Shown here one piece after another: positions 1 to 64,000 of a stretch of DNA of 64,000 nucleotides. This DNA comes from a candidate division TA06 bacterium JGI_Cruoil_03_38_101. Its GTDB lineage: Bacteria > Hydrothermota > UBA3072. The notes under the pieces were generated by a model. The model searched no databases and had not been told where the DNA came from. It was given only the letters and a program-made list of their open reading frames with translations. The stretch spans positions 8,049 to 72,048 of the forward strand of contig NGFL01000063.1 of NCBI GenBank assembly GCA_002215665.1. The letters are read 5' to 3'. Each line of letters opens with the position of its first letter. Within the stretch, counting starts at the first letter, position 1. The position numbers were made by a program, and so were the translations under genes.

Positions 1-60
1 ATTTTTGGCATTTACTATTGATAAAAATATCATAAAAAAAGTCAACCTCAATTTTACCCC

Positions 61-89
61 TTGACATCCTTCTTCTTGCATTTTAATAT
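61..89 (+). promoter_or_regulatory. sigma70-like promoter (TTGACA-17-TAATAT) driving SRP RNA
   Basis: TTGACA at 61-66, 17-nt spacer, TAATAT at 84-89; predicted TSS ~96 coincides with the 5' end of the SRP RNA helix. Confidence 0.45.
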
Positions 90-95
90 AGATAT

Positions 96-372
96 GCCAG
101 TCGCACTAAGCGGGGTGCTAGCGGTACCCTTAACCTGTAATCCGCTATAGCAGGGCTGAAAGCTTGCATGAATTTATTTTCTTTTATTATGGGCTTCTGA
201 AGAGGGCGATGAAGTTTGGGTCCTTCATAGAGTTAAACTTTGGACCCCGTCAGGTCCGGAAGGAAGCAGCGGTAAGAAGATTTTATCTCTGATGAAGGGG
301 TGCCTGAATGGAGTTTTTCTTTGGGTGAACCGATAAAATAAAGTAGGTGAAGCAAGTTGTGCGACTGGTGGA
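96..372 (+). ncRNA. ffs: Signal recognition particle RNA, long Bacillus-type form with Alu domain (scRNA/4.5S)
   Basis: Domain IV conserved motif GUCAGGUCCGGAAGGAAGCAGC at ~249-272 inside a hairpin (ccttcatagag / ctctgatgaagg). 5' Alu-like motifs GGUGCUAG...CCUGUAAUCC...CAGGGCUGA at ~110-150 resemble 7SL/Alu. Terminal helix 5' gccagtcgcac pairs with 3' gtgcgactggtg (~360-371). Located upstream of dnaX as in many bacteria. Ends approximate (+/-5). Confidence 0.75.
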
Positions 373-381
373 AAACAAAAT

Positions 382-1887
382 ATGGGATATTTAGTTTTAA
401 CGCGAAAATATAGGCCACAGAATTTCAATGAAGTCATAGGACAACAACATGTTACTAGGACCTTAATGTCAGCTCTGAAGGATGGAAGAGTTGGGCATTC
501 CTATCTATTTGCAGGTCCAAGGGGCGTGGGGAAAACATCTGTCGCACGCATCCTGGCTAAAGCTGTAAATTGCGAAAAAGGCGTGATGCAGAATCCCTGC
601 AATGAATGTGGAACCTGCAAGGCGATCACAAAGGGAAATTCAGTAGATGTTATTGAAATAGATGGAGCATCCAATAGAGGCATTGATGAAATAAGGGATC
701 TAAGAGCAGCAGTATCCTACATCCCATCCCAAACGAGATATAAGATATATATAATAGATGAGGTTCATATGCTCACCAAAGAGGCTTTTAATGCTCTCCT
801 TAAGACTCTTGAAGAACCTCCTTCTCATGTTATTTTCATCTTTGCGACAACAGAGCCACAAAAGGTCCCAAAAACAGTTCTTTCACGCTGTCAAAGATTC
901 GATTTCAGGCTACTCACGGAAAAGGAAATCTTTCAGAAATTGAAGAAACTCATTGAATTAGAATCTGTGGAAGCAGATGATGAATCTTTATCATTAATAG
1001 CATCTCGAGCAGAAGGGGCAATAAGAGATGCAGAAGGAATGCTTGAACAATTGATTTCCTATTCCAAAGGGAAGATTATATCGAAAGATGTTAGAGAGGT
1101 ATTCGGATTTATAGGGGATGAACTCTATATAAAATTATTTAAAGGGATATCGACCCGTGACGAAGCTTCTATCATTGAAGGTGTAGAGGAAGTGGCTCAG
1201 AAAGGCTGTGATTTGATGGAATTTACATCTGGATGGCTCAAATTCCTACGCCGCCTGCTCTTATGTAATCTTAGAATTAAAGATCCCACTACTGTAGAGG
1301 TTAATGAGAATGTGGTTAAACTTGCAAAAAGTGTATCTGTTGAATTTATAACAGCGGCCCTAAATCTTTCTGCGGATCTCGAAAAGGATATAAAAAACAT
1401 TTCCTACTCACCTATTTATCTTGAATTAGCGATGCTAAGAATGGCACAGATACCGGATCTCAGGGATATAAATGCATTAATAGAAGAAATCTCAAAACCC
1501 TCCTCAAAAGAAAAGAAACATGTTGAGCCTTCTCAAGGAGAATCCACTATTAATTATAGGAAGACAGAAGTTGAGCCAAGAGAGGTATGGGAAAGGATTG
1601 TCCAGGCTATCAATGGAACCCGTGGTAATAATTTCCTTAAGGTTTTCTTGAAAGATGCTGATGTTGTCTCATTTAATAATAACTGCCTGCGATTGAGAGT
1701 TTCCTCAACCCATAAAGAACACTTAAAAGAGAATATCGGTTTCTTGAAAGAAGCCGGAAAAGATGTAATGGGGGAGGATATAGAGATTGATATAATAGCT
1801 TCTGAGAAACCCGTTGAGAAAGCCTTAAGAGCTCATCCAATGGTCAAGAAGATAAAGGAGATTTTTAATGCTGAGGAATATATTTGA
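382..1887 (+). CDS. dnaX: DNA polymerase III subunits gamma/tau
   Basis: 501 aa; Walker A GPRGVGKTS; zinc module CEKGVMQNPCNECGTCKAI; DEVHML, SRC (SRCQRF) motifs. Confidence 0.95.
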   Translation: MGYLVLTRKYRPQNFNEVIGQQHVTRTLMSALKDGRVGHSYLFAGPRGVGKTSVARILAKAVNCEKGVMQNPCNECGTCKAITKGNSVDVIEIDGASNRGIDEIRDLRAAVSYIPSQTRYKIYIIDEVHMLTKEAFNALLKTLEEPPSHVIFIFATTEPQKVPKTVLSRCQRFDFRLLTEKEIFQKLKKLIELESVEADDESLSLIASRAEGAIRDAEGMLEQLISYSKGKIISKDVREVFGFIGDELYIKLFKGISTRDEASIIEGVEEVAQKGCDLMEFTSGWLKFLRRLLLCNLRIKDPTTVEVNENVVKLAKSVSVEFITAALNLSADLEKDIKNISYSPIYLELAMLRMAQIPDLRDINALIEEISKPSSKEKKHVEPSQGESTINYRKTEVEPREVWERIVQAINGTRGNNFLKVFLKDADVVSFNNNCLRLRVSSTHKEHLKENIGFLKEAGKDVMGEDIEIDIIASEKPVEKALRAHPMVKKIKEIFNAEEYI

Positions 1888-2182
1888 TTCGGAATCTCTT
1901 AAGAAGAAGGTTGAAGAGATAAAAAATGAGTTAGAAAAGGAGAAGATCGTTGCTGAAAGTGGTGGAGGTATGGTGAAAGTCCGTCTGAATGGGCTTGGTG
2001 AGATTACTAATTTAGAGATTGAAGACGGCTTGTTTAAAGGAGAAGATAAGGATATGACCGAGGATCTAATAGTTGCAGCCATCAACAAGAGCAAAGAAAA
2101 GGTAAAGGAATTATGGCAGGAGAAATTGAAAGACTTCCTTGGATTTTTGCCTCTACCCGGAATAAATGATTTAATAACGTGA
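1868..2182 (+). CDS. ybaB: Nucleoid-associated protein YbaB/EbfC
   Basis: 104 aa; conserved dnaX-ybaB-recR order; typical YbaB size and sequence (GGGMVKV..., coiled N-terminus). Confidence 0.85.
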   Translation: MLRNIFDSESLKKKVEEIKNELEKEKIVAESGGGMVKVRLNGLGEITNLEIEDGLFKGEDKDMTEDLIVAAINKSKEKVKELWQEKLKDFLGFLPLPGINDLIT

Positions 2183-2778
2183 AGCCCCCAAAGATATTCT
2201 TGCATCTTACCCAAGCGCTTCAAATCCTACCAGGAATTGGAGAAAAGTCTGCCAATAGAATAGCATTTTATCTCCTTTCAAATTCCAAAGAGGGTAGGAA
2301 AATTGCTGTCTCTTTAGAGAAAGTCCTGGCTGATATAAAATTCTGTAGTGTCTGTGGCAATATAACGATTGAAGATCCCTGTTTAATCTGCAGTTCTCTG
2401 GAAAGGGACAGATCTACTATTTGTGTTGTTCAGAAACCAATGGATGTTTTTGCAATTGAAAGGGCAGGGATTTATAATGGCTTATACCATGTTTTGGGCG
2501 GCCTTCTTTCCCCTCTGGAGGATACGGGTCCAGAGGATATAAATATTACTTCTTTAATCAAGAGAGTGAAAGGAGGGAACACCGAAGAGGTTATTATTGC
2601 GACAAATCCAACAACGGAGGGTGAAGCCACAGCAATACATCTTGAAGGAGAACTAAGGCCCCTTGGTGTAAAGGTGACTCGAATTGCCCGTGGTATCCCA
2701 GTTGGAACCGATCTTGATTTTGCAGACGACATAACCCTTCTTAGAGCTTTGGAAGGGAGAAGAGAATTCAAGGGTTAA
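2179..2778 (+). CDS. recR: Recombination protein RecR
   Basis: 199 aa; C4 zinc finger CSVCGNITIEDPCLICS; Toprim-like domain; GTG start overlapping ybaB stop. Confidence 0.93.
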   Translation: MKPPKIFLHLTQALQILPGIGEKSANRIAFYLLSNSKEGRKIAVSLEKVLADIKFCSVCGNITIEDPCLICSSLERDRSTICVVQKPMDVFAIERAGIYNGLYHVLGGLLSPLEDTGPEDINITSLIKRVKGGNTEEVIIATNPTTEGEATAIHLEGELRPLGVKVTRIARGIPVGTDLDFADDITLLRALEGRREFKG

Positions 2779-2786
2779 GGAAGGGG

Positions 2787-2814
2787 TTGACAAAGTGTTT
2801 TTTAAAGCTATATT
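2787..2814 (+). promoter_or_regulatory. sigma70-like promoter for tRNA-fMet (TTGACA-16-TATATT)
   Basis: TTGACA 2787-2792, TATATT ~2809-2814; TSS predicted ~2 nt before the tRNA 5' end. Confidence 0.5.
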
Positions 2815-2823
2815 TAAATTTGA

Positions 2824-2897
<74 letters not shown>

Positions 2898-2920
2898 TTT
2901 TTATTATCATATAATTTTAT

Positions 2921-3595
2921 ATGAGTTTTATAGTAGCAATTGATGGAACCTCAGGATCCGGAAAGACAATAACAGCGAGAATGGTTGCAGAGCGTCTTGG
3001 TTGGATGTACCTGGATACAGGGGCAACTTATAGAGCAGTGACCTATTGGGTTTTAAAACAGGGAAAGGATCCTGAGAATGAGAAAGAAGTTACCCAGCTA
3101 TTAGAAGGTTTAGATTTAGATGTGAAAAATACCGAAGAAGGACAAAGAACATATGTTAATGGTGAGGATGAAACTAACAAGCTCAGAACGGATGAGATTG
3201 ATCGATGGGTGACCCCTGTATCGAAAATGACCACAGTTCGAGAATGGTTGGTAAGAGTTCAGAGGAAGATAGTAGATGGCAAAAATGCTGTTGTTGAGGG
3301 TAGAGATATTGGAACTGTTGTTTTCCCCAATGCGGATCTAAAGATATATATGGATGCCAAATTAGAGGTTAGGGCAGAGAGAAGAAAGAAACAAAAAGGC
3401 GAGGCTAAGGATATAGAAGAGGTGAAGAGAGATCTCCTGCGAAGAGATTATCACGATTCAACAAGAAAGGATAGCCCTCTTAAGAGAAGCCTTAATGCTC
3501 TTAGCCTTGATACCACTTCCCTTTCTATAGAAGAGCAGGTGGAGAGGGCTGTTTCAGAAATAAAACATCTGAATGAGAGCACGTCTTCAATATAA
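2921..3595 (+). CDS. cmk: Cytidylate kinase
   Basis: 224 aa; IAIDGTSGSGKTITARMVAERLGWMYLDTGATYRAV. Confidence 0.92.
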   Translation: MSFIVAIDGTSGSGKTITARMVAERLGWMYLDTGATYRAVTYWVLKQGKDPENEKEVTQLLEGLDLDVKNTEEGQRTYVNGEDETNKLRTDEIDRWVTPVSKMTTVREWLVRVQRKIVDGKNAVVEGRDIGTVVFPNADLKIYMDAKLEVRAERRKKQKGEAKDIEEVKRDLLRRDYHDSTRKDSPLKRSLNALSLDTTSLSIEEQVERAVSEIKHLNESTSSI

Positions 3596-4175
3596 ATACG
3601 GTGTATCTATACTGTACCATTCTTTTGGAATCCTATTTGGTCTAAAAATAGAAGGTGTATCAAATGTGCCAAAAAATGGAAGAGTTATTCTTGCGTGCAA
3701 CCATCGTTCTAATTATGATCCTCCTTTGGTAGGATGTTGTATTCATACACGTCCCATCTATTATTTTGCTAAGAAGTGTCTCTTTAACTCCAGGTTCTCA
3801 TCCGAGTTTCTTAAAAGCCTCAACGCAATCCCCGTTGATACCGAGAATCTTAGTGTCAAAACAATGAAGAAGTTTATAAATCTTCTAAAAGAAGGAGAAG
3901 CCCTAATGGTTTTTCCTGAGGGGACTAGATCAAAAACTAATGAGTTCTTAGAAGCACAGCCAGGTGTTGGGTATCTTTCATTGAAAACCAATACGATGGT
4001 GCTGCCTGTATTTATCAAGGGAACTCATGAACCAATGATAAGACATTTCTTTCGAAGATCTCCTCTATTGGTAAAATTTGGCAAACCCATCTATCCTTAT
4101 TTTAAAAAGGTAAGCAAAGAAAATGCCAGGGCGTTTTCTAATCTAATACTCGAGGAAATAAAGAAGTTGGCTTGA
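3573..4175 (+). CDS. plsC: 1-acyl-sn-glycerol-3-phosphate acyltransferase
   Basis: 200 aa; NHRSNYDPP (HX4D-type) and FPEGTRS motifs; start overlaps cmk so the true start is uncertain. Confidence 0.8.
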   Translation: MRARLQYKYGVSILYHSFGILFGLKIEGVSNVPKNGRVILACNHRSNYDPPLVGCCIHTRPIYYFAKKCLFNSRFSSEFLKSLNAIPVDTENLSVKTMKKFINLLKEGEALMVFPEGTRSKTNEFLEAQPGVGYLSLKTNTMVLPVFIKGTHEPMIRHFFRRSPLLVKFGKPIYPYFKKVSKENARAFSNLILEEIKKLA

Positions 4176-5053
4176 TGAAGATCATAATTGCTAAAGATAT
4201 AGGTTTCTGTTTTGGTGTAAAGCGAGCAATAAAGATTGCTCGAGATACGAGAAAGAAGACCGATGAAAATGTCTGGACTTTAGGTTCTATTATCCACAAC
4301 CCTCAGGTTGTGGATAAGCTGAAAGGAGAAGGAATTGTGCCTGCAAATGACCTCGATGAGATTGATTCAGGTTATGTTATAATTAGATCTCATGGAGCCC
4401 GCCCTGAAGTACTCCAGGAAATCAAAAAGAGAGGTTTTACCGTAGTGGATGCTACCTGCCCTCTTGTCAAAAGGGCCCAGGAGAAAGCAAGGAAACTCTC
4501 AAATGAAGGCTATGAGACTTTTGTGATTGGAGATAAGGAACATCCAGAAATAATGGGGATTGTGGGGCAAACTGAAGGAAGAATTCAGGTGATAGATACC
4601 AGATGCGATTGGTCCATTGATGAAAAGGAAAAAGTAGGTTTGATCGCGCAGACTACCCAATCGTTAGAAACCCTTGAAAAAGTAATCCAGAAAATACTCC
4701 CTAAAGTAAAGGAATTGAGAGTTTTCAATACTATTTGTGATGTAACAAACAGGAGACAAAAAGAAGTTAAAAAACTTGCCAGGGGGTCAGATCTTATGAT
4801 TGTGATTGGAGGCAGGAAGAGTGCTAATACTTCAAGATTAGCTTCAATCGCCAGAGAAGAGGGTTGTAAAACATGTCATATAGAACAGGCGGAGGAACTT
4901 AAAGGTGAGTGGTTTACCCCTAAAAGTAAGGTTGGTGTTACAGCTGGGGCTTCAACGCCTGATTGGATAATAAAAGAAGTTGTTAGTAAATTGGAACAAA
5001 TGGATAAAAAGGAGGAAATACTACATGGACGAAGAATTAGATCCCGTGATTGA
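4172..5053 (+). CDS. ispH: 4-hydroxy-3-methylbut-2-enyl diphosphate reductase
   Basis: 293 aa; LytB/IspH family with 3 conserved Cys; TTG start; C-terminus overlaps the rpsA start. Confidence 0.9.
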   Translation: MMKIIIAKDIGFCFGVKRAIKIARDTRKKTDENVWTLGSIIHNPQVVDKLKGEGIVPANDLDEIDSGYVIIRSHGARPEVLQEIKKRGFTVVDATCPLVKRAQEKARKLSNEGYETFVIGDKEHPEIMGIVGQTEGRIQVIDTRCDWSIDEKEKVGLIAQTTQSLETLEKVIQKILPKVKELRVFNTICDVTNRRQKEVKKLARGSDLMIVIGGRKSANTSRLASIAREEGCKTCHIEQAEELKGEWFTPKSKVGVTAGASTPDWIIKEVVSKLEQMDKKEEILHGRRIRSRD

Positions 5054-6704
5054 ACCAATAAGCGAGGAGGAAGCAACCAATTTACTGGATAAGTATGTTG
5101 AGAATGCATCTCCAGAAACTGGCCTGGTTAAAGGGAAAATAGTCAAGATTACAGAGAACGAAGTTTTGGTAAATGTGGGTCTGAAATCAGAAGGCATAAT
5201 ACCGATTGATGATTTTAATTCGGTTTCGGATTTCCAAGTGGGTGATGCGGTTGATGTTTACCTCGATGATATAGGAGGTGCTCGAGGTCTTGCAATGATT
5301 TCAAAGAGAAAGGCAGATTTCATTAAAGTCTGGGATGATGTGAAGAAGGCTTACCAGGAGGGAATACCTGTTGAAGCGGAGGTGGTGAGAAGGGTGAAAG
5401 GTGGTCTGATGGTCAAAATTTTTGACACAGAATCCTTTCTCCCGGGTTCCCAGATTGATATAAGGCCAGCAAGAGAAGTTGATATTGAAATTGGGGATAA
5501 GTTTGATGTTCGGATCATAAAGGTAAACTTCAAGAGGCGAAATATTGTGGTCTCAAGGAGAGTCCTTATAGAAGAGGAGCAGCAAGCCAGAATTGAGAAA
5601 TTCTTTGAGGAGATTAAGGAAGGAGAAGTGATAGAAGGTACAGTTAAGAACATCACTGAATTTGGGGCTTTTATCGATCTTGGAGGAATAGATGGACTAC
5701 TCCATATAACCGATATGTCCTGGGGTAGAATCAATCATCCTTCTGAAATGCTCTCCATCGGGAATAAGGTTAAGGTAAAAGTGAAAAGGGTGGATAAAGA
5801 GGCTAAAAGGATCTCCCTTGGAATGAAACAGTTGAACCCAGATCCCTGGAAGAATATCCAGGAGCGCTATAAGATTGGGGATCAGGCTAAAGGAAAAGTG
5901 GTATCCCTTATGGATTATGGAGCATTCGTGGAACTCGAACCAGGGGTTGAAGGTCTGATCCACATCTCAGAGATGTCCTGGACAAAACATATCAAACATC
6001 CATCAGAGGTAATGAAGGTCGGAGAAGAAGTAGATGCGATAGTTTTGGAGGCGGATGAGAAAGCCAGGAAGGTCTCGTTGGGTCTCCGTCAGGCTATCCC
6101 AGACCCCTGGGAGAATGTCCAAGAAAAATATCCTGAAGGCTCTGTTGTTAAAGGCAAAGTTGTCAATCTTACTTCTTTTGGGGCCTTTATCCAATTGGAA
6201 GAAGGGGTAGAAGGTCTTCTCCATATTTCTGATATATCTTGGACTAGAAGGATCAATCATCCCAGGGATACGTTTGATAAAGGGGAAATGATCAAGTGTA
6301 AGGTTCTTTCTATCGATCCTAAAGAAAGGCGAATTTCCCTGGGTTTAAAACAGCTTAAAGGAGATCCCATAAAAATCTTTGTAGAAAAATACCCTGTGGG
6401 GAGCAATGTTGTTGGGAAAATCTATGAAATGCTTCCAAGAGGGGTTATTGTTTCTCTTGGCAAAGGTCTGAAAGGATTTGTTCCATTTTCGCATCTGGCA
6501 AAGGAGAATATGAAAAAGCCCAAAGATAGATACTCATTGGGGGAGAAATTAAAATTGAAGGTTATAGAGATTGATGTTGATAGAAGGAATATTGTTCTCT
6601 CTGAGAAGGAGTATTTTGAAAAACAGAAGGAAAAGTACGAAAAACCAAAGTCTCATAAGGAAGAAGATTCACTAGATGCAATGATGGAGGAAGGAGAGGA
6701 GTAA
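4980..6704 (+). CDS. rpsA: 30S ribosomal protein S1 (likely starts at the internal ATG ~5025, MDEELDPV)
   Basis: Six S1 domains (repeated GxV..I..FGAFV...G..GL.HISE motifs); conserved cmk-(plsC)-ispH-rpsA arrangement. Confidence 0.92.
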   Translation: MLVNWNKWIKRRKYYMDEELDPVIEPISEEEATNLLDKYVENASPETGLVKGKIVKITENEVLVNVGLKSEGIIPIDDFNSVSDFQVGDAVDVYLDDIGGARGLAMISKRKADFIKVWDDVKKAYQEGIPVEAEVVRRVKGGLMVKIFDTESFLPGSQIDIRPAREVDIEIGDKFDVRIIKVNFKRRNIVVSRRVLIEEEQQARIEKFFEEIKEGEVIEGTVKNITEFGAFIDLGGIDGLLHITDMSWGRINHPSEMLSIGNKVKVKVKRVDKEAKRISLGMKQLNPDPWKNIQERYKIGDQAKGKVVSLMDYGAFVELEPGVEGLIHISEMSWTKHIKHPSEVMKVGEEVDAIVLEADEKARKVSLGLRQAIPDPWENVQEKYPEGSVVKGKVVNLTSFGAFIQLEEGVEGLLHISDISWTRRINHPRDTFDKGEMIKCKVLSIDPKERRISLGLKQLKGDPIKIFVEKYPVGSNVVGKIYEMLPRGVIVSLGKGLKGFVPFSHLAKENMKKPKDRYSLGEKLKLKVIEIDVDRRNIVLSEKEYFEKQKEKYEKPKSHKEEDSLDAMMEEGEE

Positions 6705-6706
6705 AA

Positions 6707-8434
6707 TTGCTTTATTCAACTGAAAAGGTAAATACTAAATATATCGTTGTGGTTGGTGGTGTGATGAGTGGAGTTGGAAAGGGAATAGCTACAGCATCAA
6801 TAGCAAGGATAATGGAGAATTACGGGTATTCCTCCACCGCTATAAAAATTGATCCATATATTAACTATGATGCAGGAACTCTTAGACCGACTGAACATGG
6901 GGAAGTATGGGTAACGGATGATGGAGGCGAGATAGATCAGGACCTTGGCAGTTACGAAAGATTTCTCTCGAAAGACATTCCAAAGAGAAACAATATTACA
7001 ACCGGGCAGATATATAAGAGAGTTATTGATCGGGAAAGATCGGGTAAGTATCTTGGAAAGACCGTTCAATTCATTCCCCACATTCCTGAAGAAATTATCA
7101 GGAGAATAGAGGAGGCTTCGAAGGGCTTTGAAGTGGCGATAATTGAAATTGGAGGAACAATTGGTGACTATGAGAATATACCCTATCTCTTTGCAGTAAA
7201 GAGCCTATCTCGTTTGGAAGGCAGGGATAATGTTGCTGTCGTGATGCTTACCTACTTGCCAATTCCCTCCCACATCAATGAGATGAAGACCAAACCGGCT
7301 CAACAGGCAATCAGACAACTTTCAGAGCATGCAATATTTCCGGATATTATTCTCTGCCGGGCGAAGGCACCCTTGGATCGGGTGAGGAAGGGGAAGATTG
7401 AAACCTACGCCAATATTGAAGCTGAATATGTTATTTCTGCCCCTGATGTAGATTGCGTATATGAAGTTCCCTTGAATTTTGAGAAAGAGAATTTGGGAAA
7501 GAAACTACTTAAGCGTTTAAGACTTCCCGCAAAGCAAAAACCAGATTGGAGTGGCTGGAGGAAACTACTTAAGGGAATAACCAATCCTGAAAAAAAACTA
7601 AGGGTTGCAATGGTATGTAAATATCTTGATATTGGTGAATTTTCTCTTAAGGATTCTTATATCTCTGTATCTCAGGCTCTCGTGGATGCAGGGGCAAGGG
7701 AGAAAGTTGGAGTTTCCATCAAATGGATCGATGCCAAGGATATCCAGGAGAGTGGAACAGAGTGTCTTGAAGATGTTGATGGTATCATTGTCCCTGGAGG
7801 CTTTGGTTCATCAGGAATCCAGGGGAAGATAGAAGCCATTCGTTATGCAAGAGAAAATAATATTCCATACCTTGGATTATGTCTGGGCATGCAACTCGCA
7901 CTGGTTGAGTTTGCAAGGAATGTTATGTGCCTTCCTGATTCAAACTCAAGGGAATTTGATCCTGAAAATATTCATCCAATAGTTGATTATCTCGGAGAAC
8001 AGAGAAAGATTTTAGAGAAAGAAAAATTTGGTGCTACAATGCGTTTGGGGGCTTATGCTGCGCAGTTAAAGAGGAACTCAAAGGTAGCCAGATGGTACAA
8101 AGAGACAGGCAGATTGGAAAAGGACAGGGAGAGATTAAAAAACATTAAGGAGAATTTTAGATTGGGAGTTATAGATGAAAAAGAGCCGGTGGTCCTTGAA
8201 CGGCATCGTCATCGATATGAAGTTAATCCCGATTATATCAGTGATTTTGAGGAATCAGGAGTTATATTTAGCGGATTTCATAGACCTCTTCAGGGGAAAC
8301 CTCTTATGGAATTTATGGAATTACCGAATCACCCATTCTTTGTTGCAACACAGGCGCATCCAGAATTCAAGTCCCGACTTGAAGACCCAGCTCCTCTCTT
8401 TGTAGGTTTTATAAGAAGTATTCTTTCTAAGTGA
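6707..8434 (+). CDS. pyrG: CTP synthase
   Basis: 575 aa; N-terminal synthetase domain KYIVVVGGVMSGVGKG; C-terminal GATase with GLCLGMQ catalytic Cys. Confidence 0.95.
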   Translation: MLYSTEKVNTKYIVVVGGVMSGVGKGIATASIARIMENYGYSSTAIKIDPYINYDAGTLRPTEHGEVWVTDDGGEIDQDLGSYERFLSKDIPKRNNITTGQIYKRVIDRERSGKYLGKTVQFIPHIPEEIIRRIEEASKGFEVAIIEIGGTIGDYENIPYLFAVKSLSRLEGRDNVAVVMLTYLPIPSHINEMKTKPAQQAIRQLSEHAIFPDIILCRAKAPLDRVRKGKIETYANIEAEYVISAPDVDCVYEVPLNFEKENLGKKLLKRLRLPAKQKPDWSGWRKLLKGITNPEKKLRVAMVCKYLDIGEFSLKDSYISVSQALVDAGAREKVGVSIKWIDAKDIQESGTECLEDVDGIIVPGGFGSSGIQGKIEAIRYARENNIPYLGLCLGMQLALVEFARNVMCLPDSNSREFDPENIHPIVDYLGEQRKILEKEKFGATMRLGAYAAQLKRNSKVARWYKETGRLEKDRERLKNIKENFRLGVIDEKEPVVLERHRHRYEVNPDYISDFEESGVIFSGFHRPLQGKPLMEFMELPNHPFFVATQAHPEFKSRLEDPAPLFVGFIRSILSK

Positions 8435-9183
8435 ACCTTGCCTATTATCCCAAAAGATCCTTAGCCCATTCTCTTGATCCTCGAGTAAAATTAATTTTTG
8501 TCTTTATCTTTGTGGTAACTGTTCTTTATGAACAGAACTTTCTGGCATATAGTTTTCTCGGAGGAATAGTTGTGTTACCTTTTTTCTTCTCAAAACTTCC
8601 ACCTCTGAAGATTATAAAAGGGTTTATTCCATTTTTGATCCTGGTGGTGGTAACTATTCTATTCCATTTTTTCTTAACACCAGGTGAGGTTGTGTTTGCA
8701 TTTGGTCCATTGACTGGGACTCTGGATGGTTTTAATAGGGGCATTCTCTTTTCCCTGCGGATACTTCTCATTATCCTGAGTACAATGCTTTTGGGTTTTA
8801 CAACCTCTCCCATTGATTTTGCTGAAAGTTTTTCCGGATTTTTTTCTCGATTTAAATCAAGGACAGCAAGAGAGGTCCCTATGATTATGATATTTGTTTT
8901 AAGATTTATTCCCTTGTTAATCAGGGAGGGAAAGAGAATAGTTACAGCGCAGAGGGCAAGGGGTGGGAAGGTGAGATTTGGAAGGGAATTTTTCACCATA
9001 TTGTTTCCTGTGGTGAATTGCGCGCTAAAGAGGGCAGATCAGCTTGCTCTTGCGTTGCATGCGAAGGCTTATGAACCTGGCTCAATGAGGACTTCTATCA
9101 GGGAATTTCACTTTATGCCGATAGATTATCTCTTTATAGGTTATTCTCTTTTGCCCATAGTTGTTGTGGTTCTTATCGATTAA
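8431..9183 (+). CDS. ecfT: Energy-coupling factor transporter transmembrane subunit EcfT/CbiQ family
   Basis: 250 aa polytopic membrane protein; N-terminal LAHSLDPRVKL and overall CbiQ-like topology; no adjacent EcfA genes. Confidence 0.7.
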   Translation: MNLAYYPKRSLAHSLDPRVKLIFVFIFVVTVLYEQNFLAYSFLGGIVVLPFFFSKLPPLKIIKGFIPFLILVVVTILFHFFLTPGEVVFAFGPLTGTLDGFNRGILFSLRILLIILSTMLLGFTTSPIDFAESFSGFFSRFKSRTAREVPMIMIFVLRFIPLLIREGKRIVTAQRARGGKVRFGREFFTILFPVVNCALKRADQLALALHAKAYEPGSMRTSIREFHFMPIDYLFIGYSLLPIVVVVLID

Positions 9184-9270
9184 TATTATGCATTAATAAA
9201 TCATCCTGGAGGTGTTAAAGGAACCTCGCCGAGGGTTGACTTTTTAACTCTTTCTGGATATTATAAAATT

Positions 9271-10530
9271 ATGAATATTCTTTTATTGCTATTTGGAACT
9301 ACAGTAATGATAGGGGAAATAGAAGGGATTATTGGTCCAGTAACTGCAAACTATGCAACCCGTGTAATCAAAAGAGCAGAGGGTGAGAATGCAGAAGCCT
9401 TAATATTCCTTATTGATACACCTGGAGGTCTGGATGAGGCAATGAGGTCGATAATAAAGGAAGAATTGAATTCTTCTGTTCCTATAGTTGTTTATGTGCA
9501 TCCATCTGGAGCAAGGGATGCTTCAGCCGGGGTATTTATTACACTTGCAGCTCATATTGCCGCTATGACTTCCGGAACCAATATAGGAGCAGCCCATCCT
9601 GTAGCTATTTCCCCCGGAGGTGGAGGAGAGCAGAAAATAGATAAGACTATGGAGGAAAAGATAACTCAGGATGCAGTGGCCTATATACGGTCTATCGCTG
9701 AAAAGAAAGGAAGGAACGCTGACTGGGCTGAGAAGGCTGTCAGGAAATCTGCATCTATAACCGCGAAAGAGGCTTTAAAGTTGAATGTAATCGATTTTAT
9801 TGCTTCTTCGGTGGATGAATTATTGGAAAAAATAGATGGTATGGAGGTAACATTACCACAGGGAACTAAAAAACTGAATACGAAGGGTGCAGAGAAGAAA
9901 AGGATTCCAATGAACTGGAAGGAAGACTTCTTGAAGTTGATATCTAATCCAAATGTTGCGTATATCCTATTTATTCTAGGATTCTACGGTCTTATATTCG
10001 AGGTAACACATCCTGGTGCTATTATACCGGGTTTCCTTGGCGCCCTCTCCCTTGTCCTGGCCTTCTTCGCCTTTCAGACCCTTCCGGTTAATTATGCTGG
10101 AGTTGCACTGATTATCCTTGGAATTGCTATGTTTGTTATGGAGATCCTAACACCCACTTTTGGGCCATTAACTATAGGAGGAATAATTGCAATGACATTG
10201 GGTTCTATGATGTTGATAAATACCAGTGCTAAATTTCTGCAGATATCCAGACCAATAATCCTTGCCGTGGTTGGCACGACTGCAGCATTCTTCTTATTTG
10301 CCTTAGGAGCATTGATAAAGGCTATGAGGAGAAGACCTACCACAGGGAAGGAGGGTTTCATAGGGGAGGTAGGAAAAGCAGTAAGTGCTATTAACTCCAC
10401 CGAAGGGAAAGTATTTGTTCGAGGAGAGTACTGGAATGCTTTCTCGGATAAGAAAATCAAAGAAGGAGAAGAGGTGGAGGTCGTTGAGATTGATCGTTTA
10501 AAACTTAAAGTCAGAGAAAAGGAGGTATAA
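9271..10530 (+). CDS. nfeD: NfeD-like membrane-bound ClpP-class serine protease
   Basis: 419 aa; N-terminal ClpP-fold ([10 protein letters not shown]), central multi-TM region, C-terminal OB-fold; followed by a stomatin gene (classic NfeD-SPFH pair). Confidence 0.85.
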
Positions 10531-11354
10531 TGGGTTTTGGTCCATTAATAGTTGTTGTAATAATAGTTCTAATACTCCTCGCTAATGCAATAAACATCCT
10601 TCAGGAATATGAAAGAGCGGTTGTATTTCGTCTTGGCAGGTTTGTTGGAGTTCGCGGTCCTGGCTTTGTTCTTATTATCCCATTTATTGAAAGGATTGTC
10701 CGTGTAAGTCTTCGTGTTGTAACCCTTGATGTTCCAACCCAGGATGTGATAACGAGGGATAATGTATCGGTCCAGGTGAACGCTGTTGTCTATTTCAGAG
10801 TTATGGAACCTGAAAAGGCAATTATTGAAGTTCAAGACTATCAATTTGCAACCTCTCAGATATCCCAGACAACTCTTAGATCAGTTGTTGGTAGTGTTGA
10901 GTTGGACGGGCTTCTATCAGAACGGGATAAACTAAATAAAGAACTCCAGGCCATCATAGATAAACAGACAGATCCCTGGGGTATAAAGGTTTCCACTGTT
11001 GAGATAAAACATGTTGACCTACCTAAGGATATGCAGAGGGCGATGGCGCGCCAGGCAGAATCAGAAAGAGATAGAAGAGCAAGGGTTATTAATGCGATGG
11101 GAGAATATCAGGCTGCAGAGAAGTTGGTAGCTGCTGCACAATTGATGGAAAAATCTGGTATTACAATTCAATTGCGCTACTTACAGACATTGAGTGAGAT
11201 CGCTGCAGAGCACAATTCCACAACCTTATTCCCTATCCCAATTGATCTCTTTAAACCTTTCCTGAACCTATTCAAAGGGGAAAGAGTAGCTGCTAATGTA
11301 AATCCAGAGGGCTTCATCACTAATGATGATGAAGAGGAAGGAGAGAAAGCATAA
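10530..11354 (+). CDS. SPFH/band-7 stomatin-like protein
   Basis: 274 aa; N-terminal TM then SPFH domain ([28 protein letters not shown]...). Confidence 0.9.
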
Positions 11355-11399
11355 ACGGCTAAGGGAAAGGTAAGCTGGATTACTTACTACTTCCCACCT

Positions 11400-12542
11400 A
11401 TGGGTATGGGGGGTATTCAACGAGTCTATAATATACCCAGGAATCTAAAAAAAATAGGGTGGGATATTAATGTGTATACCCCTTATCCCCCTTCAGGTTA
11501 TCCAAGAGGTGAAAATCTTCCTTCTGAGGATAACTTGAATGTTATAAGGTTTTTTTCCCCAGACCCTCTACACCTTCTTCCAGGAAGTGTTTCAAAACCA
11601 GGCAGTGGGAAAAGAGATTATCTCTCCTTCCCGGATAATAAAGTTCCCTGCCTTCCCTTCCTCTGGAAAAATCTCAAGACTGCGGATGTAGTTGTAACTT
11701 CTTCACCGCCTTTTTCGCTTCTTCTTACAGGTTTTAAAATCAAAAATACTCCTTGGGTAATTGACTACCGTGATCCTTGGACTGGCAGTTACCTCGGACG
11801 GTATCTATTTAGATGGGAAGAAAATCTTGCAAAAGCAGTTGAAAAATATTGCATTCATAAGTCTTCTGCTGTAGTTACAGTTACGGAAAAGATTATGGAA
11901 TATTTAACCCATCAATATCCAGAAGATAGGGAGAAGATCCATTTGATCAGAAACGGTTATGATGGAGATGATTTCCCAAAATCTTTCAAAAGAGAGAAGG
12001 ATAACAACACAGTTATAACTTATATGGGAACCTTTAACAATCTCGTTACCCCCGATCTTATTTTTGAGGCTTTTAGAGAGCTATTCAAGATAAAACCTGA
12101 TATCAAGGATAATATCGTTTTCAAACACATTGGATATTCGAGTGTTGGAGGTTTAGATAGAAGGGCAAATAAAGTTGAACTTAAGAAATTTATATCCACA
12201 GGTTATCTGCCTCACAAGGAGGCTTTATCAGAACTAATGGATTCAGACATCCTCCTTTTATTGGGAGGGAAGAGAGACGAGGGGAATTGGATTGTGACAG
12301 GAAAGATTTATGAGTATCTTCGCTCAGGGCTTCCTATTGTTGCAGTGACAAATAACAAAGAGATTCAGAACCTCGTCAACTCATCTGGATTAATAATTGA
12401 TTTTGAACCAGAATCTATTGCTCGAGGAATTCTCAAGGTCATTCTGAATCCAGATTCCTTCAAACCCGTGTCCAACTACAAGGATTATTCATGGGAAAAC
12501 CTAAGCAGGAAATACGCAAACCTCCTATCATCAGTTTTGTAG
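11400..12542 (+). CDS. Glycosyltransferase family 4-like (true start probably upstream at ATT 11379, see findings)
   Basis: 380 aa; N-terminal YYFPPMGMGGIQRV (YYPP..GG motif) and C-terminal EYLRSGLPIVAV typical of GT4/GT1 fold. Confidence 0.6.
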   Translation: MGMGGIQRVYNIPRNLKKIGWDINVYTPYPPSGYPRGENLPSEDNLNVIRFFSPDPLHLLPGSVSKPGSGKRDYLSFPDNKVPCLPFLWKNLKTADVVVTSSPPFSLLLTGFKIKNTPWVIDYRDPWTGSYLGRYLFRWEENLAKAVEKYCIHKSSAVVTVTEKIMEYLTHQYPEDREKIHLIRNGYDGDDFPKSFKREKDNNTVITYMGTFNNLVTPDLIFEAFRELFKIKPDIKDNIVFKHIGYSSVGGLDRRANKVELKKFISTGYLPHKEALSELMDSDILLLLGGKRDEGNWIVTGKIYEYLRSGLPIVAVTNNKEIQNLVNSSGLIIDFEPESIARGILKVILNPDSFKPVSNYKDYSWENLSRKYANLLSSVL

Positions 12543-13363
12543 TTGTAAATTATAATGGTGGAAAATACTTAAGAAATTGCCTTTCCTCAATAAAATCCCA
12601 GGCTGTAGAGGCTGAGTGTATCGTTGTTGACAATGGATCATGGGATAATTCCCGAGAGGTAATTGAAGAATTCAACGTTAAAGCAGTTTTTAATAAGAGG
12701 AATAGAGGCTATCCTGAAGGTGTAAATCAGGGGTTAAAAAGAGCGAGAGGTAATTATATATTCCTTCTAACTCCCACAACTTATCTCCAAGAAGATACAG
12801 GATGCAGGATGATTAAAGCGGGCAGAGAAGGTAATATTGGAGTTGTTGCACCCAAGATAGTTGATAATGGAGGCAATGTAATCCATTCGATCAGGGCTAT
12901 CCCTACCTCTCTATCGTTTATCTGGGAACTATTTGGTGGTTCCATGTTATTTCCGAGGATACAATTCTTTAGACCCTGGAAACTTCCTCATTTTGATTAT
13001 TCCAAAAGAGGGGAAGTCGAACAACCAATGTCCTGTGCCCTACTAATAAAAAAGGAAGTGATTGAAGAAGTTGGATTCTTTGATACAAATTTTTTTCTTT
13101 ATTTTTCCGATGTTGATTTTTCAAAGAGGGTCCTTAAGAAATACAGGATATTTTATCTTCCCGATGCTGTTGCAATTCATAAGAGAGGAGGAATTACACA
13201 GAGTCTTGGCCCGAAGCAAATTCTTTTTTTTCACAGGGATCTAATCCAGTATCTTAAGAAACATCATCCTGTTGCTCTCTACTTCCTTGGTATGCCAATT
13301 ATAGCTGTTGGAGAAATTAGGTATCTATTCGTTAAAATTCTTCAGTTTTTTCAAAAAACTTGA
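12491..13363 (+). CDS. Glycosyltransferase family 2
   Basis: 290 aa; ISFVVVNYNG...DNGSWDNS (DxD-type) GT-A fold signature. Confidence 0.75.
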   Translation: MGKPKQEIRKPPIISFVVVNYNGGKYLRNCLSSIKSQAVEAECIVVDNGSWDNSREVIEEFNVKAVFNKRNRGYPEGVNQGLKRARGNYIFLLTPTTYLQEDTGCRMIKAGREGNIGVVAPKIVDNGGNVIHSIRAIPTSLSFIWELFGGSMLFPRIQFFRPWKLPHFDYSKRGEVEQPMSCALLIKKEVIEEVGFFDTNFFLYFSDVDFSKRVLKKYRIFYLPDAVAIHKRGGITQSLGPKQILFFHRDLIQYLKKHHPVALYFLGMPIIAVGEIRYLFVKILQFFQKT

Positions 13364-13462
13364 GCTTTGTGGAGAATTAATTTCTTACCTTGATAATTAT
13401 TAGGATAATATTAATATCATCCAAAGAATGATGTGATTTAGTTAGATAAAAGGAGAAAACGA

Positions 13463-14701
13463 ATGAAAAGAGTTGGTATTATAACAAAAGGTAGTAGCGA
13501 AATGATGCGAAAATCTTTTGAGAATACATTTTACAAATTCATGGAAAAACCAGAACCGAGATTCGATGAGGATTTTGGCATTTATGTTCATGTTCCATTC
13601 TGTCCAACAAAATGTTCTTTCTGCCCTTTTTATAAAGAATTATTCGCTGAAGAATTGAAAGAACAATATATGGAGGCAATTTGTGGGGAAATAGAAGAAA
13701 CAGATATGGAGGGACAATCAAGATGGGTTTATTTTGGGGGTGGGTCTCCAAATACTTTAACAATAGATGAGTTAGGGAGAATAGTTGGTTGCTTTGAGAG
13801 TAAAGTTAAAATAGAGGAAATGGGTATTGAATTACTGCCGATATTTGTAAGCTTTGAGTATTTAAGGGGTCTTAAAGAATGCGGATTCACAAAAATAAGT
13901 ATAGGGGTTGAGAGTTTTTCTAAAGAGGTAATATGTAAAACAGGGAGAAAAACTTCCACTTATGAGCATTTAAAGCAAATTATTGAGTTTGCTCGATCTC
14001 TTGGGTTATGGGTAAATGTGGATATGATGGTCGGTCTTCCAGATCAAGATTCAAACATATTTAGAAAGGATATTCAAAGGATAGCAACAATTTATCCTGA
14101 TCAGATAACTATATATCCATTTATGGTTATAGGAAGAATGAAGGCAACCCCTGGTATACCTGCAGATGAACAGTTTCAGCTCATTGAAGAAGTTGGAGAG
14201 AGATTATCTAAAAATGGTTATGGTAGAAAGGGCGTCTGGACTTTTACTCTCGGAGACGATATTTACGATTCCTCAAGAGATGAACTGACTGAGGATTATG
14301 CTGGATTCGGACCATCCGCTTTCTCAACTTATGGAAACTGGAAAGTGGTAAATCCTGAAATAGAAGTCTATCTTAAGGATTTTGAAAATGGCAAGAAAAT
14401 GGGATTTGTTGCCAAAAAGAGTAAAGCAAGCGATGAATGGAGAAAATTTGCGAGGATGATTTACGATCTGAGATACGATAATAGTTTTGAGTTTCCGTTT
14501 TATATTAAGTCTTTTATCTCCCTTATGAAACTTACAGGGTATATTAAAGGGGAAAGTCTAACTGAGAAAGGCAAGATTTTCGCTCATAAGATAACCAAAA
14601 CCGTTGTGGAATCCCTACCATTTCCAATCCAGAAACCTGATTGTATCGAAAATTACAATGAATACATTTCGTATAAAAACACCATCCTAACTTCAAATTA
14701 A
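13463..14701 (+). CDS. Radical SAM protein, HemN/HemW (coproporphyrinogen III oxidase-like) family
   Basis: 412 aa; CPTKCSFCPF CxxxCxxC motif near the N-terminus; overall HemN-like length. Confidence 0.7.
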   Translation: MKRVGIITKGSSEMMRKSFENTFYKFMEKPEPRFDEDFGIYVHVPFCPTKCSFCPFYKELFAEELKEQYMEAICGEIEETDMEGQSRWVYFGGGSPNTLTIDELGRIVGCFESKVKIEEMGIELLPIFVSFEYLRGLKECGFTKISIGVESFSKEVICKTGRKTSTYEHLKQIIEFARSLGLWVNVDMMVGLPDQDSNIFRKDIQRIATIYPDQITIYPFMVIGRMKATPGIPADEQFQLIEEVGERLSKNGYGRKGVWTFTLGDDIYDSSRDELTEDYAGFGPSAFSTYGNWKVVNPEIEVYLKDFENGKKMGFVAKKSKASDEWRKFARMIYDLRYDNSFEFPFYIKSFISLMKLTGYIKGESLTEKGKIFAHKITKTVVESLPFPIQKPDCIENYNEYISYKNTILTSN

Positions 14702-14712
14702 AAGGAGGTAAT

Positions 14713-15291
14713 ATGAGAAGAGGGTTTTTTCTTTTGCCTGTTTTTGTTTTATCAATAAACCTGCTGGCATTTAATCAGATGGAATATGCAAAAAAGCAAG
14801 ATGACATAGTAGTTATTAAGACTGACTATGGCACCATCCAAATTGCTATGTTTAAAGATAAAGCGCCGAGAAATGTCCAGAATATTATTAAATTGGTGAA
14901 GGAGGGTTTCTATAATGGGTCTACCTTTCACCGTGTTATCCCTGGTTTTGTCATTCAGGGAGGAGACCCTAACACGAAGGATAATGATCCTTCCAATGAT
15001 GGATATGGGGGCCCAGGTTACTACATAGAAGATGAGTTCTCAAAAGATCTTCATCATCTACCAGGGACCATTGCAATGGCAAAGGCAAAACCTGATCAAA
15101 ATGGCTCCCAGTTTTACATCTGTCTGGATACATTAAAATATCTTGATGGAAAATACACCATTGTAGGGCAACTCATAGAAGGGATGGATGTAGTCTTTAA
15201 GATATCCCAGGTTAAGACAGATAAAAAGGATCGTCCCATAAAAGATGTCATTATGAAAAAGGTCTATCTAAGGGAAAAAGAAAGAAAGTAG
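14713..15291 (+). CDS. Peptidyl-prolyl cis-trans isomerase, cyclophilin type, with signal peptide
   Basis: 192 aa; FHRVIPGFVIQGGDP and MAKA..P...GSQFYI cyclophilin motifs; N-terminal hydrophobic signal. Confidence 0.9.
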   Translation: MRRGFFLLPVFVLSINLLAFNQMEYAKKQDDIVVIKTDYGTIQIAMFKDKAPRNVQNIIKLVKEGFYNGSTFHRVIPGFVIQGGDPNTKDNDPSNDGYGGPGYYIEDEFSKDLHHLPGTIAMAKAKPDQNGSQFYICLDTLKYLDGKYTIVGQLIEGMDVVFKISQVKTDKKDRPIKDVIMKKVYLREKERK

Positions 15292-15313
15292 TGAGTGATA
15301 AAGAGGAGGGAAA

Positions 15314-16468
15314 ATGTTATTGTTAAAGAATGGAGAGGTTCATACCCCTTTTGATGTAAAAAAGAACTGCGATATCCTTATCGATAAGGGAAAAATAAAA
15401 AAAGTTGGTATGGATATCGAAGATAATGCCAGGGTAATTGATGTATCAGGAAAGATTGTAACCCCGGGTCTAATCGATGCCCACTGCCATGTTGGAATCT
15501 ATGAAGAAGCAATTGGTGAACCCGGTGCTGATGGCAATGAAATGACGGATCCAATAACCCCCCATCTTCGAGCAATAGATGCGATAAATCCCCTGGATCT
15601 CGGTTTTAAGGATGCATACCAGGCTGGAATAACATCCCTCTTGACAGGCCCTGGGAGCGGAAATGTTATTGGAGGTCAAAACCTCGTTGTAAAGACAGCA
15701 GGTTCACCCATTATCGATGAGAGAGTTGTGCTGGATCCTGCAGGGATGAAGATGGCTCTCGGTGAAAACCCAAAAAAGGTTTACAGCGAACAGAAAAAGG
15801 CCCCCTCAACCAGGATGGCGAATGCGGCTCTTCTTAGAGAAGCTCTTTCCAAGGCAAAAGAATACCTTGAAAAGAAGGAAAAAGGGAATAATGAAGCTCC
15901 GGGTTACGATGCAAAATCAGAAGCCCTTTCTATGGTTCTAAAGAAGGAAATCCCGATTCGGGGACATTCTCACCGAGCAGATGATATGGCAACATTTATA
16001 AGAATAAGGGACGAATTTGGGGTTGACCTGGTGATAGAACATGGAACAGAATCCCATTTAATAGCGGATTTTGTAGCAAAAAAGGGTGTACCAATTGTGG
16101 TTGGGCCTTCCCTTTCTGCAAGAACAAAGGTTGAACTGAGAGAGATCTCATTCAAGACTTCGAGAATTCTATACGAAAAGGGGGTTCTCTTTGCAATAAT
16201 GACTGATGCACCAGTTATACCCATAAATTCTTTACCTCTTATGGTTGGCTATTCCATCAAAGAAGGTCTTCCCTGGGAAGAGGGTCTTAAGGCAGTAACC
16301 TATAATGCTGCAAAGATCTGTGGGGTATCCAACCGCATTGGTTCCATAAAAGAAGGGATGGATGCAGATGTTGCAGTCTTTGATGGAGATCCATTCTCCT
16401 TAAAGGGTAAATGTGTTTATACAATTATAGATGGAAAAGTGGTGTGGAAGAGGAAAGACAAGAAGTAA
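15314..16468 (+). CDS. Metal-dependent amidohydrolase family protein
   Basis: 384 aa; PGLIDAHCHVG metal-binding HxH motif, TIM-barrel amidohydrolase layout; substrate not assignable. Confidence 0.65.
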   Translation: MLLLKNGEVHTPFDVKKNCDILIDKGKIKKVGMDIEDNARVIDVSGKIVTPGLIDAHCHVGIYEEAIGEPGADGNEMTDPITPHLRAIDAINPLDLGFKDAYQAGITSLLTGPGSGNVIGGQNLVVKTAGSPIIDERVVLDPAGMKMALGENPKKVYSEQKKAPSTRMANAALLREALSKAKEYLEKKEKGNNEAPGYDAKSEALSMVLKKEIPIRGHSHRADDMATFIRIRDEFGVDLVIEHGTESHLIADFVAKKGVPIVVGPSLSARTKVELREISFKTSRILYEKGVLFAIMTDAPVIPINSLPLMVGYSIKEGLPWEEGLKAVTYNAAKICGVSNRIGSIKEGMDADVAVFDGDPFSLKGKCVYTIIDGKVVWKRKDKK

Positions 16469-16472
16469 AAAA

Positions 16473-16555
16473 TGCGGAAGAGGGGATTCGAACCCCTATG
16501 GCTAAAAGCCACTGGACCCTGAACCCAGCGCGTCTACCTATTCCGCCACTTCCGC
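16473..16555 (-). tRNA. tRNA-Leu (anticodon CAG)
   Basis: Reverse complement reads GCGGAAGTGGCGGAATAGGTAGACGCGCTGGGTTCAGGGTCCAG + long variable arm + GGGGTTCGAATCCCCTCTTCCGCA; anticodon loop UUCAGGG. Confidence 0.85.
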
Positions 16556-16567
16556 TTGTGTAAATAA

Positions 16568-16595
16568 AATATAGTGAATCATTCTTTACTGTCAA
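16568..16595 (-). promoter_or_regulatory. sigma70-like promoter for tRNA-Leu (TTGACA-16-TATATT on minus strand)
   Basis: Minus-strand TTGACA (plus 16590-16595) and TATATT (plus 16568-16573); TSS a few nt before the tRNA 5' end. Confidence 0.45.
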
Positions 16596-16611
16596 GACTC
16601 TTATTGTGTGC

Positions 16612-16639
16612 TTGACAAAAGAGAGTATATTGATATTAT
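16612..16639 (+). promoter_or_regulatory. sigma70-like promoter (TTGACA-16-TATTAT) immediately upstream of the ExeA-like gene
   Basis: TTGACA 16612-16617, TATTAT 16634-16639; ATG at 16648 with no Shine-Dalgarno, suggesting a leaderless transcript. Confidence 0.4.
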
Positions 16640-16647
16640 TTATATAA

Positions 16648-17478
16648 ATGGATTACGAGACTTTTTACGGTTTTAGGGAAAAACCTTTTTCAACTTCTCC
16701 TGATGAGAGATTTTATTATAATAGCCCTCAGCATTCAAAAGCCATGAAGAAGCTTATGCATGGGGTTGAAAATGGTTTAGGTCTCTGTATTCTTGTTGCA
16801 GACATTGGGATGGGGAAAACCACTCTTGCAAGGAGAATGTTAAGCCTCTTTTCTTCTAATAACGATTATGAGGTATCACTCCTTGTGATAGTTCATCCTG
16901 ATATCACTGCCGGATGGTTTTTGAAGAAGATATCCCTTCAACTGGGTGTGGAAGTTGGGGGTGAGGAACGATTAGATTTAATATCCGGTCTTTATGAAAA
17001 ATTGAGTGAATACTATAATAATGGCAAAAAAATTGCAGTTATCATAGATGAGGCGAATATGCTTCGAGGTAGAGATACAATGGAGGAAATTCGCGGACTC
17101 CTGAATATCGAGACCCAGTCCATGCACCTCTTAAATTTCCTGCTTTTTGGCTTGCCTGAAATGGAAGAGCATCTACGTCAGGATGAAGCCCTTTACCAGC
17201 GAATTGCTATAAGGACTACCCTTATACCTTTGAGTCCCAGATCCGTTGAGAGATATATAATACATCGGATAAAGGTTGCAGGAGGTGAACAGATACCGTT
17301 TACCCAGGATTGTTTCAAGTTGATTCATGAATATTCCGGAGGTAGGCCAAGAATGATTAACATAATCTGTGAGAATGCCCTTCTTGAAGGTTTTCTTGAG
17401 AATAAAAAAGAGATCGGTCCAGATCTTATAGAGATCGTTCTTAAGGATTTTGCATTACTAAAGGATGAGAATGATTGA
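16648..17478 (+). CDS. ExeA/GspA/MshM-family AAA ATPase (AAA_22)
   Basis: 276 aa; N-terminal FYGFREKPFSTSPDERFYYNSPQH and Walker A VADIGMGKTTLARR typical of ExeA/MshM. Confidence 0.7.
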   Translation: MDYETFYGFREKPFSTSPDERFYYNSPQHSKAMKKLMHGVENGLGLCILVADIGMGKTTLARRMLSLFSSNNDYEVSLLVIVHPDITAGWFLKKISLQLGVEVGGEERLDLISGLYEKLSEYYNNGKKIAVIIDEANMLRGRDTMEEIRGLLNIETQSMHLLNFLLFGLPEMEEHLRQDEALYQRIAIRTTLIPLSPRSVERYIIHRIKVAGGEQIPFTQDCFKLIHEYSGGRPRMINIICENALLEGFLENKKEIGPDLIEIVLKDFALLKDEND

Positions 17479-18238
17479 ATTTATAAAAGGAGAGGGAGGG
17501 GGGAATGATTTTGTCCTTATTCCTCACAAAGATAATTTTAACTTTTCCAAGTTTGCTTCCAGGATCCTTCGGAGGGGTTTCTCAGTGGGGGGAGATGGGC
17601 TTATTGTAATGGATGGGAAAAGGATGAGATTCTTCAATCCCGACGGGAGAGAGGTTCCTTTCTGTGGAAATGGGGTTAGGGTCTTTTTCTATCTTCTTTA
17701 TCTGCAGGGAAAGGTGAAAGAGAAAGGAGAAATAAAAACAGGTGCAGGAGAGGTTAAACTTACTTGCAATGATAAAGGTATGGTAGGTGCTCTGATGCCT
17801 GAGATCGAGATTGGGAGGAGAATGGAGGATGGGGTAATGATATATTGTGGGGTTCCTCATCTCGTGATCCATTCTGATAAAGTAGAAGATATTGATGTAG
17901 AGAAAGAGGGGAAACGACTCTCTACTCTTCAAAATGAGGGGAATAACGTTGATTGGTTTTCAAAAGATGATTGGGTTTTATCTGTAAGGACCTTTGAGAG
18001 AGGGGTTGAGAAAGAAACACTCTCCTGCGCTTCTGGAATCGCTTCGGTTTCCTATTTTTTGATGAAAGCAACAGGAAGAAAAAAGTTCAGAATAAAGACC
18101 AAGGGAGGGGATTTCGAGGTATTTTTAGATAATAAACTGGCTAATAGACTCTGGCTTAAAGGTAATGTTAAAATAGTATTTAAGGGCAATCTTCTTGAAA
18201 AGGAGGAGTCTTGGGTAAAGGAAGAAATTATGATTTAG
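17465..18238 (+). CDS. dapF: Diaminopimelate epimerase
   Basis: 257 aa; GNDFVLI, NPDGREVPFCGNG (catalytic Cys), GVPHLV, SCASG (second catalytic Cys). Confidence 0.8.
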   Translation: MRMIEFIKGEGGGNDFVLIPHKDNFNFSKFASRILRRGFSVGGDGLIVMDGKRMRFFNPDGREVPFCGNGVRVFFYLLYLQGKVKEKGEIKTGAGEVKLTCNDKGMVGALMPEIEIGRRMEDGVMIYCGVPHLVIHSDKVEDIDVEKEGKRLSTLQNEGNNVDWFSKDDWVLSVRTFERGVEKETLSCASGIASVSYFLMKATGRKKFRIKTKGGDFEVFLDNKLANRLWLKGNVKIVFKGNLLEKEESWVKEEIMI

Positions 18239-19659
18239 GTTTGACCTTTGATGATGTTTTCTTAAAACCCCGGTATTCATCCGTTCTTCCCAGAGAGACT
18301 AACCTTTGCAGTCGTTTCAGCAGGAATATTGGTCTACGCATTCCTATAGTATCTGCAGCGATGGATACAGTTACAGAAAAAGAAATGGCTATAGCAGTTG
18401 CCCTCCATGGGGGGCTTGGAATTATCCATAAGAATATGTCTATTGAAGGGCAGGCGGATCAGGTGAGAAAGGTAAAGAGATATGAAAGTGTTCTAATCCC
18501 TGATCCAATAACTGTTCTTCCTTCTGCGACGATCAAGGAAGTTGAAGAAACTATGAAACATTACAATATCTCGGGGGTTCCTGTGGTAGATGGTGAAGGG
18601 AAAATACAGGGCATAGTGACAAAGAGGGATCTAATATTTGAAGATGACGAATCAAAGAGGATTAAAGAGGTGATGACATCGAAGAGCGAACTCGTAACAG
18701 GGGAGAAAGGTATTTCCTTAGAAGAGGTGAAGAAGACCCTCAGAAAACACAGGATTGAAAAGTTACCCCTGGTTGATAAGGAAGAACATCTTACAGGTTT
18801 GATAACCCTGAGAGATATCCTTAAGAGGAAAGAGTTTCCCAAGGCAAACATAGATGAGAAAGGAAGGCTATATTGTGGGGCTGCTGTTGGGGTTGACCCA
18901 GATACATCCGAAAGGGCGGAAGAACTTCTAAAAGCAGGCATCGATTGTTTAGTTGTAGATACAGCTCACGGTCATACAAAGAAAGTTATTGAAATTACGA
19001 AGAAGCTTAGAAAAATTTGTGATTGTGATTTAATGGTAGGAAATATAGCAACAGGAGAAGCAGCAAAGGATCTTCTCAGGCTGGATATAGATGGTATAAA
19101 GGTAGGTGTTGGACCAGGTTCTATCTGCACGACAAGGGTGATAACCGGCGTTGGTATCCCACAAATAACTGCAATACAGAATGTCGCTCAAACACTTAAC
19201 CATGAGATTCCTATCATCGCAGATGGAGGGATTAGATTTTCAGGTGATATTACAAAAGCTATTGCTGCTGGATCGGATTCGGTGATGATTGGTGCTCTTC
19301 TTTCTGGAACCGATGAGGCCCCTGGTGATTCTATACTCCTTGAAGGTAGAAGATTTAAAGTTTATAGAGGTATGGGTTCTGTGGATGCTATGAAGGAAGG
19401 AAGTAAGGACAGATATTTCCAGACAGGTAAATTGGTCCCGGAAGGTGTTGTTGCCCGCGTTCCCTATAAGGGACCGGTGAGTGAAGTGATCTTCCAACTT
19501 GTAGGAGGTCTTCGTTCTGGAATGGGTTATGTTGGTGCGAGGTCTATCAAGGAATTAAGAGAGAGAGCAGAATTTATTCAGGTGACCTCCGCAGGTCTTA
19601 AGGAGAGTCATCCACATGATATTAAGATATCAAAGGAACCACCCAACTACGAAATTTAG
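18211..19659 (+). CDS. guaB: IMP dehydrogenase
   Basis: 482 aa; [12 protein letters not shown]-terminus, tandem CBS domains, catalytic loop [11 protein letters not shown]. Confidence 0.95.
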
Positions 19660-19733
19660 GATGAAAAGGATTGATTCTATAGTGTATAAAGATTTTATTG
19701 ATAGGTTAAAGAATCAATATCTCTGGAGGTGAG

Positions 19734-20276
19734 ATGGCATATATGCATGGTACTACCATACTTGGTGTGAGGCGGGATGGGGTTGTAGTTATGGGTAGTG
19801 ATGGGCAAGTTTCCCTCCAAGATACTATAATGAAGGAGAATGCAAAGAAGGTTCAATCCCTTCATAATGGTGAAATCCTTGTCGGTTTTGCAGGAGCTGT
19901 GGCAGATGCTCTTACACTATTTTCTATGTTTGAGGAGAAAATAGACAAGTATCCAAAGAATCTCCCCAAAGCTATTATAGAGTTTGCAAAGTCATGGAGA
20001 AAGGATAAATATTTAAGGAAGTTAGAAGCCCTCCTTGGGGTTATGGATAAAGAGGATTCCTTTATCCTCTCAGGAAGCGGAGAGGTTATAAGACCTGATG
20101 ATGGAATTGTGGCTATTGGATCAGGAGGTGGATATGCTCTATCTGCAGCAAGGGGGCTTCTTGAATACTCATCTCTTGATGCTCGAACAATAGTTGAGGT
20201 GGCGATAAAACTTGCCTCAAGAGTTTGTGTTTATACTAACGATAACATATCTATAGAGGTGATAGAGGATGAATAG
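19734..20276 (+). CDS. hslV: ATP-dependent protease subunit HslV (CodW-like N-terminus)
   Basis: 180 aa; MAYMHGTTILGVRRDG resembles B. subtilis CodW MSSFHATTIFAV; GDGQVS, GSGG motifs. Confidence 0.9.
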   Translation: MAYMHGTTILGVRRDGVVVMGSDGQVSLQDTIMKENAKKVQSLHNGEILVGFAGAVADALTLFSMFEEKIDKYPKNLPKAIIEFAKSWRKDKYLRKLEALLGVMDKEDSFILSGSGEVIRPDDGIVAIGSGGGYALSAARGLLEYSSLDARTIVEVAIKLASRVCVYTNDNISIEVIEDE

Positions 20277-21585
20277 AAATAAGCAATTAAAGCCCAGAGA
20301 ACTGGTTCAGAAATTAGACCGCTATATAATTGGGCAAGATGAAGCGAAGAAGGCTGTTGCAATAGCCATAAGAAACAGATGGCGTCGCCAGCGGGTTGGT
20401 GGTTATATGGAGGAAGAAATATATCCTAACAATATCATTATGATAGGTCCAACAGGGGTTGGGAAAACCGAGGTTGCAAGACGCCTTTCAATGATTGTTG
20501 ATGCACCATTTGTTAAGATGGAGGCCACCAAATTTACAGAGGTTGGATATGTTGGCCGGGATGTGGAATCAATGGTGCGGAGTCTTATGGATGTTGCCGT
20601 TAAGATGGTGCAGTCAGAGAAGAGAGAAGAGGTGCGCGAAAAGGCTTTAGAACTGGCAGAAGAAAGAATACTGGACTGTCTTCTCCCATCATCAGAGGAG
20701 GATATAAGTGCAACTCGGGAAAAATTGAGGAAGAGGTTGAGGGAAGGTTCATTTGAAGATAGAAAGATAGAGATTGATTTACAAAGAAGGGGTCGCCCCT
20801 TTATTGAAGTCCTTGGAGCTATGGGTCCTGAAGAATTGAATATAGGTTTGCAGGATGCCCTCTCGAATTTAATGCCAACATCCACGAAAAAGAAGTTTAT
20901 CACAATAAAGGAAGCTAAAGAGATGTTCGTAAAGGAAGAAGCCGATAAATTGATCGATCGTGATGAGTTGATCGAAGAAGCCAGATGGAAAACTGAGAAT
21001 TCTGGAATAATTTTTCTTGATGAGATAGATAAGTTGATAAGTGTTGGGCCGAGCTCGGGCCCTGATGTTTCAAGACAGGGTGTGCAGCGAGATCTCCTGC
21101 CCCTTATAGAGGGAACAACTGTAAATACAAAGTATGGACCGGTGAATACCGATCACATACTCTTTATCTCTGCAGGAGCATTTTCCTCTACCTCTCCTTC
21201 TGACCTTATACCAGAAATGCAGGGGAGATTTCCCATAAGGGTTGAATTCAAGGATTTGACCAGGGAAGATTTTCGTCGGATACTCGTAGAACCGGATAAT
21301 TCTCTTGCTAAGCAGTATCAGGCTCTTTTTCACTCTGAAGGTTTTCAACTTGAGTTTACCCCTGAGGCTTTAACTCTAATAGCGGATTACTCAAAGAGGG
21401 TAAATGAAATGAGCGAGAATATAGGAGCCAGGAGACTCCAGACTGTAATGAATGCCTTATTAGAGGATTATCTTTTTGAAATGCCCGATTTCCCTGAAAA
21501 TAAGATTACAATAGACAAGAATTATGTCCAGGAAAAACTCGAAAAGATAGTTCGAGACGAAGAATTAAGCAGATATATTTTGTAG
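20269..21585 (+). CDS. hslU: ATP-dependent protease ATPase subunit HslU
   Basis: 438 aa; IIGQDEAKKAVAIAIRNRWRR, Walker A GPTGVGKTEVARRL, I-domain, C-terminal sensor. Confidence 0.95.
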   Translation: MNRNKQLKPRELVQKLDRYIIGQDEAKKAVAIAIRNRWRRQRVGGYMEEEIYPNNIIMIGPTGVGKTEVARRLSMIVDAPFVKMEATKFTEVGYVGRDVESMVRSLMDVAVKMVQSEKREEVREKALELAEERILDCLLPSSEEDISATREKLRKRLREGSFEDRKIEIDLQRRGRPFIEVLGAMGPEELNIGLQDALSNLMPTSTKKKFITIKEAKEMFVKEEADKLIDRDELIEEARWKTENSGIIFLDEIDKLISVGPSSGPDVSRQGVQRDLLPLIEGTTVNTKYGPVNTDHILFISAGAFSSTSPSDLIPEMQGRFPIRVEFKDLTREDFRRILVEPDNSLAKQYQALFHSEGFQLEFTPEALTLIADYSKRVNEMSENIGARRLQTVMNALLEDYLFEMPDFPENKITIDKNYVQEKLEKIVRDEELSRYIL

Positions 21586-22011
21586 ATGCTCTGGGAATCT
21601 CTTAGGCATTTCGAAAAGAGAAAGGTCAAGGATAGCAATGAGGCTTTGCGGAAACTCCTTAGTTGGGGAGGATTTTTAGACGAATTTGAAGAATTTAAGA
21701 AAAGGGAAGAGTTGTATTCTTTCGGGATAGGTAAAGGGGTTGTTCTATATAAGAAGCAGGCCGAGAGAGAAAATGCAGAATTATCCATTCTGGTGGCAAA
21801 ACCATGTATAGAATACGATTCCTTTGATGGTGTTCTTATAAGTATTTTTTGCTTCCTCTCCTCTCCTGGGGATAAATTTTCTTATTTTCAATCTCTTTCC
21901 CGATTTTATAGACTAATGAATTCTGCCACTTTCAGAGAGCGCCTTGTTAGATCTGAGTCAGAAGAAGAAGTTAGAAAATTGATAAAGAAGGAAGAGAAGG
22001 ATTTAGAGTGA
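21586..22011 (+). CDS. PTS EIIA(Ntr)/PtsN-like domain protein lacking the phosphorylatable His
   Basis: 141 aa; GIGKGVVLYK aligns to the PtsN GIGNGIAIPH loop with His replaced; ATG abuts the hslU stop. Confidence 0.45.
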   Translation: MLWESLRHFEKRKVKDSNEALRKLLSWGGFLDEFEEFKKREELYSFGIGKGVVLYKKQAERENAELSILVAKPCIEYDSFDGVLISIFCFLSSPGDKFSYFQSLSRFYRLMNSATFRERLVRSESEEEVRKLIKKEEKDLE

Positions 22012-22322
22012 TGAGGCGATTTGCATTCATTATCTGGCTTATTATATTGTTTATCACCACATCCATTCCAATTGATTCACTTTCACGCATAAGTTTATTT
22101 GGTTTTGATAAACTCTCCCATCTATTCCTTTATTCGGTCTTGACTCTCTTTTTTTTCTTTGATTACGGTAAGAAGAACTGGAAGTTCTTCCCATTGATTG
22201 TGTTGCTTTCAGTAGTTGACGAGATTCATCAATATTATATCCCGGGTAGAACAATGAGTTTTTATGATCTTTTGTTTGACCTACTGGGTGGAAGTTTTAC
22301 TTTCTGGGTCTTGAAATCCTAA
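22008..22322 (+). CDS. VanZ-like family membrane protein
   Basis: 104 aa; DKLSHLFLY...DEIHQYYIPGRTMSFYDLLFDLLG matches the VanZ signature. Confidence 0.6.
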   Translation: MMRRFAFIIWLIILFITTSIPIDSLSRISLFGFDKLSHLFLYSVLTLFFFFDYGKKNWKFFPLIVLLSVVDEIHQYYIPGRTMSFYDLLFDLLGGSFTFWVLKS

Positions 22323-22339
22323 GGAGATTTTAGATAGAA

Positions 22340-23593
22340 GTGGATTCTTATTTAAAATTCAGGAATGTTAGAGGTACAAAGGACCTTCTGCCAGAAGAGG
22401 CAGAGTTATGGAGGTGGGTTGAGGAAGTTATTAGAAAGAAAATGGAGGATTATAATTACCAGGAGTTAAGATTCCCTACCTTCGAACTAACAGAACTCTT
22501 CAAGAAATCCACAGGAGAGGATACAGATATTGTTCAGAAAGAGATGTTTACCTTTAAGGACAAGGGTGGTAGAAGCCTTACCTTAAAACCCGAAGGAACC
22601 CCCTCTGTTGTTAGAATGTATCTCCAATATGGTTTATACAACAGGGGAATTCTTCAGAAGTTTTACTATATAGAGAGGATGTTCCGTCAGGAAAAGCCAC
22701 AGAGGGGTAGATATCGTGAGTTCAGACAGTTTGGAGCAGAAGCTATTGGATCCCCATCTCCAGAGACCGACGCAGAACTTGTTCGATCTGCTCTGGATAT
22801 ATTCAATGAGTTAAATATTCATGGAATCAAACTCAACATTAATTCAATCGGATGTCCAAAGTGCAGAGAGAAATTTATAAGGGAATTTAAAAAATTTCTT
22901 TGCTCAAGACTTGATTCTCTCTGTAATGATTGCAAAAGAAGATATTCGACCAACCCAATGCGGATATTGGATTGTAAAATAGACAGAGAAAAACTCATCG
23001 ATGTACCTGTTCCACTGGATTATCTCTGTGATGATTGCAGAAAGCATTTCTCCGGATTCAAAGAACGCCTTGGTTATCTGGGGATCAATTATAGTATAGA
23101 TAAACATCTTGTTCGTGGGCTCGATTACTATACAAAAACGGTTTTTGAATTTACACATTCTAAATTGGGAACCAAGGATGAGGTGGGTGGTGGAGGCAGA
23201 TATGATGGTCTTATCGGGTTTCTGGGCGGAGATGAGACTCCTGCATCGGGTTATGCAGTTGGCTTAGATAGATTGTTACTCCTTTCACCCCAGAGAAAGG
23301 AATCCAGGGGGATTGATGTCTATGTCATAACTCTTGATAAGGCGTCGGATCTCACCGGATGGAAGTTAGTGAATGAACTGAGAGACTCTGGATTCTCTGC
23401 AGATAAGGATCCTCTTGGTAGAAGTATGAAAGCTCAATTTAGGGAAGCAGATAGACAGAATGCAAAATGGGCAATAGTAATTGGTGAGAAAGAGAGAGAG
23501 GGAGGCTCTGTTCAGTTGAAAAGAATGGAGACAGGAGAACAGAAAGAAGTTCCCCTGAATATCACCACGATAAAGGAGGAATTGAAGTGTTAA
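22340..23593 (+). CDS. hisS: Histidine--tRNA ligase
   Basis: 417 aa; class II motifs (GTKDLLPEE, TLKPEGT, RMFRQEKPQRGRYREF, GGGRYDGL); inserted Cys4 zinc module; GTG start. Confidence 0.93.
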   Translation: MDSYLKFRNVRGTKDLLPEEAELWRWVEEVIRKKMEDYNYQELRFPTFELTELFKKSTGEDTDIVQKEMFTFKDKGGRSLTLKPEGTPSVVRMYLQYGLYNRGILQKFYYIERMFRQEKPQRGRYREFRQFGAEAIGSPSPETDAELVRSALDIFNELNIHGIKLNINSIGCPKCREKFIREFKKFLCSRLDSLCNDCKRRYSTNPMRILDCKIDREKLIDVPVPLDYLCDDCRKHFSGFKERLGYLGINYSIDKHLVRGLDYYTKTVFEFTHSKLGTKDEVGGGGRYDGLIGFLGGDETPASGYAVGLDRLLLLSPQRKESRGIDVYVITLDKASDLTGWKLVNELRDSGFSADKDPLGRSMKAQFREADRQNAKWAIVIGEKEREGGSVQLKRMETGEQKEVPLNITTIKEELKC

Positions 23594-25305
23594 GGGATGT
23601 AAATTGCGGAGAATTGAGAGTAAAGGATAGTGGGAAAGTCGTAAAGATTGCAGGCTGGGTCAAAAGGATTCGGGATCACGGGGAAATAATATTCATTGAC
23701 CTATGGGATCGTTATGGAATTACACAGATAGTCTTCCCCGAAGAGGTTCTTACCCGGAGAAAAAAAGCAAGGGAATTAGGGCTTGAATGGGTGATAATGG
23801 TTCTAGGAGAGGTGAAGAAAAGACCGAAAGATATGATAAATCCGAAAATCCCCACAGGGGAGATAGAAGTCCAGGCAAGAGAACTTTCAGTCCTTAATTC
23901 TTCCAAAGTTCCTCCATTTGTTGTGAAAGAAGACCTTCAGGCAGAAAAGGAACTCAAATTAAAATACAGATATCTGGAACTGAGAAGGGATAAGGCTTTA
24001 AGGAATTTTATTCTTCGCCATAAATTAATGCAAAGTGCAAGAAAATTCTTAAACGAAAAGGGGTTCCTTGAGGTAGAAACCCCAATCCTTGCGACACCAA
24101 CACCTGAGGGTGCCCGTGATTTCCTTGTTCCTTCAAGGATGCATCCAGGCCGTTTTTATTCACTTGCCCAGTCACCGCAGTTGTATAAGCAGATACTTAT
24201 GGTTTCAGGATTTGATAGATACTATCAGTTTGCCCGTTGCTTCAGAGATGAGGATATGAGAGGAGACAGGCAGTTAGAACACACCCAGATAGATATAGAA
24301 ATGGCTTATCCTGAACGGGAGGATATCTATGAACTTGGGGAGGGTTTACTAACTTCTCTCCTTGAGGAAGAAGTTGGGGTAAAGCCTTCCATCCCATTTC
24401 CGAAGATGAGATGGGAAGAAGTGATGGATAAATACGGAACGGATAAACCAGATCTCAGGAACCCCCTGATTATCCAGGACTATACCAGGGAGGCAAAGAA
24501 TGGAAACTTTAGTATTTTCAATTCATCTAAAAGTATAAAGGGCATAAAGGTTGAGAGTTTATTTACGCGAAGAGATATCGGAGAATTAGAAAGGATTGTA
24601 AAGAAGGCAGGAGCAAAGGGTCTTCTGTATCTAATGAACGATGGAGGAGAATATCGCAGTCCTTTTGCTAAATATTTTGATGATCTAAAAGGTTTTAAGA
24701 TTCAGAAGGGAGAAACTTTATTCCTCGTTGCCGGCAGTAGAAAAATTATCTTACCATCGCTTGGGGCTTTAAGGATTGAACTTGGAAAGAAGTTAGGCCT
24801 TCTTGAGAAAGCCTGGAGTTTCCTCTGGGTGACGGATTTTCCAATATTTGAATGGAAAGAAGATGAAAACAGGTGGGTTCCAACCCATCACATCTTTACA
24901 CAGCCTATTGGAGATATTGAAAGTATTGAAGATGATCCTGGTTTGGTTCTTGGCAAACAATATGATCTGGTGCTAAACGGTGTTGAATTGGGATCAGGGA
25001 GCATAAGAAACCACAACCCAGAGGTGCAGCTCCGATTATTAAAAGTCCTTGGTATGAATGATGAAGAGATTCAGGAGAAATTCGGGTTCCTTCTTAATGC
25101 TCTTTCCCATGGGGCTCCCCCTCATGGAGGGATTGCTCTCGGTTTTGATAGGATATGTATGCTTCTTGCCGGTCTTGATTCAATAACCGAAGTTATAACC
25201 TTCCCCAAAACTTTGAGTGGTGTTGGTCTTATGGAAGGCTCTCCGAGCGAAGTTCCAGGAGAGGATTTAAAAGAACTCAAACTGGAAGTTAAGAATAATG
25301 AGTAG
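23587..25305 (+). CDS. aspS: Aspartate--tRNA ligase
   Basis: 572 aa; OB anticodon-binding N-terminus, class IIb motifs (FRDEDMRGDRQLEHTQID, GIALGFDRICMLL), GAD insertion. Confidence 0.95.
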   Translation: MLRDVNCGELRVKDSGKVVKIAGWVKRIRDHGEIIFIDLWDRYGITQIVFPEEVLTRRKKARELGLEWVIMVLGEVKKRPKDMINPKIPTGEIEVQARELSVLNSSKVPPFVVKEDLQAEKELKLKYRYLELRRDKALRNFILRHKLMQSARKFLNEKGFLEVETPILATPTPEGARDFLVPSRMHPGRFYSLAQSPQLYKQILMVSGFDRYYQFARCFRDEDMRGDRQLEHTQIDIEMAYPEREDIYELGEGLLTSLLEEEVGVKPSIPFPKMRWEEVMDKYGTDKPDLRNPLIIQDYTREAKNGNFSIFNSSKSIKGIKVESLFTRRDIGELERIVKKAGAKGLLYLMNDGGEYRSPFAKYFDDLKGFKIQKGETLFLVAGSRKIILPSLGALRIELGKKLGLLEKAWSFLWVTDFPIFEWKEDENRWVPTHHIFTQPIGDIESIEDDPGLVLGKQYDLVLNGVELGSGSIRNHNPEVQLRLLKVLGMNDEEIQEKFGFLLNALSHGAPPHGGIALGFDRICMLLAGLDSITEVITFPKTLSGVGLMEGSPSEVPGEDLKELKLEVKNNE

Positions 25306-25783
25306 TATAAGAATTTACCCTGATGCAGTTCTACAGGAGAGAGCAAAAGAGGTGAAGGATTTTAACAATATGGGTGAATTGACAGAAAGAATGCTTAAAA
25401 TCATAGCAGATAGCGAAGGTATAGGGCTTGCAGCCAATCAGATCGGGATAGCCAGTCAGGTGATTGTTGGTAGAGTAGAGAAAGAGCCTATAATATTGAT
25501 AAATCCTATAATTAAAGAGGCAAAAGGAGAGGATTTGCTGGAAGAGGGCTGTCTTTCTATCCCAGATACCTCTGTAGAGATTGCACGTGCAGAATCCCTT
25601 GTGGTGCAGGGTTTTGATCCTGATGGAGAAGAAATCGAATATGAATTAAAAGGTTTAGAAGCGAGGGTTATTCAACACGAGATAGACCACCTTAATGGGA
25701 TATTAATTGTTGATTATCTTTCCAAGAAGGAGATGCTAAGATTTCAGCTGGAATATGGTAAAAAAAGAAAGGAGAATCAATGA
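25298..25783 (+). CDS. def: Peptide deformylase
   Basis: 161 aa; GIGLAANQIG, EGCLSIPD, QHEIDHLNG motifs. Confidence 0.95.
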   Translation: MSSIRIYPDAVLQERAKEVKDFNNMGELTERMLKIIADSEGIGLAANQIGIASQVIVGRVEKEPIILINPIIKEAKGEDLLEEGCLSIPDTSVEIARAESLVVQGFDPDGEEIEYELKGLEARVIQHEIDHLNGILIVDYLSKKEMLRFQLEYGKKRKENQ

Positions 25784-26700
25784 AAAGGGACCTTGTTTCT
25801 ATAAGAGACCTTAATAAAAATGAATTTATGGAAATAATAAAAGATGGGATTAGATTAAAGGAGGAAAGAAAAAAAGGGATAAGGGAAACTCTTCTGAGAG
25901 GTAAAGTTCTCGCAATGATCTTTGAGAAGCCTTCCTTAAGGACCAGAGTAACTTTCCAAACAGGGATTTATGAACTTGGAGGAATAGGAATTTATCTAGC
26001 TCCTTTGGATATACAGATTGGTAAGAGAGAATCAATTGAGGATGTTGCAAGGAATCTTTCCAGATGGGTGGGGGGGATTATGGCAAGGACCTATTTACAT
26101 TCCACAGTGGTGAGTCTTGCGGAGAATGCTTCGGTTCCTGTAATAAATGGTCTTTCTGATCTTGAACATCCCTGTCAAATCCTTGCAGATTTTCAGACCA
26201 TTTATGAGAAGAAAGATTATATAGAAGGAATAAAATTGGCGTTTATTGGGGATGGTAATAATGTTTGTCATTCGTTAATGCTTGCTTCTGGTCTTCTGGG
26301 TGTTAATATGAGAGTGGCTCATCCAGAGGGATATGGCCCTAAGGAGGAAATTATTAGGAGTACAGAGAAATTAGCTTCTTCCTCAGGAGGTTCCATTACC
26401 CTTACCTTTGACCCGAAAGAGGCTGTTGATGGCGTTGATGTCATCTACACTGATGTACGGGCTTCTATGGGGCAGAAAGATGAAGCAGAAAAGAGGAGAA
26501 AGGTATTTGCACCTTATCAAGTAAATGAAGAACTAACAAATTATGCAGAATCAGATTATATCTTTATGCATTGTCTTCCTGCTTGTAGAGGAGAAGAAGT
26601 AACAACCAACGTAATTGATGGTTCACATTCAGTTATTTACGATGAAGCAGAAAATCGTCTCCACTCGCAAAAAGCCTTGATGCTAAAATTAATGAAGTAA
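25780..26700 (+). CDS. argF: Ornithine carbamoyltransferase
   Basis: 306 aa; STRTRVTF, HPCQ, DVRASMGQ (DxxxSMG), HCLPA motifs diagnostic of OTCase rather than ATCase. Confidence 0.85.
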   Translation: MKRDLVSIRDLNKNEFMEIIKDGIRLKEERKKGIRETLLRGKVLAMIFEKPSLRTRVTFQTGIYELGGIGIYLAPLDIQIGKRESIEDVARNLSRWVGGIMARTYLHSTVVSLAENASVPVINGLSDLEHPCQILADFQTIYEKKDYIEGIKLAFIGDGNNVCHSLMLASGLLGVNMRVAHPEGYGPKEEIIRSTEKLASSSGGSITLTFDPKEAVDGVDVIYTDVRASMGQKDEAEKRRKVFAPYQVNEELTNYAESDYIFMHCLPACRGEEVTTNVIDGSHSVIYDEAENRLHSQKALMLKLMK

Positions 26701-26789
26701 GCCTACTAACAGCAAAATAAACTTATATCAATAAAAGTAGCTTTAAAATTTTATTTGAGTTTTTTAGTTTCTACTCGCTTCTTCACACG

Positions 26790-27053
26790 TTATTTTAGAA
26801 CCTTTTCAGCAGATTTAATAAGCCAAATAAGAGCGATAGAACCCAGGATCGCAGGAATAAAGTATACACGCCCATAATGCCATAGCCAATGTCCAAAAAC
26901 CGGAGAACCCAGCCAAGCGCCAATCCAACCAATTATCAATTGGCTCCAATAACCACCAGCAAGTCTTTTGCGAAAAACATAATACATGAGAATTGATACT
27001 ACTAAAGCAATAACAGTTAGCCAAAACCAGGTTAAAAATCCCATTCCACTCAT
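26790..27053 (-). CDS. GlsB/YeaQ/YmgE family transglycosylase-associated membrane protein
   Basis: 87 aa, three TM segments, Gly/Trp-rich (IIGWIGAWLGSPVFGHWLW). Confidence 0.65.
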   Translation of the reverse strand: MSGMGFLTWFWLTVIALVVSILMYYVFRKRLAGGYWSQLIIGWIGAWLGSPVFGHWLWHYGRVYFIPAILGSIALIWLIKSAEKVLK

Positions 27054-27225
27054 AATACCTCCTTTGTTTTAATTTTATATTATTATACATTATTTTTTAA
27101 AATTGTCAAGATGAAGGGTGGTCCTTTCGTTGTTGCGTTTTTTTACGAGAGCTTCTCCAGAGATTTTATAGTGTTAAAAGTCTATGAATCCTTGACAAAC
27201 AATTTCTCTCATATAGATTAGTGTC

Positions 27226-29052
27226 ATGAAAAGGAAAAAATTTCTTGATCTTTTAAAGCAGAAAAAAGTTTTCGTATTTGATGGTGCCATGGGGACTATG
27301 ATTTATAACAAAGGAGTTCCAAAGGGCCATTGTTATGATGAACTCAACCTCTCAAATCCTGATTTAATAAAGGGCATTCTACTTGATTATTTAGAAGCAG
27401 GAGCAGATATTATAACAACCAATACATTTGGAGCCAATAGATATATCCTGAATAGATACTATGACCTTGGAGACAGTACAAAGGATATAAATGTTAGAGG
27501 AGCAGAGATTGCAAAAGAGATTGCCCGGGATAAATTTGTTGCAGGTTCTGTTGGTCCAGTCTCAAGGCCTGCTGAGATTTATACTGAACTTTCGGACTCT
27601 GAGGTGGAGGAAATATTAAAGGAACAGGTAGAATCACTGATTGAAGGGGGTGTAGATTTAATAATCTTTGAAACTTTCTCTTCCCTGGGAGAGTTGAAAG
27701 CGGGTATAAAAGTTGCAAGGTTTATAGATTCTGATATACCAATCATAGCGGAAATGACTTTTCCAACGCAGGAGAGAACAATCACAGGTGTTACCCCTCA
27801 TCAGGCAGGTTTTGAACTTGATAAGACAGAAGCAGATGTTATAGGTGTAAACTGTGGAACAGGCCCCAAAAATTCCTTAGCTGCCATAAAGAAAGTCGGA
27901 GAAGTCTCCAGTAAATTTCTTTCTGCAATGCCTAACGCAGGATTCGCAAGATTTAATGCGGGGAAATTTTCATATCCCTTTCAACCTGATTATTTTGCAA
28001 GATATGCGAAGAAATTTTTACATGCAGGTGTTTCCATAATCGGAGGATGTTGCGGCACGACCCCGGAACATATAAGGGCAATTAAGCAAGCGACACATTC
28101 TCTTAAACCTCTAAATAGGGCAAAGGTATTTGTTTCAATAAAGGAACAGACTTTTGGGGTTAAGAAGGTTGATGTAGAGACAACTTTTCGATCTCTTCTA
28201 AAGCATAAATTTACTGTAAGTGTTGAGATCGACCCTCCAAAAGGCCCTTTCATTGAAAATACCTTATCAAAGATAAAAAAAATTCGAGGATTTGGAGTTG
28301 ATGCCATTAATGTATCTGATAGCCCAATGGCAAGACTTAGAATGTCTCCCGGAGCATTTGCTTCATTAATTATGAGAGAACTCGATCTTGAAGTTATACT
28401 CCATCTGACTTGTAGAGATAGGAATCTACTAGGTCTTCAGTCAGACCTCCTGGGATACGCAGGTCTTGGTATTGAAAACATACTGGCTATTACTGGTGAT
28501 TCACCAAGCCTTGGCGATTACCCTTTTGCTACTGGTGTATACGATGTTACATCGAAAGGACTTGTCTCAATGATTAACAATCTTAATCAGGGTAGAGATT
28601 TCCTCGGAAATCCAATAGAGGGTAAGACAAACTTATGCATAGGAATAGGTTCTCCTTCAAATCCTGAGAATGGTGACAAAGAACTCCGAATAGTCGAAGA
28701 TAAGGTAAAGAAAGGAGCTCATTTTATTCAAACACAACCTATATTTGATGTGTTGTCTTTCCAGGATTTTTATAACAGGCTATCGGCCTTTAATCTTCCA
28801 ATTATTGTAGGTTTACTACCCCCTATAACAGCATCCAGTGCTGAATTTTTTGCGTATGAGGTCCCGGGTATGAAAATACCGCCAAATATTATTGATAGAT
28901 TGAAGAGAGCAAAAAACAGATATGAAGAGAACGAAATAGGTATTGCAATAAGCAGGGAGATATTAAAGGAAATAAAGGATATGGGTGCTTCAGGCGTTTG
29001 TTTAATGATTCCAGGGAGAAAATATGAGATCCTTGAAAGTATACTCAATTGA
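27226..29052 (+). CDS. Bifunctional homocysteine S-methyltransferase / 5,10-methylenetetrahydrofolate reductase (YitJ-like)
   Basis: 608 aa; N-terminal Hcy-binding domain (DGAMGTMIY, NCGTGP, GGCCGTTPEHI zinc ligands) fused to a C-terminal MTHFR TIM-barrel domain. Confidence 0.85.
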   Translation: MKRKKFLDLLKQKKVFVFDGAMGTMIYNKGVPKGHCYDELNLSNPDLIKGILLDYLEAGADIITTNTFGANRYILNRYYDLGDSTKDINVRGAEIAKEIARDKFVAGSVGPVSRPAEIYTELSDSEVEEILKEQVESLIEGGVDLIIFETFSSLGELKAGIKVARFIDSDIPIIAEMTFPTQERTITGVTPHQAGFELDKTEADVIGVNCGTGPKNSLAAIKKVGEVSSKFLSAMPNAGFARFNAGKFSYPFQPDYFARYAKKFLHAGVSIIGGCCGTTPEHIRAIKQATHSLKPLNRAKVFVSIKEQTFGVKKVDVETTFRSLLKHKFTVSVEIDPPKGPFIENTLSKIKKIRGFGVDAINVSDSPMARLRMSPGAFASLIMRELDLEVILHLTCRDRNLLGLQSDLLGYAGLGIENILAITGDSPSLGDYPFATGVYDVTSKGLVSMINNLNQGRDFLGNPIEGKTNLCIGIGSPSNPENGDKELRIVEDKVKKGAHFIQTQPIFDVLSFQDFYNRLSAFNLPIIVGLLPPITASSAEFFAYEVPGMKIPPNIIDRLKRAKNRYEENEIGIAISREILKEIKDMGASGVCLMIPGRKYEILESILN

Positions 29053-29635
29053 AGATTTCAAAATAGAGATAGACCCTGATTATGTTCTAAAAAGACTTGG
29101 AAAGCATAGGCATTCAGAGATAGGGAAATGGAAAGAGAAAGTCTTAAATAAAATAGAGGAAGCAATTCCGTTTATCGGCCCTATAATATCATATACGGAA
29201 ATGGGGGTTTCAAAAAGAACAGAAGAAGGGATTGAACTTGAAGGATTTTTAATAAAGAGTAAGAATTTAGCAAAGAGATTCTCAAGGGTTCAAAAAGTGA
29301 CTTTATTTCTCGCAACAATAGGGCAGGGTCTTACAACCTTGATTGAAAATGATGAAAGAGAAATTTCGGATTCAGTAATATTTGATGCTATTGGATCTGA
29401 GGCTGTGGAATCAACTGTTAGATGGTTTCATAAGAATCTTTTTTTGCGGGCAAAGAAGAAGGGATTTAAAATCACAGGTAGATATAGTCCGGGGTATGGA
29501 GATTTTTCTATAGAGTGTCAAAAATGGTTTGTAAAGAATTTAAGAGGAGATAAGATGGGGATCAGGATTACAGATAATTATATGTTAGTTCCTGAAAAGA
29601 GTATTACAGGAGTTATTGGATGGAGAACTTCTTAA
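29024..29635 (+). CDS. Methionine synthase reactivation (AdoMet-binding activation) domain protein, stand-alone
   Basis: 203 aa; similar to the MetH C-terminal activation domain; sits immediately upstream of a MetH that lacks this domain (Thermotoga-like split). Confidence 0.65.
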   Translation: MRSLKVYSIEDFKIEIDPDYVLKRLGKHRHSEIGKWKEKVLNKIEEAIPFIGPIISYTEMGVSKRTEEGIELEGFLIKSKNLAKRFSRVQKVTLFLATIGQGLTTLIENDEREISDSVIFDAIGSEAVESTVRWFHKNLFLRAKKKGFKITGRYSPGYGDFSIECQKWFVKNLRGDKMGIRITDNYMLVPEKSITGVIGWRTS

Positions 29636-32004
29636 ATCTCCTTGGAGAAAAAGTTTTAGTAATAGATGGTGCAATGGGCACTCTCCTTTCCGATAAGGGA
29701 TTTGAGAACATTCTTCCTGAGGAAGTTCTTTTAATAGATTACAATGCAGTTAGAAAGATTCATAATGATTATGTGAAAGCGGGAGCCGATATTGTTATAA
29801 CAGACACTTTTGGAGCCAATAGATCGAAATTATCAGAGTTCACACTTGAAAAAGAACAAAAGAAGATTGTTCATTTAGCAGTAAAGGCTGCAAGAGAGGC
29901 GACTGATGGAATTGCCTATGTTGCAGGTTCAATTGGCCCAATAGGAAGGTTTCTACCACCATTTGGAGAACTTAAAAATAAAGAAGCTTTTTCTTTTTTC
30001 AAAGAGTTAGCTTATCTGCTTATAAAGGAGGGGGTTGATCTTATAATAATTGAGACTATGACTGATTTAAAGGAGTTGAAGACAGCCTGCAGAGCTGTCC
30101 GAAATGTGTCAGAGGAGGTCCCCGTAATTGCGCAGATGAGTTTTGATCAAAATGAAAGGGCAGTCACAGGGACCTCGGTGGAAACCTTCATAGATACAGT
30201 AGAATCATTTAATCTTAGTGGAATAGGATCAAACTGTGGTAGGGGTCTTTCGGATATGTTAAAGGTTTCTAAAAAATTCTCAGAGAATTCAATTCTTCCC
30301 TTCACTATTCAGCCAAATGCAGGGATTCCAAAGGTGAGAGATAGTGTGCTTGAATATCCATCAACTCCGAAGGAGATGGCGGATTATTCAAGGTTATTCT
30401 ATGAGAACGGTGCATCAATAATAGGCAGTTGTTGTGGCTCAACTCCCGAACATACAAGAAAAATAGCAGAAGCAGTGAAGGGGAAGAGAGTTATCAGAAG
30501 GAATATAAAGAAAAACATAGCAATTATGACTTCAAGGACAGAGAGTATCCATATAGGTGATGTTGAAGGTTTTGTAGTAATAGGAGAGAGAATAAACCCT
30601 TCAGGCAAAAAATCTATAACAAGGGAGATAAAAAACGGGAAACTCTCATCAGTTAAAAGAGAAGCAACCAGGCAAGTCAATGCAGGTGCACAAGCCCTTG
30701 ATGTAAATATATCTATAGGTTCTCCAGAGATGGAAAAAGAATTAATGAGAAAAGTGATAATGTCTATTGAAAATACAGAAAATGTGCCTCTTCTTATTGA
30801 TTCAGAGTTTGTGGAAGTTGTTGAAGCCGGTTTGGAAGTTTATTCTGGTAGAACATTCATAAACTCGATAACAGGGGAAGAAGAGAAAATTGATAAACTA
30901 ATGCCATTAGCAGAAAAGTATGGAGCAGGATTCATAGCGCTTCTTATAGACGAAAATGGAGTGCATGAATCACATGTTAAGAGGTTGAAAATACTCGAAA
31001 AAATATTGAAAAAAGTAGAGTTGTATGGTCTAACGAGGAGAGATATCATTGTAGATCCTGTTGTTTTAACAGTTGCTTCTTCACAGAATTCAGTGTTTGA
31101 GATCTTAAAAACAATAGAGATTGTGAAAGAGGATTTCAAACTTCCCACTGTAATGGGTTTGAGCAATATATCATATGGTCTTCCTGGAAGGAAATTGGTA
31201 AACAGGTCATTTTTATCTATGGCTATGGCTTATGGTCTTGACTGTGCGATTCTTGATCCTCTTGATATGGTCCTAATGGAGGAGATTCGTGCTGCAGAAT
31301 TCTTAACGGGAAGGGATAAAGATGGGAACAGATATATCTCCCTGTTTAAGGGGCCTAAGATAAAGGAAGAAAGAGAGAAGACTGCGGCTAAACATACCCT
31401 ATATGAGATGATCTTATACGGAGAGAAAGAAAAACTAAAGGTAGAAACCGAGAAGATTCTTGAAGATAAAAAGCCGATAGAGGTGATTGAAAATATCCTT
31501 ATTAAAGCAATGAATGAAGTTGGGGATAGATATGATAAAGGTGTATATTTTCTTCCCCAGGTTATGGCTTCTGCCGAGGTTGTTAAAGAGTCTTTTAATA
31601 TCATAAAGAGCAGGTTTGGTAGTGGAAATTACAAAAAGGGCAAGATTGTTATAGCAACCGTTAAGGGTGATGTTCATGATATAGGAAAAAATATTGTTAA
31701 AATAATACTTTTAAGTTATGGCTATGAGGTAATAGACCTGGGTAAAAATGTGCCAAAAGAAGTTATCTATGAATCTGTGATAGAGAATGGCCCTGATTTT
31801 ATCGCATTGAGCGCTCTTTTAACACCAAGTCTCCTGTCAATGAAAGAGACCATAGAATATATCAGAGAGAAAATCGATTTCCCTCCAGTTATAATAATAG
31901 GAGGCGCTGTTGTAGATGAAGATTTTGCTAAAGAGATTAATACCTATTACGGAAAAAACGCTATTTCGGCGGGGAAATTGGTTGATAATTTAATGAGGCA
32001 ATAA
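29620..32004 (+). CDS. metH: Methionine synthase, B12-dependent, core (Hcy-, pterin-, B12-binding domains; no activation domain)
   Basis: 794 aa; DGAMGTLL, GSNCGRG, GSCCGSTPEHT (Hcy domain); pterin-binding barrel; GDVHDIGKNIV (DxHxxG B12 motif). Confidence 0.9.
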   Translation: MENFLNLLGEKVLVIDGAMGTLLSDKGFENILPEEVLLIDYNAVRKIHNDYVKAGADIVITDTFGANRSKLSEFTLEKEQKKIVHLAVKAAREATDGIAYVAGSIGPIGRFLPPFGELKNKEAFSFFKELAYLLIKEGVDLIIIETMTDLKELKTACRAVRNVSEEVPVIAQMSFDQNERAVTGTSVETFIDTVESFNLSGIGSNCGRGLSDMLKVSKKFSENSILPFTIQPNAGIPKVRDSVLEYPSTPKEMADYSRLFYENGASIIGSCCGSTPEHTRKIAEAVKGKRVIRRNIKKNIAIMTSRTESIHIGDVEGFVVIGERINPSGKKSITREIKNGKLSSVKREATRQVNAGAQALDVNISIGSPEMEKELMRKVIMSIENTENVPLLIDSEFVEVVEAGLEVYSGRTFINSITGEEEKIDKLMPLAEKYGAGFIALLIDENGVHESHVKRLKILEKILKKVELYGLTRRDIIVDPVVLTVASSQNSVFEILKTIEIVKEDFKLPTVMGLSNISYGLPGRKLVNRSFLSMAMAYGLDCAILDPLDMVLMEEIRAAEFLTGRDKDGNRYISLFKGPKIKEEREKTAAKHTLYEMILYGEKEKLKVETEKILEDKKPIEVIENILIKAMNEVGDRYDKGVYFLPQVMASAEVVKESFNIIKSRFGSGNYKKGKIVIATVKGDVHDIGKNIVKIILLSYGYEVIDLGKNVPKEVIYESVIENGPDFIALSALLTPSLLSMKETIEYIREKIDFPPVIIIGGAVVDEDFAKEINTYYGKNAISAGKLVDNLMRQ

Positions 32005-32128
32005 GGGACGGTCCTTGCATTATTGCGTTACTTCAGGCAGAAACTCTCCTTTAAATAATTTAATATTATTAGACTCTTTCTTAGCGATTGAAACCAAAAG
32101 ATTATCTATATTCGCCAATTAATGCCCC

Positions 32129-32156
32129 TTGACAAATCTGATAATCGTTGTATTAT
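32129..32156 (+). promoter_or_regulatory. sigma70-like promoter for groESL (TTGACA-16-TATTAT); no recognisable CIRCE
   Basis: TTGACA 32129-32134, TATTAT 32151-32156, ~75 nt upstream of groES. Confidence 0.45.
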
Positions 32157-32230
32157 TATTAATAATTTTGGTTCACTCTCACGTAAATCTATATGAGAAT
32201 TAGGTTAATTTATCAAAAAGGAGGTAAGGT

Positions 32231-32503
32231 ATGATAAAGCCAGTAGGAAGACGTGTTCTAGTAAAGAGAGTGAGTGAAGAGGAAAAGAAGGGTGGAATTA
32301 TTGTGCCAGATACAGCAAAAGAAAAACCTCAACAAGGGATTGTGGAGGCAGTTGCTAAAGTTCCAAAAGACGAAGACCCTCTTTCAGTAAAGAAGGGTGA
32401 TAAGATCCTGTTTGGCAAATACGGTGGAACTGAAGTAGAATATGGTGATGAAGAATATTTGATATTGGACGAAGACGATATTCTTGCAAAGATAGAAGAA
32501 TAA
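32231..32503 (+). CDS. groES: Co-chaperonin GroES
   Basis: 90 aa; [12 protein letters not shown]...[14 protein letters not shown] mobile loop. Confidence 0.95.
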
Positions 32504-32511
32504 GGAGGTAG

Positions 32512-34151
<1,640 letters not shown>

Positions 34152-34152
<1 letters not shown>

Positions 34153-34184
34153 AAAAAGGGACAGCCCAGCTGTCCCTTTTTTAT
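34152..34184. terminator. Rho-independent terminator shared by groEL (+) and the converging minus-strand operon
   Basis: A-run, perfect hairpin GGGACAGC-ccagc-TGTCCC (34158-34176), then TTTTTT. Confidence 0.75.
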
Positions 34185-34924
34185 TAGCTCTTCGCAATAT
34201 ATAGAATTCTTTTAGTGAATCGATCAACTCTTGAATGTTCAAAACACTTAAAGGTTCCCTGAATGGAAAAACCTGAAGACTCGAGCCCCTCTCTTATCTT
34301 ATCCTCGGTATACCCCCTCTCCCTGTGTATCTCATCCACCCTTGACCATCCATTATCCTTTTTTATATAGAGAGTTAGATGAAGAGTTAGTATTCTTTCC
34401 TTTTCGTCATAAGCATTTCTCCAAACGCTTATAAGGTTTGTATTATCCTTTCTAACATCTCTTTCCAATACGGTCTTTAAACCGTAAGGTGTGTTTAAAT
34501 CGAATATAAAATGCCCCCCTGGTAAAAGGGATTCCTTAATTGAATCAAAGGCCGCGAGTAGATCATTGTAGTCCAGAATATAGTTCAAAGAATCAAAAAT
34601 TGATATTACGAGATTGAAGTGACCCGCAAAAGGAAGGTTCCTGGCATTAGCCTGGACGAAAAATAAGTCCGATCTTTTCCTCTTTGCGACTTCAAGCATT
34701 TCAAAAGAGCCATCAGCCCCTATTATAGAGCTTAAACCCGTCTCAACAAAAGGTATAGTTGAGTTTCCCGTTCCACAGGTAACATCGAGTAGAGAAGACA
34801 TCTGAACATCATAAAGATCGGCAATATCAAGGATATAATGAATCCAACCCTCATAATCCACATCTTTCATAAGATCATCATAGTACCCGGCTATTTTACT
34901 GAAGGATTTAGTCAAACTGTTCAT
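34184..34924 (-). CDS. Class I SAM-dependent methyltransferase
   Basis: 246 aa; motif I LDVTCGTGNSTIPF; last gene of the coupled operon (overlaps upstream gene by 17 nt). Confidence 0.8.
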   Translation of the reverse strand: MNSLTKSFSKIAGYYDDLMKDVDYEGWIHYILDIADLYDVQMSSLLDVTCGTGNSTIPFVETGLSSIIGADGSFEMLEVAKRKRSDLFFVQANARNLPFAGHFNLVISIFDSLNYILDYNDLLAAFDSIKESLLPGGHFIFDLNTPYGLKTVLERDVRKDNTNLISVWRNAYDEKERILTLHLTLYIKKDNGWSRVDEIHRERGYTEDKIREGLESSGFSIQGTFKCFEHSRVDRFTKRILYIAKS

Positions 34925-35693
34925 ATAGGATCTTTCCTTCCTCTATCTTAAATTGCCCAGCATCTATTTTTGGTATGAAGGGAAGATAACCTCTTTCCAC
35001 CATATCGGATAGAGATTTGGGATAGTATCCCTTATCTCGCTGAAACTTCATCGCCTGATCCCTTAACACCTTCATTATTCCTTTTATTGCCTTTTCTCTG
35101 AAGATCTTACTCGCTGACATATTGTAAAGTTGCAGATAGAGTCGGAGCGTAACTTCAACCCCCTTACCAAGAGATAAAGTCCAAGTTGCAAACTTAAGGG
35201 CTATTTCTGGAGAGTTCTCTTTGTATGAAGAGATAAGAAACCATTTGGATGCTTCTTTGTAATCTTTTGTATAGAGGTAATAAATAAAACCCTTTGTAAA
35301 TGGAATCTCCCAATATGTCGGATTTTTATATAGACCCTTATCCAGTAATTTTATACCAAGGTCTATCCTCTTTGCATCATCTGAGAGAAGCATTGACCCG
35401 AGGGTATAGGCAGGGATAAACTGAGGATCAAGGTCGGTTAATACTTCGAGTATGTGATAAAGATAATGATAACTCCTATCGCTCATGCGATGCTTACCAT
35501 AGTAAACCCCTGTTTCTATCCAAATAAAGTCAGCAAAAAGATTATCAAAACCAGAGGTAATTCCCTGAACGAACTTGCCCGAAGGGAAAAATAAGAGCTC
35601 TTCTCCCTTTACCCCTGGAATCCATTTAAATCCTTTTATCTCTACAAAAACTAATAGAACAATCAAGGTAATAAGGACTGCTGACCTCTTCAT
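34908..35693 (-). CDS. Hypothetical exported protein with signal peptide and TPR-like helical repeats
   Basis: 261 aa; N-terminal signal MKRSAVLITLIVLLVFVEI; helical repeats rich in Y/W/K; no family recognised. Confidence 0.5.
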   Translation of the reverse strand: MKRSAVLITLIVLLVFVEIKGFKWIPGVKGEELLFFPSGKFVQGITSGFDNLFADFIWIETGVYYGKHRMSDRSYHYLYHILEVLTDLDPQFIPAYTLGSMLLSDDAKRIDLGIKLLDKGLYKNPTYWEIPFTKGFIYYLYTKDYKEASKWFLISSYKENSPEIALKFATWTLSLGKGVEVTLRLYLQLYNMSASKIFREKAIKGIMKVLRDQAMKFQRDKGYYPKSLSDMVERGYLPFIPKIDAGQFKIEEGKILYEQFD

Positions 35694-36457
35694 AGATATT
35701 CTTTCTTAGAGTAGAGAAATGAAGAGATGAGAATGAGAATCGTTGAATAAAGAATCGAATAGGAGAAAGCCAAGAGGTAAGAATTTATTGATATTGGAAG
35801 ATGGTAGACCACCGAGGGTTTTACATTAAAAACTGAGAAATTAGGTAGAATGAAATATAAAAAGTTGACCAACCATGAAAAGTTAGATAAATTCATCATC
35901 ACAACAAGTTCTTTGAGATAATGAGTTAGGTGGCCTATAAAGAAAATAAGCAGAGTGAGTATTCCGGAAGTAAAGGGCGAAGTAAAGCAGGAAAGAAAAA
36001 CAGCCACAGCATCAAGGAGTAAGAATTCGAAAAGATAGAAATAGAGGACATTCAAAAGATACCAATCAACCCTCCCCAAGTAAAATCTGGTAAACAGGAA
36101 GAAGATGGCAAAAAGAATGAACTGAACAACTATTATAAGATAGTATAATCCAAAGAATTTTCCCGAGATAAACTCGAGGTCTGTTACTGGTTTTGTCATA
36201 ATTGAATAGATCGTTTTTCTTTCTATCTCCTGATAAAGGATGCGAGTCCCAATGAAAGTGACGATGAGAACTTCAAAGATTTCGACCATGCTAACCCCAA
36301 AATCTTTTATTATCTTTGCTCCCTGTCCAATTGATATTGGGACAAAAATCTTAGAAGAAGCTAAAAATATAAATCCCAATATTACAAGAGAAAGAAGGAT
36401 CTTATCTCGAAGGGATTCTTTAAATGTATTCTGAGCAATGGCTAAAACCTTATTCAT
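35690..36457 (-). CDS. ABC-2 family transporter permease
   Basis: 255 aa, six predicted TM segments, overlaps the ATPase gene by 8 nt. Confidence 0.7.
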   Translation of the reverse strand: MNKVLAIAQNTFKESLRDKILLSLVILGFIFLASSKIFVPISIGQGAKIIKDFGVSMVEIFEVLIVTFIGTRILYQEIERKTIYSIMTKPVTDLEFISGKFFGLYYLIIVVQFILFAIFFLFTRFYLGRVDWYLLNVLYFYLFEFLLLDAVAVFLSCFTSPFTSGILTLLIFFIGHLTHYLKELVVMMNLSNFSWLVNFLYFILPNFSVFNVKPSVVYHLPISINSYLLAFSYSILYSTILILISSFLYSKKEYL

Positions 36458-37358
36458 TTATTGCCTTCATGAAGTGTTCTTCAAGAGTTAATCTTACAGG
36501 AACGATTGAGATTATTTTTCCTCCCCTTTCAATAATTTCTTTTATCACTTTGTCTCTTTTAGTTTCTTCTCTCAAGCGAAGATATATCACTTTACCTTCA
36601 CTTCTCACCTCACCATATTTTTCGAGATATCCAGATTCAGGGAATCTCTCAATCATAATCTCTATATATCTAATATCGCTTTTTAAGATCTCTCGAATAG
36701 AGCCAACTTTCTTTAGCTTCCCATTGAGGATTATCCCGACTTTACTGCAGATGGCCTCCACATCAGAAAGAATGTGAGATGAGAATAGAATCGTTTTACC
36801 CTTACTTTTCTCTCCCTCAATTAGATCCTTAATTTCTCTTCTACCAATGGGATCCAGACCTGATAATGGTTCATCTAAAATGAGAAGTTCCGGGTCGCCT
36901 ATGAGAGCCTGGGCAAAACCTATTCTCTGGACCATTCCCTTTGAATAACTGGAAATCCTCTTACCCATACTATCTTTGAGCCCTACTACTTCGAGTTTTT
37001 CTTTTATTTCATTATCATTGAGATTCTTTCCATATAATCTTGCATAGAACTGAAGCAATTCCTTACCTGTTAGATGGCGATAAAAGGAAGGGTTCTCAGG
37101 CAAAAAGCCAATTCTCCTTCTTGCTTCCTTAGGAACGTATTTCCCAAAAAGGGTCACCTTGCCCGAAGTTGGCTTTAAGAGACCTCCTATGATCTTTAAA
37201 GTCGTCGTCTTACCCGCGCCGTTTGGCCCAAGAAGCCCAAATATTTCACCTTTTTCAATTTCAAAATCAAGACCATTTACTCCGATAGATTTCTTCATCA
37301 AAAATGGGGATTTATATATCTTAACGAGTGATTTAATCTCAACTATGATCATTCCCAT
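36450..37358 (-). CDS. ABC transporter ATP-binding protein (ABC-2 exporter type, with C-terminal accessory domain)
   Basis: 302 aa; Walker A GPNGAGKTTT, signature LSGLDP-type, Walker B ILDEP, H-loop; extra ~80 aa C-terminal domain. Confidence 0.9.
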   Translation of the reverse strand: MGMIIVEIKSLVKIYKSPFLMKKSIGVNGLDFEIEKGEIFGLLGPNGAGKTTTLKIIGGLLKPTSGKVTLFGKYVPKEARRRIGFLPENPSFYRHLTGKELLQFYARLYGKNLNDNEIKEKLEVVGLKDSMGKRISSYSKGMVQRIGFAQALIGDPELLILDEPLSGLDPIGRREIKDLIEGEKSKGKTILFSSHILSDVEAICSKVGIILNGKLKKVGSIREILKSDIRYIEIMIERFPESGYLEKYGEVRSEGKVIYLRLREETKRDKVIKEIIERGGKIISIVPVRLTLEEHFMKAINE

Positions 37359-38458
37359 ATTCCTGCGACCTCATTTCCACAACTTGGACATTTATTGTTC
37401 TTTATCTTATTCACAATCACTGAGAAACCGCGTCTTTTTATCAGTAATTCCCCACAGGAAGGGCAATAGGTGTTGGATCCAGGATGATCTATTGCTACAT
37501 TGCCTACATAAGAGTAATGAATACCCATCTCAAGAGCCAGTTTTCTTGCATCTTCTACAGTTTTTAAAGGAGTGGGAGGAAGGTTTTCCAGTTTATAGGT
37601 TGGGAAAAACCTTGAAAAATGTATCGGGACATCCTTCCCTAAATTATCAAGGACCCACTCAATCATCTTTTTTATCTCCTTTCTCTCATCATTTATTGTT
37701 GGAACGATAAGATAGGTTATCTCCAACCACACTCCACCTTCTTTCAACCTCTTCAGGGTATTGAGGACTGGCTCTAAGGAGCCAGCAGAGACTTCCAAAT
37801 ATTCCTTATTTTCAAAAAACTTAAGATCTATATTTGCCCCATCGAGAAAAGGTATCAATTCAAGAAGTGGTTTCTTTTGAAGATAACCATTTGAGTGATA
37901 AATATTCTTTATTCCTTTTTCCCGGGCAAGTTTAGCAGAGTCAATCATATACTCAATGAAAATTGATGGTTCAGTATAGGTATAAGCTATTGAACTGATG
38001 TCGTATTTTCTTCTATAATAGATTACATTTTCCATTAAGAGTTCAGGAGGCAATTCATAATTTCTTGTCCACTCAGGTCGAACCTGTGATATACTGTAAT
38101 TTTGGCAGTATTTACAATGGAAGTTGCAACCTGCTGTAGCAATTGAGAAAGCAAAAGTTCCCGGGAGGAAATGGTAGAGAGGTTTCTTTTCCATTGGGTC
38201 AAGGTGGACTGCGCAGGGGTTACCATACACAAGAGTATATAACTTTCCTCCTCTATTCTCGCGTGCTCTACAAAACCCCCTTTCTCCGTCTTTTAATATA
38301 CATTTATGCGGGCAATTCTGGCATTGAACTATGCCTCCCTCCATTTTTACCCAATAAGAAGCTATACGAGGTTTAATATAACCTCTGGTTTCAGTATCTT
38401 TTGCCCTTAGTGTTAGAGGAAGGAGTGCCAGCGTCTTTAAGAATTCTCTTCTATCCAT
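37349..38458 (-). CDS. AmmeMemoRadiSam-type (AmrS/PflA-like) radical SAM enzyme with N-terminal twin-arginine-like signal peptide
   Basis: 369 aa; N-terminal MDRREFLKTLALLPLTLRA; AmrS-type N-domain ASYWVKMEGGIVQCQNCPHKCIL..GFCRAREN; radical SAM CNFHCKYCQN; HFSRFFPTYKL; C-terminal CPSCG...CPSCG. Confidence 0.8.
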   Translation of the reverse strand: MDRREFLKTLALLPLTLRAKDTETRGYIKPRIASYWVKMEGGIVQCQNCPHKCILKDGERGFCRARENRGGKLYTLVYGNPCAVHLDPMEKKPLYHFLPGTFAFSIATAGCNFHCKYCQNYSISQVRPEWTRNYELPPELLMENVIYYRRKYDISSIAYTYTEPSIFIEYMIDSAKLAREKGIKNIYHSNGYLQKKPLLELIPFLDGANIDLKFFENKEYLEVSAGSLEPVLNTLKRLKEGGVWLEITYLIVPTINDERKEIKKMIEWVLDNLGKDVPIHFSRFFPTYKLENLPPTPLKTVEDARKLALEMGIHYSYVGNVAIDHPGSNTYCPSCGELLIKRRGFSVIVNKIKNNKCPSCGNEVAGIWE

Positions 38459-38610
38459 TTATAGGATATTAACTAATATTACTCTCTTGTCAAGAATTTC
38501 AGTAGTAGAAAAGCTCAAAGTCCGAAAGTTTTAGCGACTAACATCGCAGTTACACTTATAATGCCAACCGTGAAGTTGTCGTTTAATCCTATCTGCACTC
38601 ATTACCATTT

Positions 38611-39078
38611 TTATTCTATTTTTCTTAGCCTCTCATCCATTTCTGCAATTATTGCTCTGAGATGGGCTAGCTCTTTTTTAATTCTTTCCACCTCCTCATT
38701 CTTTTCTTCTTTTAGCTCTTTTTCCCTTGAAGGTAGTTTATGCTCCTCGGTGGGAATTTGACTTTCTAAATACTCATCCAAAATATTTTGGATCTTACCG
38801 TAGGCTCCAGCAATTGGTTTTATCCCCAATTCTGAAAACCAATTCTGTGCTTTTGGCCCCATTCCTCCTGCGAAAATCATTTCTGCGCCCTTTTCCTTTA
38901 TAAACTTGGGGATAGCACCAGACTCGTGGCTCTCAAGATAGGGGTTTTTCTCCACTTTTACATTCTTTACCCTATCACCTTCTACCTCAACAAAGGTGAA
39001 GTATGGACATCTTCCAAAGTGGTAGGCTAGAATACCATCCAGACCTTTCTCATCATCAGAAGCAAATGAAATAATCAT
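38611..39078 (-). CDS. NifX/NafY-like dinitrogenase FeMo-cofactor family protein (PF02579-like) with C-terminal coiled-coil tail
   Basis: 155 aa; HFGRCPYFTFVEV...AGGMGPKA core; K/E-rich C-terminal 45 aa. Confidence 0.65.
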   Translation of the reverse strand: MIISFASDDEKGLDGILAYHFGRCPYFTFVEVEGDRVKNVKVEKNPYLESHESGAIPKFIKEKGAEMIFAGGMGPKAQNWFSELGIKPIAGAYGKIQNILDEYLESQIPTEEHKLPSREKELKEEKNEEVERIKKELAHLRAIIAEMDERLRKIE

Positions 39079-39141
39079 AGTACCTCCTTTTTGTTTTAAA
39101 AATACAGCGATTTTTTAAAGAAGCATTCTGCTCTTTAAATA

Positions 39142-40338
39142 TTATTCTTCTAATCGGAAAGCCTTATGTAGAGCATTAATAGCCCTTTTTTCATCCTCTT
39201 TTTTTATCAGGCAAGCAATAGAGATATGAGAATCAGTTGATTGATATATAGAGATATTCTCTCTTTTTAGTACTTCTATAATAGTTGCCATAATTCCGGG
39301 TCTTCCAGTCATACCGGCTCCTACAACTGAAACCTTTATGTAACCATCAAGGAGGGTAAAATCAAATTTTCCATTCTCTAAGATATTTACAATTTTCTCT
39401 CTATTGAGAGATTCGACTATAAAAGTTATCTCATCAGATCGTGTATTTATGAAATCAACACTTATTCCTTCGTGGGCGAGTATCTTAAAAACCTCAAGAC
39501 CCCTATCATAATCAGACTTTTCTTCCGGTTTTATCTTTACAAAAACAATATTATTTTGGCTGGCTATTCCGGTGACTGGTTGGTTTCTTTTAACTTCCTT
39601 TTCTATCCTTGTCCCGGATTTCCCCTCCAGAATTGATTTAATTTCAATGGGAATTTCGTTATTCATTCCTATTTCAGCTGCCAGGGGATGGATAATCTTC
39701 GCGCCTTGATAAGCGAGTTCACAAACCTCCTTATAGCTTGCTCTATTTAAGATTTTGGCTTTCTTAACCAGTGATGGGTCAGCAGTCATCAGACCCTCAA
39801 CATCAGTGTATATTTCTATAAAAAGAGCATCAATGGCAGCAGCGATGATACAAGCGGTTATATCACTGCCACCACGACCGAGAGTCGTTATTTCTCCAGA
39901 ATCGCTTATACCCTGAAAACCCGCTATTACCGGTACTATTTCATTCTTTATAGATTGCAGAATGCGTTTAGGGTTTACTTTCTGGACTCGGGTCTCCCCA
40001 AAATTATCATCTGTAATTATTCCTGCTTGAGCTCCTGTGAGAGCAATCCCTTTAATTCCTAAGGCTTTCAAGGCTTGGACTATCATAACAGAGGATATAA
40101 TTTCACCACAGGACATAAGTAGATCCTTCTCCCTGTTTTGAATATTGATAAAATCCTCTTTTGCAATTTCAACCAATGTATCTGTAGCATAAGGGAAACC
40201 CTTTCTTCCCATTGCCGAGACAACGACAACAGGAAAATAATTCGTCTCTATTGCTTTTTGAATATGTTTTGCTGCTATTTTCCTTTTCCAAGCAGTATCC
40301 AGAGTTGTTCCTCCAAACTTCTGCACAATCTTATTCAT
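39142..40338 (-). CDS. lysC: Aspartate kinase
   Basis: 398 aa; N-terminal KFGGTTL, kinase domain plus two C-terminal ACT domains. Confidence 0.95.
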   Translation of the reverse strand: MNKIVQKFGGTTLDTAWKRKIAAKHIQKAIETNYFPVVVVSAMGRKGFPYATDTLVEIAKEDFINIQNREKDLLMSCGEIISSVMIVQALKALGIKGIALTGAQAGIITDDNFGETRVQKVNPKRILQSIKNEIVPVIAGFQGISDSGEITTLGRGGSDITACIIAAAIDALFIEIYTDVEGLMTADPSLVKKAKILNRASYKEVCELAYQGAKIIHPLAAEIGMNNEIPIEIKSILEGKSGTRIEKEVKRNQPVTGIASQNNIVFVKIKPEEKSDYDRGLEVFKILAHEGISVDFINTRSDEITFIVESLNREKIVNILENGKFDFTLLDGYIKVSVVGAGMTGRPGIMATIIEVLKRENISIYQSTDSHISIACLIKKEDEKRAINALHKAFRLEE

Positions 40339-41347
40339 TTAAAATCAACCTTTCAGCAATCTGAATGGCATTTAAGGCTGCCCCCTTGCGAAGATTATTG
40401 GCAACAATCCACATATTGATTCCATTTTCAATGGAGTAGTCCTCTCTTAACCTTCCTACCATAACATTATCATCATTCTCAGACATAAGGGGTGTGGGAT
40501 ATAATAGTTTTTCAGGGTCATCAACAACTTTAATTCCTTCAGCAGAATCTAATAGTTTTCTTAAATGGCTAATGGAGATCTTTTTCTCTGTTTCTATATT
40601 TACTGATTCACAATGTCCATATAAAACAGGGACCCTCACAGTTGTTGCAGTGATAGAAAGTTCGGGGTCATCAAGAATCTTTCTTGTTTCTCTCGTCATT
40701 TTTAATTCTTCTTCAGTGTAGCCATTCTCATGAAAGGTATCAATGTGAGGTAGGACATTAAAAGCTATTTGGTAGGGATATACTTTAGAGGTTAATTTAT
40801 CCCCTTTGGTGTATTGAATGATTTGGCGTTTCAATTCCTCAATGGCATCTTTGCCGGTTCCTGAGACAGCTTGATAAGTACTTACTACTATTCTTTTAAT
40901 GCCAACTTCATCATAAATAGGCTTTAAGGCAGTAACCATTTGAATGGTTGAGCAATTGGGGTTTGCTATAATCCCCTTATTTTTGAATATTTCTTTTGGG
41001 TTGACCTCGGGAACCACTAAGGGAACAGAATCATCCATTCTGAAGGCATTCGTATTGTCTATAACAATAGCCCCGCTTTTAACCGCCGAAGGGGCAAACT
41101 TAAGACTTGCGCTACTCCCTGCGCTAAATATAGCTAGATCAATTCCTTTAAAAGATCCAGGTTGTGCGACTTCAACTACGCGATTCATACCTCTGAAGTT
41201 TATTTCCATTCCGGCTGATTTTTCAGTAGCAAGCAATCTTATTTCTTTAACTGGGAAATTCCTTTCTTCAAGGATCTTAATCACTTCTCTACCCACCGCA
41301 CCGGTGGCTCCTAAAATTGCAACATTGTAAGTAATCAAAATATCCAC
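40331..41347 (-). CDS. asd: Aspartate-semialdehyde dehydrogenase
   Basis: 338 aa; NVAILGATGAVGRE Rossmann N-terminus; catalytic Cys in ANPNCSTI. Confidence 0.95.
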   Translation of the reverse strand: MDILITYNVAILGATGAVGREVIKILEERNFPVKEIRLLATEKSAGMEINFRGMNRVVEVAQPGSFKGIDLAIFSAGSSASLKFAPSAVKSGAIVIDNTNAFRMDDSVPLVVPEVNPKEIFKNKGIIANPNCSTIQMVTALKPIYDEVGIKRIVVSTYQAVSGTGKDAIEELKRQIIQYTKGDKLTSKVYPYQIAFNVLPHIDTFHENGYTEEELKMTRETRKILDDPELSITATTVRVPVLYGHCESVNIETEKKISISHLRKLLDSAEGIKVVDDPEKLLYPTPLMSENDDNVMVGRLREDYSIENGINMWIVANNLRKGAALNAIQIAERLILNE

Positions 41348-41464
41348 CGCCTCCTTTACATTATGCTTTATTTACATATAAATTCCATAAATATTTTGTC
41401 AAGTGCAGGATTTTTGCATCTAAAAAATTAGGAAAACTTTGAATAAGGTTTTAGTAGGGTTCCT

Positions 41465-42004
41465 CTATAAACATCTATCCTCTTTTCTCATCTTTATTGT
41501 TACAAATGCGCCTTCTCCATAACCATCATGGATTTCATCAACCCCTTTAAGTTCTGAAGGTTGATGGAAAAGAGTCTGTTTTATATCGGGTTTCCTGAAA
41601 CCATTTTTTTTAAGTTTTTTAAGAACTTCACTTGTGGAGTAAAACTTGGCTATAGAATAGAATGGACTCTCTTCTTTTCTATCCATATAAAGCTTTCCTA
41701 AAAAACTCTTTCGGTTAATAAAACCTAAAATTATACTTCCTCCATGGTTTAATATTCTCCAAGACTCTATAAATGTTTTTTCAATGTCAAAAACGAAGCA
41801 AATTGTTGTTGTAATTAAAACAAAATCAAAAGAACAAGAGGCAATGGGGAGTTTTTCAGCTACACCCAGGGAAACGATTATCCCTCTCTTTTTAGCCATC
41901 CTGGCCATAGAAAGTGAAGGGTCAACACCTATTTTTATCCCAAGAGGTTTTGCAAATCTTCCAGAACCAACACCAATTTCAATTCCTCTTCCCCTGATCT
42001 GCAA
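41465..42004 (-). CDS. Class I SAM-dependent methyltransferase (Methyltransf_11-like); reading frame extends ~35 codons upstream to ~42111 without a canonical start
   Basis: Motif I IEIGVGSGRF only 8 aa after the track's first codon (TTG); upstream in-frame sequence ...YDRWFERNRFAYLSELEALKAL looks like a genuine MT N-terminus. Confidence 0.7.
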   Translation of the reverse strand: MQIRGRGIEIGVGSGRFAKPLGIKIGVDPSLSMARMAKKRGIIVSLGVAEKLPIASCSFDFVLITTTICFVFDIEKTFIESWRILNHGGSIILGFINRKSFLGKLYMDRKEESPFYSIAKFYSTSEVLKKLKKNGFRKPDIKQTLFHQPSELKGVDEIHDGYGEGAFVTIKMRKEDRCL

Positions 42005-42123
42005 TGCTTTCAGGGCTTCTAATTCAGATAAATAAGCAAAACGATTCCTTTCAAACCACCTATCATATTGATCAGAGTATCGCTCAAAGGGTTCTATTTT
42101 TGGTATAATTTTTTCCCTTCAAA

Positions 42124-42432
42124 CTAACCCAGCCTTATTGCTTTAACCGGACAGGCAGCAACACAGATGCCACAACCCGTGCATTTTGTCTTATCAATCT
42201 TTGCGGTTTCATTTATAGAAATAGCATTAATAGGACATTGGTTGACACAAATCCCGCATCCTGTGCATTTTTCCTTATCAACAATAGCTTTTTGTTGCTT
42301 AATAGTTATCTGTCTTTGAGGTGGGGAAACCCTGTTTACTGGCTCTTGAAAGAACCTACTTCTCCCTCTACCCAAACCTCTACCAGTTCCTGGACCCTTT
42401 CCCATTGGACCTGTTCCATCTCCTCTTGGCAT
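42124..42432 (-). CDS. DUF5320-like Gly/Arg-rich N-terminal domain fused to 2x[4Fe-4S] ferredoxin
   Basis: 102 aa; MPRGDGTGPMGKGPGTGRGLGRGR N-terminus; two CxxCxxCxxxCP motifs (CTGCGICVNQCP, CTGCGICVAACP); strong SD AAAGGAGG. Confidence 0.65.
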   Translation of the reverse strand: MPRGDGTGPMGKGPGTGRGLGRGRSRFFQEPVNRVSPPQRQITIKQQKAIVDKEKCTGCGICVNQCPINAISINETAKIDKTKCTGCGICVAACPVKAIRLG

Positions 42433-42627
42433 AGTTCTACCTCCTTTTCATTAAATTAAAAATATATCCTTAAGATTCTTTCGAAGCAATTATGAACTAT
42501 AGTTCAAATTTAATATAGTATTAAAAGTTGATCTGTCAAGTTCAGTTTTTTGCAAGTAGTAAAAAGTTTTGGCGGGTTATTTAAAATTCTCTATTGCTTT
42601 TTTTAAGTTTTTTTTTATTATCGTATT

Positions 42628-43257
42628 ATGAAATTCTTTAGTTTTATTCCAATTGAGGGTATAATTTTTGGTATTATCTCTTTATTACTTTTTATCCTTT
42701 TTTTAAGGAGAATAAGAAGGAGAGAGGGGGGTTTATTTATATATATGGCTAATATTATAGGCATAATACTCTTTGGTCTTCTATCTTCAACATTCTTACT
42801 TCTGTACTCCAGTTTTAAGAATTATCACAATTTTACCTATAAGAAAACCATTGCTTCTATTGTCTGTCCAATGAAAGAATCAGATTGGTTTGTGCTGAAG
42901 CTCATACCCGAAAATGGAGAGGAAAAGAATTTCCGATTCTATCGTTTGAAAGGTCAACAATTCATTATTGAGGGTCACATTGTAAAGTGGAAGGATTTCT
43001 TTATTTCTCTGGGTATGAAGCCTTTATACCAGGTTAATAGACTCTCAGGCAGGTATACATTGATAGAAGATGAGAAACAAAAAGAACGAAGTGTTTATGA
43101 GTTAGAAAAAGAATCTAAATTCTGGAGATTCATGATGAGGCATGGTAAACTGATTCCTGGTGTAGATGCAGTTTATGGGACTGCTTCATTTACCAATCCA
43201 AGAGAGAATGATACCCTCAAGTTGAAGATAACAAACTATGGATTTATGCTCCAATAA
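42628..43257 (+). CDS. Hypothetical membrane protein (two N-terminal TM helices plus soluble domain)
   Basis: 209 aa; no recognisable family. Confidence 0.45.
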   Translation: MKFFSFIPIEGIIFGIISLLLFILFLRRIRRREGGLFIYMANIIGIILFGLLSSTFLLLYSSFKNYHNFTYKKTIASIVCPMKESDWFVLKLIPENGEEKNFRFYRLKGQQFIIEGHIVKWKDFFISLGMKPLYQVNRLSGRYTLIEDEKQKERSVYELEKESKFWRFMMRHGKLIPGVDAVYGTASFTNPRENDTLKLKITNYGFMLQ

Positions 43258-43282
43258 AGGAAGAATAACTAAGATTGCTCGC

Positions 43283-43954
43283 TTAATGCTCCCCAGTCAT
43301 AGGAACGAATCGAACCGGGATAACATTCTTTTTTGTTATTCCACTTGAATCTTTTGTTATAAGAATTAGATTTTGATAGTAAAAGCCAACAGGAATCACC
43401 ATTTTTCCTCCTATCTTGAGTTGGGAGGCAAGAGGTGGAGGTATTTCCTCTGGTGCACAGGTAACAACGATTTTATCAAAAGGAGCGTGCTTTTTCCATC
43501 CTTTGTAACCATCACCACTTTTTACGATAACATTATCATAATCAAGACTATCCAGTCTCTTTTTGGCTGAAGCTGCAAGCTCTGGAATTATCTCAATTGT
43601 AAAGACCGAATCTGCAAGAAGAGAGAGTATTGCTGATTGATATCCAGAACCTGTACCAACTTCAAGAACTTTGTCTTGTTTTTTTATGTCGAGTAATTCG
43701 GTCATTAGTGCTACGATATAGGGCTGTGATATTGTCTGGTTGTAGGGTATAGGTAGAGGAGAGTCCTCATAAGCGAATAATTGGTATTTTTTAGGGACAA
43801 AGAGATGTCTCTTTACCTTAAGCATTGCTTTTACAACTGAACTATCTCTAATTCCACGGGCAATTATTTGCTCACTCACCATTCTCTTCCTGAGGATGGT
43901 GTAATCAGGCGAATAATCGGTAGAGAGAGCTAAAAATAATAACAAAAAAATCAT
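43283..43954 (-). CDS. pcm: Protein-L-isoaspartate O-methyltransferase (probable true start at Met26, ~43879)
   Basis: VLEVGTGSGYQSAIL motif I and the PIMT family fold; Met26 (MVSEQIIARGI) has an AGGAAG SD, whereas Met1 has none. Confidence 0.85.
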   Translation of the reverse strand: MIFLLLFLALSTDYSPDYTILRKRMVSEQIIARGIRDSSVVKAMLKVKRHLFVPKKYQLFAYEDSPLPIPYNQTISQPYIVALMTELLDIKKQDKVLEVGTGSGYQSAILSLLADSVFTIEIIPELAASAKKRLDSLDYDNVIVKSGDGYKGWKKHAPFDKIVVTCAPEEIPPPLASQLKIGGKMVIPVGFYYQNLILITKDSSGITKKNVIPVRFVPMTGEH

Positions 43955-43970
43955 TTTTTAAATTAAAAAT

Positions 43971-45917
43971 TTATAGATTCTCAATATCAACAGGTTTTAC
44001 CCTATCACCGAGTTTGAATCCAAAGATGCGGGAATAGAAGTACAATTCAGCTTCTAAAGCCCTTTTAATATTCTCCTCTCTACGAAATCCATGTTGTTCT
44101 CCCTTAAAAGAAATGTAAGCAACGGGTAACCCCTTTTTTCTTAAAGCGGCTACCAGGGATTCAGATTGAGCTGGCGGGACGATTTTATCCTCAAGCCCCT
44201 GAAAGAAAATTACTGGGGATGAAAGTTGGTTGGTATGTTTAATGGGCGAACGTTCCTGGTAGATTTTTCTTTTATCTGGATAAGGACCTATCAAACCGTC
44301 AAGGTAGTGAGATTCAAATTTATGAGTCTCCTTAGCAAGAGATTCAAGGTCACTTATACCGTAGTAACTTGCACCGGCTTTAAAGAAATTACGAAAGGTA
44401 AGAGCGGAAAGAGTTGTGTAACCACCTGCACTTCCACCACGAATAATGAGTCGGTCTTTATCTGCTTTTCCTCTTTCCACAAGATATCGAGCTCCATTCA
44501 CACAATCGTCAATGTCAACTATACCCCATTTGTGGTTGAGGCGTTTGCGATACTCACGGCCATAACCTGTGCTACCTCCATAGTTTACATCAAGAACCGC
44601 AAAGCCCCTACTAGACCAGAACTGTATAGGTAAACTTAGAGTACTGGAAGTAGATGATGTGGGACCTCCATGGCCTGTAACAATAAGGGGAGGAAGTTCC
44701 TTGGGTGGAGAAGTGTAATCTTTATTTTTTGGAGGATAATGTAGTCCATATGCCTTCTTATTTTCTTCTGTCGGAAAACTTATAGCTTCTGGAAAAGATA
44801 GATAACCTGGATCAACTGATAACTTAGTTGAGGATTGTAAAACCTCGTAATTAAGAGTTGAAAGATCAATTTTGACTAATGACATTGGCCTAGACCATGA
44901 GCCTCCAGTGAAAACCGCCCTCCCTCCTTCAACTTTGAGTAATGAGATATAAGAATATGGAATTTTGATTTTTTCCATATCTCCCGAACTTAAATCAATA
45001 TGCGCAAGATTCCATTTTCCCTCTTTAGTGTAAGAACAAATAATGTTACCTTCTGAGTCAAAACCATAGGTGGATAATCCAAAGACCCATTGGGGCTTCC
45101 CAAACTCTGCCTTCATCTTAACGACATTTTCAATTTTACCTTCTTTCAAACGGTATAAATTCCACCAGCCATTTCTATCCGAAATAAAATATATTTCCCC
45201 ATCGCAAGACCATTCAGGCTGGAATATAGATTCATTAATACTGCCAGCGACTTTCTTGGATTTACCAATTGACCCATCATCCTTCAATTCACCAACCCAG
45301 AGCTCATTTCCATCCCAGGGCATATTTGGATGATTCCAAGTAAGCCACATTAGCTGATTCCCTTTGGGACCAAGTCTCGGTGATGAGTAAAAGTCGTTTC
45401 CTGAAACGAGAACCTTAGCATTGTTATTACCTTCAAGATCAATGCTTACAAGGGTATTGATAGGCGAAATTCCTTTATTTCTGTGATCCTCTCTGACGCA
45501 AATTAGACGTTTTCGCCTTTTATCTATAATTCCATCTGCATAACGCAAGTTCCCTTCAGGAGTGATTGGTTCAGGGTTCTTGCCAGGTAGTTTTCTATAA
45601 ATGCGTTGATCTTCAAAATTCGAAAAGTAAAGGGTCCCATCCTTAACAGTGAAAGAACCTCCACCGTACTCGTGCACCCTGGTTCTTGCATTGAATGGAG
45701 GTGGAATGAGGTCAATCTTCTCTTTATCTACTCTCATCCTCACAATAACATTCCTCCCACCTTCATAAGGGCGAGATTCACTCCAATAGATATCTTTATG
45801 ATCGATTATAATTTCTCCCAGTTGAATAGATTTTTTCACAATGAGATCTGTAGTTATAGGTGATTTCCATGAACCAAAAGGTGCCACTTTTTTCTTAAGG
45901 TTCTTTTTTCTTTTCAA
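43971..45917 (-). CDS. S9 family serine peptidase (acylaminoacyl-peptidase/dipeptidyl aminopeptidase-like) with N-terminal beta-propeller
   Basis: 648 aa; catalytic GGSAGG serine motif, C-terminal alpha/beta hydrolase with Asp/His. Confidence 0.85.
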   Translation of the reverse strand: MKRKKNLKKKVAPFGSWKSPITTDLIVKKSIQLGEIIIDHKDIYWSESRPYEGGRNVIVRMRVDKEKIDLIPPPFNARTRVHEYGGGSFTVKDGTLYFSNFEDQRIYRKLPGKNPEPITPEGNLRYADGIIDKRRKRLICVREDHRNKGISPINTLVSIDLEGNNNAKVLVSGNDFYSSPRLGPKGNQLMWLTWNHPNMPWDGNELWVGELKDDGSIGKSKKVAGSINESIFQPEWSCDGEIYFISDRNGWWNLYRLKEGKIENVVKMKAEFGKPQWVFGLSTYGFDSEGNIICSYTKEGKWNLAHIDLSSGDMEKIKIPYSYISLLKVEGGRAVFTGGSWSRPMSLVKIDLSTLNYEVLQSSTKLSVDPGYLSFPEAISFPTEENKKAYGLHYPPKNKDYTSPPKELPPLIVTGHGGPTSSTSSTLSLPIQFWSSRGFAVLDVNYGGSTGYGREYRKRLNHKWGIVDIDDCVNGARYLVERGKADKDRLIIRGGSAGGYTTLSALTFRNFFKAGASYYGISDLESLAKETHKFESHYLDGLIGPYPDKRKIYQERSPIKHTNQLSSPVIFFQGLEDKIVPPAQSESLVAALRKKGLPVAYISFKGEQHGFRREENIKRALEAELYFYSRIFGFKLGDRVKPVDIENL

Positions 45918-48070
45918 TTTTCTTCCTCTTTAATATTCATTCCAAGTTGATCCATCAGAAAAGCCATTTCTTCTGAGCGCTGCTCAATCCGGGATGATAT
46001 TGTCGTTCCTCCAGCATGGCCAGAGGATTTCCTGATTAATAAGAGGATTGGCTTTCCATTTGGATTTGCCTCCTCGAGTCTTGCTACCATTTTACGGGCA
46101 TGAAGAGGATCAACTCTGGCGTCATTTTCACTTCCTGTAATAAGGGCTGCAGGATATTTGGTTCCATCGACAACATTATGATATGGAGAATATTTATATA
46201 GATATTTAAATTGTTCAGGATTTTCGGAGTTGCCATACTCTGTTGACCAGATGTTAGCATAACCAAATTTATGATACCTGATCATATCTAATAAGGGAAC
46301 TGCACAATTGACAACCTTGAACAGTTCAGGTCTCTGAACCATAACAGCACCAACTAACAAACCACCATTGCTTCCACCTGATATAGCTAATTTTTCAGGT
46401 TTGGTGTATTTGTTTTTAATTAGCCATTCTGCTGCTTTAATAAAGTCATCAAAGACGTTCTGCTTGTTCTCTCTCATTCCAGCTTCATGCCATTTCCTGC
46501 CGTATTCGCCACCTCCTCGAAGGTTTGGTATGGCAAGTACTCCACCAGCCTCGAGCCATACTATATAATTAGTTGAGAACCTTGGGGTTATCGATACCTC
46601 AAAGCCTCCATATCCTGTGAGAAGGGTGGGATTTTCGCCATTCCTTTTTAGGTCTTTACAATGAACAAGGAACATTGAAACCCTTGTTCCATCCTTTGAA
46701 GAATACCATACCTGTTCTGTAGTATAATTGGAGACATCAATATCAATTGGTAGTTTATGGTATAATTCAAGTTTGTCCCCAGCAAAGTCGTATTTGTAAG
46801 TTGTTGCAGGATAAGTGAAGGATGAAAAACCGACCCATACAACCTCTTTTGACCAGTATCCCCAAACTGAAGCAGAACCGATTGCTGGGAGGGGAAGATC
46901 CCTTAAGTATTCACCTTCCAAAGAATATATCTTGATCTTTGTCATGGCATTATGAGAATAAACAGCATAAATATGACCTGCAATTCCTCTTATATATAAG
47001 AGTCTATCCTTTGTTTCAGGAATAAATTCCTTCCAGTTTTCCCTTTCAGGCTTGTCTATATTAGTTGCATAAACCTTACCCTTAGGCGCATCTTTATCAG
47101 TTTTTATAAAGAACTTATCTTCAATAACCTCTACACTGTAACCGGCGTCGAAACCTTTTGCAAGAGGGATAGGAGGTTCGCCGCAACCTACCCTTTTGAA
47201 ATAAACTTCGTTTTTACTAAACTGATACCTATAAAATAGAATATAATTGCCATCTTCAGAAACGGATGCACCATGGAAATACTCTTTGACCTTATCATGG
47301 TAAAAGACTTTTTTATCCTCAAAACCTTGTGTTCCCAGTTTGTGGGAATAAACGGAGTTCCAGTAATGCTCCTCTCCTTTGGAGACTTTTCCTTTTCGAG
47401 GATTTGCAGAATAAAAAAAACCTGAATTATCCGGGAGCCAGGATACATCTCCCTGTCTCCAACCTTTTAGAGTATCGGACAATATCTTCTTAGTTGAAAC
47501 CTCCATTATCCTTATTACAGGATTCTCGTTTCCTCCTTTGGCCTTACCAAAGGCAAGATATTTCCCATCCCTTGAAGGCGCTGTTAAATCCAATGTTTCA
47601 GTTGGCCCCCATTTATTTGGATTAAGAAGTTCAACTGTCTTTGACGAATCGTTCTCTTTTGTATTGTAAACCCAGAGCTCATCTTCTTTCTTTTTTGTTC
47701 TAAAAAAAATCCTTTCACCATCAAGGACTTTTAGAGGAATTCCTTCATCATCATATTTGGATAATTGTGTAAGTCTCCTGATTAACCTTTCCCGTTGAGG
47801 TAATGGGTCTATGATTAAATGTGTCAATTTTTCCTGTTTTTTAGTCCATTCCTGCACCTTTGGATCATTACTATCCTCAAGCCAGCGGTAGTTGTCGATA
47901 ATAACTGTGCCATGAAGAGTGTCAACCACAGGTATTTTTTCATTTAGCGGATAGTTACCTCTCTTGTATTTACCACTGCATCCTACCTCTCCAAGAGTAA
48001 GAGTTGCAATGGATACCACAAAAATTAGTTTTCTAAATTTCATAATGTTCATTTCACCTCCTATTTTCAA
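45914..48070 (-). CDS. Prolyl oligopeptidase family (S9A) lipoprotein
   Basis: 718 aa; lipobox LTLGEVGCSGK; N-terminal propeller; catalytic ISGGSNGGLL. Confidence 0.85.
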   Translation of the reverse strand: MKIGGEMNIMKFRKLIFVVSIATLTLGEVGCSGKYKRGNYPLNEKIPVVDTLHGTVIIDNYRWLEDSNDPKVQEWTKKQEKLTHLIIDPLPQRERLIRRLTQLSKYDDEGIPLKVLDGERIFFRTKKKEDELWVYNTKENDSSKTVELLNPNKWGPTETLDLTAPSRDGKYLAFGKAKGGNENPVIRIMEVSTKKILSDTLKGWRQGDVSWLPDNSGFFYSANPRKGKVSKGEEHYWNSVYSHKLGTQGFEDKKVFYHDKVKEYFHGASVSEDGNYILFYRYQFSKNEVYFKRVGCGEPPIPLAKGFDAGYSVEVIEDKFFIKTDKDAPKGKVYATNIDKPERENWKEFIPETKDRLLYIRGIAGHIYAVYSHNAMTKIKIYSLEGEYLRDLPLPAIGSASVWGYWSKEVVWVGFSSFTYPATTYKYDFAGDKLELYHKLPIDIDVSNYTTEQVWYSSKDGTRVSMFLVHCKDLKRNGENPTLLTGYGGFEVSITPRFSTNYIVWLEAGGVLAIPNLRGGGEYGRKWHEAGMRENKQNVFDDFIKAAEWLIKNKYTKPEKLAISGGSNGGLLVGAVMVQRPELFKVVNCAVPLLDMIRYHKFGYANIWSTEYGNSENPEQFKYLYKYSPYHNVVDGTKYPAALITGSENDARVDPLHARKMVARLEEANPNGKPILLLIRKSSGHAGGTTISSRIEQRSEEMAFLMDQLGMNIKEEEN

Positions 48071-48084
48071 AATTTATTATCTCG

Positions 48085-48885
48085 TTACTCATTTTTTAAT
48101 TTTTCATCAAAGCTTCCATCTGGAAGCATCCAATCCGGATGGAATTCTCCCCTTTCTTCCATTTGATAACGAATGCAACTTTCCCAATCACCTCTACAAT
48201 ACAATTGAATCCATCTTTTATTTATCTTTCCTTCTCTGGAGAATCTATTCATAGGACATCCAGGATACCATTTACAATCCTTAAGCAATGTCTTTATCTT
48301 TCTATAATTATTTATCATTTTCTCTCGGATTGATTCGTTAAAAAGGAGAGCTGTTGGATGTTTAAGGGGGAGTATTTTCCTATTTTTGGTCAGGAAAATT
48401 CTCCCATAGAGATTTGAGGATTCTTCTTTTGTTTTTGGCAATGAAAGATTATATTTTTCAAAAATATATCTTATGGAATAATAACCCAAAGGAGCTAAAG
48501 TATCTGGATTAATTAATTCTATTTCTTTATCTAAATACTGAATGCATGTATCTATTTCATCCTTTTTTGGTTTTCTGTAATTTGGGAGTATACATTTGAC
48601 AAGATTGGTCATATAAATATCATTTCTGCTGACATTAATATCTCTGAGGAGTTCATCCAATACTTTCCCTGTGGGCCCAATGAACATCTTCCCTGCACTA
48701 TCTTCTTTCTCTCCAGGAGCTTGAGCGATTAACATAAGTTTAGCATTTAGATTCCCTTCCCCTGGAAGAGCATTTGTTCTGGTTTTATATAATCGGCATT
48801 TTTTGCATTTTCTTATTTCTTTATTTAAATCGTCAATTTCCATTTTTATATCTTTGTAAATTAAAATCTGATATAGTAAAGTCAA
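48085..48885 (-). CDS. Uracil-DNA glycosylase family 4 (4Fe-4S) with ~65-aa Cys-rich C-terminal extension (probable start at internal ATG ~48846)
   Basis: CKKC...LPGEGN...GPTG...VKCILP...DTCIQYL are family-4 UDG motifs and Cys ligands; extra C-terminal CKWYPGCP...YCRGDWESC. Confidence 0.8.
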   Translation of the reverse strand: MTLLYQILIYKDIKMEIDDLNKEIRKCKKCRLYKTRTNALPGEGNLNAKLMLIAQAPGEKEDSAGKMFIGPTGKVLDELLRDINVSRNDIYMTNLVKCILPNYRKPKKDEIDTCIQYLDKEIELINPDTLAPLGYYSIRYIFEKYNLSLPKTKEESSNLYGRIFLTKNRKILPLKHPTALLFNESIREKMINNYRKIKTLLKDCKWYPGCPMNRFSREGKINKRWIQLYCRGDWESCIRYQMEERGEFHPDWMLPDGSFDEKLKNE

Positions 48886-48984
48886 GACCCTTTCTCTATC
48901 ACTTTGGGCTTGACAAAGGTTTATAAGGAATTAAATTTATTTTCCCTGATAGAATAAAATTTACGCTAAAAGAAAGGAGGTAGA

Positions 48985-49974
48985 ATGGATGTTGATCTAC
49001 AAAGTCTAAATAGGGAAATCAAAGAAAAGAGTGCCCTTATAGAAACTCTCCTTGCAGAGATTGGTAAAAGCATTATAGGACAGCAGGAAATTATAGAAAA
49101 AATAATTATAGGGCTTCTTACAAGAAGTCATATCCTGATTGAGGGTGTCCCGGGTCTTGCTAAGACCTATATTGTTAAGACTCTTGCATCATCTGTGAAT
49201 GCTGCCTTTAAGAGGATTCAATTTACCCCGGATCTCCTGCCTGCTGATATAACAGGAACAGAGATATACAACTATCAAACTGGTTCCTTTACACCCAAAA
49301 AAGGGCCTCTTTTTGCAAACTTCGTACTCGCAGATGAGATAAACAGAGCACCTCCAAAGGTTCAAAGCGCACTTCTTGAAGCAATGCAGGAGCGCCAGGT
49401 CACTATTGGAGACACCTCTTACCCTCTTCCTGAACCTTTTATGGTCCTCGCAACCCAGAACCCCATTGAACAGGAAGGAACATATCCTCTTCCCGAAGCT
49501 CAGGTAGACCGTTTCAAACAGAAGGTTATCATTACCTATCCCAACAAAGAAGAGGAAAAACGAATCATGAAACAGCAAACCTCAGAGGAACTGCCAGTAA
49601 CAACTCCTGTAATAGATATCCAGGAATTGAACGAGCTAAGAAGTATCGTCTATCGGGTACACTCAGATGAAAAGATAAGAGACTACATTCTCGATATCGT
49701 CTTTGCTACCAGGCAACCCTCGGAGTATGGTCTCAAAGATCTTGGTGTTTATATCCGATATGGGGCATCACCAAGGGCTTCTATCTATCTTTTTGAGAGT
49801 GCACGAGCTCACGCATTTATTGAGAGGCGGGGTTTTGTCATACCTGAGGATGTAAAGGCAATGGTTTTCGATATCCTCCGTCATAGAATAATCCTCTCCT
49901 ATGAGGCTGAAGCAGAGGGTATAACCGAAGAGGATATAATAAGAGAGATAGTAGAAGCGATAGAGGTCCCCTAA
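48985..49974 (+). CDS. MoxR-family AAA+ ATPase
   Basis: 329 aa; Walker A GVPGLAKT, Walker B LADEINRA, typical MoxR length. Confidence 0.9.
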   Translation: MDVDLQSLNREIKEKSALIETLLAEIGKSIIGQQEIIEKIIIGLLTRSHILIEGVPGLAKTYIVKTLASSVNAAFKRIQFTPDLLPADITGTEIYNYQTGSFTPKKGPLFANFVLADEINRAPPKVQSALLEAMQERQVTIGDTSYPLPEPFMVLATQNPIEQEGTYPLPEAQVDRFKQKVIITYPNKEEEKRIMKQQTSEELPVTTPVIDIQELNELRSIVYRVHSDEKIRDYILDIVFATRQPSEYGLKDLGVYIRYGASPRASIYLFESARAHAFIERRGFVIPEDVKAMVFDILRHRIILSYEAEAEGITEEDIIREIVEAIEVP

Positions 49975-49981
49975 TTGCCTA

Positions 49982-50866
49982 ATGGAAGAACGGCTAAGAG
50001 AGATTCTTAAGGAGGTCAGGGAGATAGAAATCGAGTCAAAGAAGGTGGTCAATACCCTCTTTGGCGGAGAATACAAAAGTTCTTTCAAGGGGAGGGGGGT
50101 TGAATTTCACGAAGTTCGAGACTACTTTCCAGGGGATGATATAAGGACAATCGACTGGAACGTGACAGCAAGGATGAACCATCCCTTTGTAAAAAGATTC
50201 ATAGAAGAGAGGGAACTCACCATCCTTATCATTGCAGATTGTAGCGGTTCGGGTGAATTCGGAAGTAGGAAAGAACAAAAAAAGGACCTTATAGCCAGGA
50301 TATCTGCTCTCTTTTCCTTCTCTGCAATAAAGAACAACGATAAGGTTGGTCTCATACTTTTTTCAGATAAGGTTGAACATTATCTCCCTCCAAGAAAAGG
50401 AAGGGCGCATACCCTCCATCTAATCCGCGATATTCTCGTGTTTTCTCCTGAAAGTAGAGAAACCGATCCCGTTCCGGCGATGGAATTCTCTATAAACATC
50501 TTGCCCCATGGGGCAATAGTTCTTCTCGTCTCAGATTTTATTGGCAGGGGTTTTGGAGTTGAACATATAAGGATGCCTTTATCCCTTATGGCGAAGAAGT
50601 TTGACCTTATTCCACTCATCGTTCGTGATCCCTTCGAGGTGAATCCAGACCTTCCAGGAAGGATAATGCTTAAAGATGCAGAGAGCGGAGAAATCCAGAT
50701 GTTTAAAGGGAGGGAGTTGAAGGGAAAATTTATAGAAATTCGAGATGCCAGAGATGAAAAGCTGCACCGTTTGTTTAATATAAATGGTCTTGACCGTATC
50801 CATATTACCTCAGGTGAAGACTACATCGCTGCAATTCACCGTTTATTTCAGAGGAGACTTCCTTGA
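49982..50866 (+). CDS. DUF58 domain protein (MoxR-associated, VWA-like)
   Basis: 294 aa; DYFPGDDIRTIDWNVTAR...ILIIADCSGS. Confidence 0.85.
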   Translation: MEERLREILKEVREIEIESKKVVNTLFGGEYKSSFKGRGVEFHEVRDYFPGDDIRTIDWNVTARMNHPFVKRFIEERELTILIIADCSGSGEFGSRKEQKKDLIARISALFSFSAIKNNDKVGLILFSDKVEHYLPPRKGRAHTLHLIRDILVFSPESRETDPVPAMEFSINILPHGAIVLLVSDFIGRGFGVEHIRMPLSLMAKKFDLIPLIVRDPFEVNPDLPGRIMLKDAESGEIQMFKGRELKGKFIEIRDARDEKLHRLFNINGLDRIHITSGEDYIAAIHRLFQRRLP

Positions 50867-51642
50867 TTATTTTATTTCTATTTTCCACATCCATTCAGGT
50901 TACCCCTGATTCTGCAACAGTCGGGGATTCTCTCACCGCTACATTGAAAGGAGAGATTATCGATTCTATCTCCATAATCATTCCAGATTCTTTTCCAGAT
51001 ATAATAATCCTGGATAGTCTGGAGAAAGAAGGGGATAGCATTCGGAGAATCAAATTTACATCCTTTTCAACAGGGCCTCAGGATTTTCGGGTTGGAATAA
51101 GGAAGGACACTTTAACCGGGAGTTATTTCATCCAATCAGCCCTCGGTCCGAAGAATAAAGGTCTTTCACCAATTTGGGGCCCCTATGGATTCTTTAACTG
51201 GCATTATCTCTTATGGTGTCTCCTCCTCCCTATTGGGCTCTTTGGATATTGGGTCATAAGAAGAAGAAAAGGTGAAGAAGTATTTATTAAGGAGGAAGAG
51301 CTAGAGCCAGGTGAAGAGGCTTTGAAGAATCTCAAAAAACTGGAAGAGAAAGTGGATGTATGGAACTGGAATAAACTTTATACTTCACTCTCTTATACAG
51401 CAAGGCGATATATTGAAAGAAAGGCTGGAATTCCGGCTGTTGAAGCCACAACTTCAGAACTTCTAAAGCTGATAAAGAGGGGTGGAAGTAGAGTATTTTC
51501 TCCCCTTGCCTCTCGATTTCCAAACTGGGATTTAATCAAATTCGCAGATGAAAAGTCCAATCCAGAAGTTTTCAAAGAGGATATAAAATCTACACGTTCG
51601 GTTGTCAAAGAAATGGAAAAAGAAGATGATTCACTTTCATAA
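50863..51642 (+). CDS. Hypothetical membrane protein of Bat operons (DUF4381-like)
   Basis: 259 aa; single central TM (LLWCLLLPIGLFGYWVIRRRK); positional equivalent of DUF4381 between DUF58 and BatA. Confidence 0.5.
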   Translation: MIILFLFSTSIQVTPDSATVGDSLTATLKGEIIDSISIIIPDSFPDIIILDSLEKEGDSIRRIKFTSFSTGPQDFRVGIRKDTLTGSYFIQSALGPKNKGLSPIWGPYGFFNWHYLLWCLLLPIGLFGYWVIRRRKGEEVFIKEEELEPGEEALKNLKKLEEKVDVWNWNKLYTSLSYTARRYIERKAGIPAVEATTSELLKLIKRGGSRVFSPLASRFPNWDLIKFADEKSNPEVFKEDIKSTRSVVKEMEKEDDSLS

Positions 51643-52600
51643 TCCATTCTACCTTCTTGGTTTACTCCTTGTAGCCCTGCTCTATTTTTTCCTTAGGAGA
51701 AGGGAAAAACCCTCCATTCTTTACTCTGATACCTCCTGGCTTGGGATTAAGCCTTTGAATAAGTTCTATGCCAATCTAAGTGAATATTTACTCCTTATAG
51801 TTTTGGCGTTTATTTTTCTTGCTCTCACCCGTCCACAGAGGGGTTATGAATCGGAGATTATTGAAAAGAAAGGCATAGATATTGTTCTCACCCTTGATGT
51901 ATCGGGCTCTATGAGGGCAGTGGATTTCAAGCCAAATAATAGATTAACAGTCGCAAAAAAACTGGCTTCTGAGTTTGTTCAGAAGAGAGCCGGGGATCGG
52001 ATCGGTCTGGTTGCATATGCGAGGGAGGCTTTAATTCAATCACCTCTCACTCTGGATCATAAGGTGGTGAAGGATCTCATTGAGAGCCTTGATTTTGGTA
52101 TGCTTGAAGATGGCACAGCAATAGGAATGGGTATTTCCTTTGGAACTTTTCTTTTTTCAAATTCCACGTCTAATAATAAGGTAATGATCCTCCTCACAGA
52201 TGGAATAAACAACGCAGGAAAGATTGACCCTGAAACTGCAGCAAAAAATGCCAGGGATGCCGGTATAAAGATTTATGCTATAGGCATTGGCAAGAGAGGT
52301 GAAGTTCCTTACCCTGTTAGGATCGGGATTGGAGGCACTCGTTATGTAATGACTAATTTTGAAATCAATGAGGAGGGGCTTCGAAAGATAGCGAATGAGA
52401 CCGGAGGGGAATACTTTCGTGCTACATCGCCCGAGGCTCTAAAAAATGTTTACCAGAGGATAGGTAAGATGGAAAAGACAACATTTAAAGTTGAAAGGAT
52501 TGTAAAATATAAGGAAAGAGTGGATTATGTTTTTATTTCTGCCATTCTTTTATTCCTGATCTTCTTCACCGACCCGATAGTGAGCAGGAAGATACCATGA
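51602..52600 (+). CDS. batA: VWA domain-containing protein BatA
   Basis: 332 aa; N-terminal TM pair, MIDAS DVSGSM, VWA fold. Confidence 0.8.
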   Translation: MSKKWKKKMIHFHNPFYLLGLLLVALLYFFLRRREKPSILYSDTSWLGIKPLNKFYANLSEYLLLIVLAFIFLALTRPQRGYESEIIEKKGIDIVLTLDVSGSMRAVDFKPNNRLTVAKKLASEFVQKRAGDRIGLVAYAREALIQSPLTLDHKVVKDLIESLDFGMLEDGTAIGMGISFGTFLFSNSTSNNKVMILLTDGINNAGKIDPETAAKNARDAGIKIYAIGIGKRGEVPYPVRIGIGGTRYVMTNFEINEEGLRKIANETGGEYFRATSPEALKNVYQRIGKMEKTTFKVERIVKYKERVDYVFISAILLFLIFFTDPIVSRKIP

Positions 52601-53586
52601 ACTGGGCAAGACCAATTTTCCTCCAATTTCTTTGGTTTGTTCCATTAGCAATATTCTTTATATTTTACAGGAGGCAAAGAAATAAAAAATTACTTAAGAA
52701 AATTGCAGATTTAAAGCTCCAAAAGGTTATTTGGAAGCAGGATATAAGGAAGTCAGGATTGAGAGAAGGCCTAATCGTCCTTTCATTTATTTTTCTTATT
52801 TTAGCATCTGGAAGACCAAGGTGGGGAAGGGAGATATCTATTACCCAGGCTAAGGGCTATAATATCGTTTTCGCTCTTGATGCTTCATCCAGTATGCTTG
52901 CAGAAGATGTTCAACCAAATAGGCTCCAGAAAGCTAAGGAGTCCATAAAGGTTGCTATAAGTCAACTTCCCGGAAGTCGTTTTGGACTCGTCGCTTTTTC
53001 TGGAGAAGCTTATAAACTCTGTCCCCTGACGACGGATAGGAATTCCTTTAAACTTTTTATCGATTTAGTTGAACCCAATCTCATACCATCGGAGGGAACC
53101 GATATTGGAGCGTCCATAAGAAAATCTACTGAACTCTTTTCAGATAAGATGAGTGGATCCAAGATAATAATCCTTGTAACTGATGGAGAGAATACAAGAG
53201 GAGATCCAAGGGTGGATGTTCTTAATGCACGTAAAGAGAGGATAAAGGTCTTCACAATATCAGCAGGAACAAAGGAAGGGGCTCCAATTCCCCGTTTTGA
53301 CTCTACAGGGAAATTTGTAGAGTACTTAAAAGAGGATAATGAAAAGACCCATATCTCTATTGTGAATGAGGATCTTTTGAAGAGTATTGCAGATGCAGGT
53401 GATGGAGCTTTCCTCCAGGGAGAAGGCGTTGAAATGGGTCTCCTTATAAGGTTATTCAAAGGGTTAAAAAGGGGTGAATTTTCCAGGGAGAAGGTTGAAC
53501 ATTACAAGGAAAAATATATATTTTTCCTGATACCATCACTTATCTTTCTCATTTCTGGAATACTAATAGAGACAGGAAAGAGATGA
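52597..53586 (+). CDS. batB: VWA domain-containing protein BatB
   Basis: 329 aa; N-terminal TMs, MIDAS DASSSM, C-terminal TM. Confidence 0.8.
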   Translation: MNWARPIFLQFLWFVPLAIFFIFYRRQRNKKLLKKIADLKLQKVIWKQDIRKSGLREGLIVLSFIFLILASGRPRWGREISITQAKGYNIVFALDASSSMLAEDVQPNRLQKAKESIKVAISQLPGSRFGLVAFSGEAYKLCPLTTDRNSFKLFIDLVEPNLIPSEGTDIGASIRKSTELFSDKMSGSKIIILVTDGENTRGDPRVDVLNARKERIKVFTISAGTKEGAPIPRFDSTGKFVEYLKEDNEKTHISIVNEDLLKSIADAGDGAFLQGEGVEMGLLIRLFKGLKRGEFSREKVEHYKEKYIFFLIPSLIFLISGILIETGKR

Positions 53587-54152
53587 TTATACTTTTGTTG
53601 CTTATATCCTTAAATATTTCGCCAATTGTAAACAAGGCTAACAAGTTATATGAGAAAGAGAAATACGAAGAGGCTTACGAACTTTATAAAAGGGCTTCTA
53701 TCCTGGATCCCGAGAATAAGAAGATAAAGTTTAACTTGGCCGATTGTGCTTATAAGTTGAAACGATTTAGAGAAAGTGCTGATGGATTCGTAAGGCTTTC
53801 TGGAGCAAAGGATGAAACTCTGAAAGAGAAAAGTTTTTATAACCTCGGAAATACATTTATGGGTGTAAAGCAATATGAAGAGGCGATCTCCGCTTATAAA
53901 AAAGCTCTCCTTCTCAACCCAAATGATACCAGGGCAAAGAGAAATCTGGAAATTGCAAAGTTGATGTCAAAGAATCAAAAAAAAGAAAATAAGGAAGAAA
54001 AGAAGAACAAAAAAGAAAAGAAGAAACAGGAACAAAAGCTGCAGCCACAAAGCCGCAATATAAACGAAGCTTTAAAGAATGAACAGAAGGAAACAATGAA
54101 AAAGGCTTTGAAAAAAAGAGGGGGCAGGAGAAAGGTAGCAGGGAAATGGTGA
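53583..54152 (+). CDS. batC: TPR-repeat protein BatC with Lys/Glu-rich tail
   Basis: 189 aa; three TPR-like repeats; low-complexity K/E-rich C-terminus. Confidence 0.65.
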   Translation: MIILLLLISLNISPIVNKANKLYEKEKYEEAYELYKRASILDPENKKIKFNLADCAYKLKRFRESADGFVRLSGAKDETLKEKSFYNLGNTFMGVKQYEEAISAYKKALLLNPNDTRAKRNLEIAKLMSKNQKKENKEEKKNKKEKKKQEQKLQPQSRNINEALKNEQKETMKKALKKRGGRRKVAGKW

Positions 54153-55831
54153 TAATCTTTTTACTTTCCCTTACTTTTACTGCATCTCTTGATAGAATAG
54201 TCGTTTCTGTAGGGGAGTCCTTTTTGGTGTCTGTGAGTGTCAGCGGGGAGGATCTTTCTGGAGTGGGAGAGCCCTCACCCCCATCAATGGACAAGGTTGA
54301 TATCATTGGAACGTCCAGTTCGCACTCAACTCAGATTCAAGTTATTAATGGAAAGATAACAAGATCAACATCTTTAAACTATGAGTATCAAATGGTCGCT
54401 TTAGATGAGGGGGAATTCACAATTCCTTCCTTTAACCTGGAGTATAAGGGAAAGAAATATTCCACAGAACCTATAAAGATTACTGTAAAGAAAACCACAA
54501 CTAAAACTTCGATACCAGAGGTACAAAGGGAAACCCGGGGCACCGAGAAGGAAAGTTCAAAGAAAGTATTCCTTGAGTGCAACATATCTAAAAATTCTGT
54601 ATATTTAGGAGAGCCTGTAGTCGTCAGCTATTATCTTTACACGAGGGTAAACCTTACCGATGTAAGTCTAAGGAGTCTTCCAGGTTATAAAGGAGTTTGG
54701 GTTGAAAACATTTCATCCCCTCAAAGGTTAAATTTCGAGCAAACTCTTCTAAATGGTATTACTTATTCCAAGGCTTTAATAAAAAAGGATCTTATATTTC
54801 CCCTTAAAAAGGAGAGAATAAGGATTGAGCCTCTAACGATGCAGATTACCTTTGGAGGAGATATATTTTCCCTCTTCGGGGAAACAAAAATAATATCCAC
54901 ACAGCCTAAAATCATAAATGTTAAATCATTTCCAAAAGCCCAGGTTCAGGGATTCATCGATGCAGTAGGAAAATTTAGTCTCTCTGCAGAGCTGGATACC
55001 TCCGAGAGTGAAGTAGGAACACCATTTCCCTTGAAGATAAAAATAAAGGGTGAAGGGAATCTTAGTTTCTTATCCCCCCTTAAACTTCCAGAAATAAGAA
55101 AGTTGAAAGCTTTTAAGCCTGAGTCCAAAGGGAATACAGAGGTAAAGGAAAATACAATCAAGGGGGAGCGCATAATTACCTACCTCCTTGCACCTGAGGA
55201 AGCAGGGGTCATCCAGATTCCACAGATAAACTGGGCTTATTTTGATCCAGAAAGAGAGGTCTTTGTAAGAAAGAGTATAGGTCCCTGGATTATAAGGGTA
55301 AATCCTGCGATGAAAAAAGAGAAGGTAGAAAAGAGTAGAAGTGAAGATATTGCCTACATCAAGCCTGTTGGCAATAAATTTGTTCCTCTTATTCCACGAT
55401 TCTTTCCTCTTTACCTTTTTCTCCCAACTATCATCCTTGCACTATCAGGATATTATGTCTGGGAAAGGAAAAAGATCCTGGGAGATAGCGGATACGCCAG
55501 AATCAAATCTATACCGGCCGAACTCAAGAGAGGTTTTCAGAATCTAAAGAGGGAAGTTGAAGAAAATAGAGTAGAATTTTTCTATGAGGAATTGACCCGA
55601 CTTCTCCTGAAGTTCCTTAAATTGAGGTTCGATATAAATACATTTAGTATGAAAAGAGATGAATTACTTGGAGAATTACAGAATGAGAATGTATCAGATG
55701 AGGTTCTTCCCTGGATACAACAAATACTGCAGAAGAGCGAAGAAGTTCGTTTTGCATCCGTTTTCCCAGATAAGGAAGAGATGCAAGAGGATTTAAGGAG
55801 ATTAGAGGAGATAATTCGTGTTCTACATTAG
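54146..55831 (+). CDS. batD: BatD-like protein
   Basis: 561 aa; N-terminal signal, beta-rich ectodomain, C-terminal TM (FFPLYLFLPTIILALSGYYVW) plus cytoplasmic tail; position after BatC. Confidence 0.6.
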   Translation: MVIIFLLSLTFTASLDRIVVSVGESFLVSVSVSGEDLSGVGEPSPPSMDKVDIIGTSSSHSTQIQVINGKITRSTSLNYEYQMVALDEGEFTIPSFNLEYKGKKYSTEPIKITVKKTTTKTSIPEVQRETRGTEKESSKKVFLECNISKNSVYLGEPVVVSYYLYTRVNLTDVSLRSLPGYKGVWVENISSPQRLNFEQTLLNGITYSKALIKKDLIFPLKKERIRIEPLTMQITFGGDIFSLFGETKIISTQPKIINVKSFPKAQVQGFIDAVGKFSLSAELDTSESEVGTPFPLKIKIKGEGNLSFLSPLKLPEIRKLKAFKPESKGNTEVKENTIKGERIITYLLAPEEAGVIQIPQINWAYFDPEREVFVRKSIGPWIIRVNPAMKKEKVEKSRSEDIAYIKPVGNKFVPLIPRFFPLYLFLPTIILALSGYYVWERKKILGDSGYARIKSIPAELKRGFQNLKREVEENRVEFFYEELTRLLLKFLKLRFDINTFSMKRDELLGELQNENVSDEVLPWIQQILQKSEEVRFASVFPDKEEMQEDLRRLEEIIRVLH

Positions 55832-56540
55832 CCTTTTTCTTTTATTTTTTTCTACATCTAAATCTGAAGAATATTACAAGAATGGTTTATATGGAGAGGC
55901 ATTAAAAGAATATACTCAATATCTAAAGGAGGGTATTTCCAATCCTGAGTTATATCTGAATATTGGCAATTGTTATTACAGGATGGATAAGTTTGGGGAA
56001 AGTCTTCTTAACTACAGAAGAGGTTGGTTCTTATCCCCTAACGATCCCAATATCCGCCATAATATTTCACTCTTCAGGGAACAAAAAGAAAGTCCCAATC
56101 CTTTCATCTCATTTACCTCTGGTGTGATTGATCGAATCTCCCTGAGGGATTTTTCCTATCTACTAATCTTTTCCTTTACAATCCTTATTATCATTGGGTC
56201 TATTAGAATGATTCAATCGGTTAGGCCCATTAGATTCCCCACCACTCCCCTCTTTTTTATTATTGGAATAATATTCATTTTCTCCCTGAGTGGCTTTTCG
56301 ATCTGGCAGGGAAGAGTTCAATCCAACTGGGTCGTTTTTACTGAGTCGACAATTGCCCATAGTGGACCTGGAGATCAATTTAAGGATCTTATGACTGTAG
56401 ATGAAGCAGAGGAGGGATCCCTTATCAGAGAGGATGGTGGTTGGTGGCTTATCCAACTCTATTCTGGAGAGGGTGGTTGGGTGGATAGCTCTAGTGTCTC
56501 CCTCGTTTTAAAAGGCACTGAGGGTCTAAGGAGATATTGA
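55818..56540 (+). CDS. batE: BatE-like protein (TPR + TM + SH3b domain)
   Basis: 240 aa; N-terminal TPR, central TMs, C-terminal SH3-like domain (GWWLIQLYSGEGGWVDSSSV). Confidence 0.6.
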   Translation: MFYISLFLLFFSTSKSEEYYKNGLYGEALKEYTQYLKEGISNPELYLNIGNCYYRMDKFGESLLNYRRGWFLSPNDPNIRHNISLFREQKESPNPFISFTSGVIDRISLRDFSYLLIFSFTILIIIGSIRMIQSVRPIRFPTTPLFFIIGIIFIFSLSGFSIWQGRVQSNWVVFTESTIAHSGPGDQFKDLMTVDEAEEGSLIREDGGWWLIQLYSGEGGWVDSSSVSLVLKGTEGLRRY

Positions 56541-56585
56541 CATCCGATAGAGATATACTTAAAATAAATAAAAAGGAGGTAATTT

Positions 56586-57149
56586 ATGGAGAAATTTTTA
56601 TATGGTTTAATATTTCCATTAATTTTTCTAAACTGTGGTGGAAAAAGTGAAGGAAATAAAAAAGTAAAATCAACAAAAGCGGAGTACGCCGAAATAGAGA
56701 TAAATTCCCCTGCGTTTAAAGAAGGAGAAATCATCCCTATAAAATATACATGTGATGGTGAGAATATTTCTCCTGAGATTAAATTTGGAGAAGTCCCTTC
56801 TGGCGTGAAATCTCTTGCCCTGATATGTGACGATCCCGATGCTCCTGCGAAAACTTGGGTTCACTGGGTAATCTTTAATATTCCGCCAGATTTAGAAAAA
56901 TTGCCTGAAGGAATAGAACCAGAAAAGACGCTTGAGAATGGAGCTAACCAGGGTATAAATGATTCCAGGAATATTGGTTATTGTGGACCTTGTCCTCCCT
57001 CGGGTTCTGCTCATCATTATCACTTCAAAATTTACGGATTGGATGAAAAAATCGATGCACCTCCAGGGATCACAAAGAAAGAATTATTAAATAAGATGGA
57101 AGGGCATATTAAGGCAAAGGGAGAACTCATCGGATTGTATAAGAGATAA
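56586..57149 (+). CDS. YbhB/YbcL (PEBP/Raf kinase inhibitor-like) family lipoprotein
   Basis: 187 aa; lipobox FLNCGG; PEBP motifs DPDAP...HW and [23 protein letters not shown]. Confidence 0.8.
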
Positions 57150-57234
57150 TGGACAGGTTCCAGACGAAACTTTTTCGGTTCAAAAACTCTTGACATAGAA
57201 AAAAAATTTATTATTCTTTGTCTCAAAAGGAGGA

Positions 57235-57744
57235 TTGATGAATAGAGGGTTATTACGGATTTTTGACATCTTAATAGTGATTGCTTTTATTGCTTTATTA
57301 TATATTCTGATTGAGCCTCAGTACAAAATGGCAAAAATATCAACAAAGAGAAGAAAACTCCAGGCCAATATGTTCACTGTAAAGGCTGGAATTGAAAGAT
57401 ATATATCCTTTCATAGGGGGAAATATCCCACCAACTCCCAGCAGATTTATGAGAATCTGGCAGAATTGGTAATTCCTGTTAATCCATATACAAACGAGAA
57501 AATAGAAGTTTCTGATCTTGTACAATTTAAATACGATCTCCCCATCTATGTAAAGGATAGATCCTTGGACGGAGTAAATGGAAAACAGACTGGCAAACCC
57601 GGTCAGATAGGCGTTGGTTTTTTTATCCCCATAGGGGAAGATTCTATTCCTACGAAATACGGCATTATAGGATTTGATGAGAATGGGAAATCCCTCGTAA
57701 TCAAAGAGGGGGATAAAAAAAGAGTTGTTGTATTGATCGAATAA
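57235..57744 (+). CDS. Hypothetical protein with pilin-like N-terminal helix (non-canonical prepilin signal)
   Basis: 169 aa; MMNRGLLRIFDILIVIAFIALLYILIEPQYKMA resembles the type IV pilin N-terminal helix (...AIAIPQYQ...) but lacks the canonical G/F/E5 processing motif. Confidence 0.4.
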   Translation: MMNRGLLRIFDILIVIAFIALLYILIEPQYKMAKISTKRRKLQANMFTVKAGIERYISFHRGKYPTNSQQIYENLAELVIPVNPYTNEKIEVSDLVQFKYDLPIYVKDRSLDGVNGKQTGKPGQIGVGFFIPIGEDSIPTKYGIIGFDENGKSLVIKEGDKKRVVVLIE

Positions 57745-57754
57745 ATCTTAGTTC

Positions 57755-58633
57755 TTGGAACTCTTAAAACCCGAAGTAATAGAAAAAATAGGATCCCTTA
57801 ATCTAAGGGCAAAAATAATTGTTGAAGGTTTCTTTGCTGGCTTACACCAGAGTCCCTTCCATGGATTTTCTCTTGAATTCCAAGAGCACCGTCCATATTA
57901 TCCTGGAGACCCTATTAATAAGATTGACTGGAAACTCTACGGACGGACCGATAGATATTATCTTAAAAAATATCAGGCTGAAACAAATCTCTCTGCATAT
58001 CTCCTTATAGACAAGAGTAACTCAATGGGATTTGGAGATAAAATAACAAAGTTCCATTATGCACGAACCCTTGCAGCAAGTCTTGCCTATTTACTTCTGC
58101 ACCAGAACGATTCAGTTGGGCTTGTTCTGTTTGATTCAGACATAGAGGTATTCATTCCCTCTAAGAGTCGACTCACCCATCTTAAACTCCTGCTCAAAAC
58201 ACTTACTAAATCAGAACCTTCAGAAAAAACTTCGATCACCAACGCGGCAATTAACCTTGCTTCTCTTATAAGGAAAAGAAATCTCATTATAGTACTATCA
58301 GATCTCTTAGAAGACCCGGAGGAAGTGATAAGGGCCTTAAAGCTTCTAAAGGCGAGAAAAAATGAGGTTATTGTATTCCATATTCTCGATCCAGATGAAC
58401 TGAATTTTGAATTCGGGAAAGAATCTCTCTTTAGGGATATGGAGGACGGAAGCAAAATCCCGGTTAACCCACAGAATGTCAGGGAATTATACGAGGAAAG
58501 GTTCAATCGATTCCTTGCAAGATATAGGTTGGGCTTTGCATCCAATCGAATTGATTATTCCCTGATATCAACAGTTACACCCTATTATAAAGCCCTATCA
58601 GAGTATCTCATAAAGAGAGAACGAATGTTATGA
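57755..58633 (+). CDS. DUF58 domain protein (second copy, no adjacent MoxR)
   Basis: 292 aa; GFSLEFQEHRPYYPGDPINKIDWKLYGRTDRYYLKKY...LLIDKSNSM. Confidence 0.8.
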   Translation: MELLKPEVIEKIGSLNLRAKIIVEGFFAGLHQSPFHGFSLEFQEHRPYYPGDPINKIDWKLYGRTDRYYLKKYQAETNLSAYLLIDKSNSMGFGDKITKFHYARTLAASLAYLLLHQNDSVGLVLFDSDIEVFIPSKSRLTHLKLLLKTLTKSEPSEKTSITNAAINLASLIRKRNLIIVLSDLLEDPEEVIRALKLLKARKNEVIVFHILDPDELNFEFGKESLFRDMEDGSKIPVNPQNVRELYEERFNRFLARYRLGFASNRIDYSLISTVTPYYKALSEYLIKRERML

Positions 58634-60237
58634 GTTTTCCTAATTTCCTTTTTCTTCTCTTCCTCCTTCCAATTCCCATTATAATTCACCTATTAGCAAA
58701 AAGAAATTTAGAAGAAAAAGATTTTCCCACCTTACTTTTCCTTCTGAAAAGTGAGCCAAGACTTATTCGTTGGGTTCAACTTAAAAGATTATTGTTACTT
58801 CTTCTCAGGGTAGGAATGATTGTATTTTTAGTATTAGCTGCTTCTAACTTGCTTATACCCTTTTCTTTCTTTGAACCGGAAAGATTGGTAATTGTGGATC
58901 ACTCCCTCTCGATGAAAGATAGAGTTGTTTCCGAGAAGCAGACCTTAGCTGTGCCCAATAGGGGTGGAGTCCCTCTTATTTTTAAAACTGTAATGAAACA
59001 TCCAATTGGAATACTCATTAGTGATGCTCAGAGGAATGGTTTTCTGAAATTATTAAAAAAGCAAAAGAAGTTTCCAGGGATTGACCTGAAGAGAATTTCC
59101 CTCCCGGAAGGTAATCTGGGAATAATAAAACAAATAACAGGACCCCTTTTTGCAGGGAGGAGGATTGAAGTCCTCTTTACTCTTTTGAACGAATATGAAG
59201 GTAATAAGAGGATCCCACTAACTCTGGAAGTGGATGGTAAGATTCTCCAGAAAAAAATTACAACGCTAAAACCAGGGATAAACAAAGCAGAATTTGCCCT
59301 CTCATTAAAGGAGGGTCCACATTGGGGTTCTCTTGAAGTAGAAGATAGGAAAGGTTTCGATTTTGATAACATCTATTACTTTTCCCTTTTTGTTTTGCCA
59401 AGAATAAATGTCACAATCCTTTCTCAGAGTCGACCCGAAAGGCTTCTTGCAGCGTTAAATCCTATTTATTTCAAGGTGAAGTGGGTTCAGAAAATAAAAA
59501 AGATAAAAGGCGATATCTTTTTGGTTAGTGATATTCCAGAAAAAGAGCTCCCAATAGGAGCTAATGAAACTATACCCGGTATTATTGGTCTCTCAGTGGG
59601 AAATGATTCCCCGTTCGCCAATAAGATTCCCGAGAGGGTATCAAAGATAGCAGGTTCCTTTCCATCTTCTGAGTTTCTGAATTTCCAATCTCTTATTGAC
59701 ATCCCAATACATTACAACTGGAAACTCAATAATGGGGAAACTCTCCTTCACTTTAAAAACGGAGATGCCTTTATTAAAAGAATCGGGGATCATTTATTCT
59801 TGCCTATCTCTTTAGAAGATAGTGATTTGTCTCTTCATCCAATTTACATTCCTTTCCTTTACGAGCTAATCTCTTTACTCCTGGGGCGCGGTTATAACGG
59901 AAATATATTAATGAGCGAACCTGTTGTTATAACAAGTTCATTTAAACCCACAGTAATCTCTCCTATTGGGAAAAGGTATAATCCAGAATTGATAGGGGAG
60001 AATAGATATCTTTTCACAAAAACAGAGGAAGTTGGGATTTATGAGGTATCCGATGGTCAGAGAGCTCGAGGTTTCATATCGGTGAACCCAGATCCATCCG
60101 AGTCGAGATTGGAGATTTTAAAAGAGGAAGAGGAAACATTTCTTTTCGGTAAGGGGGGTTACAGTAATGGAACTTCTTTTTTCCTTGTGATTGCTCTTTT
60201 ATGTTTTATTCTTGGAGTAATCCTGGAGAAGAGATAA
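58630..60237 (+). CDS. BatA N-terminal double-TM domain (TIGR02226-like) membrane protein
   Basis: 535 aa; N-terminal FLFLLFLLPIPIIIHLL and LLLLLLRVGMIVFLVLAA TM pair, large extracytoplasmic region, C-terminal TM. Confidence 0.55.
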   Translation: MSFPNFLFLLFLLPIPIIIHLLAKRNLEEKDFPTLLFLLKSEPRLIRWVQLKRLLLLLLRVGMIVFLVLAASNLLIPFSFFEPERLVIVDHSLSMKDRVVSEKQTLAVPNRGGVPLIFKTVMKHPIGILISDAQRNGFLKLLKKQKKFPGIDLKRISLPEGNLGIIKQITGPLFAGRRIEVLFTLLNEYEGNKRIPLTLEVDGKILQKKITTLKPGINKAEFALSLKEGPHWGSLEVEDRKGFDFDNIYYFSLFVLPRINVTILSQSRPERLLAALNPIYFKVKWVQKIKKIKGDIFLVSDIPEKELPIGANETIPGIIGLSVGNDSPFANKIPERVSKIAGSFPSSEFLNFQSLIDIPIHYNWKLNNGETLLHFKNGDAFIKRIGDHLFLPISLEDSDLSLHPIYIPFLYELISLLLGRGYNGNILMSEPVVITSSFKPTVISPIGKRYNPELIGENRYLFTKTEEVGIYEVSDGQRARGFISVNPDPSESRLEILKEEEETFLFGKGGYSNGTSFFLVIALLCFILGVILEKR

Positions 60238-60281
60238 CAGTGAATTGTATCCCTAAAATCAACACAAATTAAGGAGGTTCT

Positions 60282-61604
60282 ATGGAGAAAAAATCTGCGT
60301 GGAAGGACTCATCCAAGAGAAACGATATCTTTGAATTTGCCAAAGGTTACATCAATTTTCTAAATAGGAGTAAGACTGAGAGAGAAGTTGTAAAGATTGC
60401 CAAGGAGATGCTATCTGAAAATAAGGATCTTTTTATAAAAGATATCAAGGGGAAAGTCCTTGTTATTGCAAAACCATCTTCCGATATCCTAAAGAGAGGG
60501 TTGAGGATTGTGGCCGCCCACATTGACTCACCCAGGATAGATTTAAAACCCAGCCCGTTATACGAAGACCAGGATCTTGTTCTATTAAAGACGCACTACT
60601 ACGGAGGTATAAGAAAGTATCAGTGGCTCTCAATACCCCTTTCGATCCATGGCGTTGTTGTGAAAGAAAATGGTGAAGTGATAGAGATAGTGATCGGGGA
60701 GGGAAAAGAAGAACCCGTATTTACCATTCCTGATCTTCTTCCCCATCTTTCAAAGGAACAACAAGAAAAAAAGATAAAAGAATTTGCCCAGGGTGAAGAA
60801 TTAAATGTCTTGGTTGGTTCAATACCCAAAGATAACGAAGAAAAGAAACCAGTTCTTGAAAATATCCTTGATCTTCTTAAGGAAAAATATGGAATTCAGG
60901 AAGAAGACCTTATAAGTGCCGAGTTAGAACTAGTCCCAGCCTGGAAGGCAAAGAGTGTCGGATTGGATGAGAGTTTTGTGGGTGCTTATGGACAGGATGA
61001 TAGGATTTGCGCCTATTCTGCTCTAAGGGCTGTCCAGTTGGTGGAAGAGAGTGAAAAGTTTCCCGCGGTGATACTCTTTGATAAGGAAGAAATTGGCTCT
61101 GAAGGTAATACAGGAGCCCGTTCAAATATTATCCAAGATTTCATTATGGATCTTCTGGAATCAACGGGTGTAACCCCAACCTACAGAAACATAAGAAGAG
61201 TTATCCAAAAATCATCAGTGATCTCAGCGGATGTGAATGCAGGCCTTCATCCTACCTATCCTGATGTTCAGGATAAGTATAATGCTGCAAAGTTGGGCTT
61301 TGGTGTTGTCCTAACTAAATATACTGGGTATAAGGGAAAAGCAGCAAGCAGTGATGCCCATGCCGAATTCGTAGCAGAGGTTCGAAGACTCTATAATAAA
61401 GCTGGAGTAAAATGGCAGATAGGTGAACTTGGCAAGGTGGATCTTGGTGGAGGAGGAACTATTGCGAAATTCATAGCAAAGTTTGGGTTAGAAGTCATTG
61501 ATTCTGGACCTCCCATCCTTGCGATGCATTCACCCTTTGAGATTGCAAGTAAAGGTGATTTATACCATACCTATAAAGCATATAAGGCTTTTCTTGAGGG
61601 ATAA
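60282..61604 (+). CDS. M18 family aminopeptidase
   Basis: 440 aa; AHIDSPRIDLKP, DKEEIGSEG, AMHSPFE M18 motifs. Confidence 0.85.
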   Translation: MEKKSAWKDSSKRNDIFEFAKGYINFLNRSKTEREVVKIAKEMLSENKDLFIKDIKGKVLVIAKPSSDILKRGLRIVAAHIDSPRIDLKPSPLYEDQDLVLLKTHYYGGIRKYQWLSIPLSIHGVVVKENGEVIEIVIGEGKEEPVFTIPDLLPHLSKEQQEKKIKEFAQGEELNVLVGSIPKDNEEKKPVLENILDLLKEKYGIQEEDLISAELELVPAWKAKSVGLDESFVGAYGQDDRICAYSALRAVQLVEESEKFPAVILFDKEEIGSEGNTGARSNIIQDFIMDLLESTGVTPTYRNIRRVIQKSSVISADVNAGLHPTYPDVQDKYNAAKLGFGVVLTKYTGYKGKAASSDAHAEFVAEVRRLYNKAGVKWQIGELGKVDLGGGGTIAKFIAKFGLEVIDSGPPILAMHSPFEIASKGDLYHTYKAYKAFLEG

Positions 61605-61611
61605 TGTTTTC

Positions 61612-62190
61612 TCAAAATATTGCCTTTTCTTCTCCTTTTATGAGCCTTTTTATATTCTTTCGATGAGAGATGAATACAATAACGGTTATCAAGATGGCAA
61701 TAACTAAAACAGGAGTTATTACAGGCTCACTAAGGAAGAAATAGAAAAGGGGAAGAGCAAGAGCTCCAGCAAGGGAACCTAGCGATACCCTCCTTGTTAC
61801 CGCAAGTAGAACTAACCATACGCCAAAACTTAATAGTGCAGGGATTGGCATGAGAGCCAGAACACTGCCAAAACCTGTGGATATACCTTTACCACCCCTG
61901 AAATGAAGGAAAGGCGTTGTGACATGACCCAGAACTGTTCCAAGAGCTCCAAAGATTCCAATGATTGGAGAAATCCCAGAAAAATAAAGCACAGGAAGGA
62001 AGCCTTTCAAAAGATCGAGGATGAAAACAAGAATGCCCTCTTTCTTACCAACTACCCTGAAAACATTTGATGCACCAATATTTCCACTTCCTTCCTCCTT
62101 TAAATTATGCCCTTTGATTTTACCTACGATATAGCCGAAAGGTATACTTCCAAGAGCATACGATCCAATAAATGCAAGCACTATCCACAT
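61612..62190 (-). CDS. plsY: Glycerol-3-phosphate acyltransferase PlsY
   Basis: 192 aa; GSGNIGASN and FKGGKG motifs; multi-TM. Confidence 0.9.
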   Translation of the reverse strand: MWIVLAFIGSYALGSIPFGYIVGKIKGHNLKEEGSGNIGASNVFRVVGKKEGILVFILDLLKGFLPVLYFSGISPIIGIFGALGTVLGHVTTPFLHFRGGKGISTGFGSVLALMPIPALLSFGVWLVLLAVTRRVSLGSLAGALALPLFYFFLSEPVITPVLVIAILITVIVFISHRKNIKRLIKGEEKAIF

Positions 62191-63461
62191 TTATCTACCC
62201 CCTTTTTCACTTTTAATGAAATTGGAATACCTTTAAATTTTAGCCCTTGCCTGATGCTGTTTTTAAGATATCTTCTGTATTTGTCGTCAAAACATTCTGG
62301 TTGATTGGTTCTTATCCATATCCTTCCTCTCTCCTGCTTTACAGAGTAAATTCTAACCCCTTTTCTTCTGCTTGGAGGAGGTCTGCGGGTTACAGCGTTG
62401 CGGATGATTTCTTTTAGTTCCGGGTGTTTTTCATTCAGGCTATTAACTATCTTAAGAGCAAATTTTAGAGAATCTTCTACGCCTCTCATTGTAATTGAAG
62501 AAACTGGTAACATTGGAATCCAATCAACAAAGGAGAGATTTTTTTTATAGTAGTCTATTACCGCCTTCTCTTTATTCGAAGGAACAAGATCAAATTTTGA
62601 AAGGAGGATAATGATTAAGGTTTCTCTTTTAATTGCCCAGTTGATTATTCTTTTATCCTGTAATGTAACTTTTCCCGTTGAATCTATCAGAACAAGCACT
62701 ATATCTGCTTCCTCTATAGATCGGATTGTCCGTAGGAAGGAATAGTATTCAAGGGAACTCCTTAACCTGGACTTTTTCTTTAGACCCGCAGTATCCACGA
62801 GCACAATTGTTTCTCCATTATACTCAAGATAGGAGTTTATGCTATCTCTGGTGGTTCCAGGCTCTTCTTTAATAATTGCACGGTCATAACCCATAACAGC
62901 ATTTACAAAGCTTGATTTACCTGTATTGACTCTACCTATAACACCAATTGTTGTTCCTTTTACTATCTCTCCTTCCTCGAAACTTGAAAGAATCCAGTCC
63001 AGGAGATGCTTAACTCCAAAACCAGTCTTTGAGGAAATCTGAAATGTTTTATCCAGTTTTACCCGGGAAAATTCAGAGGAGACCTTCCAATCTCTTCCTC
63101 TATCCATCTTGTTTATCACGATAACCTTCAAGCCTTTCTTCTTCCTGATATAATCTGAAATCTCTTCATCGAGAGAAGTTAAGCCCTCCTTACCATCGAC
63201 CATTAGCAATATTACATCTGCTTCTTCAAGGGCAAAATCTACCTGCTTTCTAATTTGTTTTTCTATTTCATTGCCTGAGAATTTAAGCCCACCGGTATCT
63301 ATCAGGATTACGGGCTTTCTATTCCTCTCTATTACCCCATATACTCTGTCTCTGGTAACACCCGGTTTTTTGTCAACAATTGATCGTCTTTCTCTAAGGA
63401 ATTGATTGAAAAGTGTGGATTTCCCTACATTTGGTCTCCCTACGATTGCAACTGTATTCAT
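62181..63461 (-). CDS. der: Ribosome biogenesis GTPase Der (EngA)
   Basis: 426 aa; two tandem GTPase domains (GRPNVGKST, GRVNTGKSS) and a KH-like C-terminus. Confidence 0.95.
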   Translation of the reverse strand: MNTVAIVGRPNVGKSTLFNQFLRERRSIVDKKPGVTRDRVYGVIERNRKPVILIDTGGLKFSGNEIEKQIRKQVDFALEEADVILLMVDGKEGLTSLDEEISDYIRKKKGLKVIVINKMDRGRDWKVSSEFSRVKLDKTFQISSKTGFGVKHLLDWILSSFEEGEIVKGTTIGVIGRVNTGKSSFVNAVMGYDRAIIKEEPGTTRDSINSYLEYNGETIVLVDTAGLKKKSRLRSSLEYYSFLRTIRSIEEADIVLVLIDSTGKVTLQDKRIINWAIKRETLIIILLSKFDLVPSNKEKAVIDYYKKNLSFVDWIPMLPVSSITMRGVEDSLKFALKIVNSLNEKHPELKEIIRNAVTRRPPPSRRKGVRIYSVKQERGRIWIRTNQPECFDDKYRRYLKNSIRQGLKFKGIPISLKVKKGVDKCG

Positions 63462-64000
63462 TTGATGCCCCCAAGTTCTCCAATGTTATAAGGAGCTACG
63501 TAGATTTCCATCGGTAGATTTCTTCGGAATATACCAAGGGAACAACCATCTATGAATAAACCATCTCTGTTTACTATATCAGGTGGTAGTATGATAACAT
63601 CAAAATCTAATATTGAAATTCTACCCAGAAGGTCCCAACCCCCTATAAGACCTGCAACTCCAACGGAATCCCCGAAAAACCTATTTTTAAAGGGTAACAC
63701 TTCTGCCTGGATATTGGATTCCTTAAACTTCTCTGCCAGTTTCAGAATACTTTCATAAGCTAAAGTTCCTGTAGCGAGAAGAACTCTACCTCTGAAATTA
63801 GGTACTTCAAGGTCTGAAAGTCCAGAAAGAAATTGACGAACCATACCAATACCATTTTCCAACTGCGGGAAATCGTCGTAGTAGTCCATGGGGGGAATTT
63901 TGTTTACAGCTTTCAGATAAAATTCGTCTGCCAGATAGACGACTGTTTTTCCTGTTTTTCTCTGCATTTCCATTTGATAAGGTTCTACCTTTTTGATTAT
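63458..64000 (-). CDS. DUF512 domain protein, C-terminal portion (gene continues beyond window end)
   Basis: YLADEFYLKAVNKIPPMDYYDDFPQLENGIGMVRQF matches the DUF512 signature; reading frame stays open to the window edge; DUF512-der-plsY order is conserved in many anaerobes. Confidence 0.6.
   Translation of the reverse strand: MIKKVEPYQMEMQRKTGKTVVYLADEFYLKAVNKIPPMDYYDDFPQLENGIGMVRQFLSGLSDLEVPNFRGRVLLATGTLAYESILKLAEKFKESNIQAEVLPFKNRFFGDSVGVAGLIGGWDLLGRISILDFDVIILPPDIVNRDGLFIDGCSLGIFRRNLPMEIYVAPYNIGELGGIK

Follow-up and report, generated by a model that had tools for sequence, protein, structure and literature searches.

Five consecutive minus-strand ORFs lie in the window, by which we mean the whole 64,000-nucleotide stretch of DNA analysed. 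When re-derived from the sequence, they fell exactly at the coordinates given in an earlier sequence-only reading, with the overlaps of 10, 8, 4 and 17 nt that it had listed, and Pfam and NCBIfam profile searches and motifs agreed with its family assignments for the individual ORFs. The features, in the direction of transcription, are:

38466..38493, minus strand: promoter-like site, TTGACA-16 nt-TAATAT (consensus scan, 10 of 12 matches, and sequence reading)
37349..38458, minus strand: ORF1, AmmeMemoRadiSam-type radical SAM enzyme (AmrS), 369 aa (TIGR04337, PF04055, motifs)
36450..37358, minus strand: ORF2, ABC-2/DrrA-type ABC ATPase, 302 aa (PF00005, 105.8 bits)
35690..36457, minus strand: ORF3, polytopic ABC-2 family permease, 255 aa (ABC2_membrane_2)
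34908..35693, minus strand: ORF4, single-pass membrane-anchored TPR protein, 261 aa (predicted structure)
34184..34924, minus strand: ORF5, class I SAM-dependent methyltransferase, 246 aa (PF13649, PF08241)
34153..34183, no strand assigned: bidirectional intrinsic terminator between the convergent groEL and ORF5

Boundaries and overlaps of the unit

The terminator previously said to serve both groEL and ORF5 is evident in the sequence and in its RNA fold: it reads A7-GGGACAGC-cca-GCTGTCCC-T7, exactly fills the interval that separates the groEL stop (34152) from the methyltransferase stop (34184), and folds at -20 kcal/mol (z = -4.73; 0 of 200 shuffles fold as well). The promoter-like site is a consensus match only, of a kind that is not found in this region above shuffled expectation; since its -10 hexamer stops 7 nt ahead of the ORF1 ATG, the ORF1 mRNA may have no leader or only a very short one. 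The overlaps of the five genes are kept across the window's clade (13-15 species-level genomes), and the junction between the radical SAM and ABC genes (-10 nt, or -4) is kept in all of the AmrS-linked clade, including members in which ORF4 identity falls to about 46%. Together with the promoter-like site and the strong terminator, these conserved overlaps make one compact transcription unit likely; as proposed earlier, the five genes probably share one transcript. Neighbouring genes of this compact genome overlap as a rule (30 of 55 same-strand neighbour pairs, including the clearly unrelated pyrG/cbiQ and hisS/aspS), and overlap therefore argues for co-transcription, not for shared function.

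The ORF2-ORF3-ORF4 trio and its pilus context

The catalytic motifs of ORF2 (Walker A, YSKGM signature, Walker B and H-loop) are intact; it scores under the cutoffs of the drrA, GldA and NodI profiles, and its nearest solved relatives are the nucleotide-binding domains of ABCA3/4/1 and NosF. ORF3 matches PF12679 ABC2_membrane_2 at 31.1 bits (cutoff 27.2) and has five hydrophobic segments above threshold, with no sequence relative in the PDB and no NCBIfam match. That ORF4 has no recognisable family held for both Pfam and NCBIfam; it is a member of a large family lacking annotation. Its predicted model (pLDDT 87.9) has a transmembrane segment at residues 4-22, a TPR solenoid at about 39-221, and a C-terminal helix and beta-hairpin at 228-259, a fold that structure comparison does not separate from generic TPR domains. 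The N-terminus of ORF4, earlier taken for a signal peptide, looks like a membrane anchor that stays in place and not like a signal peptide that is cleaved off.

These three genes keep together across a wide range of bacteria. In 67 of 67 species-level loci whose flanks are long enough, the ABC and ABC-2 genes run in the same direction as ORF4 and directly precede it, and the trio spans at least seven phyla (WOR-3, Stahlbacteria, Cloacimonadota, TA06, Eisenbacteria, Edwardsbacteria and Gemmatimonadota), with further occurrences in Thermodesulfobacteriota and in a subgroup of 22-27% identity in which the ABC and ABC-2 genes are sometimes fused. In many phyla it is conserved without the radical SAM or methyltransferase genes, and its neighbours there are pilin and prepilin-peptidase genes. 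In 24 of the 33 non-AmrS loci with both flanks, a pilin-motif ORF or PilD lies no more than 4.5 kb away, against a background rate of 1 in 1379 ORFs for the pilin motif; the other nine have neither over that distance. PF07963 N_methyl genes are directly upstream of the trio in L005, L007, L010, L094 and L095, and Peptidase_A24 is directly downstream in L005; the gene order is pilin-pilin-ABC-ABC2-ORF4-PilD in L043 and ABC2-ORF4-four pilin-like genes-PilM-like in L038. Neither pilin nor PilD was found within 8 kb on either side of the trio in the window's clade. The sole pilin-like ORF of the window is degenerate and about 20 kb from the trio.

One of the closest known systems is PilG/PilH/PilI of Myxococcus xanthus, an ABC-exporter complex that is encoded in the pilA operon, co-transcribed with pilA and required for pili (PMC3546991, PMC3724824). 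It likewise combines an ABC_tran ATPase (PilH), an ABC2_membrane_2 permease (PilI) and a domain-less accessory protein, according to the Pfam content in the supplement of PMC6060248, and ABC2_membrane_2 is also present in PilI of myxobacteria and Bacteriovorax (PMC6060248). The Myxococcus order pilA-pilGHI-pilD resembles that of sister lineages of the window's clade, where the trio follows the pilin gene or genes and precedes the prepilin peptidase. In the window, in contrast, the trio is flanked by AmrS and the methyltransferase, with pilin and PilD gone, and the accessory gene comes last, whereas pilG is first in Myxococcus. By analogy, ORF2 would be the PilH-like and ORF3 the PilI-like component, and ORF4 may be the counterpart of the TPR_16/TPR_19 protein that adjoins PilI in Anaeromyxobacter (PMC6060248) rather than of PilG.

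Given the pilin, prepilin-peptidase, minor pilin and PilM-like neighbours in most lineages, the trio most likely acts like PilG/H/I in pilin handling or pilus biogenesis. It would form an ancient, invariant module, a type V (ABC-2) exporter in which a dimer of the ORF2 ATPase powers the polytopic ORF3 permease, while ORF4, as partner of the permease, would project its TPR peptide-binding solenoid into the periplasm. Working at the inner membrane in the service of type IV pilins or of pilus assembly, such a module could use ORF4 as the adaptor that touches pilin or pilus machinery. ORF4 differs from the TPR pilotins PilF/PilW (and Tgl) of type IV pili, which are outer-membrane lipoproteins, in its N-terminal transmembrane anchor, the absence of a lipobox and the additional C-terminal beta-hairpin. 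The three-gene logic of ATPase, permease and accessory protein is also that of the gliding transporter GldA/F/G and of NosD/F/Y, and ORF2 scores 203.5 bits against GldA and 174.5 against NosF; however, the GldA equivalog cutoff of 402.6 is not reached, ORF3 has no match among the NCBIfam profiles, and the accessory protein is a TPR protein rather than GldG or the NosD beta-helix.

One may also consider that the trio exports envelope glycans or lipids, in the manner of Wzm/Wzt, ABCA or Geobacter Xap, and merely tends to be located near pilus genes; in the window's clade the methyltransferase would then methylate the sugar or lipid cargo. Glycans and lipids are the typical cargo of ABC-2/type V exporters, and the solved structures nearest to ORF2 are those of lipid exporters of the ABCA type. 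In L007 and L010 the trio is followed by glycosyltransferase genes, and among characterised proteins of solved structure those nearest to ORF5 are, weakly (39-44 bits), dTDP-aminosugar N,N-dimethyltransferases. The comparison with the Geobacter sulfurreducens xap cluster is one of context: xapD (GSU1501), a few genes downstream of pilA, encodes the ATPase of a pilin-adjacent ABC exporter on which about 50% of exopolysaccharide depends (PMC5585712, 10.1101/114900), and the Thermodesulfobacteriota locus L007 is comparable, with the order pilins-ABC-ABC2-ORF4-TPR-glycosyltransferase. M. xanthus pilGHI mutants are EPS-negative as well. The Geobacter cluster is annotated in the literature as a sugar or polysaccharide exporter; the window cluster has no adjacent glycosyltransferases. 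Yet the xapD mutant also lacks detectable PilA (bioRxiv 10.1101/114900), and the Myxococcus defect is put down to the loss of pili. The commonest and closest neighbours of the trio are pilins and PilD, not glycosyltransferases, ORF3 is of the ABC2_membrane_2 type rather than the Wzm-type PF01061, and the methyltransferase is absent at every pilin-linked locus. We therefore regard a glycan or lipid exporter as rather unlikely.

AmrS, the methyltransferase and their linkage to the trio

ORF1 is a clear member of TIGR04337 (AmmeMemoSam_rS; 350 bits, cutoff 220), the radical SAM component of a system that also comprises an AMMECR1-domain protein (TIGR04335) and a Memo-like protein (TIGR04336). It carries the radical SAM cluster CX3CX2C as CNFHCKYC (residues 111-118), an N-terminal set of four cysteines (C46/49/53/63) and a C-terminal CxxC...CxxC zinc ribbon, with invariant cysteine columns in alignment A3. 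Pfam and NCBIfam profiles detected no SPASM or RiPP-recognition domain, and no conserved small ORF or precursor peptide was found upstream of the gene.

Relatives of ORF1 with 44-56% identity provided 49 loci with usable flanks. In 30 of them Memo/AMMECR1 is no more than 5 kb away, usually as a directly neighbouring Memo-AMMECR1 fusion (with a 4-nt overlap in L092). AmrS stands alone in L091, L093, L176 and L177, and in other WOR-3 lineages it is solitary amid housekeeping genes. The ABC, ORF4 and methyltransferase genes occur nearby at only one of the 49 loci, which comes from the window's own clade. Thus, the radical SAM gene does largely sit beside AMMECR1/Memo genes in relatives, where the other genes are not conserved with it, an arrangement that the sequence-only reading had itself named as telling against its proposal. 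In contrast, AMMECR1 and Memo are indeed missing from the window (tblastn best E = 1.0), and neither was found within 8 kb on either side in any locus of the clade. The NifX-like gene described upstream is present (PF02579); it is not conserved beside the cluster in any other species compared and is species-specific context.

AmrS precedes the trio in 13 of 53 loci, none of which has pilin or PilD. In the ORF4 tree these loci group together as a single clade whose outgroups are pilin-linked, which shows a single derived origin of the linkage, and AmrS holds the slot occupied by pilin genes in sister lineages. The clade-wide conservation of its junction with the ABC gene shows this linkage to be long-standing and stable, and there may be a functional tie.

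The methyltransferase, with motif I LLDVTCGTG, has as its nearest solved relatives 1Y8C and 3D2L (function unknown), ahead of the aminosugar enzymes mentioned above. It follows the trio in 10 of the 12 AmrS-linked loci with downstream flank, in the innermost clade only; in the sub-clade L026-L028, AmrS and the trio are followed instead by a different ORF of 158-159 aa. The range of its linkage is exactly that of groES/EL synteny, and as groES/EL is unrelated yet kept alongside it, such synteny reflects shared ancestry, not pathway selection.

These distributions bear on the earlier proposal of one pathway, in which the radical SAM enzyme and the methyltransferase would modify a small molecule or peptide that the ABC-2 transporter and ORF4 export, or in which all five genes would serve extracytoplasmic maturation. 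The tight overlaps of five genes framed by a promoter-like site and a strong terminator, their conservation and the depth of the AmrS-trio linkage are in keeping with it, as are the Tat motif of ORF1 and the periplasm-facing ORF4, both of which could act outside the cytoplasm. However, the full set is confined to one clade, stable partners exist elsewhere for AmrS (Memo/AMMECR1) and for the trio (pilins/PilD), the methyltransferase is lacking in L026-L028 while unrelated groES/EL is kept over the same range, overlaps are the genome default, and neither a conserved small ORF upstream of the radical SAM gene nor a SPASM or RiPP-recognition domain was detected. With AmrS, trio and methyltransferase each separately distributed, the comparative evidence goes against a single modify-and-export pathway, which we consider improbable.

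By a little better than an even chance, we favour a composite operon, that is, a lineage-specific splice of three functionally independent pieces in a compact WOR-3 genome. AmrS, of the twin-arginine type, with a Memo-AMMECR1 fusion as usual partner and no fixed neighbours in WOR-3, would have landed directly upstream of the trio in one clade, in the pilin slot, and been co-transcribed since; ORF5, a small-molecule-type methyltransferase, would have joined later, in the inner sub-clade. We infer that both are functionally independent of the trio.

A twin-arginine AmrS subfamily

At its N-terminus ORF1 has the twin-arginine motif MDRREFLK and a short Tat h-region of about 9-10 residues; the motif is kept within the window's clade, where the h-region is unusually short. 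It could be imagined that a Tat-exported, periplasmic AmrS needs the ABC exporter, perhaps to be supplied with SAM or a substrate, or that it acts as a modifying enzyme on pilin or on clients bound by ORF4; in this clade the arrangement would replace the Memo/AMMECR1 partners. The retained motif would fit, as would the pilin slot, the conserved -10 nt junction and the absence of Memo and AMMECR1 around the clade loci, together with the signal or lipoprotein leaders on 29 of 37 Memo-AMMECR1 partners of related AmrS. This support is purely positional, though, the literature searched describes no earlier case of a radical SAM enzyme in the periplasm, the h-region is short, and other Tat-type AmrS genes do without a nearby ABC trio, so that we hold such a tie to be very unlikely.

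A more unusual by-product of the comparison is the subfamily itself, of which we found no description in the literature searched: AmrS enzymes with twin-arginine signals, and Memo-AMMECR1 partners with signal or lipoprotein leaders, which together suggest an extracytoplasmic AmmeMemoRadiSam system.

The overlapping gene string and its boundaries

The five minus-strand genes that the sequence-only reading had proposed as one translationally coupled operon lie exactly at the coordinates it gave, with overlaps of 10, 8, 4 and 17 nt, and its family calls for ORF1, ORF2, ORF3 and ORF5 were upheld by Pfam and NCBIfam HMM searches. ORF4, in which it had recognised no family, returned zero matches from either collection. 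A strong terminator common to groEL and ORF5 was likewise confirmed.

38458-37349, minus strand: ORF1, AmrS radical SAM enzyme
37358-36450, minus strand: ORF2, ABC ATPase
36457-35690, minus strand: ORF3, ABC-2 permease
35693-34908, minus strand: ORF4, TPR protein
34924-34184, minus strand: ORF5, class I SAM methyltransferase
34153-34183, between convergent groEL and ORF5: bidirectional terminator, A7-GGGACAGC-cca-GCTGTCCC-T7 (RNA fold -20 kcal/mol, z = -4.7)
38466-38493, minus strand: promoter-like TTGACA-16-TAATAT, a consensus match only, whose -10 hexamer ends 7 nt before the ORF1 ATG
38611-39078, minus strand: NifX/Nitro_FeMo-Co protein (PF02579) with a charged, coiled-coil-like C-terminal tail, 152 nt from ORF1

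On reading the sequence, no Shine-Dalgarno motif is visible between the -10 hexamer and the ORF1 ATG, and transcription may yield a leaderless operon mRNA.

In a greedy gene model of the whole window, overlaps occur in 30 of 55 same-strand neighbouring pairs. Among the overlapping strings is a genuine functional operon, the Bat-type (Bacteroides aerotolerance-like) set at 48985-56540 on the plus strand, yet unrelated neighbours such as cmk/acyltransferase/ispH, pyrG/cbiQ and hisS/aspS overlap as well, so that overlaps support co-transcription and say little about shared function. In compact candidate-phylum genomes (the closest named relatives here are candidate division WOR-3 and Stahlbacteria) overlap alone does not make a pathway, and conservation over a long range has to be checked first. 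The Bat-type operon has six consecutive gene overlaps and encodes MoxR AAA_3, DUF58, an unassigned ORF, two VWA proteins, a TPR protein, BatD and a TPR/SH3 protein; a second DUF58 and BatA-N pair follows just downstream (57755-60237, plus strand).

A conserved exporter trio and its pilin neighbours

ORF2 is an intact ABC ATPase and ORF3 matches the ABC2_membrane_2 permease family (PF12679) above cutoff, while the predicted structure of ORF4 is a TPR fold, with tandem helix-turn-helix repeats arranged in a solenoid; members of its family give weak matches to the TPR_16/TPR_19 models. That family comprised 506 clusters in a word-indexed profile search, and an exhaustive search recovered 1103 representatives (50% identity clusters) at E<=1e-30 and 3880 at E<=1e-10. 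Neighbourhoods were compared in 80 species-level genome loci, together with individually fetched contigs, and wherever the flanks were long enough (67 of 67 loci) the genes for the ABC ATPase, the ABC-2 permease and ORF4 followed one another on one strand with fixed spacing. A Thermodesulfobacteriota relative (29% identity) has the same order, as does a subgroup at 22-23% identity, where the ABC and ABC-2 genes can be fused. One such fusion (locus L094, 5442-7001) encodes 519 aa, with two N_methyl pilin genes before it and an ORF4 homologue after it.

Genes with the prepilin N-terminal motif (N_methyl, PF07963) lie directly upstream of the trio in five loci (L005, L007, L010, L094 and L095), and in L005 a prepilin peptidase gene (PilD, Peptidase_A24) lies directly downstream. 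A WOR-3 scaffold (L043) has the order response regulator, pilin, pilin, ABC, ABC-2, ORF4, PilD, and another locus (L038) has ABC-2, ORF4, four pilin-like genes and a PilM-like gene. A pilin-motif ORF or PilD was present within 4.5 kb in 24 of the 33 loci that lack AmrS and have both flanks, against a motif background of 1 in 1379 ORFs; these pilin counts are lower bounds, because the strict motif misses degenerate pilins.

This layout recalls Myxococcus xanthus, where the order is pilA-pilG-pilH-pilI-pilD and PilG/H/I form an ABC-exporter complex that is co-transcribed with pilA and without which pili are not made (PMC3546991, PMC3724824). PilI belongs to ABC2_membrane_2 and PilH to ABC_tran, PilG is domain-less, and in Anaeromyxobacter a TPR_16/TPR_19 protein is encoded directly beside PilI (PMC6060248 supplement). 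In Geobacter, the ABC ATPase gene xapD (GSU1501) lies near pilA and its mutant has no detectable PilA (bioRxiv 10.1101/114900); loss of xapD also costs about half of the exopolysaccharide (PMC5585712, bioRxiv 10.1101/114900). The pilus requirement for a transporter of this type is known from Myxococcus genetics only (PMC3546991, PMC3724824), the Geobacter case being suggestive (bioRxiv 10.1101/114900).

Beside pilins and PilD in its relatives, the trio reproduces the Myxococcus pil layout; ORF3 shares the Pfam family of PilI, and ORF2 (PF00005) beside ORF3 (PF12679) repeats the PilH and PilI pairing. The window locus itself, however, does not lie within a pil cluster, pilin and PilD genes being absent within +/-8 kb, and the likeness rests on Pfam composition and on the position of the trio in relatives. 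We therefore regard the trio as an orthologue of the pilin-linked module, not as a pil-cluster gene set, and do not claim membership of the PilGHI family proper. Nor does the trio fall within GldA/GldF/GldG, as ORF2 scores 203.5 bits against the TIGR03522 cutoff of 402.6 and ORF3 and ORF4 have no NCBIfam matches.

Judged by position and composition, the trio would work like PilG/H/I in type IV pilus clusters: ATP hydrolysis by ORF2 would drive the ORF3 permease, and ORF4, docked through its transmembrane helix, may present a peptide-binding TPR surface to a pilin or to the assembly machinery. One may also consider a different cargo, with the trio acting as a glycan or lipid exporter. ABCA lipid exporters and NosF are the nearest solved relatives of ORF2, glycosyltransferase genes adjoin the trio in L007 and L010, the Geobacter xap locus offers a precedent, and ORF5 weakly resembles sugar N,N-dimethyltransferases; set against the recurrent pilin linkage, we consider this explanation unlikely. 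What had seemed a Myxococcus oddity is generalised here to a widespread module of ABC ATPase, ABC-2 permease and membrane-anchored TPR protein, the third component being unannotated. The module is linked with type IV pilin genes in many phyla, and its TPR protein is a concrete candidate for how the ABC exporter contributes to pilus biogenesis.

Two further resemblances to pilins were seen in the window. The C-terminal segment GYYPKSLSDMVERGYLPFIPK of ORF4 looks like the GspG/pseudopilin motif, a lead only, and Pfam T2SSG matched none of 21 ORF4-family members. The other concerns a 169-aa ORF at 57235-57744 (plus strand) that has no Pfam match; by tblastn it is similar (E = 1.5e-8) to a protein of L038 that looks like a minor pilin. 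Its N-terminal hydrophobic helix is of the pilin type, the canonical G|FTLIE cleavage site is missing, and its 'GKYP...L..L.IPVNP' motif is similar to the ORF4 C-terminus. It is the sole pilin-like gene in the window, overlooked by the strict pilin motif and recovered by tblastn.

Proposed separate histories within a probable operon

ORF1 scores 350 bits against the TIGR04337 cutoff of 220 (residues 34-369, profile positions 2-334 of 349). As the sequence-only reading had noted, both usual partners of this enzyme, AMMECR1 and Memo, are missing from the 64 kb of the window, where the best tblastn match has E = 1.0; they were likewise not found within +/-8 kb in any locus of the clade in which AmrS precedes the trio. 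Elsewhere the picture differs. Among 80 metagenome loci carrying AmrS relatives at 44-56% identity, 49 had both flanks of at least 1.5 kb, and in 30 of these Memo and/or AMMECR1 lay within 5 kb of AmrS, usually as an adjacent Memo-AMMECR1 fusion. ABC, ORF4 and methyltransferase genes adjoined AmrS in just one of the 49, a locus from the window's own clade. In a separate PVC-group locus, AmrS and its Memo-AMMECR1 fusion overlap by 4 nt. Stand-alone AmrS genes among housekeeping genes also occur, in other WOR-3 and in Cloacimonadota.

On the trio side, AmrS precedes the trio in 13 of the 53 loci with enough upstream flank, and none of these 13 has a pilin or PilD gene nearby. The ORF4 tree groups the AmrS-linked loci in one clade, to which pilin-linked lineages are sisters and outgroup, a topology which indicates that the AmrS linkage arose once and that pilin linkage is ancestral. 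A methyltransferase gene after ORF4 is confined to the inner branches of this clade (10 of the 12 loci in which the downstream flank is available), and the outer members L026-L028 have a different ORF there, of 158-159 aa. The convergent groES/EL neighbours and the methyltransferase have exactly the same range of conservation, which shows that synteny at this depth is inherited, not selected. The NifX-like gene that the sequence-only reading placed immediately upstream is indeed there, but it precedes the cluster only in the window's organism (L001 and L002) and in no locus of another species, and it can be ruled out as a member of the unit.

The operon reading thus holds, but its extension to a single pathway does not, as the parts have different neighbours elsewhere. 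We lean, with somewhat better than even confidence, towards a composite operon. Its ancient unit would be an ABC-2 exporter with a membrane-anchored periplasmic TPR partner, from which the pilin genes would have become separated in one WOR-3/Stahlbacteria clade; a roaming AmrS of the Tat type would have been placed on one side of the trio and a methyltransferase, at a later time, on the other, both co-transcribed with it. A false lead is thereby removed, the five-gene "pathway" being on this evidence a lineage-specific juxtaposition. A true pathway of all five genes appears quite improbable, since the arrangement expected if AmrS and the downstream genes were unconnected (AmrS beside AMMECR1/Memo, downstream genes not kept) is largely what was found, in 30/49 versus 1/49 loci. 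What still argues best for a functional connection of some kind is the constancy of gene junctions within the clade (rSAM|ABC at -10 or -4, ABC|ABC-2 at -8 or -4, ABC-2|ORF4 mostly -4); a narrower dependency, between AmrS and the trio, nevertheless strikes us as very improbable. What is new here is that an ABC/TPR module of the pilus type is no longer linked to pilins and shares one operon with an orphan AmrS.

ORF1 was also compared with radical SAM maturases of RiPP clusters. Its domain content is Radical_SAM and Fer4_12, with PFL-activase-like similarity, and searches of Pfam and NCBIfam gave no SPASM/twitch, RRE or other RiPP-type domain; no small ORF that could encode a precursor peptide is kept upstream of the rSAM gene across 20 clade loci. 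An ORF of 25 codons lying between the NifX-like gene and ORF1 (38531-38608, minus strand; MVMSADRIKRQLHGWHYKCNCDVSR) was ruled out as a precursor, being present in the window organism only, and is probably a chance ORF.

Leaders on AmrS and its usual partners

The radical SAM CX3CX2C motif of ORF1 is CNFHCKYC (residues 111-118), and its cysteine columns are invariant in an alignment of AmrS relatives; further cysteines form an N-terminal four-Cys set and a C-terminal zinc ribbon. A weak PilD tblastn match on that ribbon (E = 0.004) was put down to generic CxxC similarity. The protein starts MDRREFLK, in which DRREFLK is a perfect twin-arginine core, and its h-region (TLALLPLTL) has only about 9-10 residues and stays below every TM threshold. 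An RRx## motif is present in 82 of the 120 nearest AmrS protein clusters, the strict RRxF[LIVM][KRQ] form in 68, and the motif-bearing clusters come from WOR-3, Cloacimonadota, Omnitrophica, Chloroflexota and the PVC group, so that the Tat-type N-terminus appears to be a trait of the subfamily.

Hydrophobic leaders were also seen at the start of 29 of 37 Memo-AMMECR1 ORFs adjoining these AmrS genes, several with a lipobox-like L-x-A/G-C (for example MKKIHSIILGILAIFIFIIFHQSPAQS in L092 and ...VILSACSS in L108); these leader observations cover window positions 37349-38458 (minus strand) and loci L092 and L098-L174. Together with the Tat motif on AmrS, the leaders suggest, as a point flagged and not established, that the whole triad of this subfamily may be exported, or may face outward from a membrane anchor. 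For a radical SAM enzyme a periplasmic location would be unusual, since SAM and a reductant would be needed outside the cytoplasm. A literature search found no paper mentioning exported AmrS or Memo-AMMECR1, and none useful on AmrS function.

Going further, a Tat-exported AmrS might have been recruited to the pilus-type ABC/TPR module, in the slot occupied by pilin genes in sister lineages, and with the methyltransferase might make up a system, facing the periplasm, for the radical-SAM modification and export of a pilin or other envelope client, the triad being extracytoplasmic more broadly. We rate this as a long shot. If true, it would provide the first hint of where a conserved system of unknown function is located, with an unprecedented periplasmic radical SAM enzyme, and export of the AmrS subfamily and Memo-AMMECR1, if real, bears on the function of AMMECR1 and Memo. 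The main value of the locus lies in the generalised pilin-ABC-TPR cassette and in this exported-AmrS lead.

Other iron-sulfur and methyltransferase genes also occur in the window. At 42124-42432 (minus strand) a small 2x[4Fe-4S] ferredoxin is encoded whose Gly/Arg-rich N-terminus is DUF5320-like, and beside it (41465-42004, minus strand) lies a truncated-looking class I methyltransferase gene with a TTG start and weak DVU_1556-family similarity. A second radical SAM protein, of 412 aa (13463-14701, plus strand), is encoded directly after GT4 and GT2 glycosyltransferase genes in the region 11400-14701.

Follow-up and report, generated by a model that had tools for sequence, protein, structure and literature searches.

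A probable Tat signal peptide on a radical SAM enzyme of the AmmeMemoRadiSam family, and the inferred export of its branch

Dependence on SAM, on a low-potential electron donor and on Fe-S cluster assembly is the reason why radical SAM enzymes are regarded as strictly cytoplasmic. What, then, is to be made of a radical SAM enzyme whose N-terminus reads like a twin-arginine (Tat) signal peptide? The question is raised by amrS, a gene in the 64-kb stretch of DNA analysed here ("the window"). The answer offered below is that this is a genuine Tat signal, probably functional, on a member of a large and undescribed branch of exported AmrS proteins; export itself is inferred.

The enzyme, its leader and its start

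The gene and the recognizable parts of its product are the following:

37349..38458, minus strand: amrS, encoding a 369-aa radical SAM enzyme of the AmmeMemoRadiSam system that has a signal-like extension at its N-terminus (TIGR04337, PF04055)
38402..38458, minus strand: residues 1-19 (MDRREFLKTLALLPLTLRA), predicted to be a Tat-type signal peptide, with LRA↓KD as putative signal-peptidase site (sequence reading)
38435..38455, minus strand: twin-arginine motif D-R-R-E-F-L-K, residues 2-8 (sequence, homologue conservation)
38408..38434, minus strand: h-region TLALLPLTL, residues 9-17, with a central Pro (sequence)
38360..38401, minus strand: linker from the signal to the conserved domain, residues 20-33 (KDTETRGYIKPRIA) (sequence)
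38270..38323, minus strand: N-terminal Cys motif C46-x2-C49-x3-C53...C63, invariant in 36 aligned homologues
38105..38128, minus strand: radical SAM cluster motif C111-x3-C115-x2-C118, invariant in 36 homologues and lying within the PF04055 match
37379..37465, minus strand: zinc-ribbon-like C-terminal motif C332-x2-C335...C357-x2-C360 (homologue alignment)

The original prediction had identified the radical SAM gene as amrS, correctly: in a profile search the protein scores 350 bits with TIGR04337 (cutoff 220), and PF04055 scores 72.5 bits. The TIGR04337 alignment pairs residues 34-369 with profile positions 2-334; the first 33 residues are accordingly an extension, and the conserved domain does start where it had been placed, some 30 residues into the protein. 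The N-terminal Cys motif is likely to be an auxiliary metal or Fe-S site (its function is inferred); in the C-terminal motif C332, C357 and C360 are invariant among aligned AmrS homologues and C335 is present in at least 90% of them. The AmmeMemoRadiSam family to which the enzyme belongs is uncharacterised; NCBI MEA1913445.1 falls into one 90% cluster with the window protein. No solved AmrS structure was found, and pyruvate formate-lyase activating enzyme (PFL-AE) alone comes close: it is the closest solved structure by sequence (PDB 3c8f, 3cb8; E = 2e-6) and, with Foldseek, the closest fold to the AF2 model of the window enzyme (3cb8; E = 2e-14, TM 0.82 on target; mean pLDDT of the model 90.5). 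PFL-AE, a cytoplasmic enzyme of 245 aa, differs from the window AmrS in having no signal, no C-terminal Cys pairs and no Cys motif at the N-terminus; TIGR02493 gives 64 bits on the window enzyme, against a cutoff of 232.

The protein begins MDRREFLKTLALLPLTLRAKDTETRGYIKPRIASYW: MDRREFLK, then a nine-residue hydrophobic stretch, then LRA↓KD, with R18 and K20 flanking the putative cleavage site. Measured against the consensus (S/T)-R-R-x-F-L-K, the motif departs solely at position -1 (D or N for S or T). The h-region is the weak point: T9-L17 comprises merely nine uncharged residues (mean Kyte-Doolittle hydropathy 1.98), while Tat h-regions are typically 12-20 residues long and TATFIND reportedly demands at least 13 uncharged ones. 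The description of the signal as canonical-looking consequently stands for the RR motif and the A-x-A-like site, and does not apply to the h-region, which is too short for it. In the AF2 model helices are seen at residues 3-11 and 13-16; pLDDT is below 50 at residues 14-23 and high from about residue 31 (block means of 48 for residues 11-20 and 66 for residues 21-30), which places the signal segment outside the AmrS fold; as modelled, the N-terminal helix is detached from it. The linker sequence differs between AmrS homologues.

(A technical note: Tat profile HMMs are treated as uninformative here, because E. coli TorA, the positive control, also stays below cutoff, failing both models with 16.5 bits against 16.7 for TIGR01409 and no Pfam match. 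For the window AmrS, Pfam TAT_signal (PF10518) gives 12.3 bits on residues 1-12, with a cutoff of 22.7, and a TIGR01409 search gives no match.)

Is the RR peptide made at all? Translation might start instead at M39, or at a non-canonical codon downstream, and the lack of a Shine-Dalgarno sequence at the annotated ATG speaks for such a wrong start: no Shine-Dalgarno core was found before it, although 35 of the 60 window genes have one. M39 has none either, however, and leaderless-looking starts are common among the window genes. What precedes the annotated ATG is a promoter:

38466..38493, minus strand: sigma-70-like promoter TTGACA-16 nt-TAATAT, ending 7 nt before the amrS ATG (10 of 12 matches)

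The leaderless appearance originally remarked on, with TAATAT upstream and no Shine-Dalgarno sequence, is thus confirmed (TAATAT at 38471..38466, 7 nt upstream of the ATG) and is now joined by TTGACA at 16-nt spacing. In the window and three relatives (L086, L087, L088) TTGACA is invariant and the -10 box is kept 7-8 nt from the ATG, while upstream DNA and upstream genes otherwise differ. A promoter whose position is conserved in four genomes despite differing upstream DNA makes it probable that the mRNA is leaderless, a prediction made without a mapped transcription start site. As had been claimed, no canonical alternative start precedes the conserved region: no in-frame ATG, GTG or TTG lies between M1 and M39. 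M39 itself is rejected, being unconserved in relatives and situated inside the conserved TIGR04337 domain, which a start there would truncate. Codons 3-10, compared in four relatives, have accumulated many synonymous changes and a single conservative replacement (E/D); by this comparison the N-terminal codons are under purifying selection at the amino-acid level, and the RR pattern is not a product of chance. On such comparative grounds the annotated ATG is taken as the true start, and a start downstream can hardly be sustained.

Export signals, fusions and tat genes among the relatives

Within the subclade to which the enzyme belongs (36 homologues, 57-100% identity) R3, R4 and F6 are found in every sequence, L7 and K8 in 34, P14 of the h-region in 33, and a putative cleavage site ALA↓K in most. 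The short h-region is shared as well: most subclade members have 9-11 uncharged residues, where most other RR-type sequences in a set of 120 homologues have 12-26. Had all homologues begun at the ASYW region, the signal interpretation would have been refuted; they do not, an RR-x-F-L-K type N-terminus being observed in 96 of the 120 best homologues, with most of the others Sec-like or bearing a lipobox. Beyond the subclade, its nearest relatives carry Tat signals of full length which clear the TIGR01409 cutoff; the homologues passing this model include P0054, P0085, P0039 and P0070, and P0054 and P0085 have a long h-region. Among 150 representatives (50% clustering) retrieved using the mature AmrS domain alone, an RR or hydrophobic N-terminus occurs in 34 of the top 50 and 14 of the next 100. 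The h-regions of RR-type AmrS proteins are less hydrophobic and richer in G/A/S/T (mean Kyte-Doolittle 1.73; 46%) than the Sec signals of Memo-AMMECR1 partner proteins (2.12; 28%), as expected for Tat versus Sec (Mann-Whitney p = 1e-10 for hydropathy, the sequences not being independent).

Those partners are encoded next to amrS in 38 of 83 related loci, and Sec or lipoprotein signals are observed on the adjacent Memo-AMMECR1 protein in 36 of the 38 and on 107 of 120 Memo-AMMECR1 homologues. Pairing of signals on AmrS and Memo-AMMECR1 was considered as a test of co-localisation and discarded as non-discriminating: signal-bearing partners accompany all 29 signal-bearing AmrS proteins, but also seven of nine signal-less ones. 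(One of these seven cases, L072, is a frameshift artefact masking a membrane helix.) L077 has both a signal-bearing and a signal-less AmrS/Memo pair, which is counted in favour of export. Against it stand some relatives in which the Fe-S enzyme bears a Sec-type signal, or in which AmrS has no signal although its partner has one. A simple picture in which everything is exported fails to explain these latter cases.

Fusions bear on the same question. In related genomes AmrS domains are joined to outward-facing electron-transfer modules: flavinylated FMN_bind, NapH-like and DsbD_2. P0265 and P0272 have one N-terminal anchor and an FMN_bind domain before AmrS, with no membrane helix between, and the FMN_bind domain carries the ApbE-type flavinylation motif D-x-[IV]-[ST]-G-A-T; other fusions have CBM_11, a beta-propeller or Memo-AMMECR1 in place of FMN_bind behind the N-terminal anchor, or have AmrS follow DsbD_2 with an N-out, C-out charge pattern. 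In the NapH-like fusions P0256 and P0258 a crude hydropathy count finds the FMN domain followed by 6 and 5 helices respectively; the side on which AmrS lies is ambiguous in these two, and the topology argument is limited to the single-anchor fusions. ApbE-flavinylated systems of extracytosolic electron transfer, with FMN_bind, NapH-like and DsbD components, have been described (Meheust et al. 2021, PMC8238504), without mention of radical SAM, Memo or AMMECR1 cargo. The fusions are made of exactly these modules, flavinylation motif included, and offer a possible electron route to an outward-facing enzyme; the window AmrS lacks any module of this kind, both in its own chain and in the genes next to it. 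In two loci (L009 and L010), finally, tatA-tatC lie ~2.4 kb from an RR-type AmrS.

The interpretation of the leader as a sign of extracytoplasmic radical SAM chemistry, with which this analysis started, has gained support from the RR-type homologues, the signal-bearing partners, the single-anchor fusions and the tatA-tatC linkage, export remaining an inference. Because relatives and partner proteins in many anaerobic bacteria also carry export signals, AmrS chemistry probably also works outside the inner membrane. A wider proposal is more tentative, and is put forward at somewhat less than even odds: that many anaerobic bacteria and some archaea keep a whole radical-SAM modification system outside the cytoplasmic membrane, composed of Tat-exported AmrS, Sec-exported or lipidated Memo-AMMECR1, a conserved polytopic MFS/spermidine-synthase-like membrane protein, and an electron supply through FMN_bind, NapH-like or DsbD-like modules.

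The operon in the window and the possible meanings of its leader

In the window amrS heads an operon of a different composition:

36450..37358, minus strand: ABC transporter ATPase, its start overlapping the amrS stop by 10 nt (PF00005, 105.8 bits)
35690..36457, minus strand: ABC-2 type permease (PF12679, 31.1 bits)
34908..35693, minus strand: protein of 261 aa, unmatched to any family, with a single hydrophobic helix at its N-terminus (sequence)
34184..34924, minus strand: class I SAM-dependent methyltransferase, signal-less, the last gene of the operon (PF13649, PF08241)

This gene order is conserved in L086, L087 and L088. No Memo, AMMECR1 or MFS/spermidine-synthase-like neighbour was found at the window locus or at the other WOR-3 loci (those without adjacent Memo/AMMECR1 are L070, L086-L088, L089 and L090). 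A tblastn search with a Memo-AMMECR1 fusion found no counterpart in the 64-kb window, and neither Memo nor AMMECR1 domains are among the precomputed Pfam matches on called genes of the flanking loci L091 and L092. Nor were tatA or tatC found, in the window by motif regular expression and tblastn, or among the same kind of Pfam matches in the 10-kb flanking loci. That the organism has a periplasm is concluded from its TonB/ExbBD genes and its C-terminal sorting domains of T9SS type.

How might these facts be accommodated jointly? The explanation preferred here, with a probability of roughly 0.6 and on sequence evidence, is that a leaderless amrS encodes a short but functional Tat signal and that the enzyme is moved across the inner membrane or anchored outside it. 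Translation would begin at the annotated ATG, residues ~1-19 serving as the signal peptide; folding and loading with Fe-S clusters, possibly also with SAM, would take place in the cytoplasm, after which AmrS would be translocated by the Tat pathway over the inner membrane (the bacterium, of the WOR-3 group, is a diderm) or would stay anchored on its outer face, to act on an envelope or periplasmic substrate. The enzyme would belong to a large exported branch spanning many phyla, in other lineages of which Memo-AMMECR1 would be Sec-exported or lipidated and electrons would pass outward through FMN_bind, NapH-like or DsbD-like modules; in the WOR-3 subclade, by contrast, amrS is the first gene of an operon that also encodes a methyltransferase, an ABC-2 exporter and a membrane-anchored protein. 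What the data show directly is membership in the family, the start codon and RR conservation, together with, for other genomes, partner signals, fusions and linkage to tat; the substrate, and the electron source in this organism, are inferred just as export is. Against export one must set the nine-residue h-region, the below-cutoff Tat HMM scores and the fact that no tat or Memo/AMMECR1 genes are seen nearby; we also know of no SAM source outside the cytoplasm.

With a wrong start set aside, two readings that keep the catalytic domain inside have to be weighed. The RR peptide may be what remains of a true Tat signal: export would have been lost and the peptide kept for binding a chaperone or partner, or for keeping the enzyme close to the inner side of the membrane; it would work in the cytoplasm, with SAM and reductant available, and the problem of SAM supply disappears. 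E. coli NarG is said to present a vestigial twin-arginine motif of this sort on a non-exported enzyme, and the resemblance extends to a conserved RR on a cofactor-containing enzyme whose default expected location is the cytoplasm. The shrinking of the h-region in the subclade, the Tat HMM scores under cutoff, the loss of neighbouring exported partners and the failure to find tat genes in the window or flanking loci all speak for this reading. A chaperone tag, however, needs neither a hydrophobic core nor an A-x-A-type site, and both are conserved here along with the RR (the site as ALA↓K or LRA↓K); unlike NarG, the window enzyme retains these two elements and has relatives with independent signs of export. 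The nearest of those relatives outside the subclade carry intact, full-length signals, and the operon includes an exporter and a membrane-anchored protein. Degeneration to a cytoplasmic tag is for these reasons considered unlikely, though not negligible.

Alternatively the short helix may associate with the membrane or insert into it (peripherally, or N-out/C-in), tethering the catalytic domain on the cytoplasmic face beside the ABC-2 transporter encoded downstream. The charge distribution would suit that arrangement, more positive charges following the hydrophobic stretch (R18, K20, R25, K29, R31) than preceding it, and in some relatives (L053) RRERS stands after a membrane helix. Yet Tat signals normally have basic residues past the h-region ("Sec avoidance"), a stretch of nine residues is too short to cross a bilayer, and the invariant RR-x-F-L-K is a Tat recognition motif and not a feature of anchors; the flavinylated FMN_bind and CBM_11 fusions, moreover, put the AmrS domain outside. 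A cytoplasmic tether is correspondingly judged quite improbable.

What an exported AmrS would mean

The Tat-exported Fe-S proteins (NapG/NrfC-type ferredoxins, hydrogenase small subunits, Rieske proteins) provide one frame for comparison. The window enzyme is like them in its Fe-S passenger, its N-terminal S/T-R-R-x-F-L-K motif, its weakly hydrophobic h-region and the basic residues near its c-region; it is unlike them in that the passenger is a radical SAM enzyme, requiring SAM plus electrons, and in that the h-region has just nine residues. No published exported, periplasmic or Tat-dependent radical SAM enzyme was found in the literature, and on AmmeMemoRadiSam or WOR-3 together with Tat nothing relevant was found beyond Balaji & Aravind 2007 and Meheust 2021.

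The other frame is provided by classical AmrS (TIGR04337), signal-less and 325-350 aa long, which is of the same family by HMM and has in common with the window enzyme the C-x3-C-x2-C motif, the N-terminal C-x2-C-x3-C...C and the C-terminal Cys pairs. Relatives of the window enzyme, like classical AmrS, associate with Memo and AMMECR1 homologues; the window enzyme differs in its 33-residue RR-bearing extension, in belonging to a branch that mostly bears export signals, and in having no Memo or AMMECR1 gene in the window. AMMECR1 and MEMO1 are conserved from archaea to humans. AMMECR1 had no established biochemical function as of 2007, when a role in RNA modification was proposed for it and the radical SAM enzyme (Balaji & Aravind 2007, PMC2034487). 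That proposal does not fit an exported version of AmrS.

Four lines of evidence (an Fe-S enzyme with Tat signals, partners with Sec or lipoprotein signals, fusions to electron-transfer modules that face outward, and adjacent tat genes in two loci) point toward a conserved exported AmrS branch in many phyla which, if real, would break the cytoplasm-only rule for radical SAM enzymes and constitute the first extracytoplasmic radical SAM chemistry. The AmrS leader is short, and easily put to the test with standard Tat reporters. Either SAM itself would have to be exported, or the folded enzyme would have to take it along in bound form. Such a branch would raise the questions of how SAM gets into the periplasm, whether it serves catalytically and which molecule of the envelope is modified. 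For the bacterial relatives of human AMMECR1 and MEMO1 it would point to a substrate in the cell envelope and not to RNA: an extracytoplasmic version argues against the RNA-modification role, in bacteria at least, and would narrow the search for what these proteins act upon.

The extension and its start codon

The argument turns on one gene and the few nucleotides ahead of it:

37349..38458, minus strand: amrS ORF, 369 aa, with the signal-like segment at its 5' end
38493-38488, minus strand: -35-like TTGACA upstream of amrS
38471-38466, minus strand: -10-like TAATAT, 16-nt spacer after TTGACA, 7 nt before the amrS ATG

The product is the AmmeMemoRadiSam-system radical SAM enzyme AmrS (NCBIfam TIGR04337, 350 bits vs a cutoff of 220), with a Pfam Radical_SAM domain; the TIGR04337 alignment runs from residue 34 to the C-terminal end. 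Residues 1-33, MDRREFLKTLALLPLTLRAKDTETRGYIKPRIA, comprise D-R-R-E-F-L-K (residues 2-8), nine uncharged residues (TLALLPLTL) and R-A|K-D, an A-x-A-like site. The original prediction of a "canonical-looking" twin-arginine (Tat) signal, with the conserved domain some 30 residues on, is accurate as to RR motif, A-x-A-like site and domain boundary; "canonical" does not hold for the hydrophobic stretch (h-region), which is markedly short for Tat. An AlphaFold2 model (mean pLDDT 90.5; closest solved fold PFL-AE) has short helices at residues 3-11 and 13-16, pLDDT below 50 at residues 14-23 and a confident fold from about residue 31: as modelled, the N-terminal segment is outside the enzyme fold.

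Could the start codon simply be wrong? This is very improbable, and less likely than the remnant leader discussed below. No in-frame ATG, GTG or TTG lies between M1 and M39, which is within the conserved domain and is not kept in relatives, so the claim that no alternative canonical start precedes that domain stands. The ATG lacks a Shine-Dalgarno sequence, which 35 of 60 window genes have. The promoter was compared with those of three WOR-3 relatives (loci L086, L087 and L088, at 72-75% protein identity): the genes upstream of amrS differ in all three and the other upstream DNA cannot be aligned, but TTGACA is invariant in all four, the -10 box is equally spaced and the ATG follows 7-8 nt on. 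The conserved position fits a leaderless mRNA, as had been proposed from the -10 box and the missing Shine-Dalgarno sequence, and settles that translation begins at the annotated ATG. Among the four genes, codons 3-10 (R R E F L K T L) differ at many synonymous sites and by a sole, conservative replacement (E/D), which argues that the RR peptide is made and that purifying selection acts on it.

(In this organism a leaderless start seems nothing unusual: first-in-operon genes starting at 2921, 9271, 16648 and 42628 likewise have no Shine-Dalgarno sequence, and a TATAAT-like box stands 5-8 nt upstream of each. The WOR-3 genome may well contain many leaderless mRNAs.)

Signals in the AmrS family

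A homology search gave 7979 matches. Among the best 120 (52-100% identity; WOR-3, Cloacimonadota, Omnitrophota, Chloroflexota and the PVC group), 96 have an RR-x-[hydrophobic]-[hydrophobic] N-terminus and the remainder mostly Sec-like or lipobox-like hydrophobic ones. The RR extension is conserved in the window protein's own subclade of 36 sequences: there M1, R3, R4 and F6 never vary, L7 and K8 are each retained in 34, L10 in 35 and P14 in 33, and A-L-A|K closes the segment in most. Their uncharged stretch is 9-11 residues long, vs 12-26 in most other RR-type members of the best 120. The mature domain alone, searched against 1.84 billion representatives clustered at 50% identity, gave 7939 matches; the best 150 include 33 RR-type, 15 with another hydrophobic N-terminus and 86 without extension. 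Signals occur in 34 of the top 50 vs 14 of the next 100, which places the window protein in a branch whose members bear signals, separate from the classical cytoplasmic AmrS of 325-350 aa.

How far does the segment resemble a Tat signal? With Pfam TAT_signal the window protein scores 12.3 bits (cutoff 22.7; residues 1-12 only), and TIGR01409 does not match it. E. coli TorA, the control, passes neither; several homologues whose h-regions are longer do pass TIGR01409. Both models are thus weak discriminators. When all the sequences are taken together, the h-regions of RR-type AmrS have a lower hydrophobicity than the partners' Sec-type signals (mean Kyte-Doolittle 1.73 vs 2.12) and are richer in G/A/S/T (46% vs 28%; Mann-Whitney p = 1e-10, the sequences not being independent). 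Lower h-region hydrophobicity is reportedly the classical difference of Tat from Sec signals.

Partners, fusions and neighbours

The locus survey covered 83 loci, 80 from species-representative genomes and three others. Their AmrS N-termini are RR-type in 31, KR or RK in 15 (mostly Bacteroidales with S-K-R-E-F-I-K, K-R standing in place of R-R), otherwise hydrophobic in 13, and without extension in about 22. (Between signal and domain, AmrS of Bacteroidales and Desulfobacterales has a further conserved motif, approximately LWKWSKEA: L014, L019, L023, L040, L041, L043, L052, L054, L068 and others.) Memo and AMMECR1, the partner proteins, are encoded near amrS in 38 of the 83 loci, almost always as a single fusion; in 36 of the 38 its N-terminus is a hydrophobic signal, in many cases with a lipobox. 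When the fusion was itself the query of a separate search, 107 of 120 homologues proved to bear signals (20 with a lipobox, only 3 with RR); most of the other 13 look like truncated start calls. In L004, a PVC-group genome, RR-type AmrS is followed, stop overlapping start, by a fused Memo-AMMECR1 with the Sec-type N-terminus MKKIHSIILGILAIFIFIIFHQSPAQS. Tat-type signals on the Fe-S protein and Sec-type signals on its partner are the pattern that genuine export would require. One Bacteroidales genome (L077, 3793-7151 and 10001-10960) has two sets side by side: signal-less AmrS and Memo, and KR-type signal-bearing AmrS with a lipobox-bearing Memo-AMMECR1.

AmrS is also found fused to other domains.

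AmrS fusions among the closest representatives (best of 7939) in the mature-domain search
P0243, P0249: DsbD_2 + AmrS
P0263: DsbD_2 + FMN_bind + Fer4_5 + AmrS
P0256, P0258: membrane helix + FMN_bind + Fer4_5 (NapH-like) + AmrS
P0265, P0272: one N-terminal helix + FMN_bind + AmrS, no helix in between
P0262: signal + CBM_11 + AmrS
P0245: signal + beta-propeller + AmrS
P0251: signal + Memo + AMMECR1 + AmrS

All 10 begin with a hydrophobic signal or a membrane domain, the loop charge pattern of P0243 puts its N-terminus and AmrS domain outside, and all five FMN_bind domains carry the ApbE flavinylation motif D-x-[IV]-[ST]-G-A-T. FMN_bind, NapH-like and DsbD modules are extracytosolic electron-transfer devices (Meheust et al. 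2021, PMC8238504, where radical SAM, Memo and AMMECR1 go unmentioned). These fusions answer the objection, raised with the original prediction, that the enzyme needs a low-potential reductant, at least for those lineages.

A tblastn search of the collected loci with E. coli TatC matched three, all with RR-type AmrS. A tatC is present at the edge of L073. In two distantly labelled genomes, L009 (Omnitrophota) and L010 (assigned by binning to Aenigmatarchaeota), a tatA-tatC pair lies about 2.4 kb from amrS with an MFS/SpdSyn gene in between:

L009:13434-13929: tatA-tatC
L010:11173-12151: tatA-tatC
L009:11119-13365, minus strand: MFS/SpdSyn-like gene beside amrS
L010:9039-11369, minus strand: MFS/SpdSyn-like gene beside amrS

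Of the 80 genome loci, 41 have this polytopic neighbour of about 750 aa next to amrS (the other 39 among L006-L085). It matches PF01564 and, at 45-50 bits (cutoff 40), NF037959, "fused MFS/spermidine synthase"; by a crude count 7 helices precede a SpdSyn-like domain of 300 aa and 7 more follow it. It has the look of a fourth component of the AmrS system, so far undescribed.

In the window, amrS heads a tightly packed, overlapping operon (amrS, ABC ATPase, ABC-2 permease, a 261-aa protein, SAM-dependent methyltransferase), followed by a convergent groEL/ES pair. The order is kept in all three relatives, the 261-aa protein following the permease in each:

34908-35693, minus strand: 261-aa protein, one N-terminal helix, no Pfam or NCBIfam match

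The window has no Memo or AMMECR1 gene by tblastn, no tat genes by regex and tblastn, and no MFS/SpdSyn gene was found in it; precomputed Pfam matches on called genes of the 10-kb flanking loci include no Memo, AMMECR1 or tat, and other WOR-3 loci likewise lack these neighbours. ExbB/ExbD/TonB and proteins with T9SS C-terminal sorting domains, encoded in the window flanks, indicate a diderm organism with a periplasm.

(Two other genes deserve mention. Upstream of amrS, 38611-39078 on the minus strand encodes a 155-aa protein with a Nitro_FeMo-Co domain (PF02579, NifX/NifB-C-like), similar also to the MrpORP C-terminus, and a charged, by eye possibly coiled-coil tail; it is not kept next to amrS in relatives. 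At 42124-42432, minus strand, a 102-aa protein joins a Gly/Arg-rich N-terminus (weak DUF5320 match) to a 2x[4Fe-4S] ferredoxin domain.)

Export or relic?

The most economical reading, to which we give a probability of about 0.6, is that this AmrS is exported, or anchored facing outward, by a minimal, functional Tat signal, export being inferred. Its main rival, unlikely though not negligible, is that a remnant leader has been kept for another purpose by an enzyme that stays cytoplasmic: the h-region has shrunk in this subclade, the exported partners have been lost as neighbours, and SAM supply outside the cytoplasm, for which we know of no source, is a problem for export; retention of the hydrophobic core and A-x-A site speaks against it. 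That the segment merely tethers the enzyme to the cytoplasmic face is less likely still.

The inferred export also leaves things unaccounted for. In five loci (L011, L050, L059, L061, L076) a Memo-AMMECR1 with a signal accompanies an AmrS that has none and is shortened at its N-terminus, an arrangement that a simple co-export model does not explain. (An apparent sixth, L072, is a frameshift artefact: the conserved REAKYY motif and a membrane helix lie in another frame.) In some relatives, the triple fusion P0251 included, the Fe-S enzyme itself has a Sec-type or lipoprotein signal, and we know of no route for maturing an Fe-S enzyme after Sec export.

We found no literature report of an exported or Tat-dependent radical SAM enzyme, nor any on the function of the AmmeMemoRadiSam system, although automatic database annotation may already flag some AmrS signals. 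Balaji & Aravind (2007, PMC2034487) linked AMMECR1, a radical SAM enzyme and a dioxygenase-like protein by gene neighbourhood and proposed RNA base modification; an exported AmrS system does not fit that proposal. The family is known and so is the targeting signal: their combination is unreported and mechanistically challenging.
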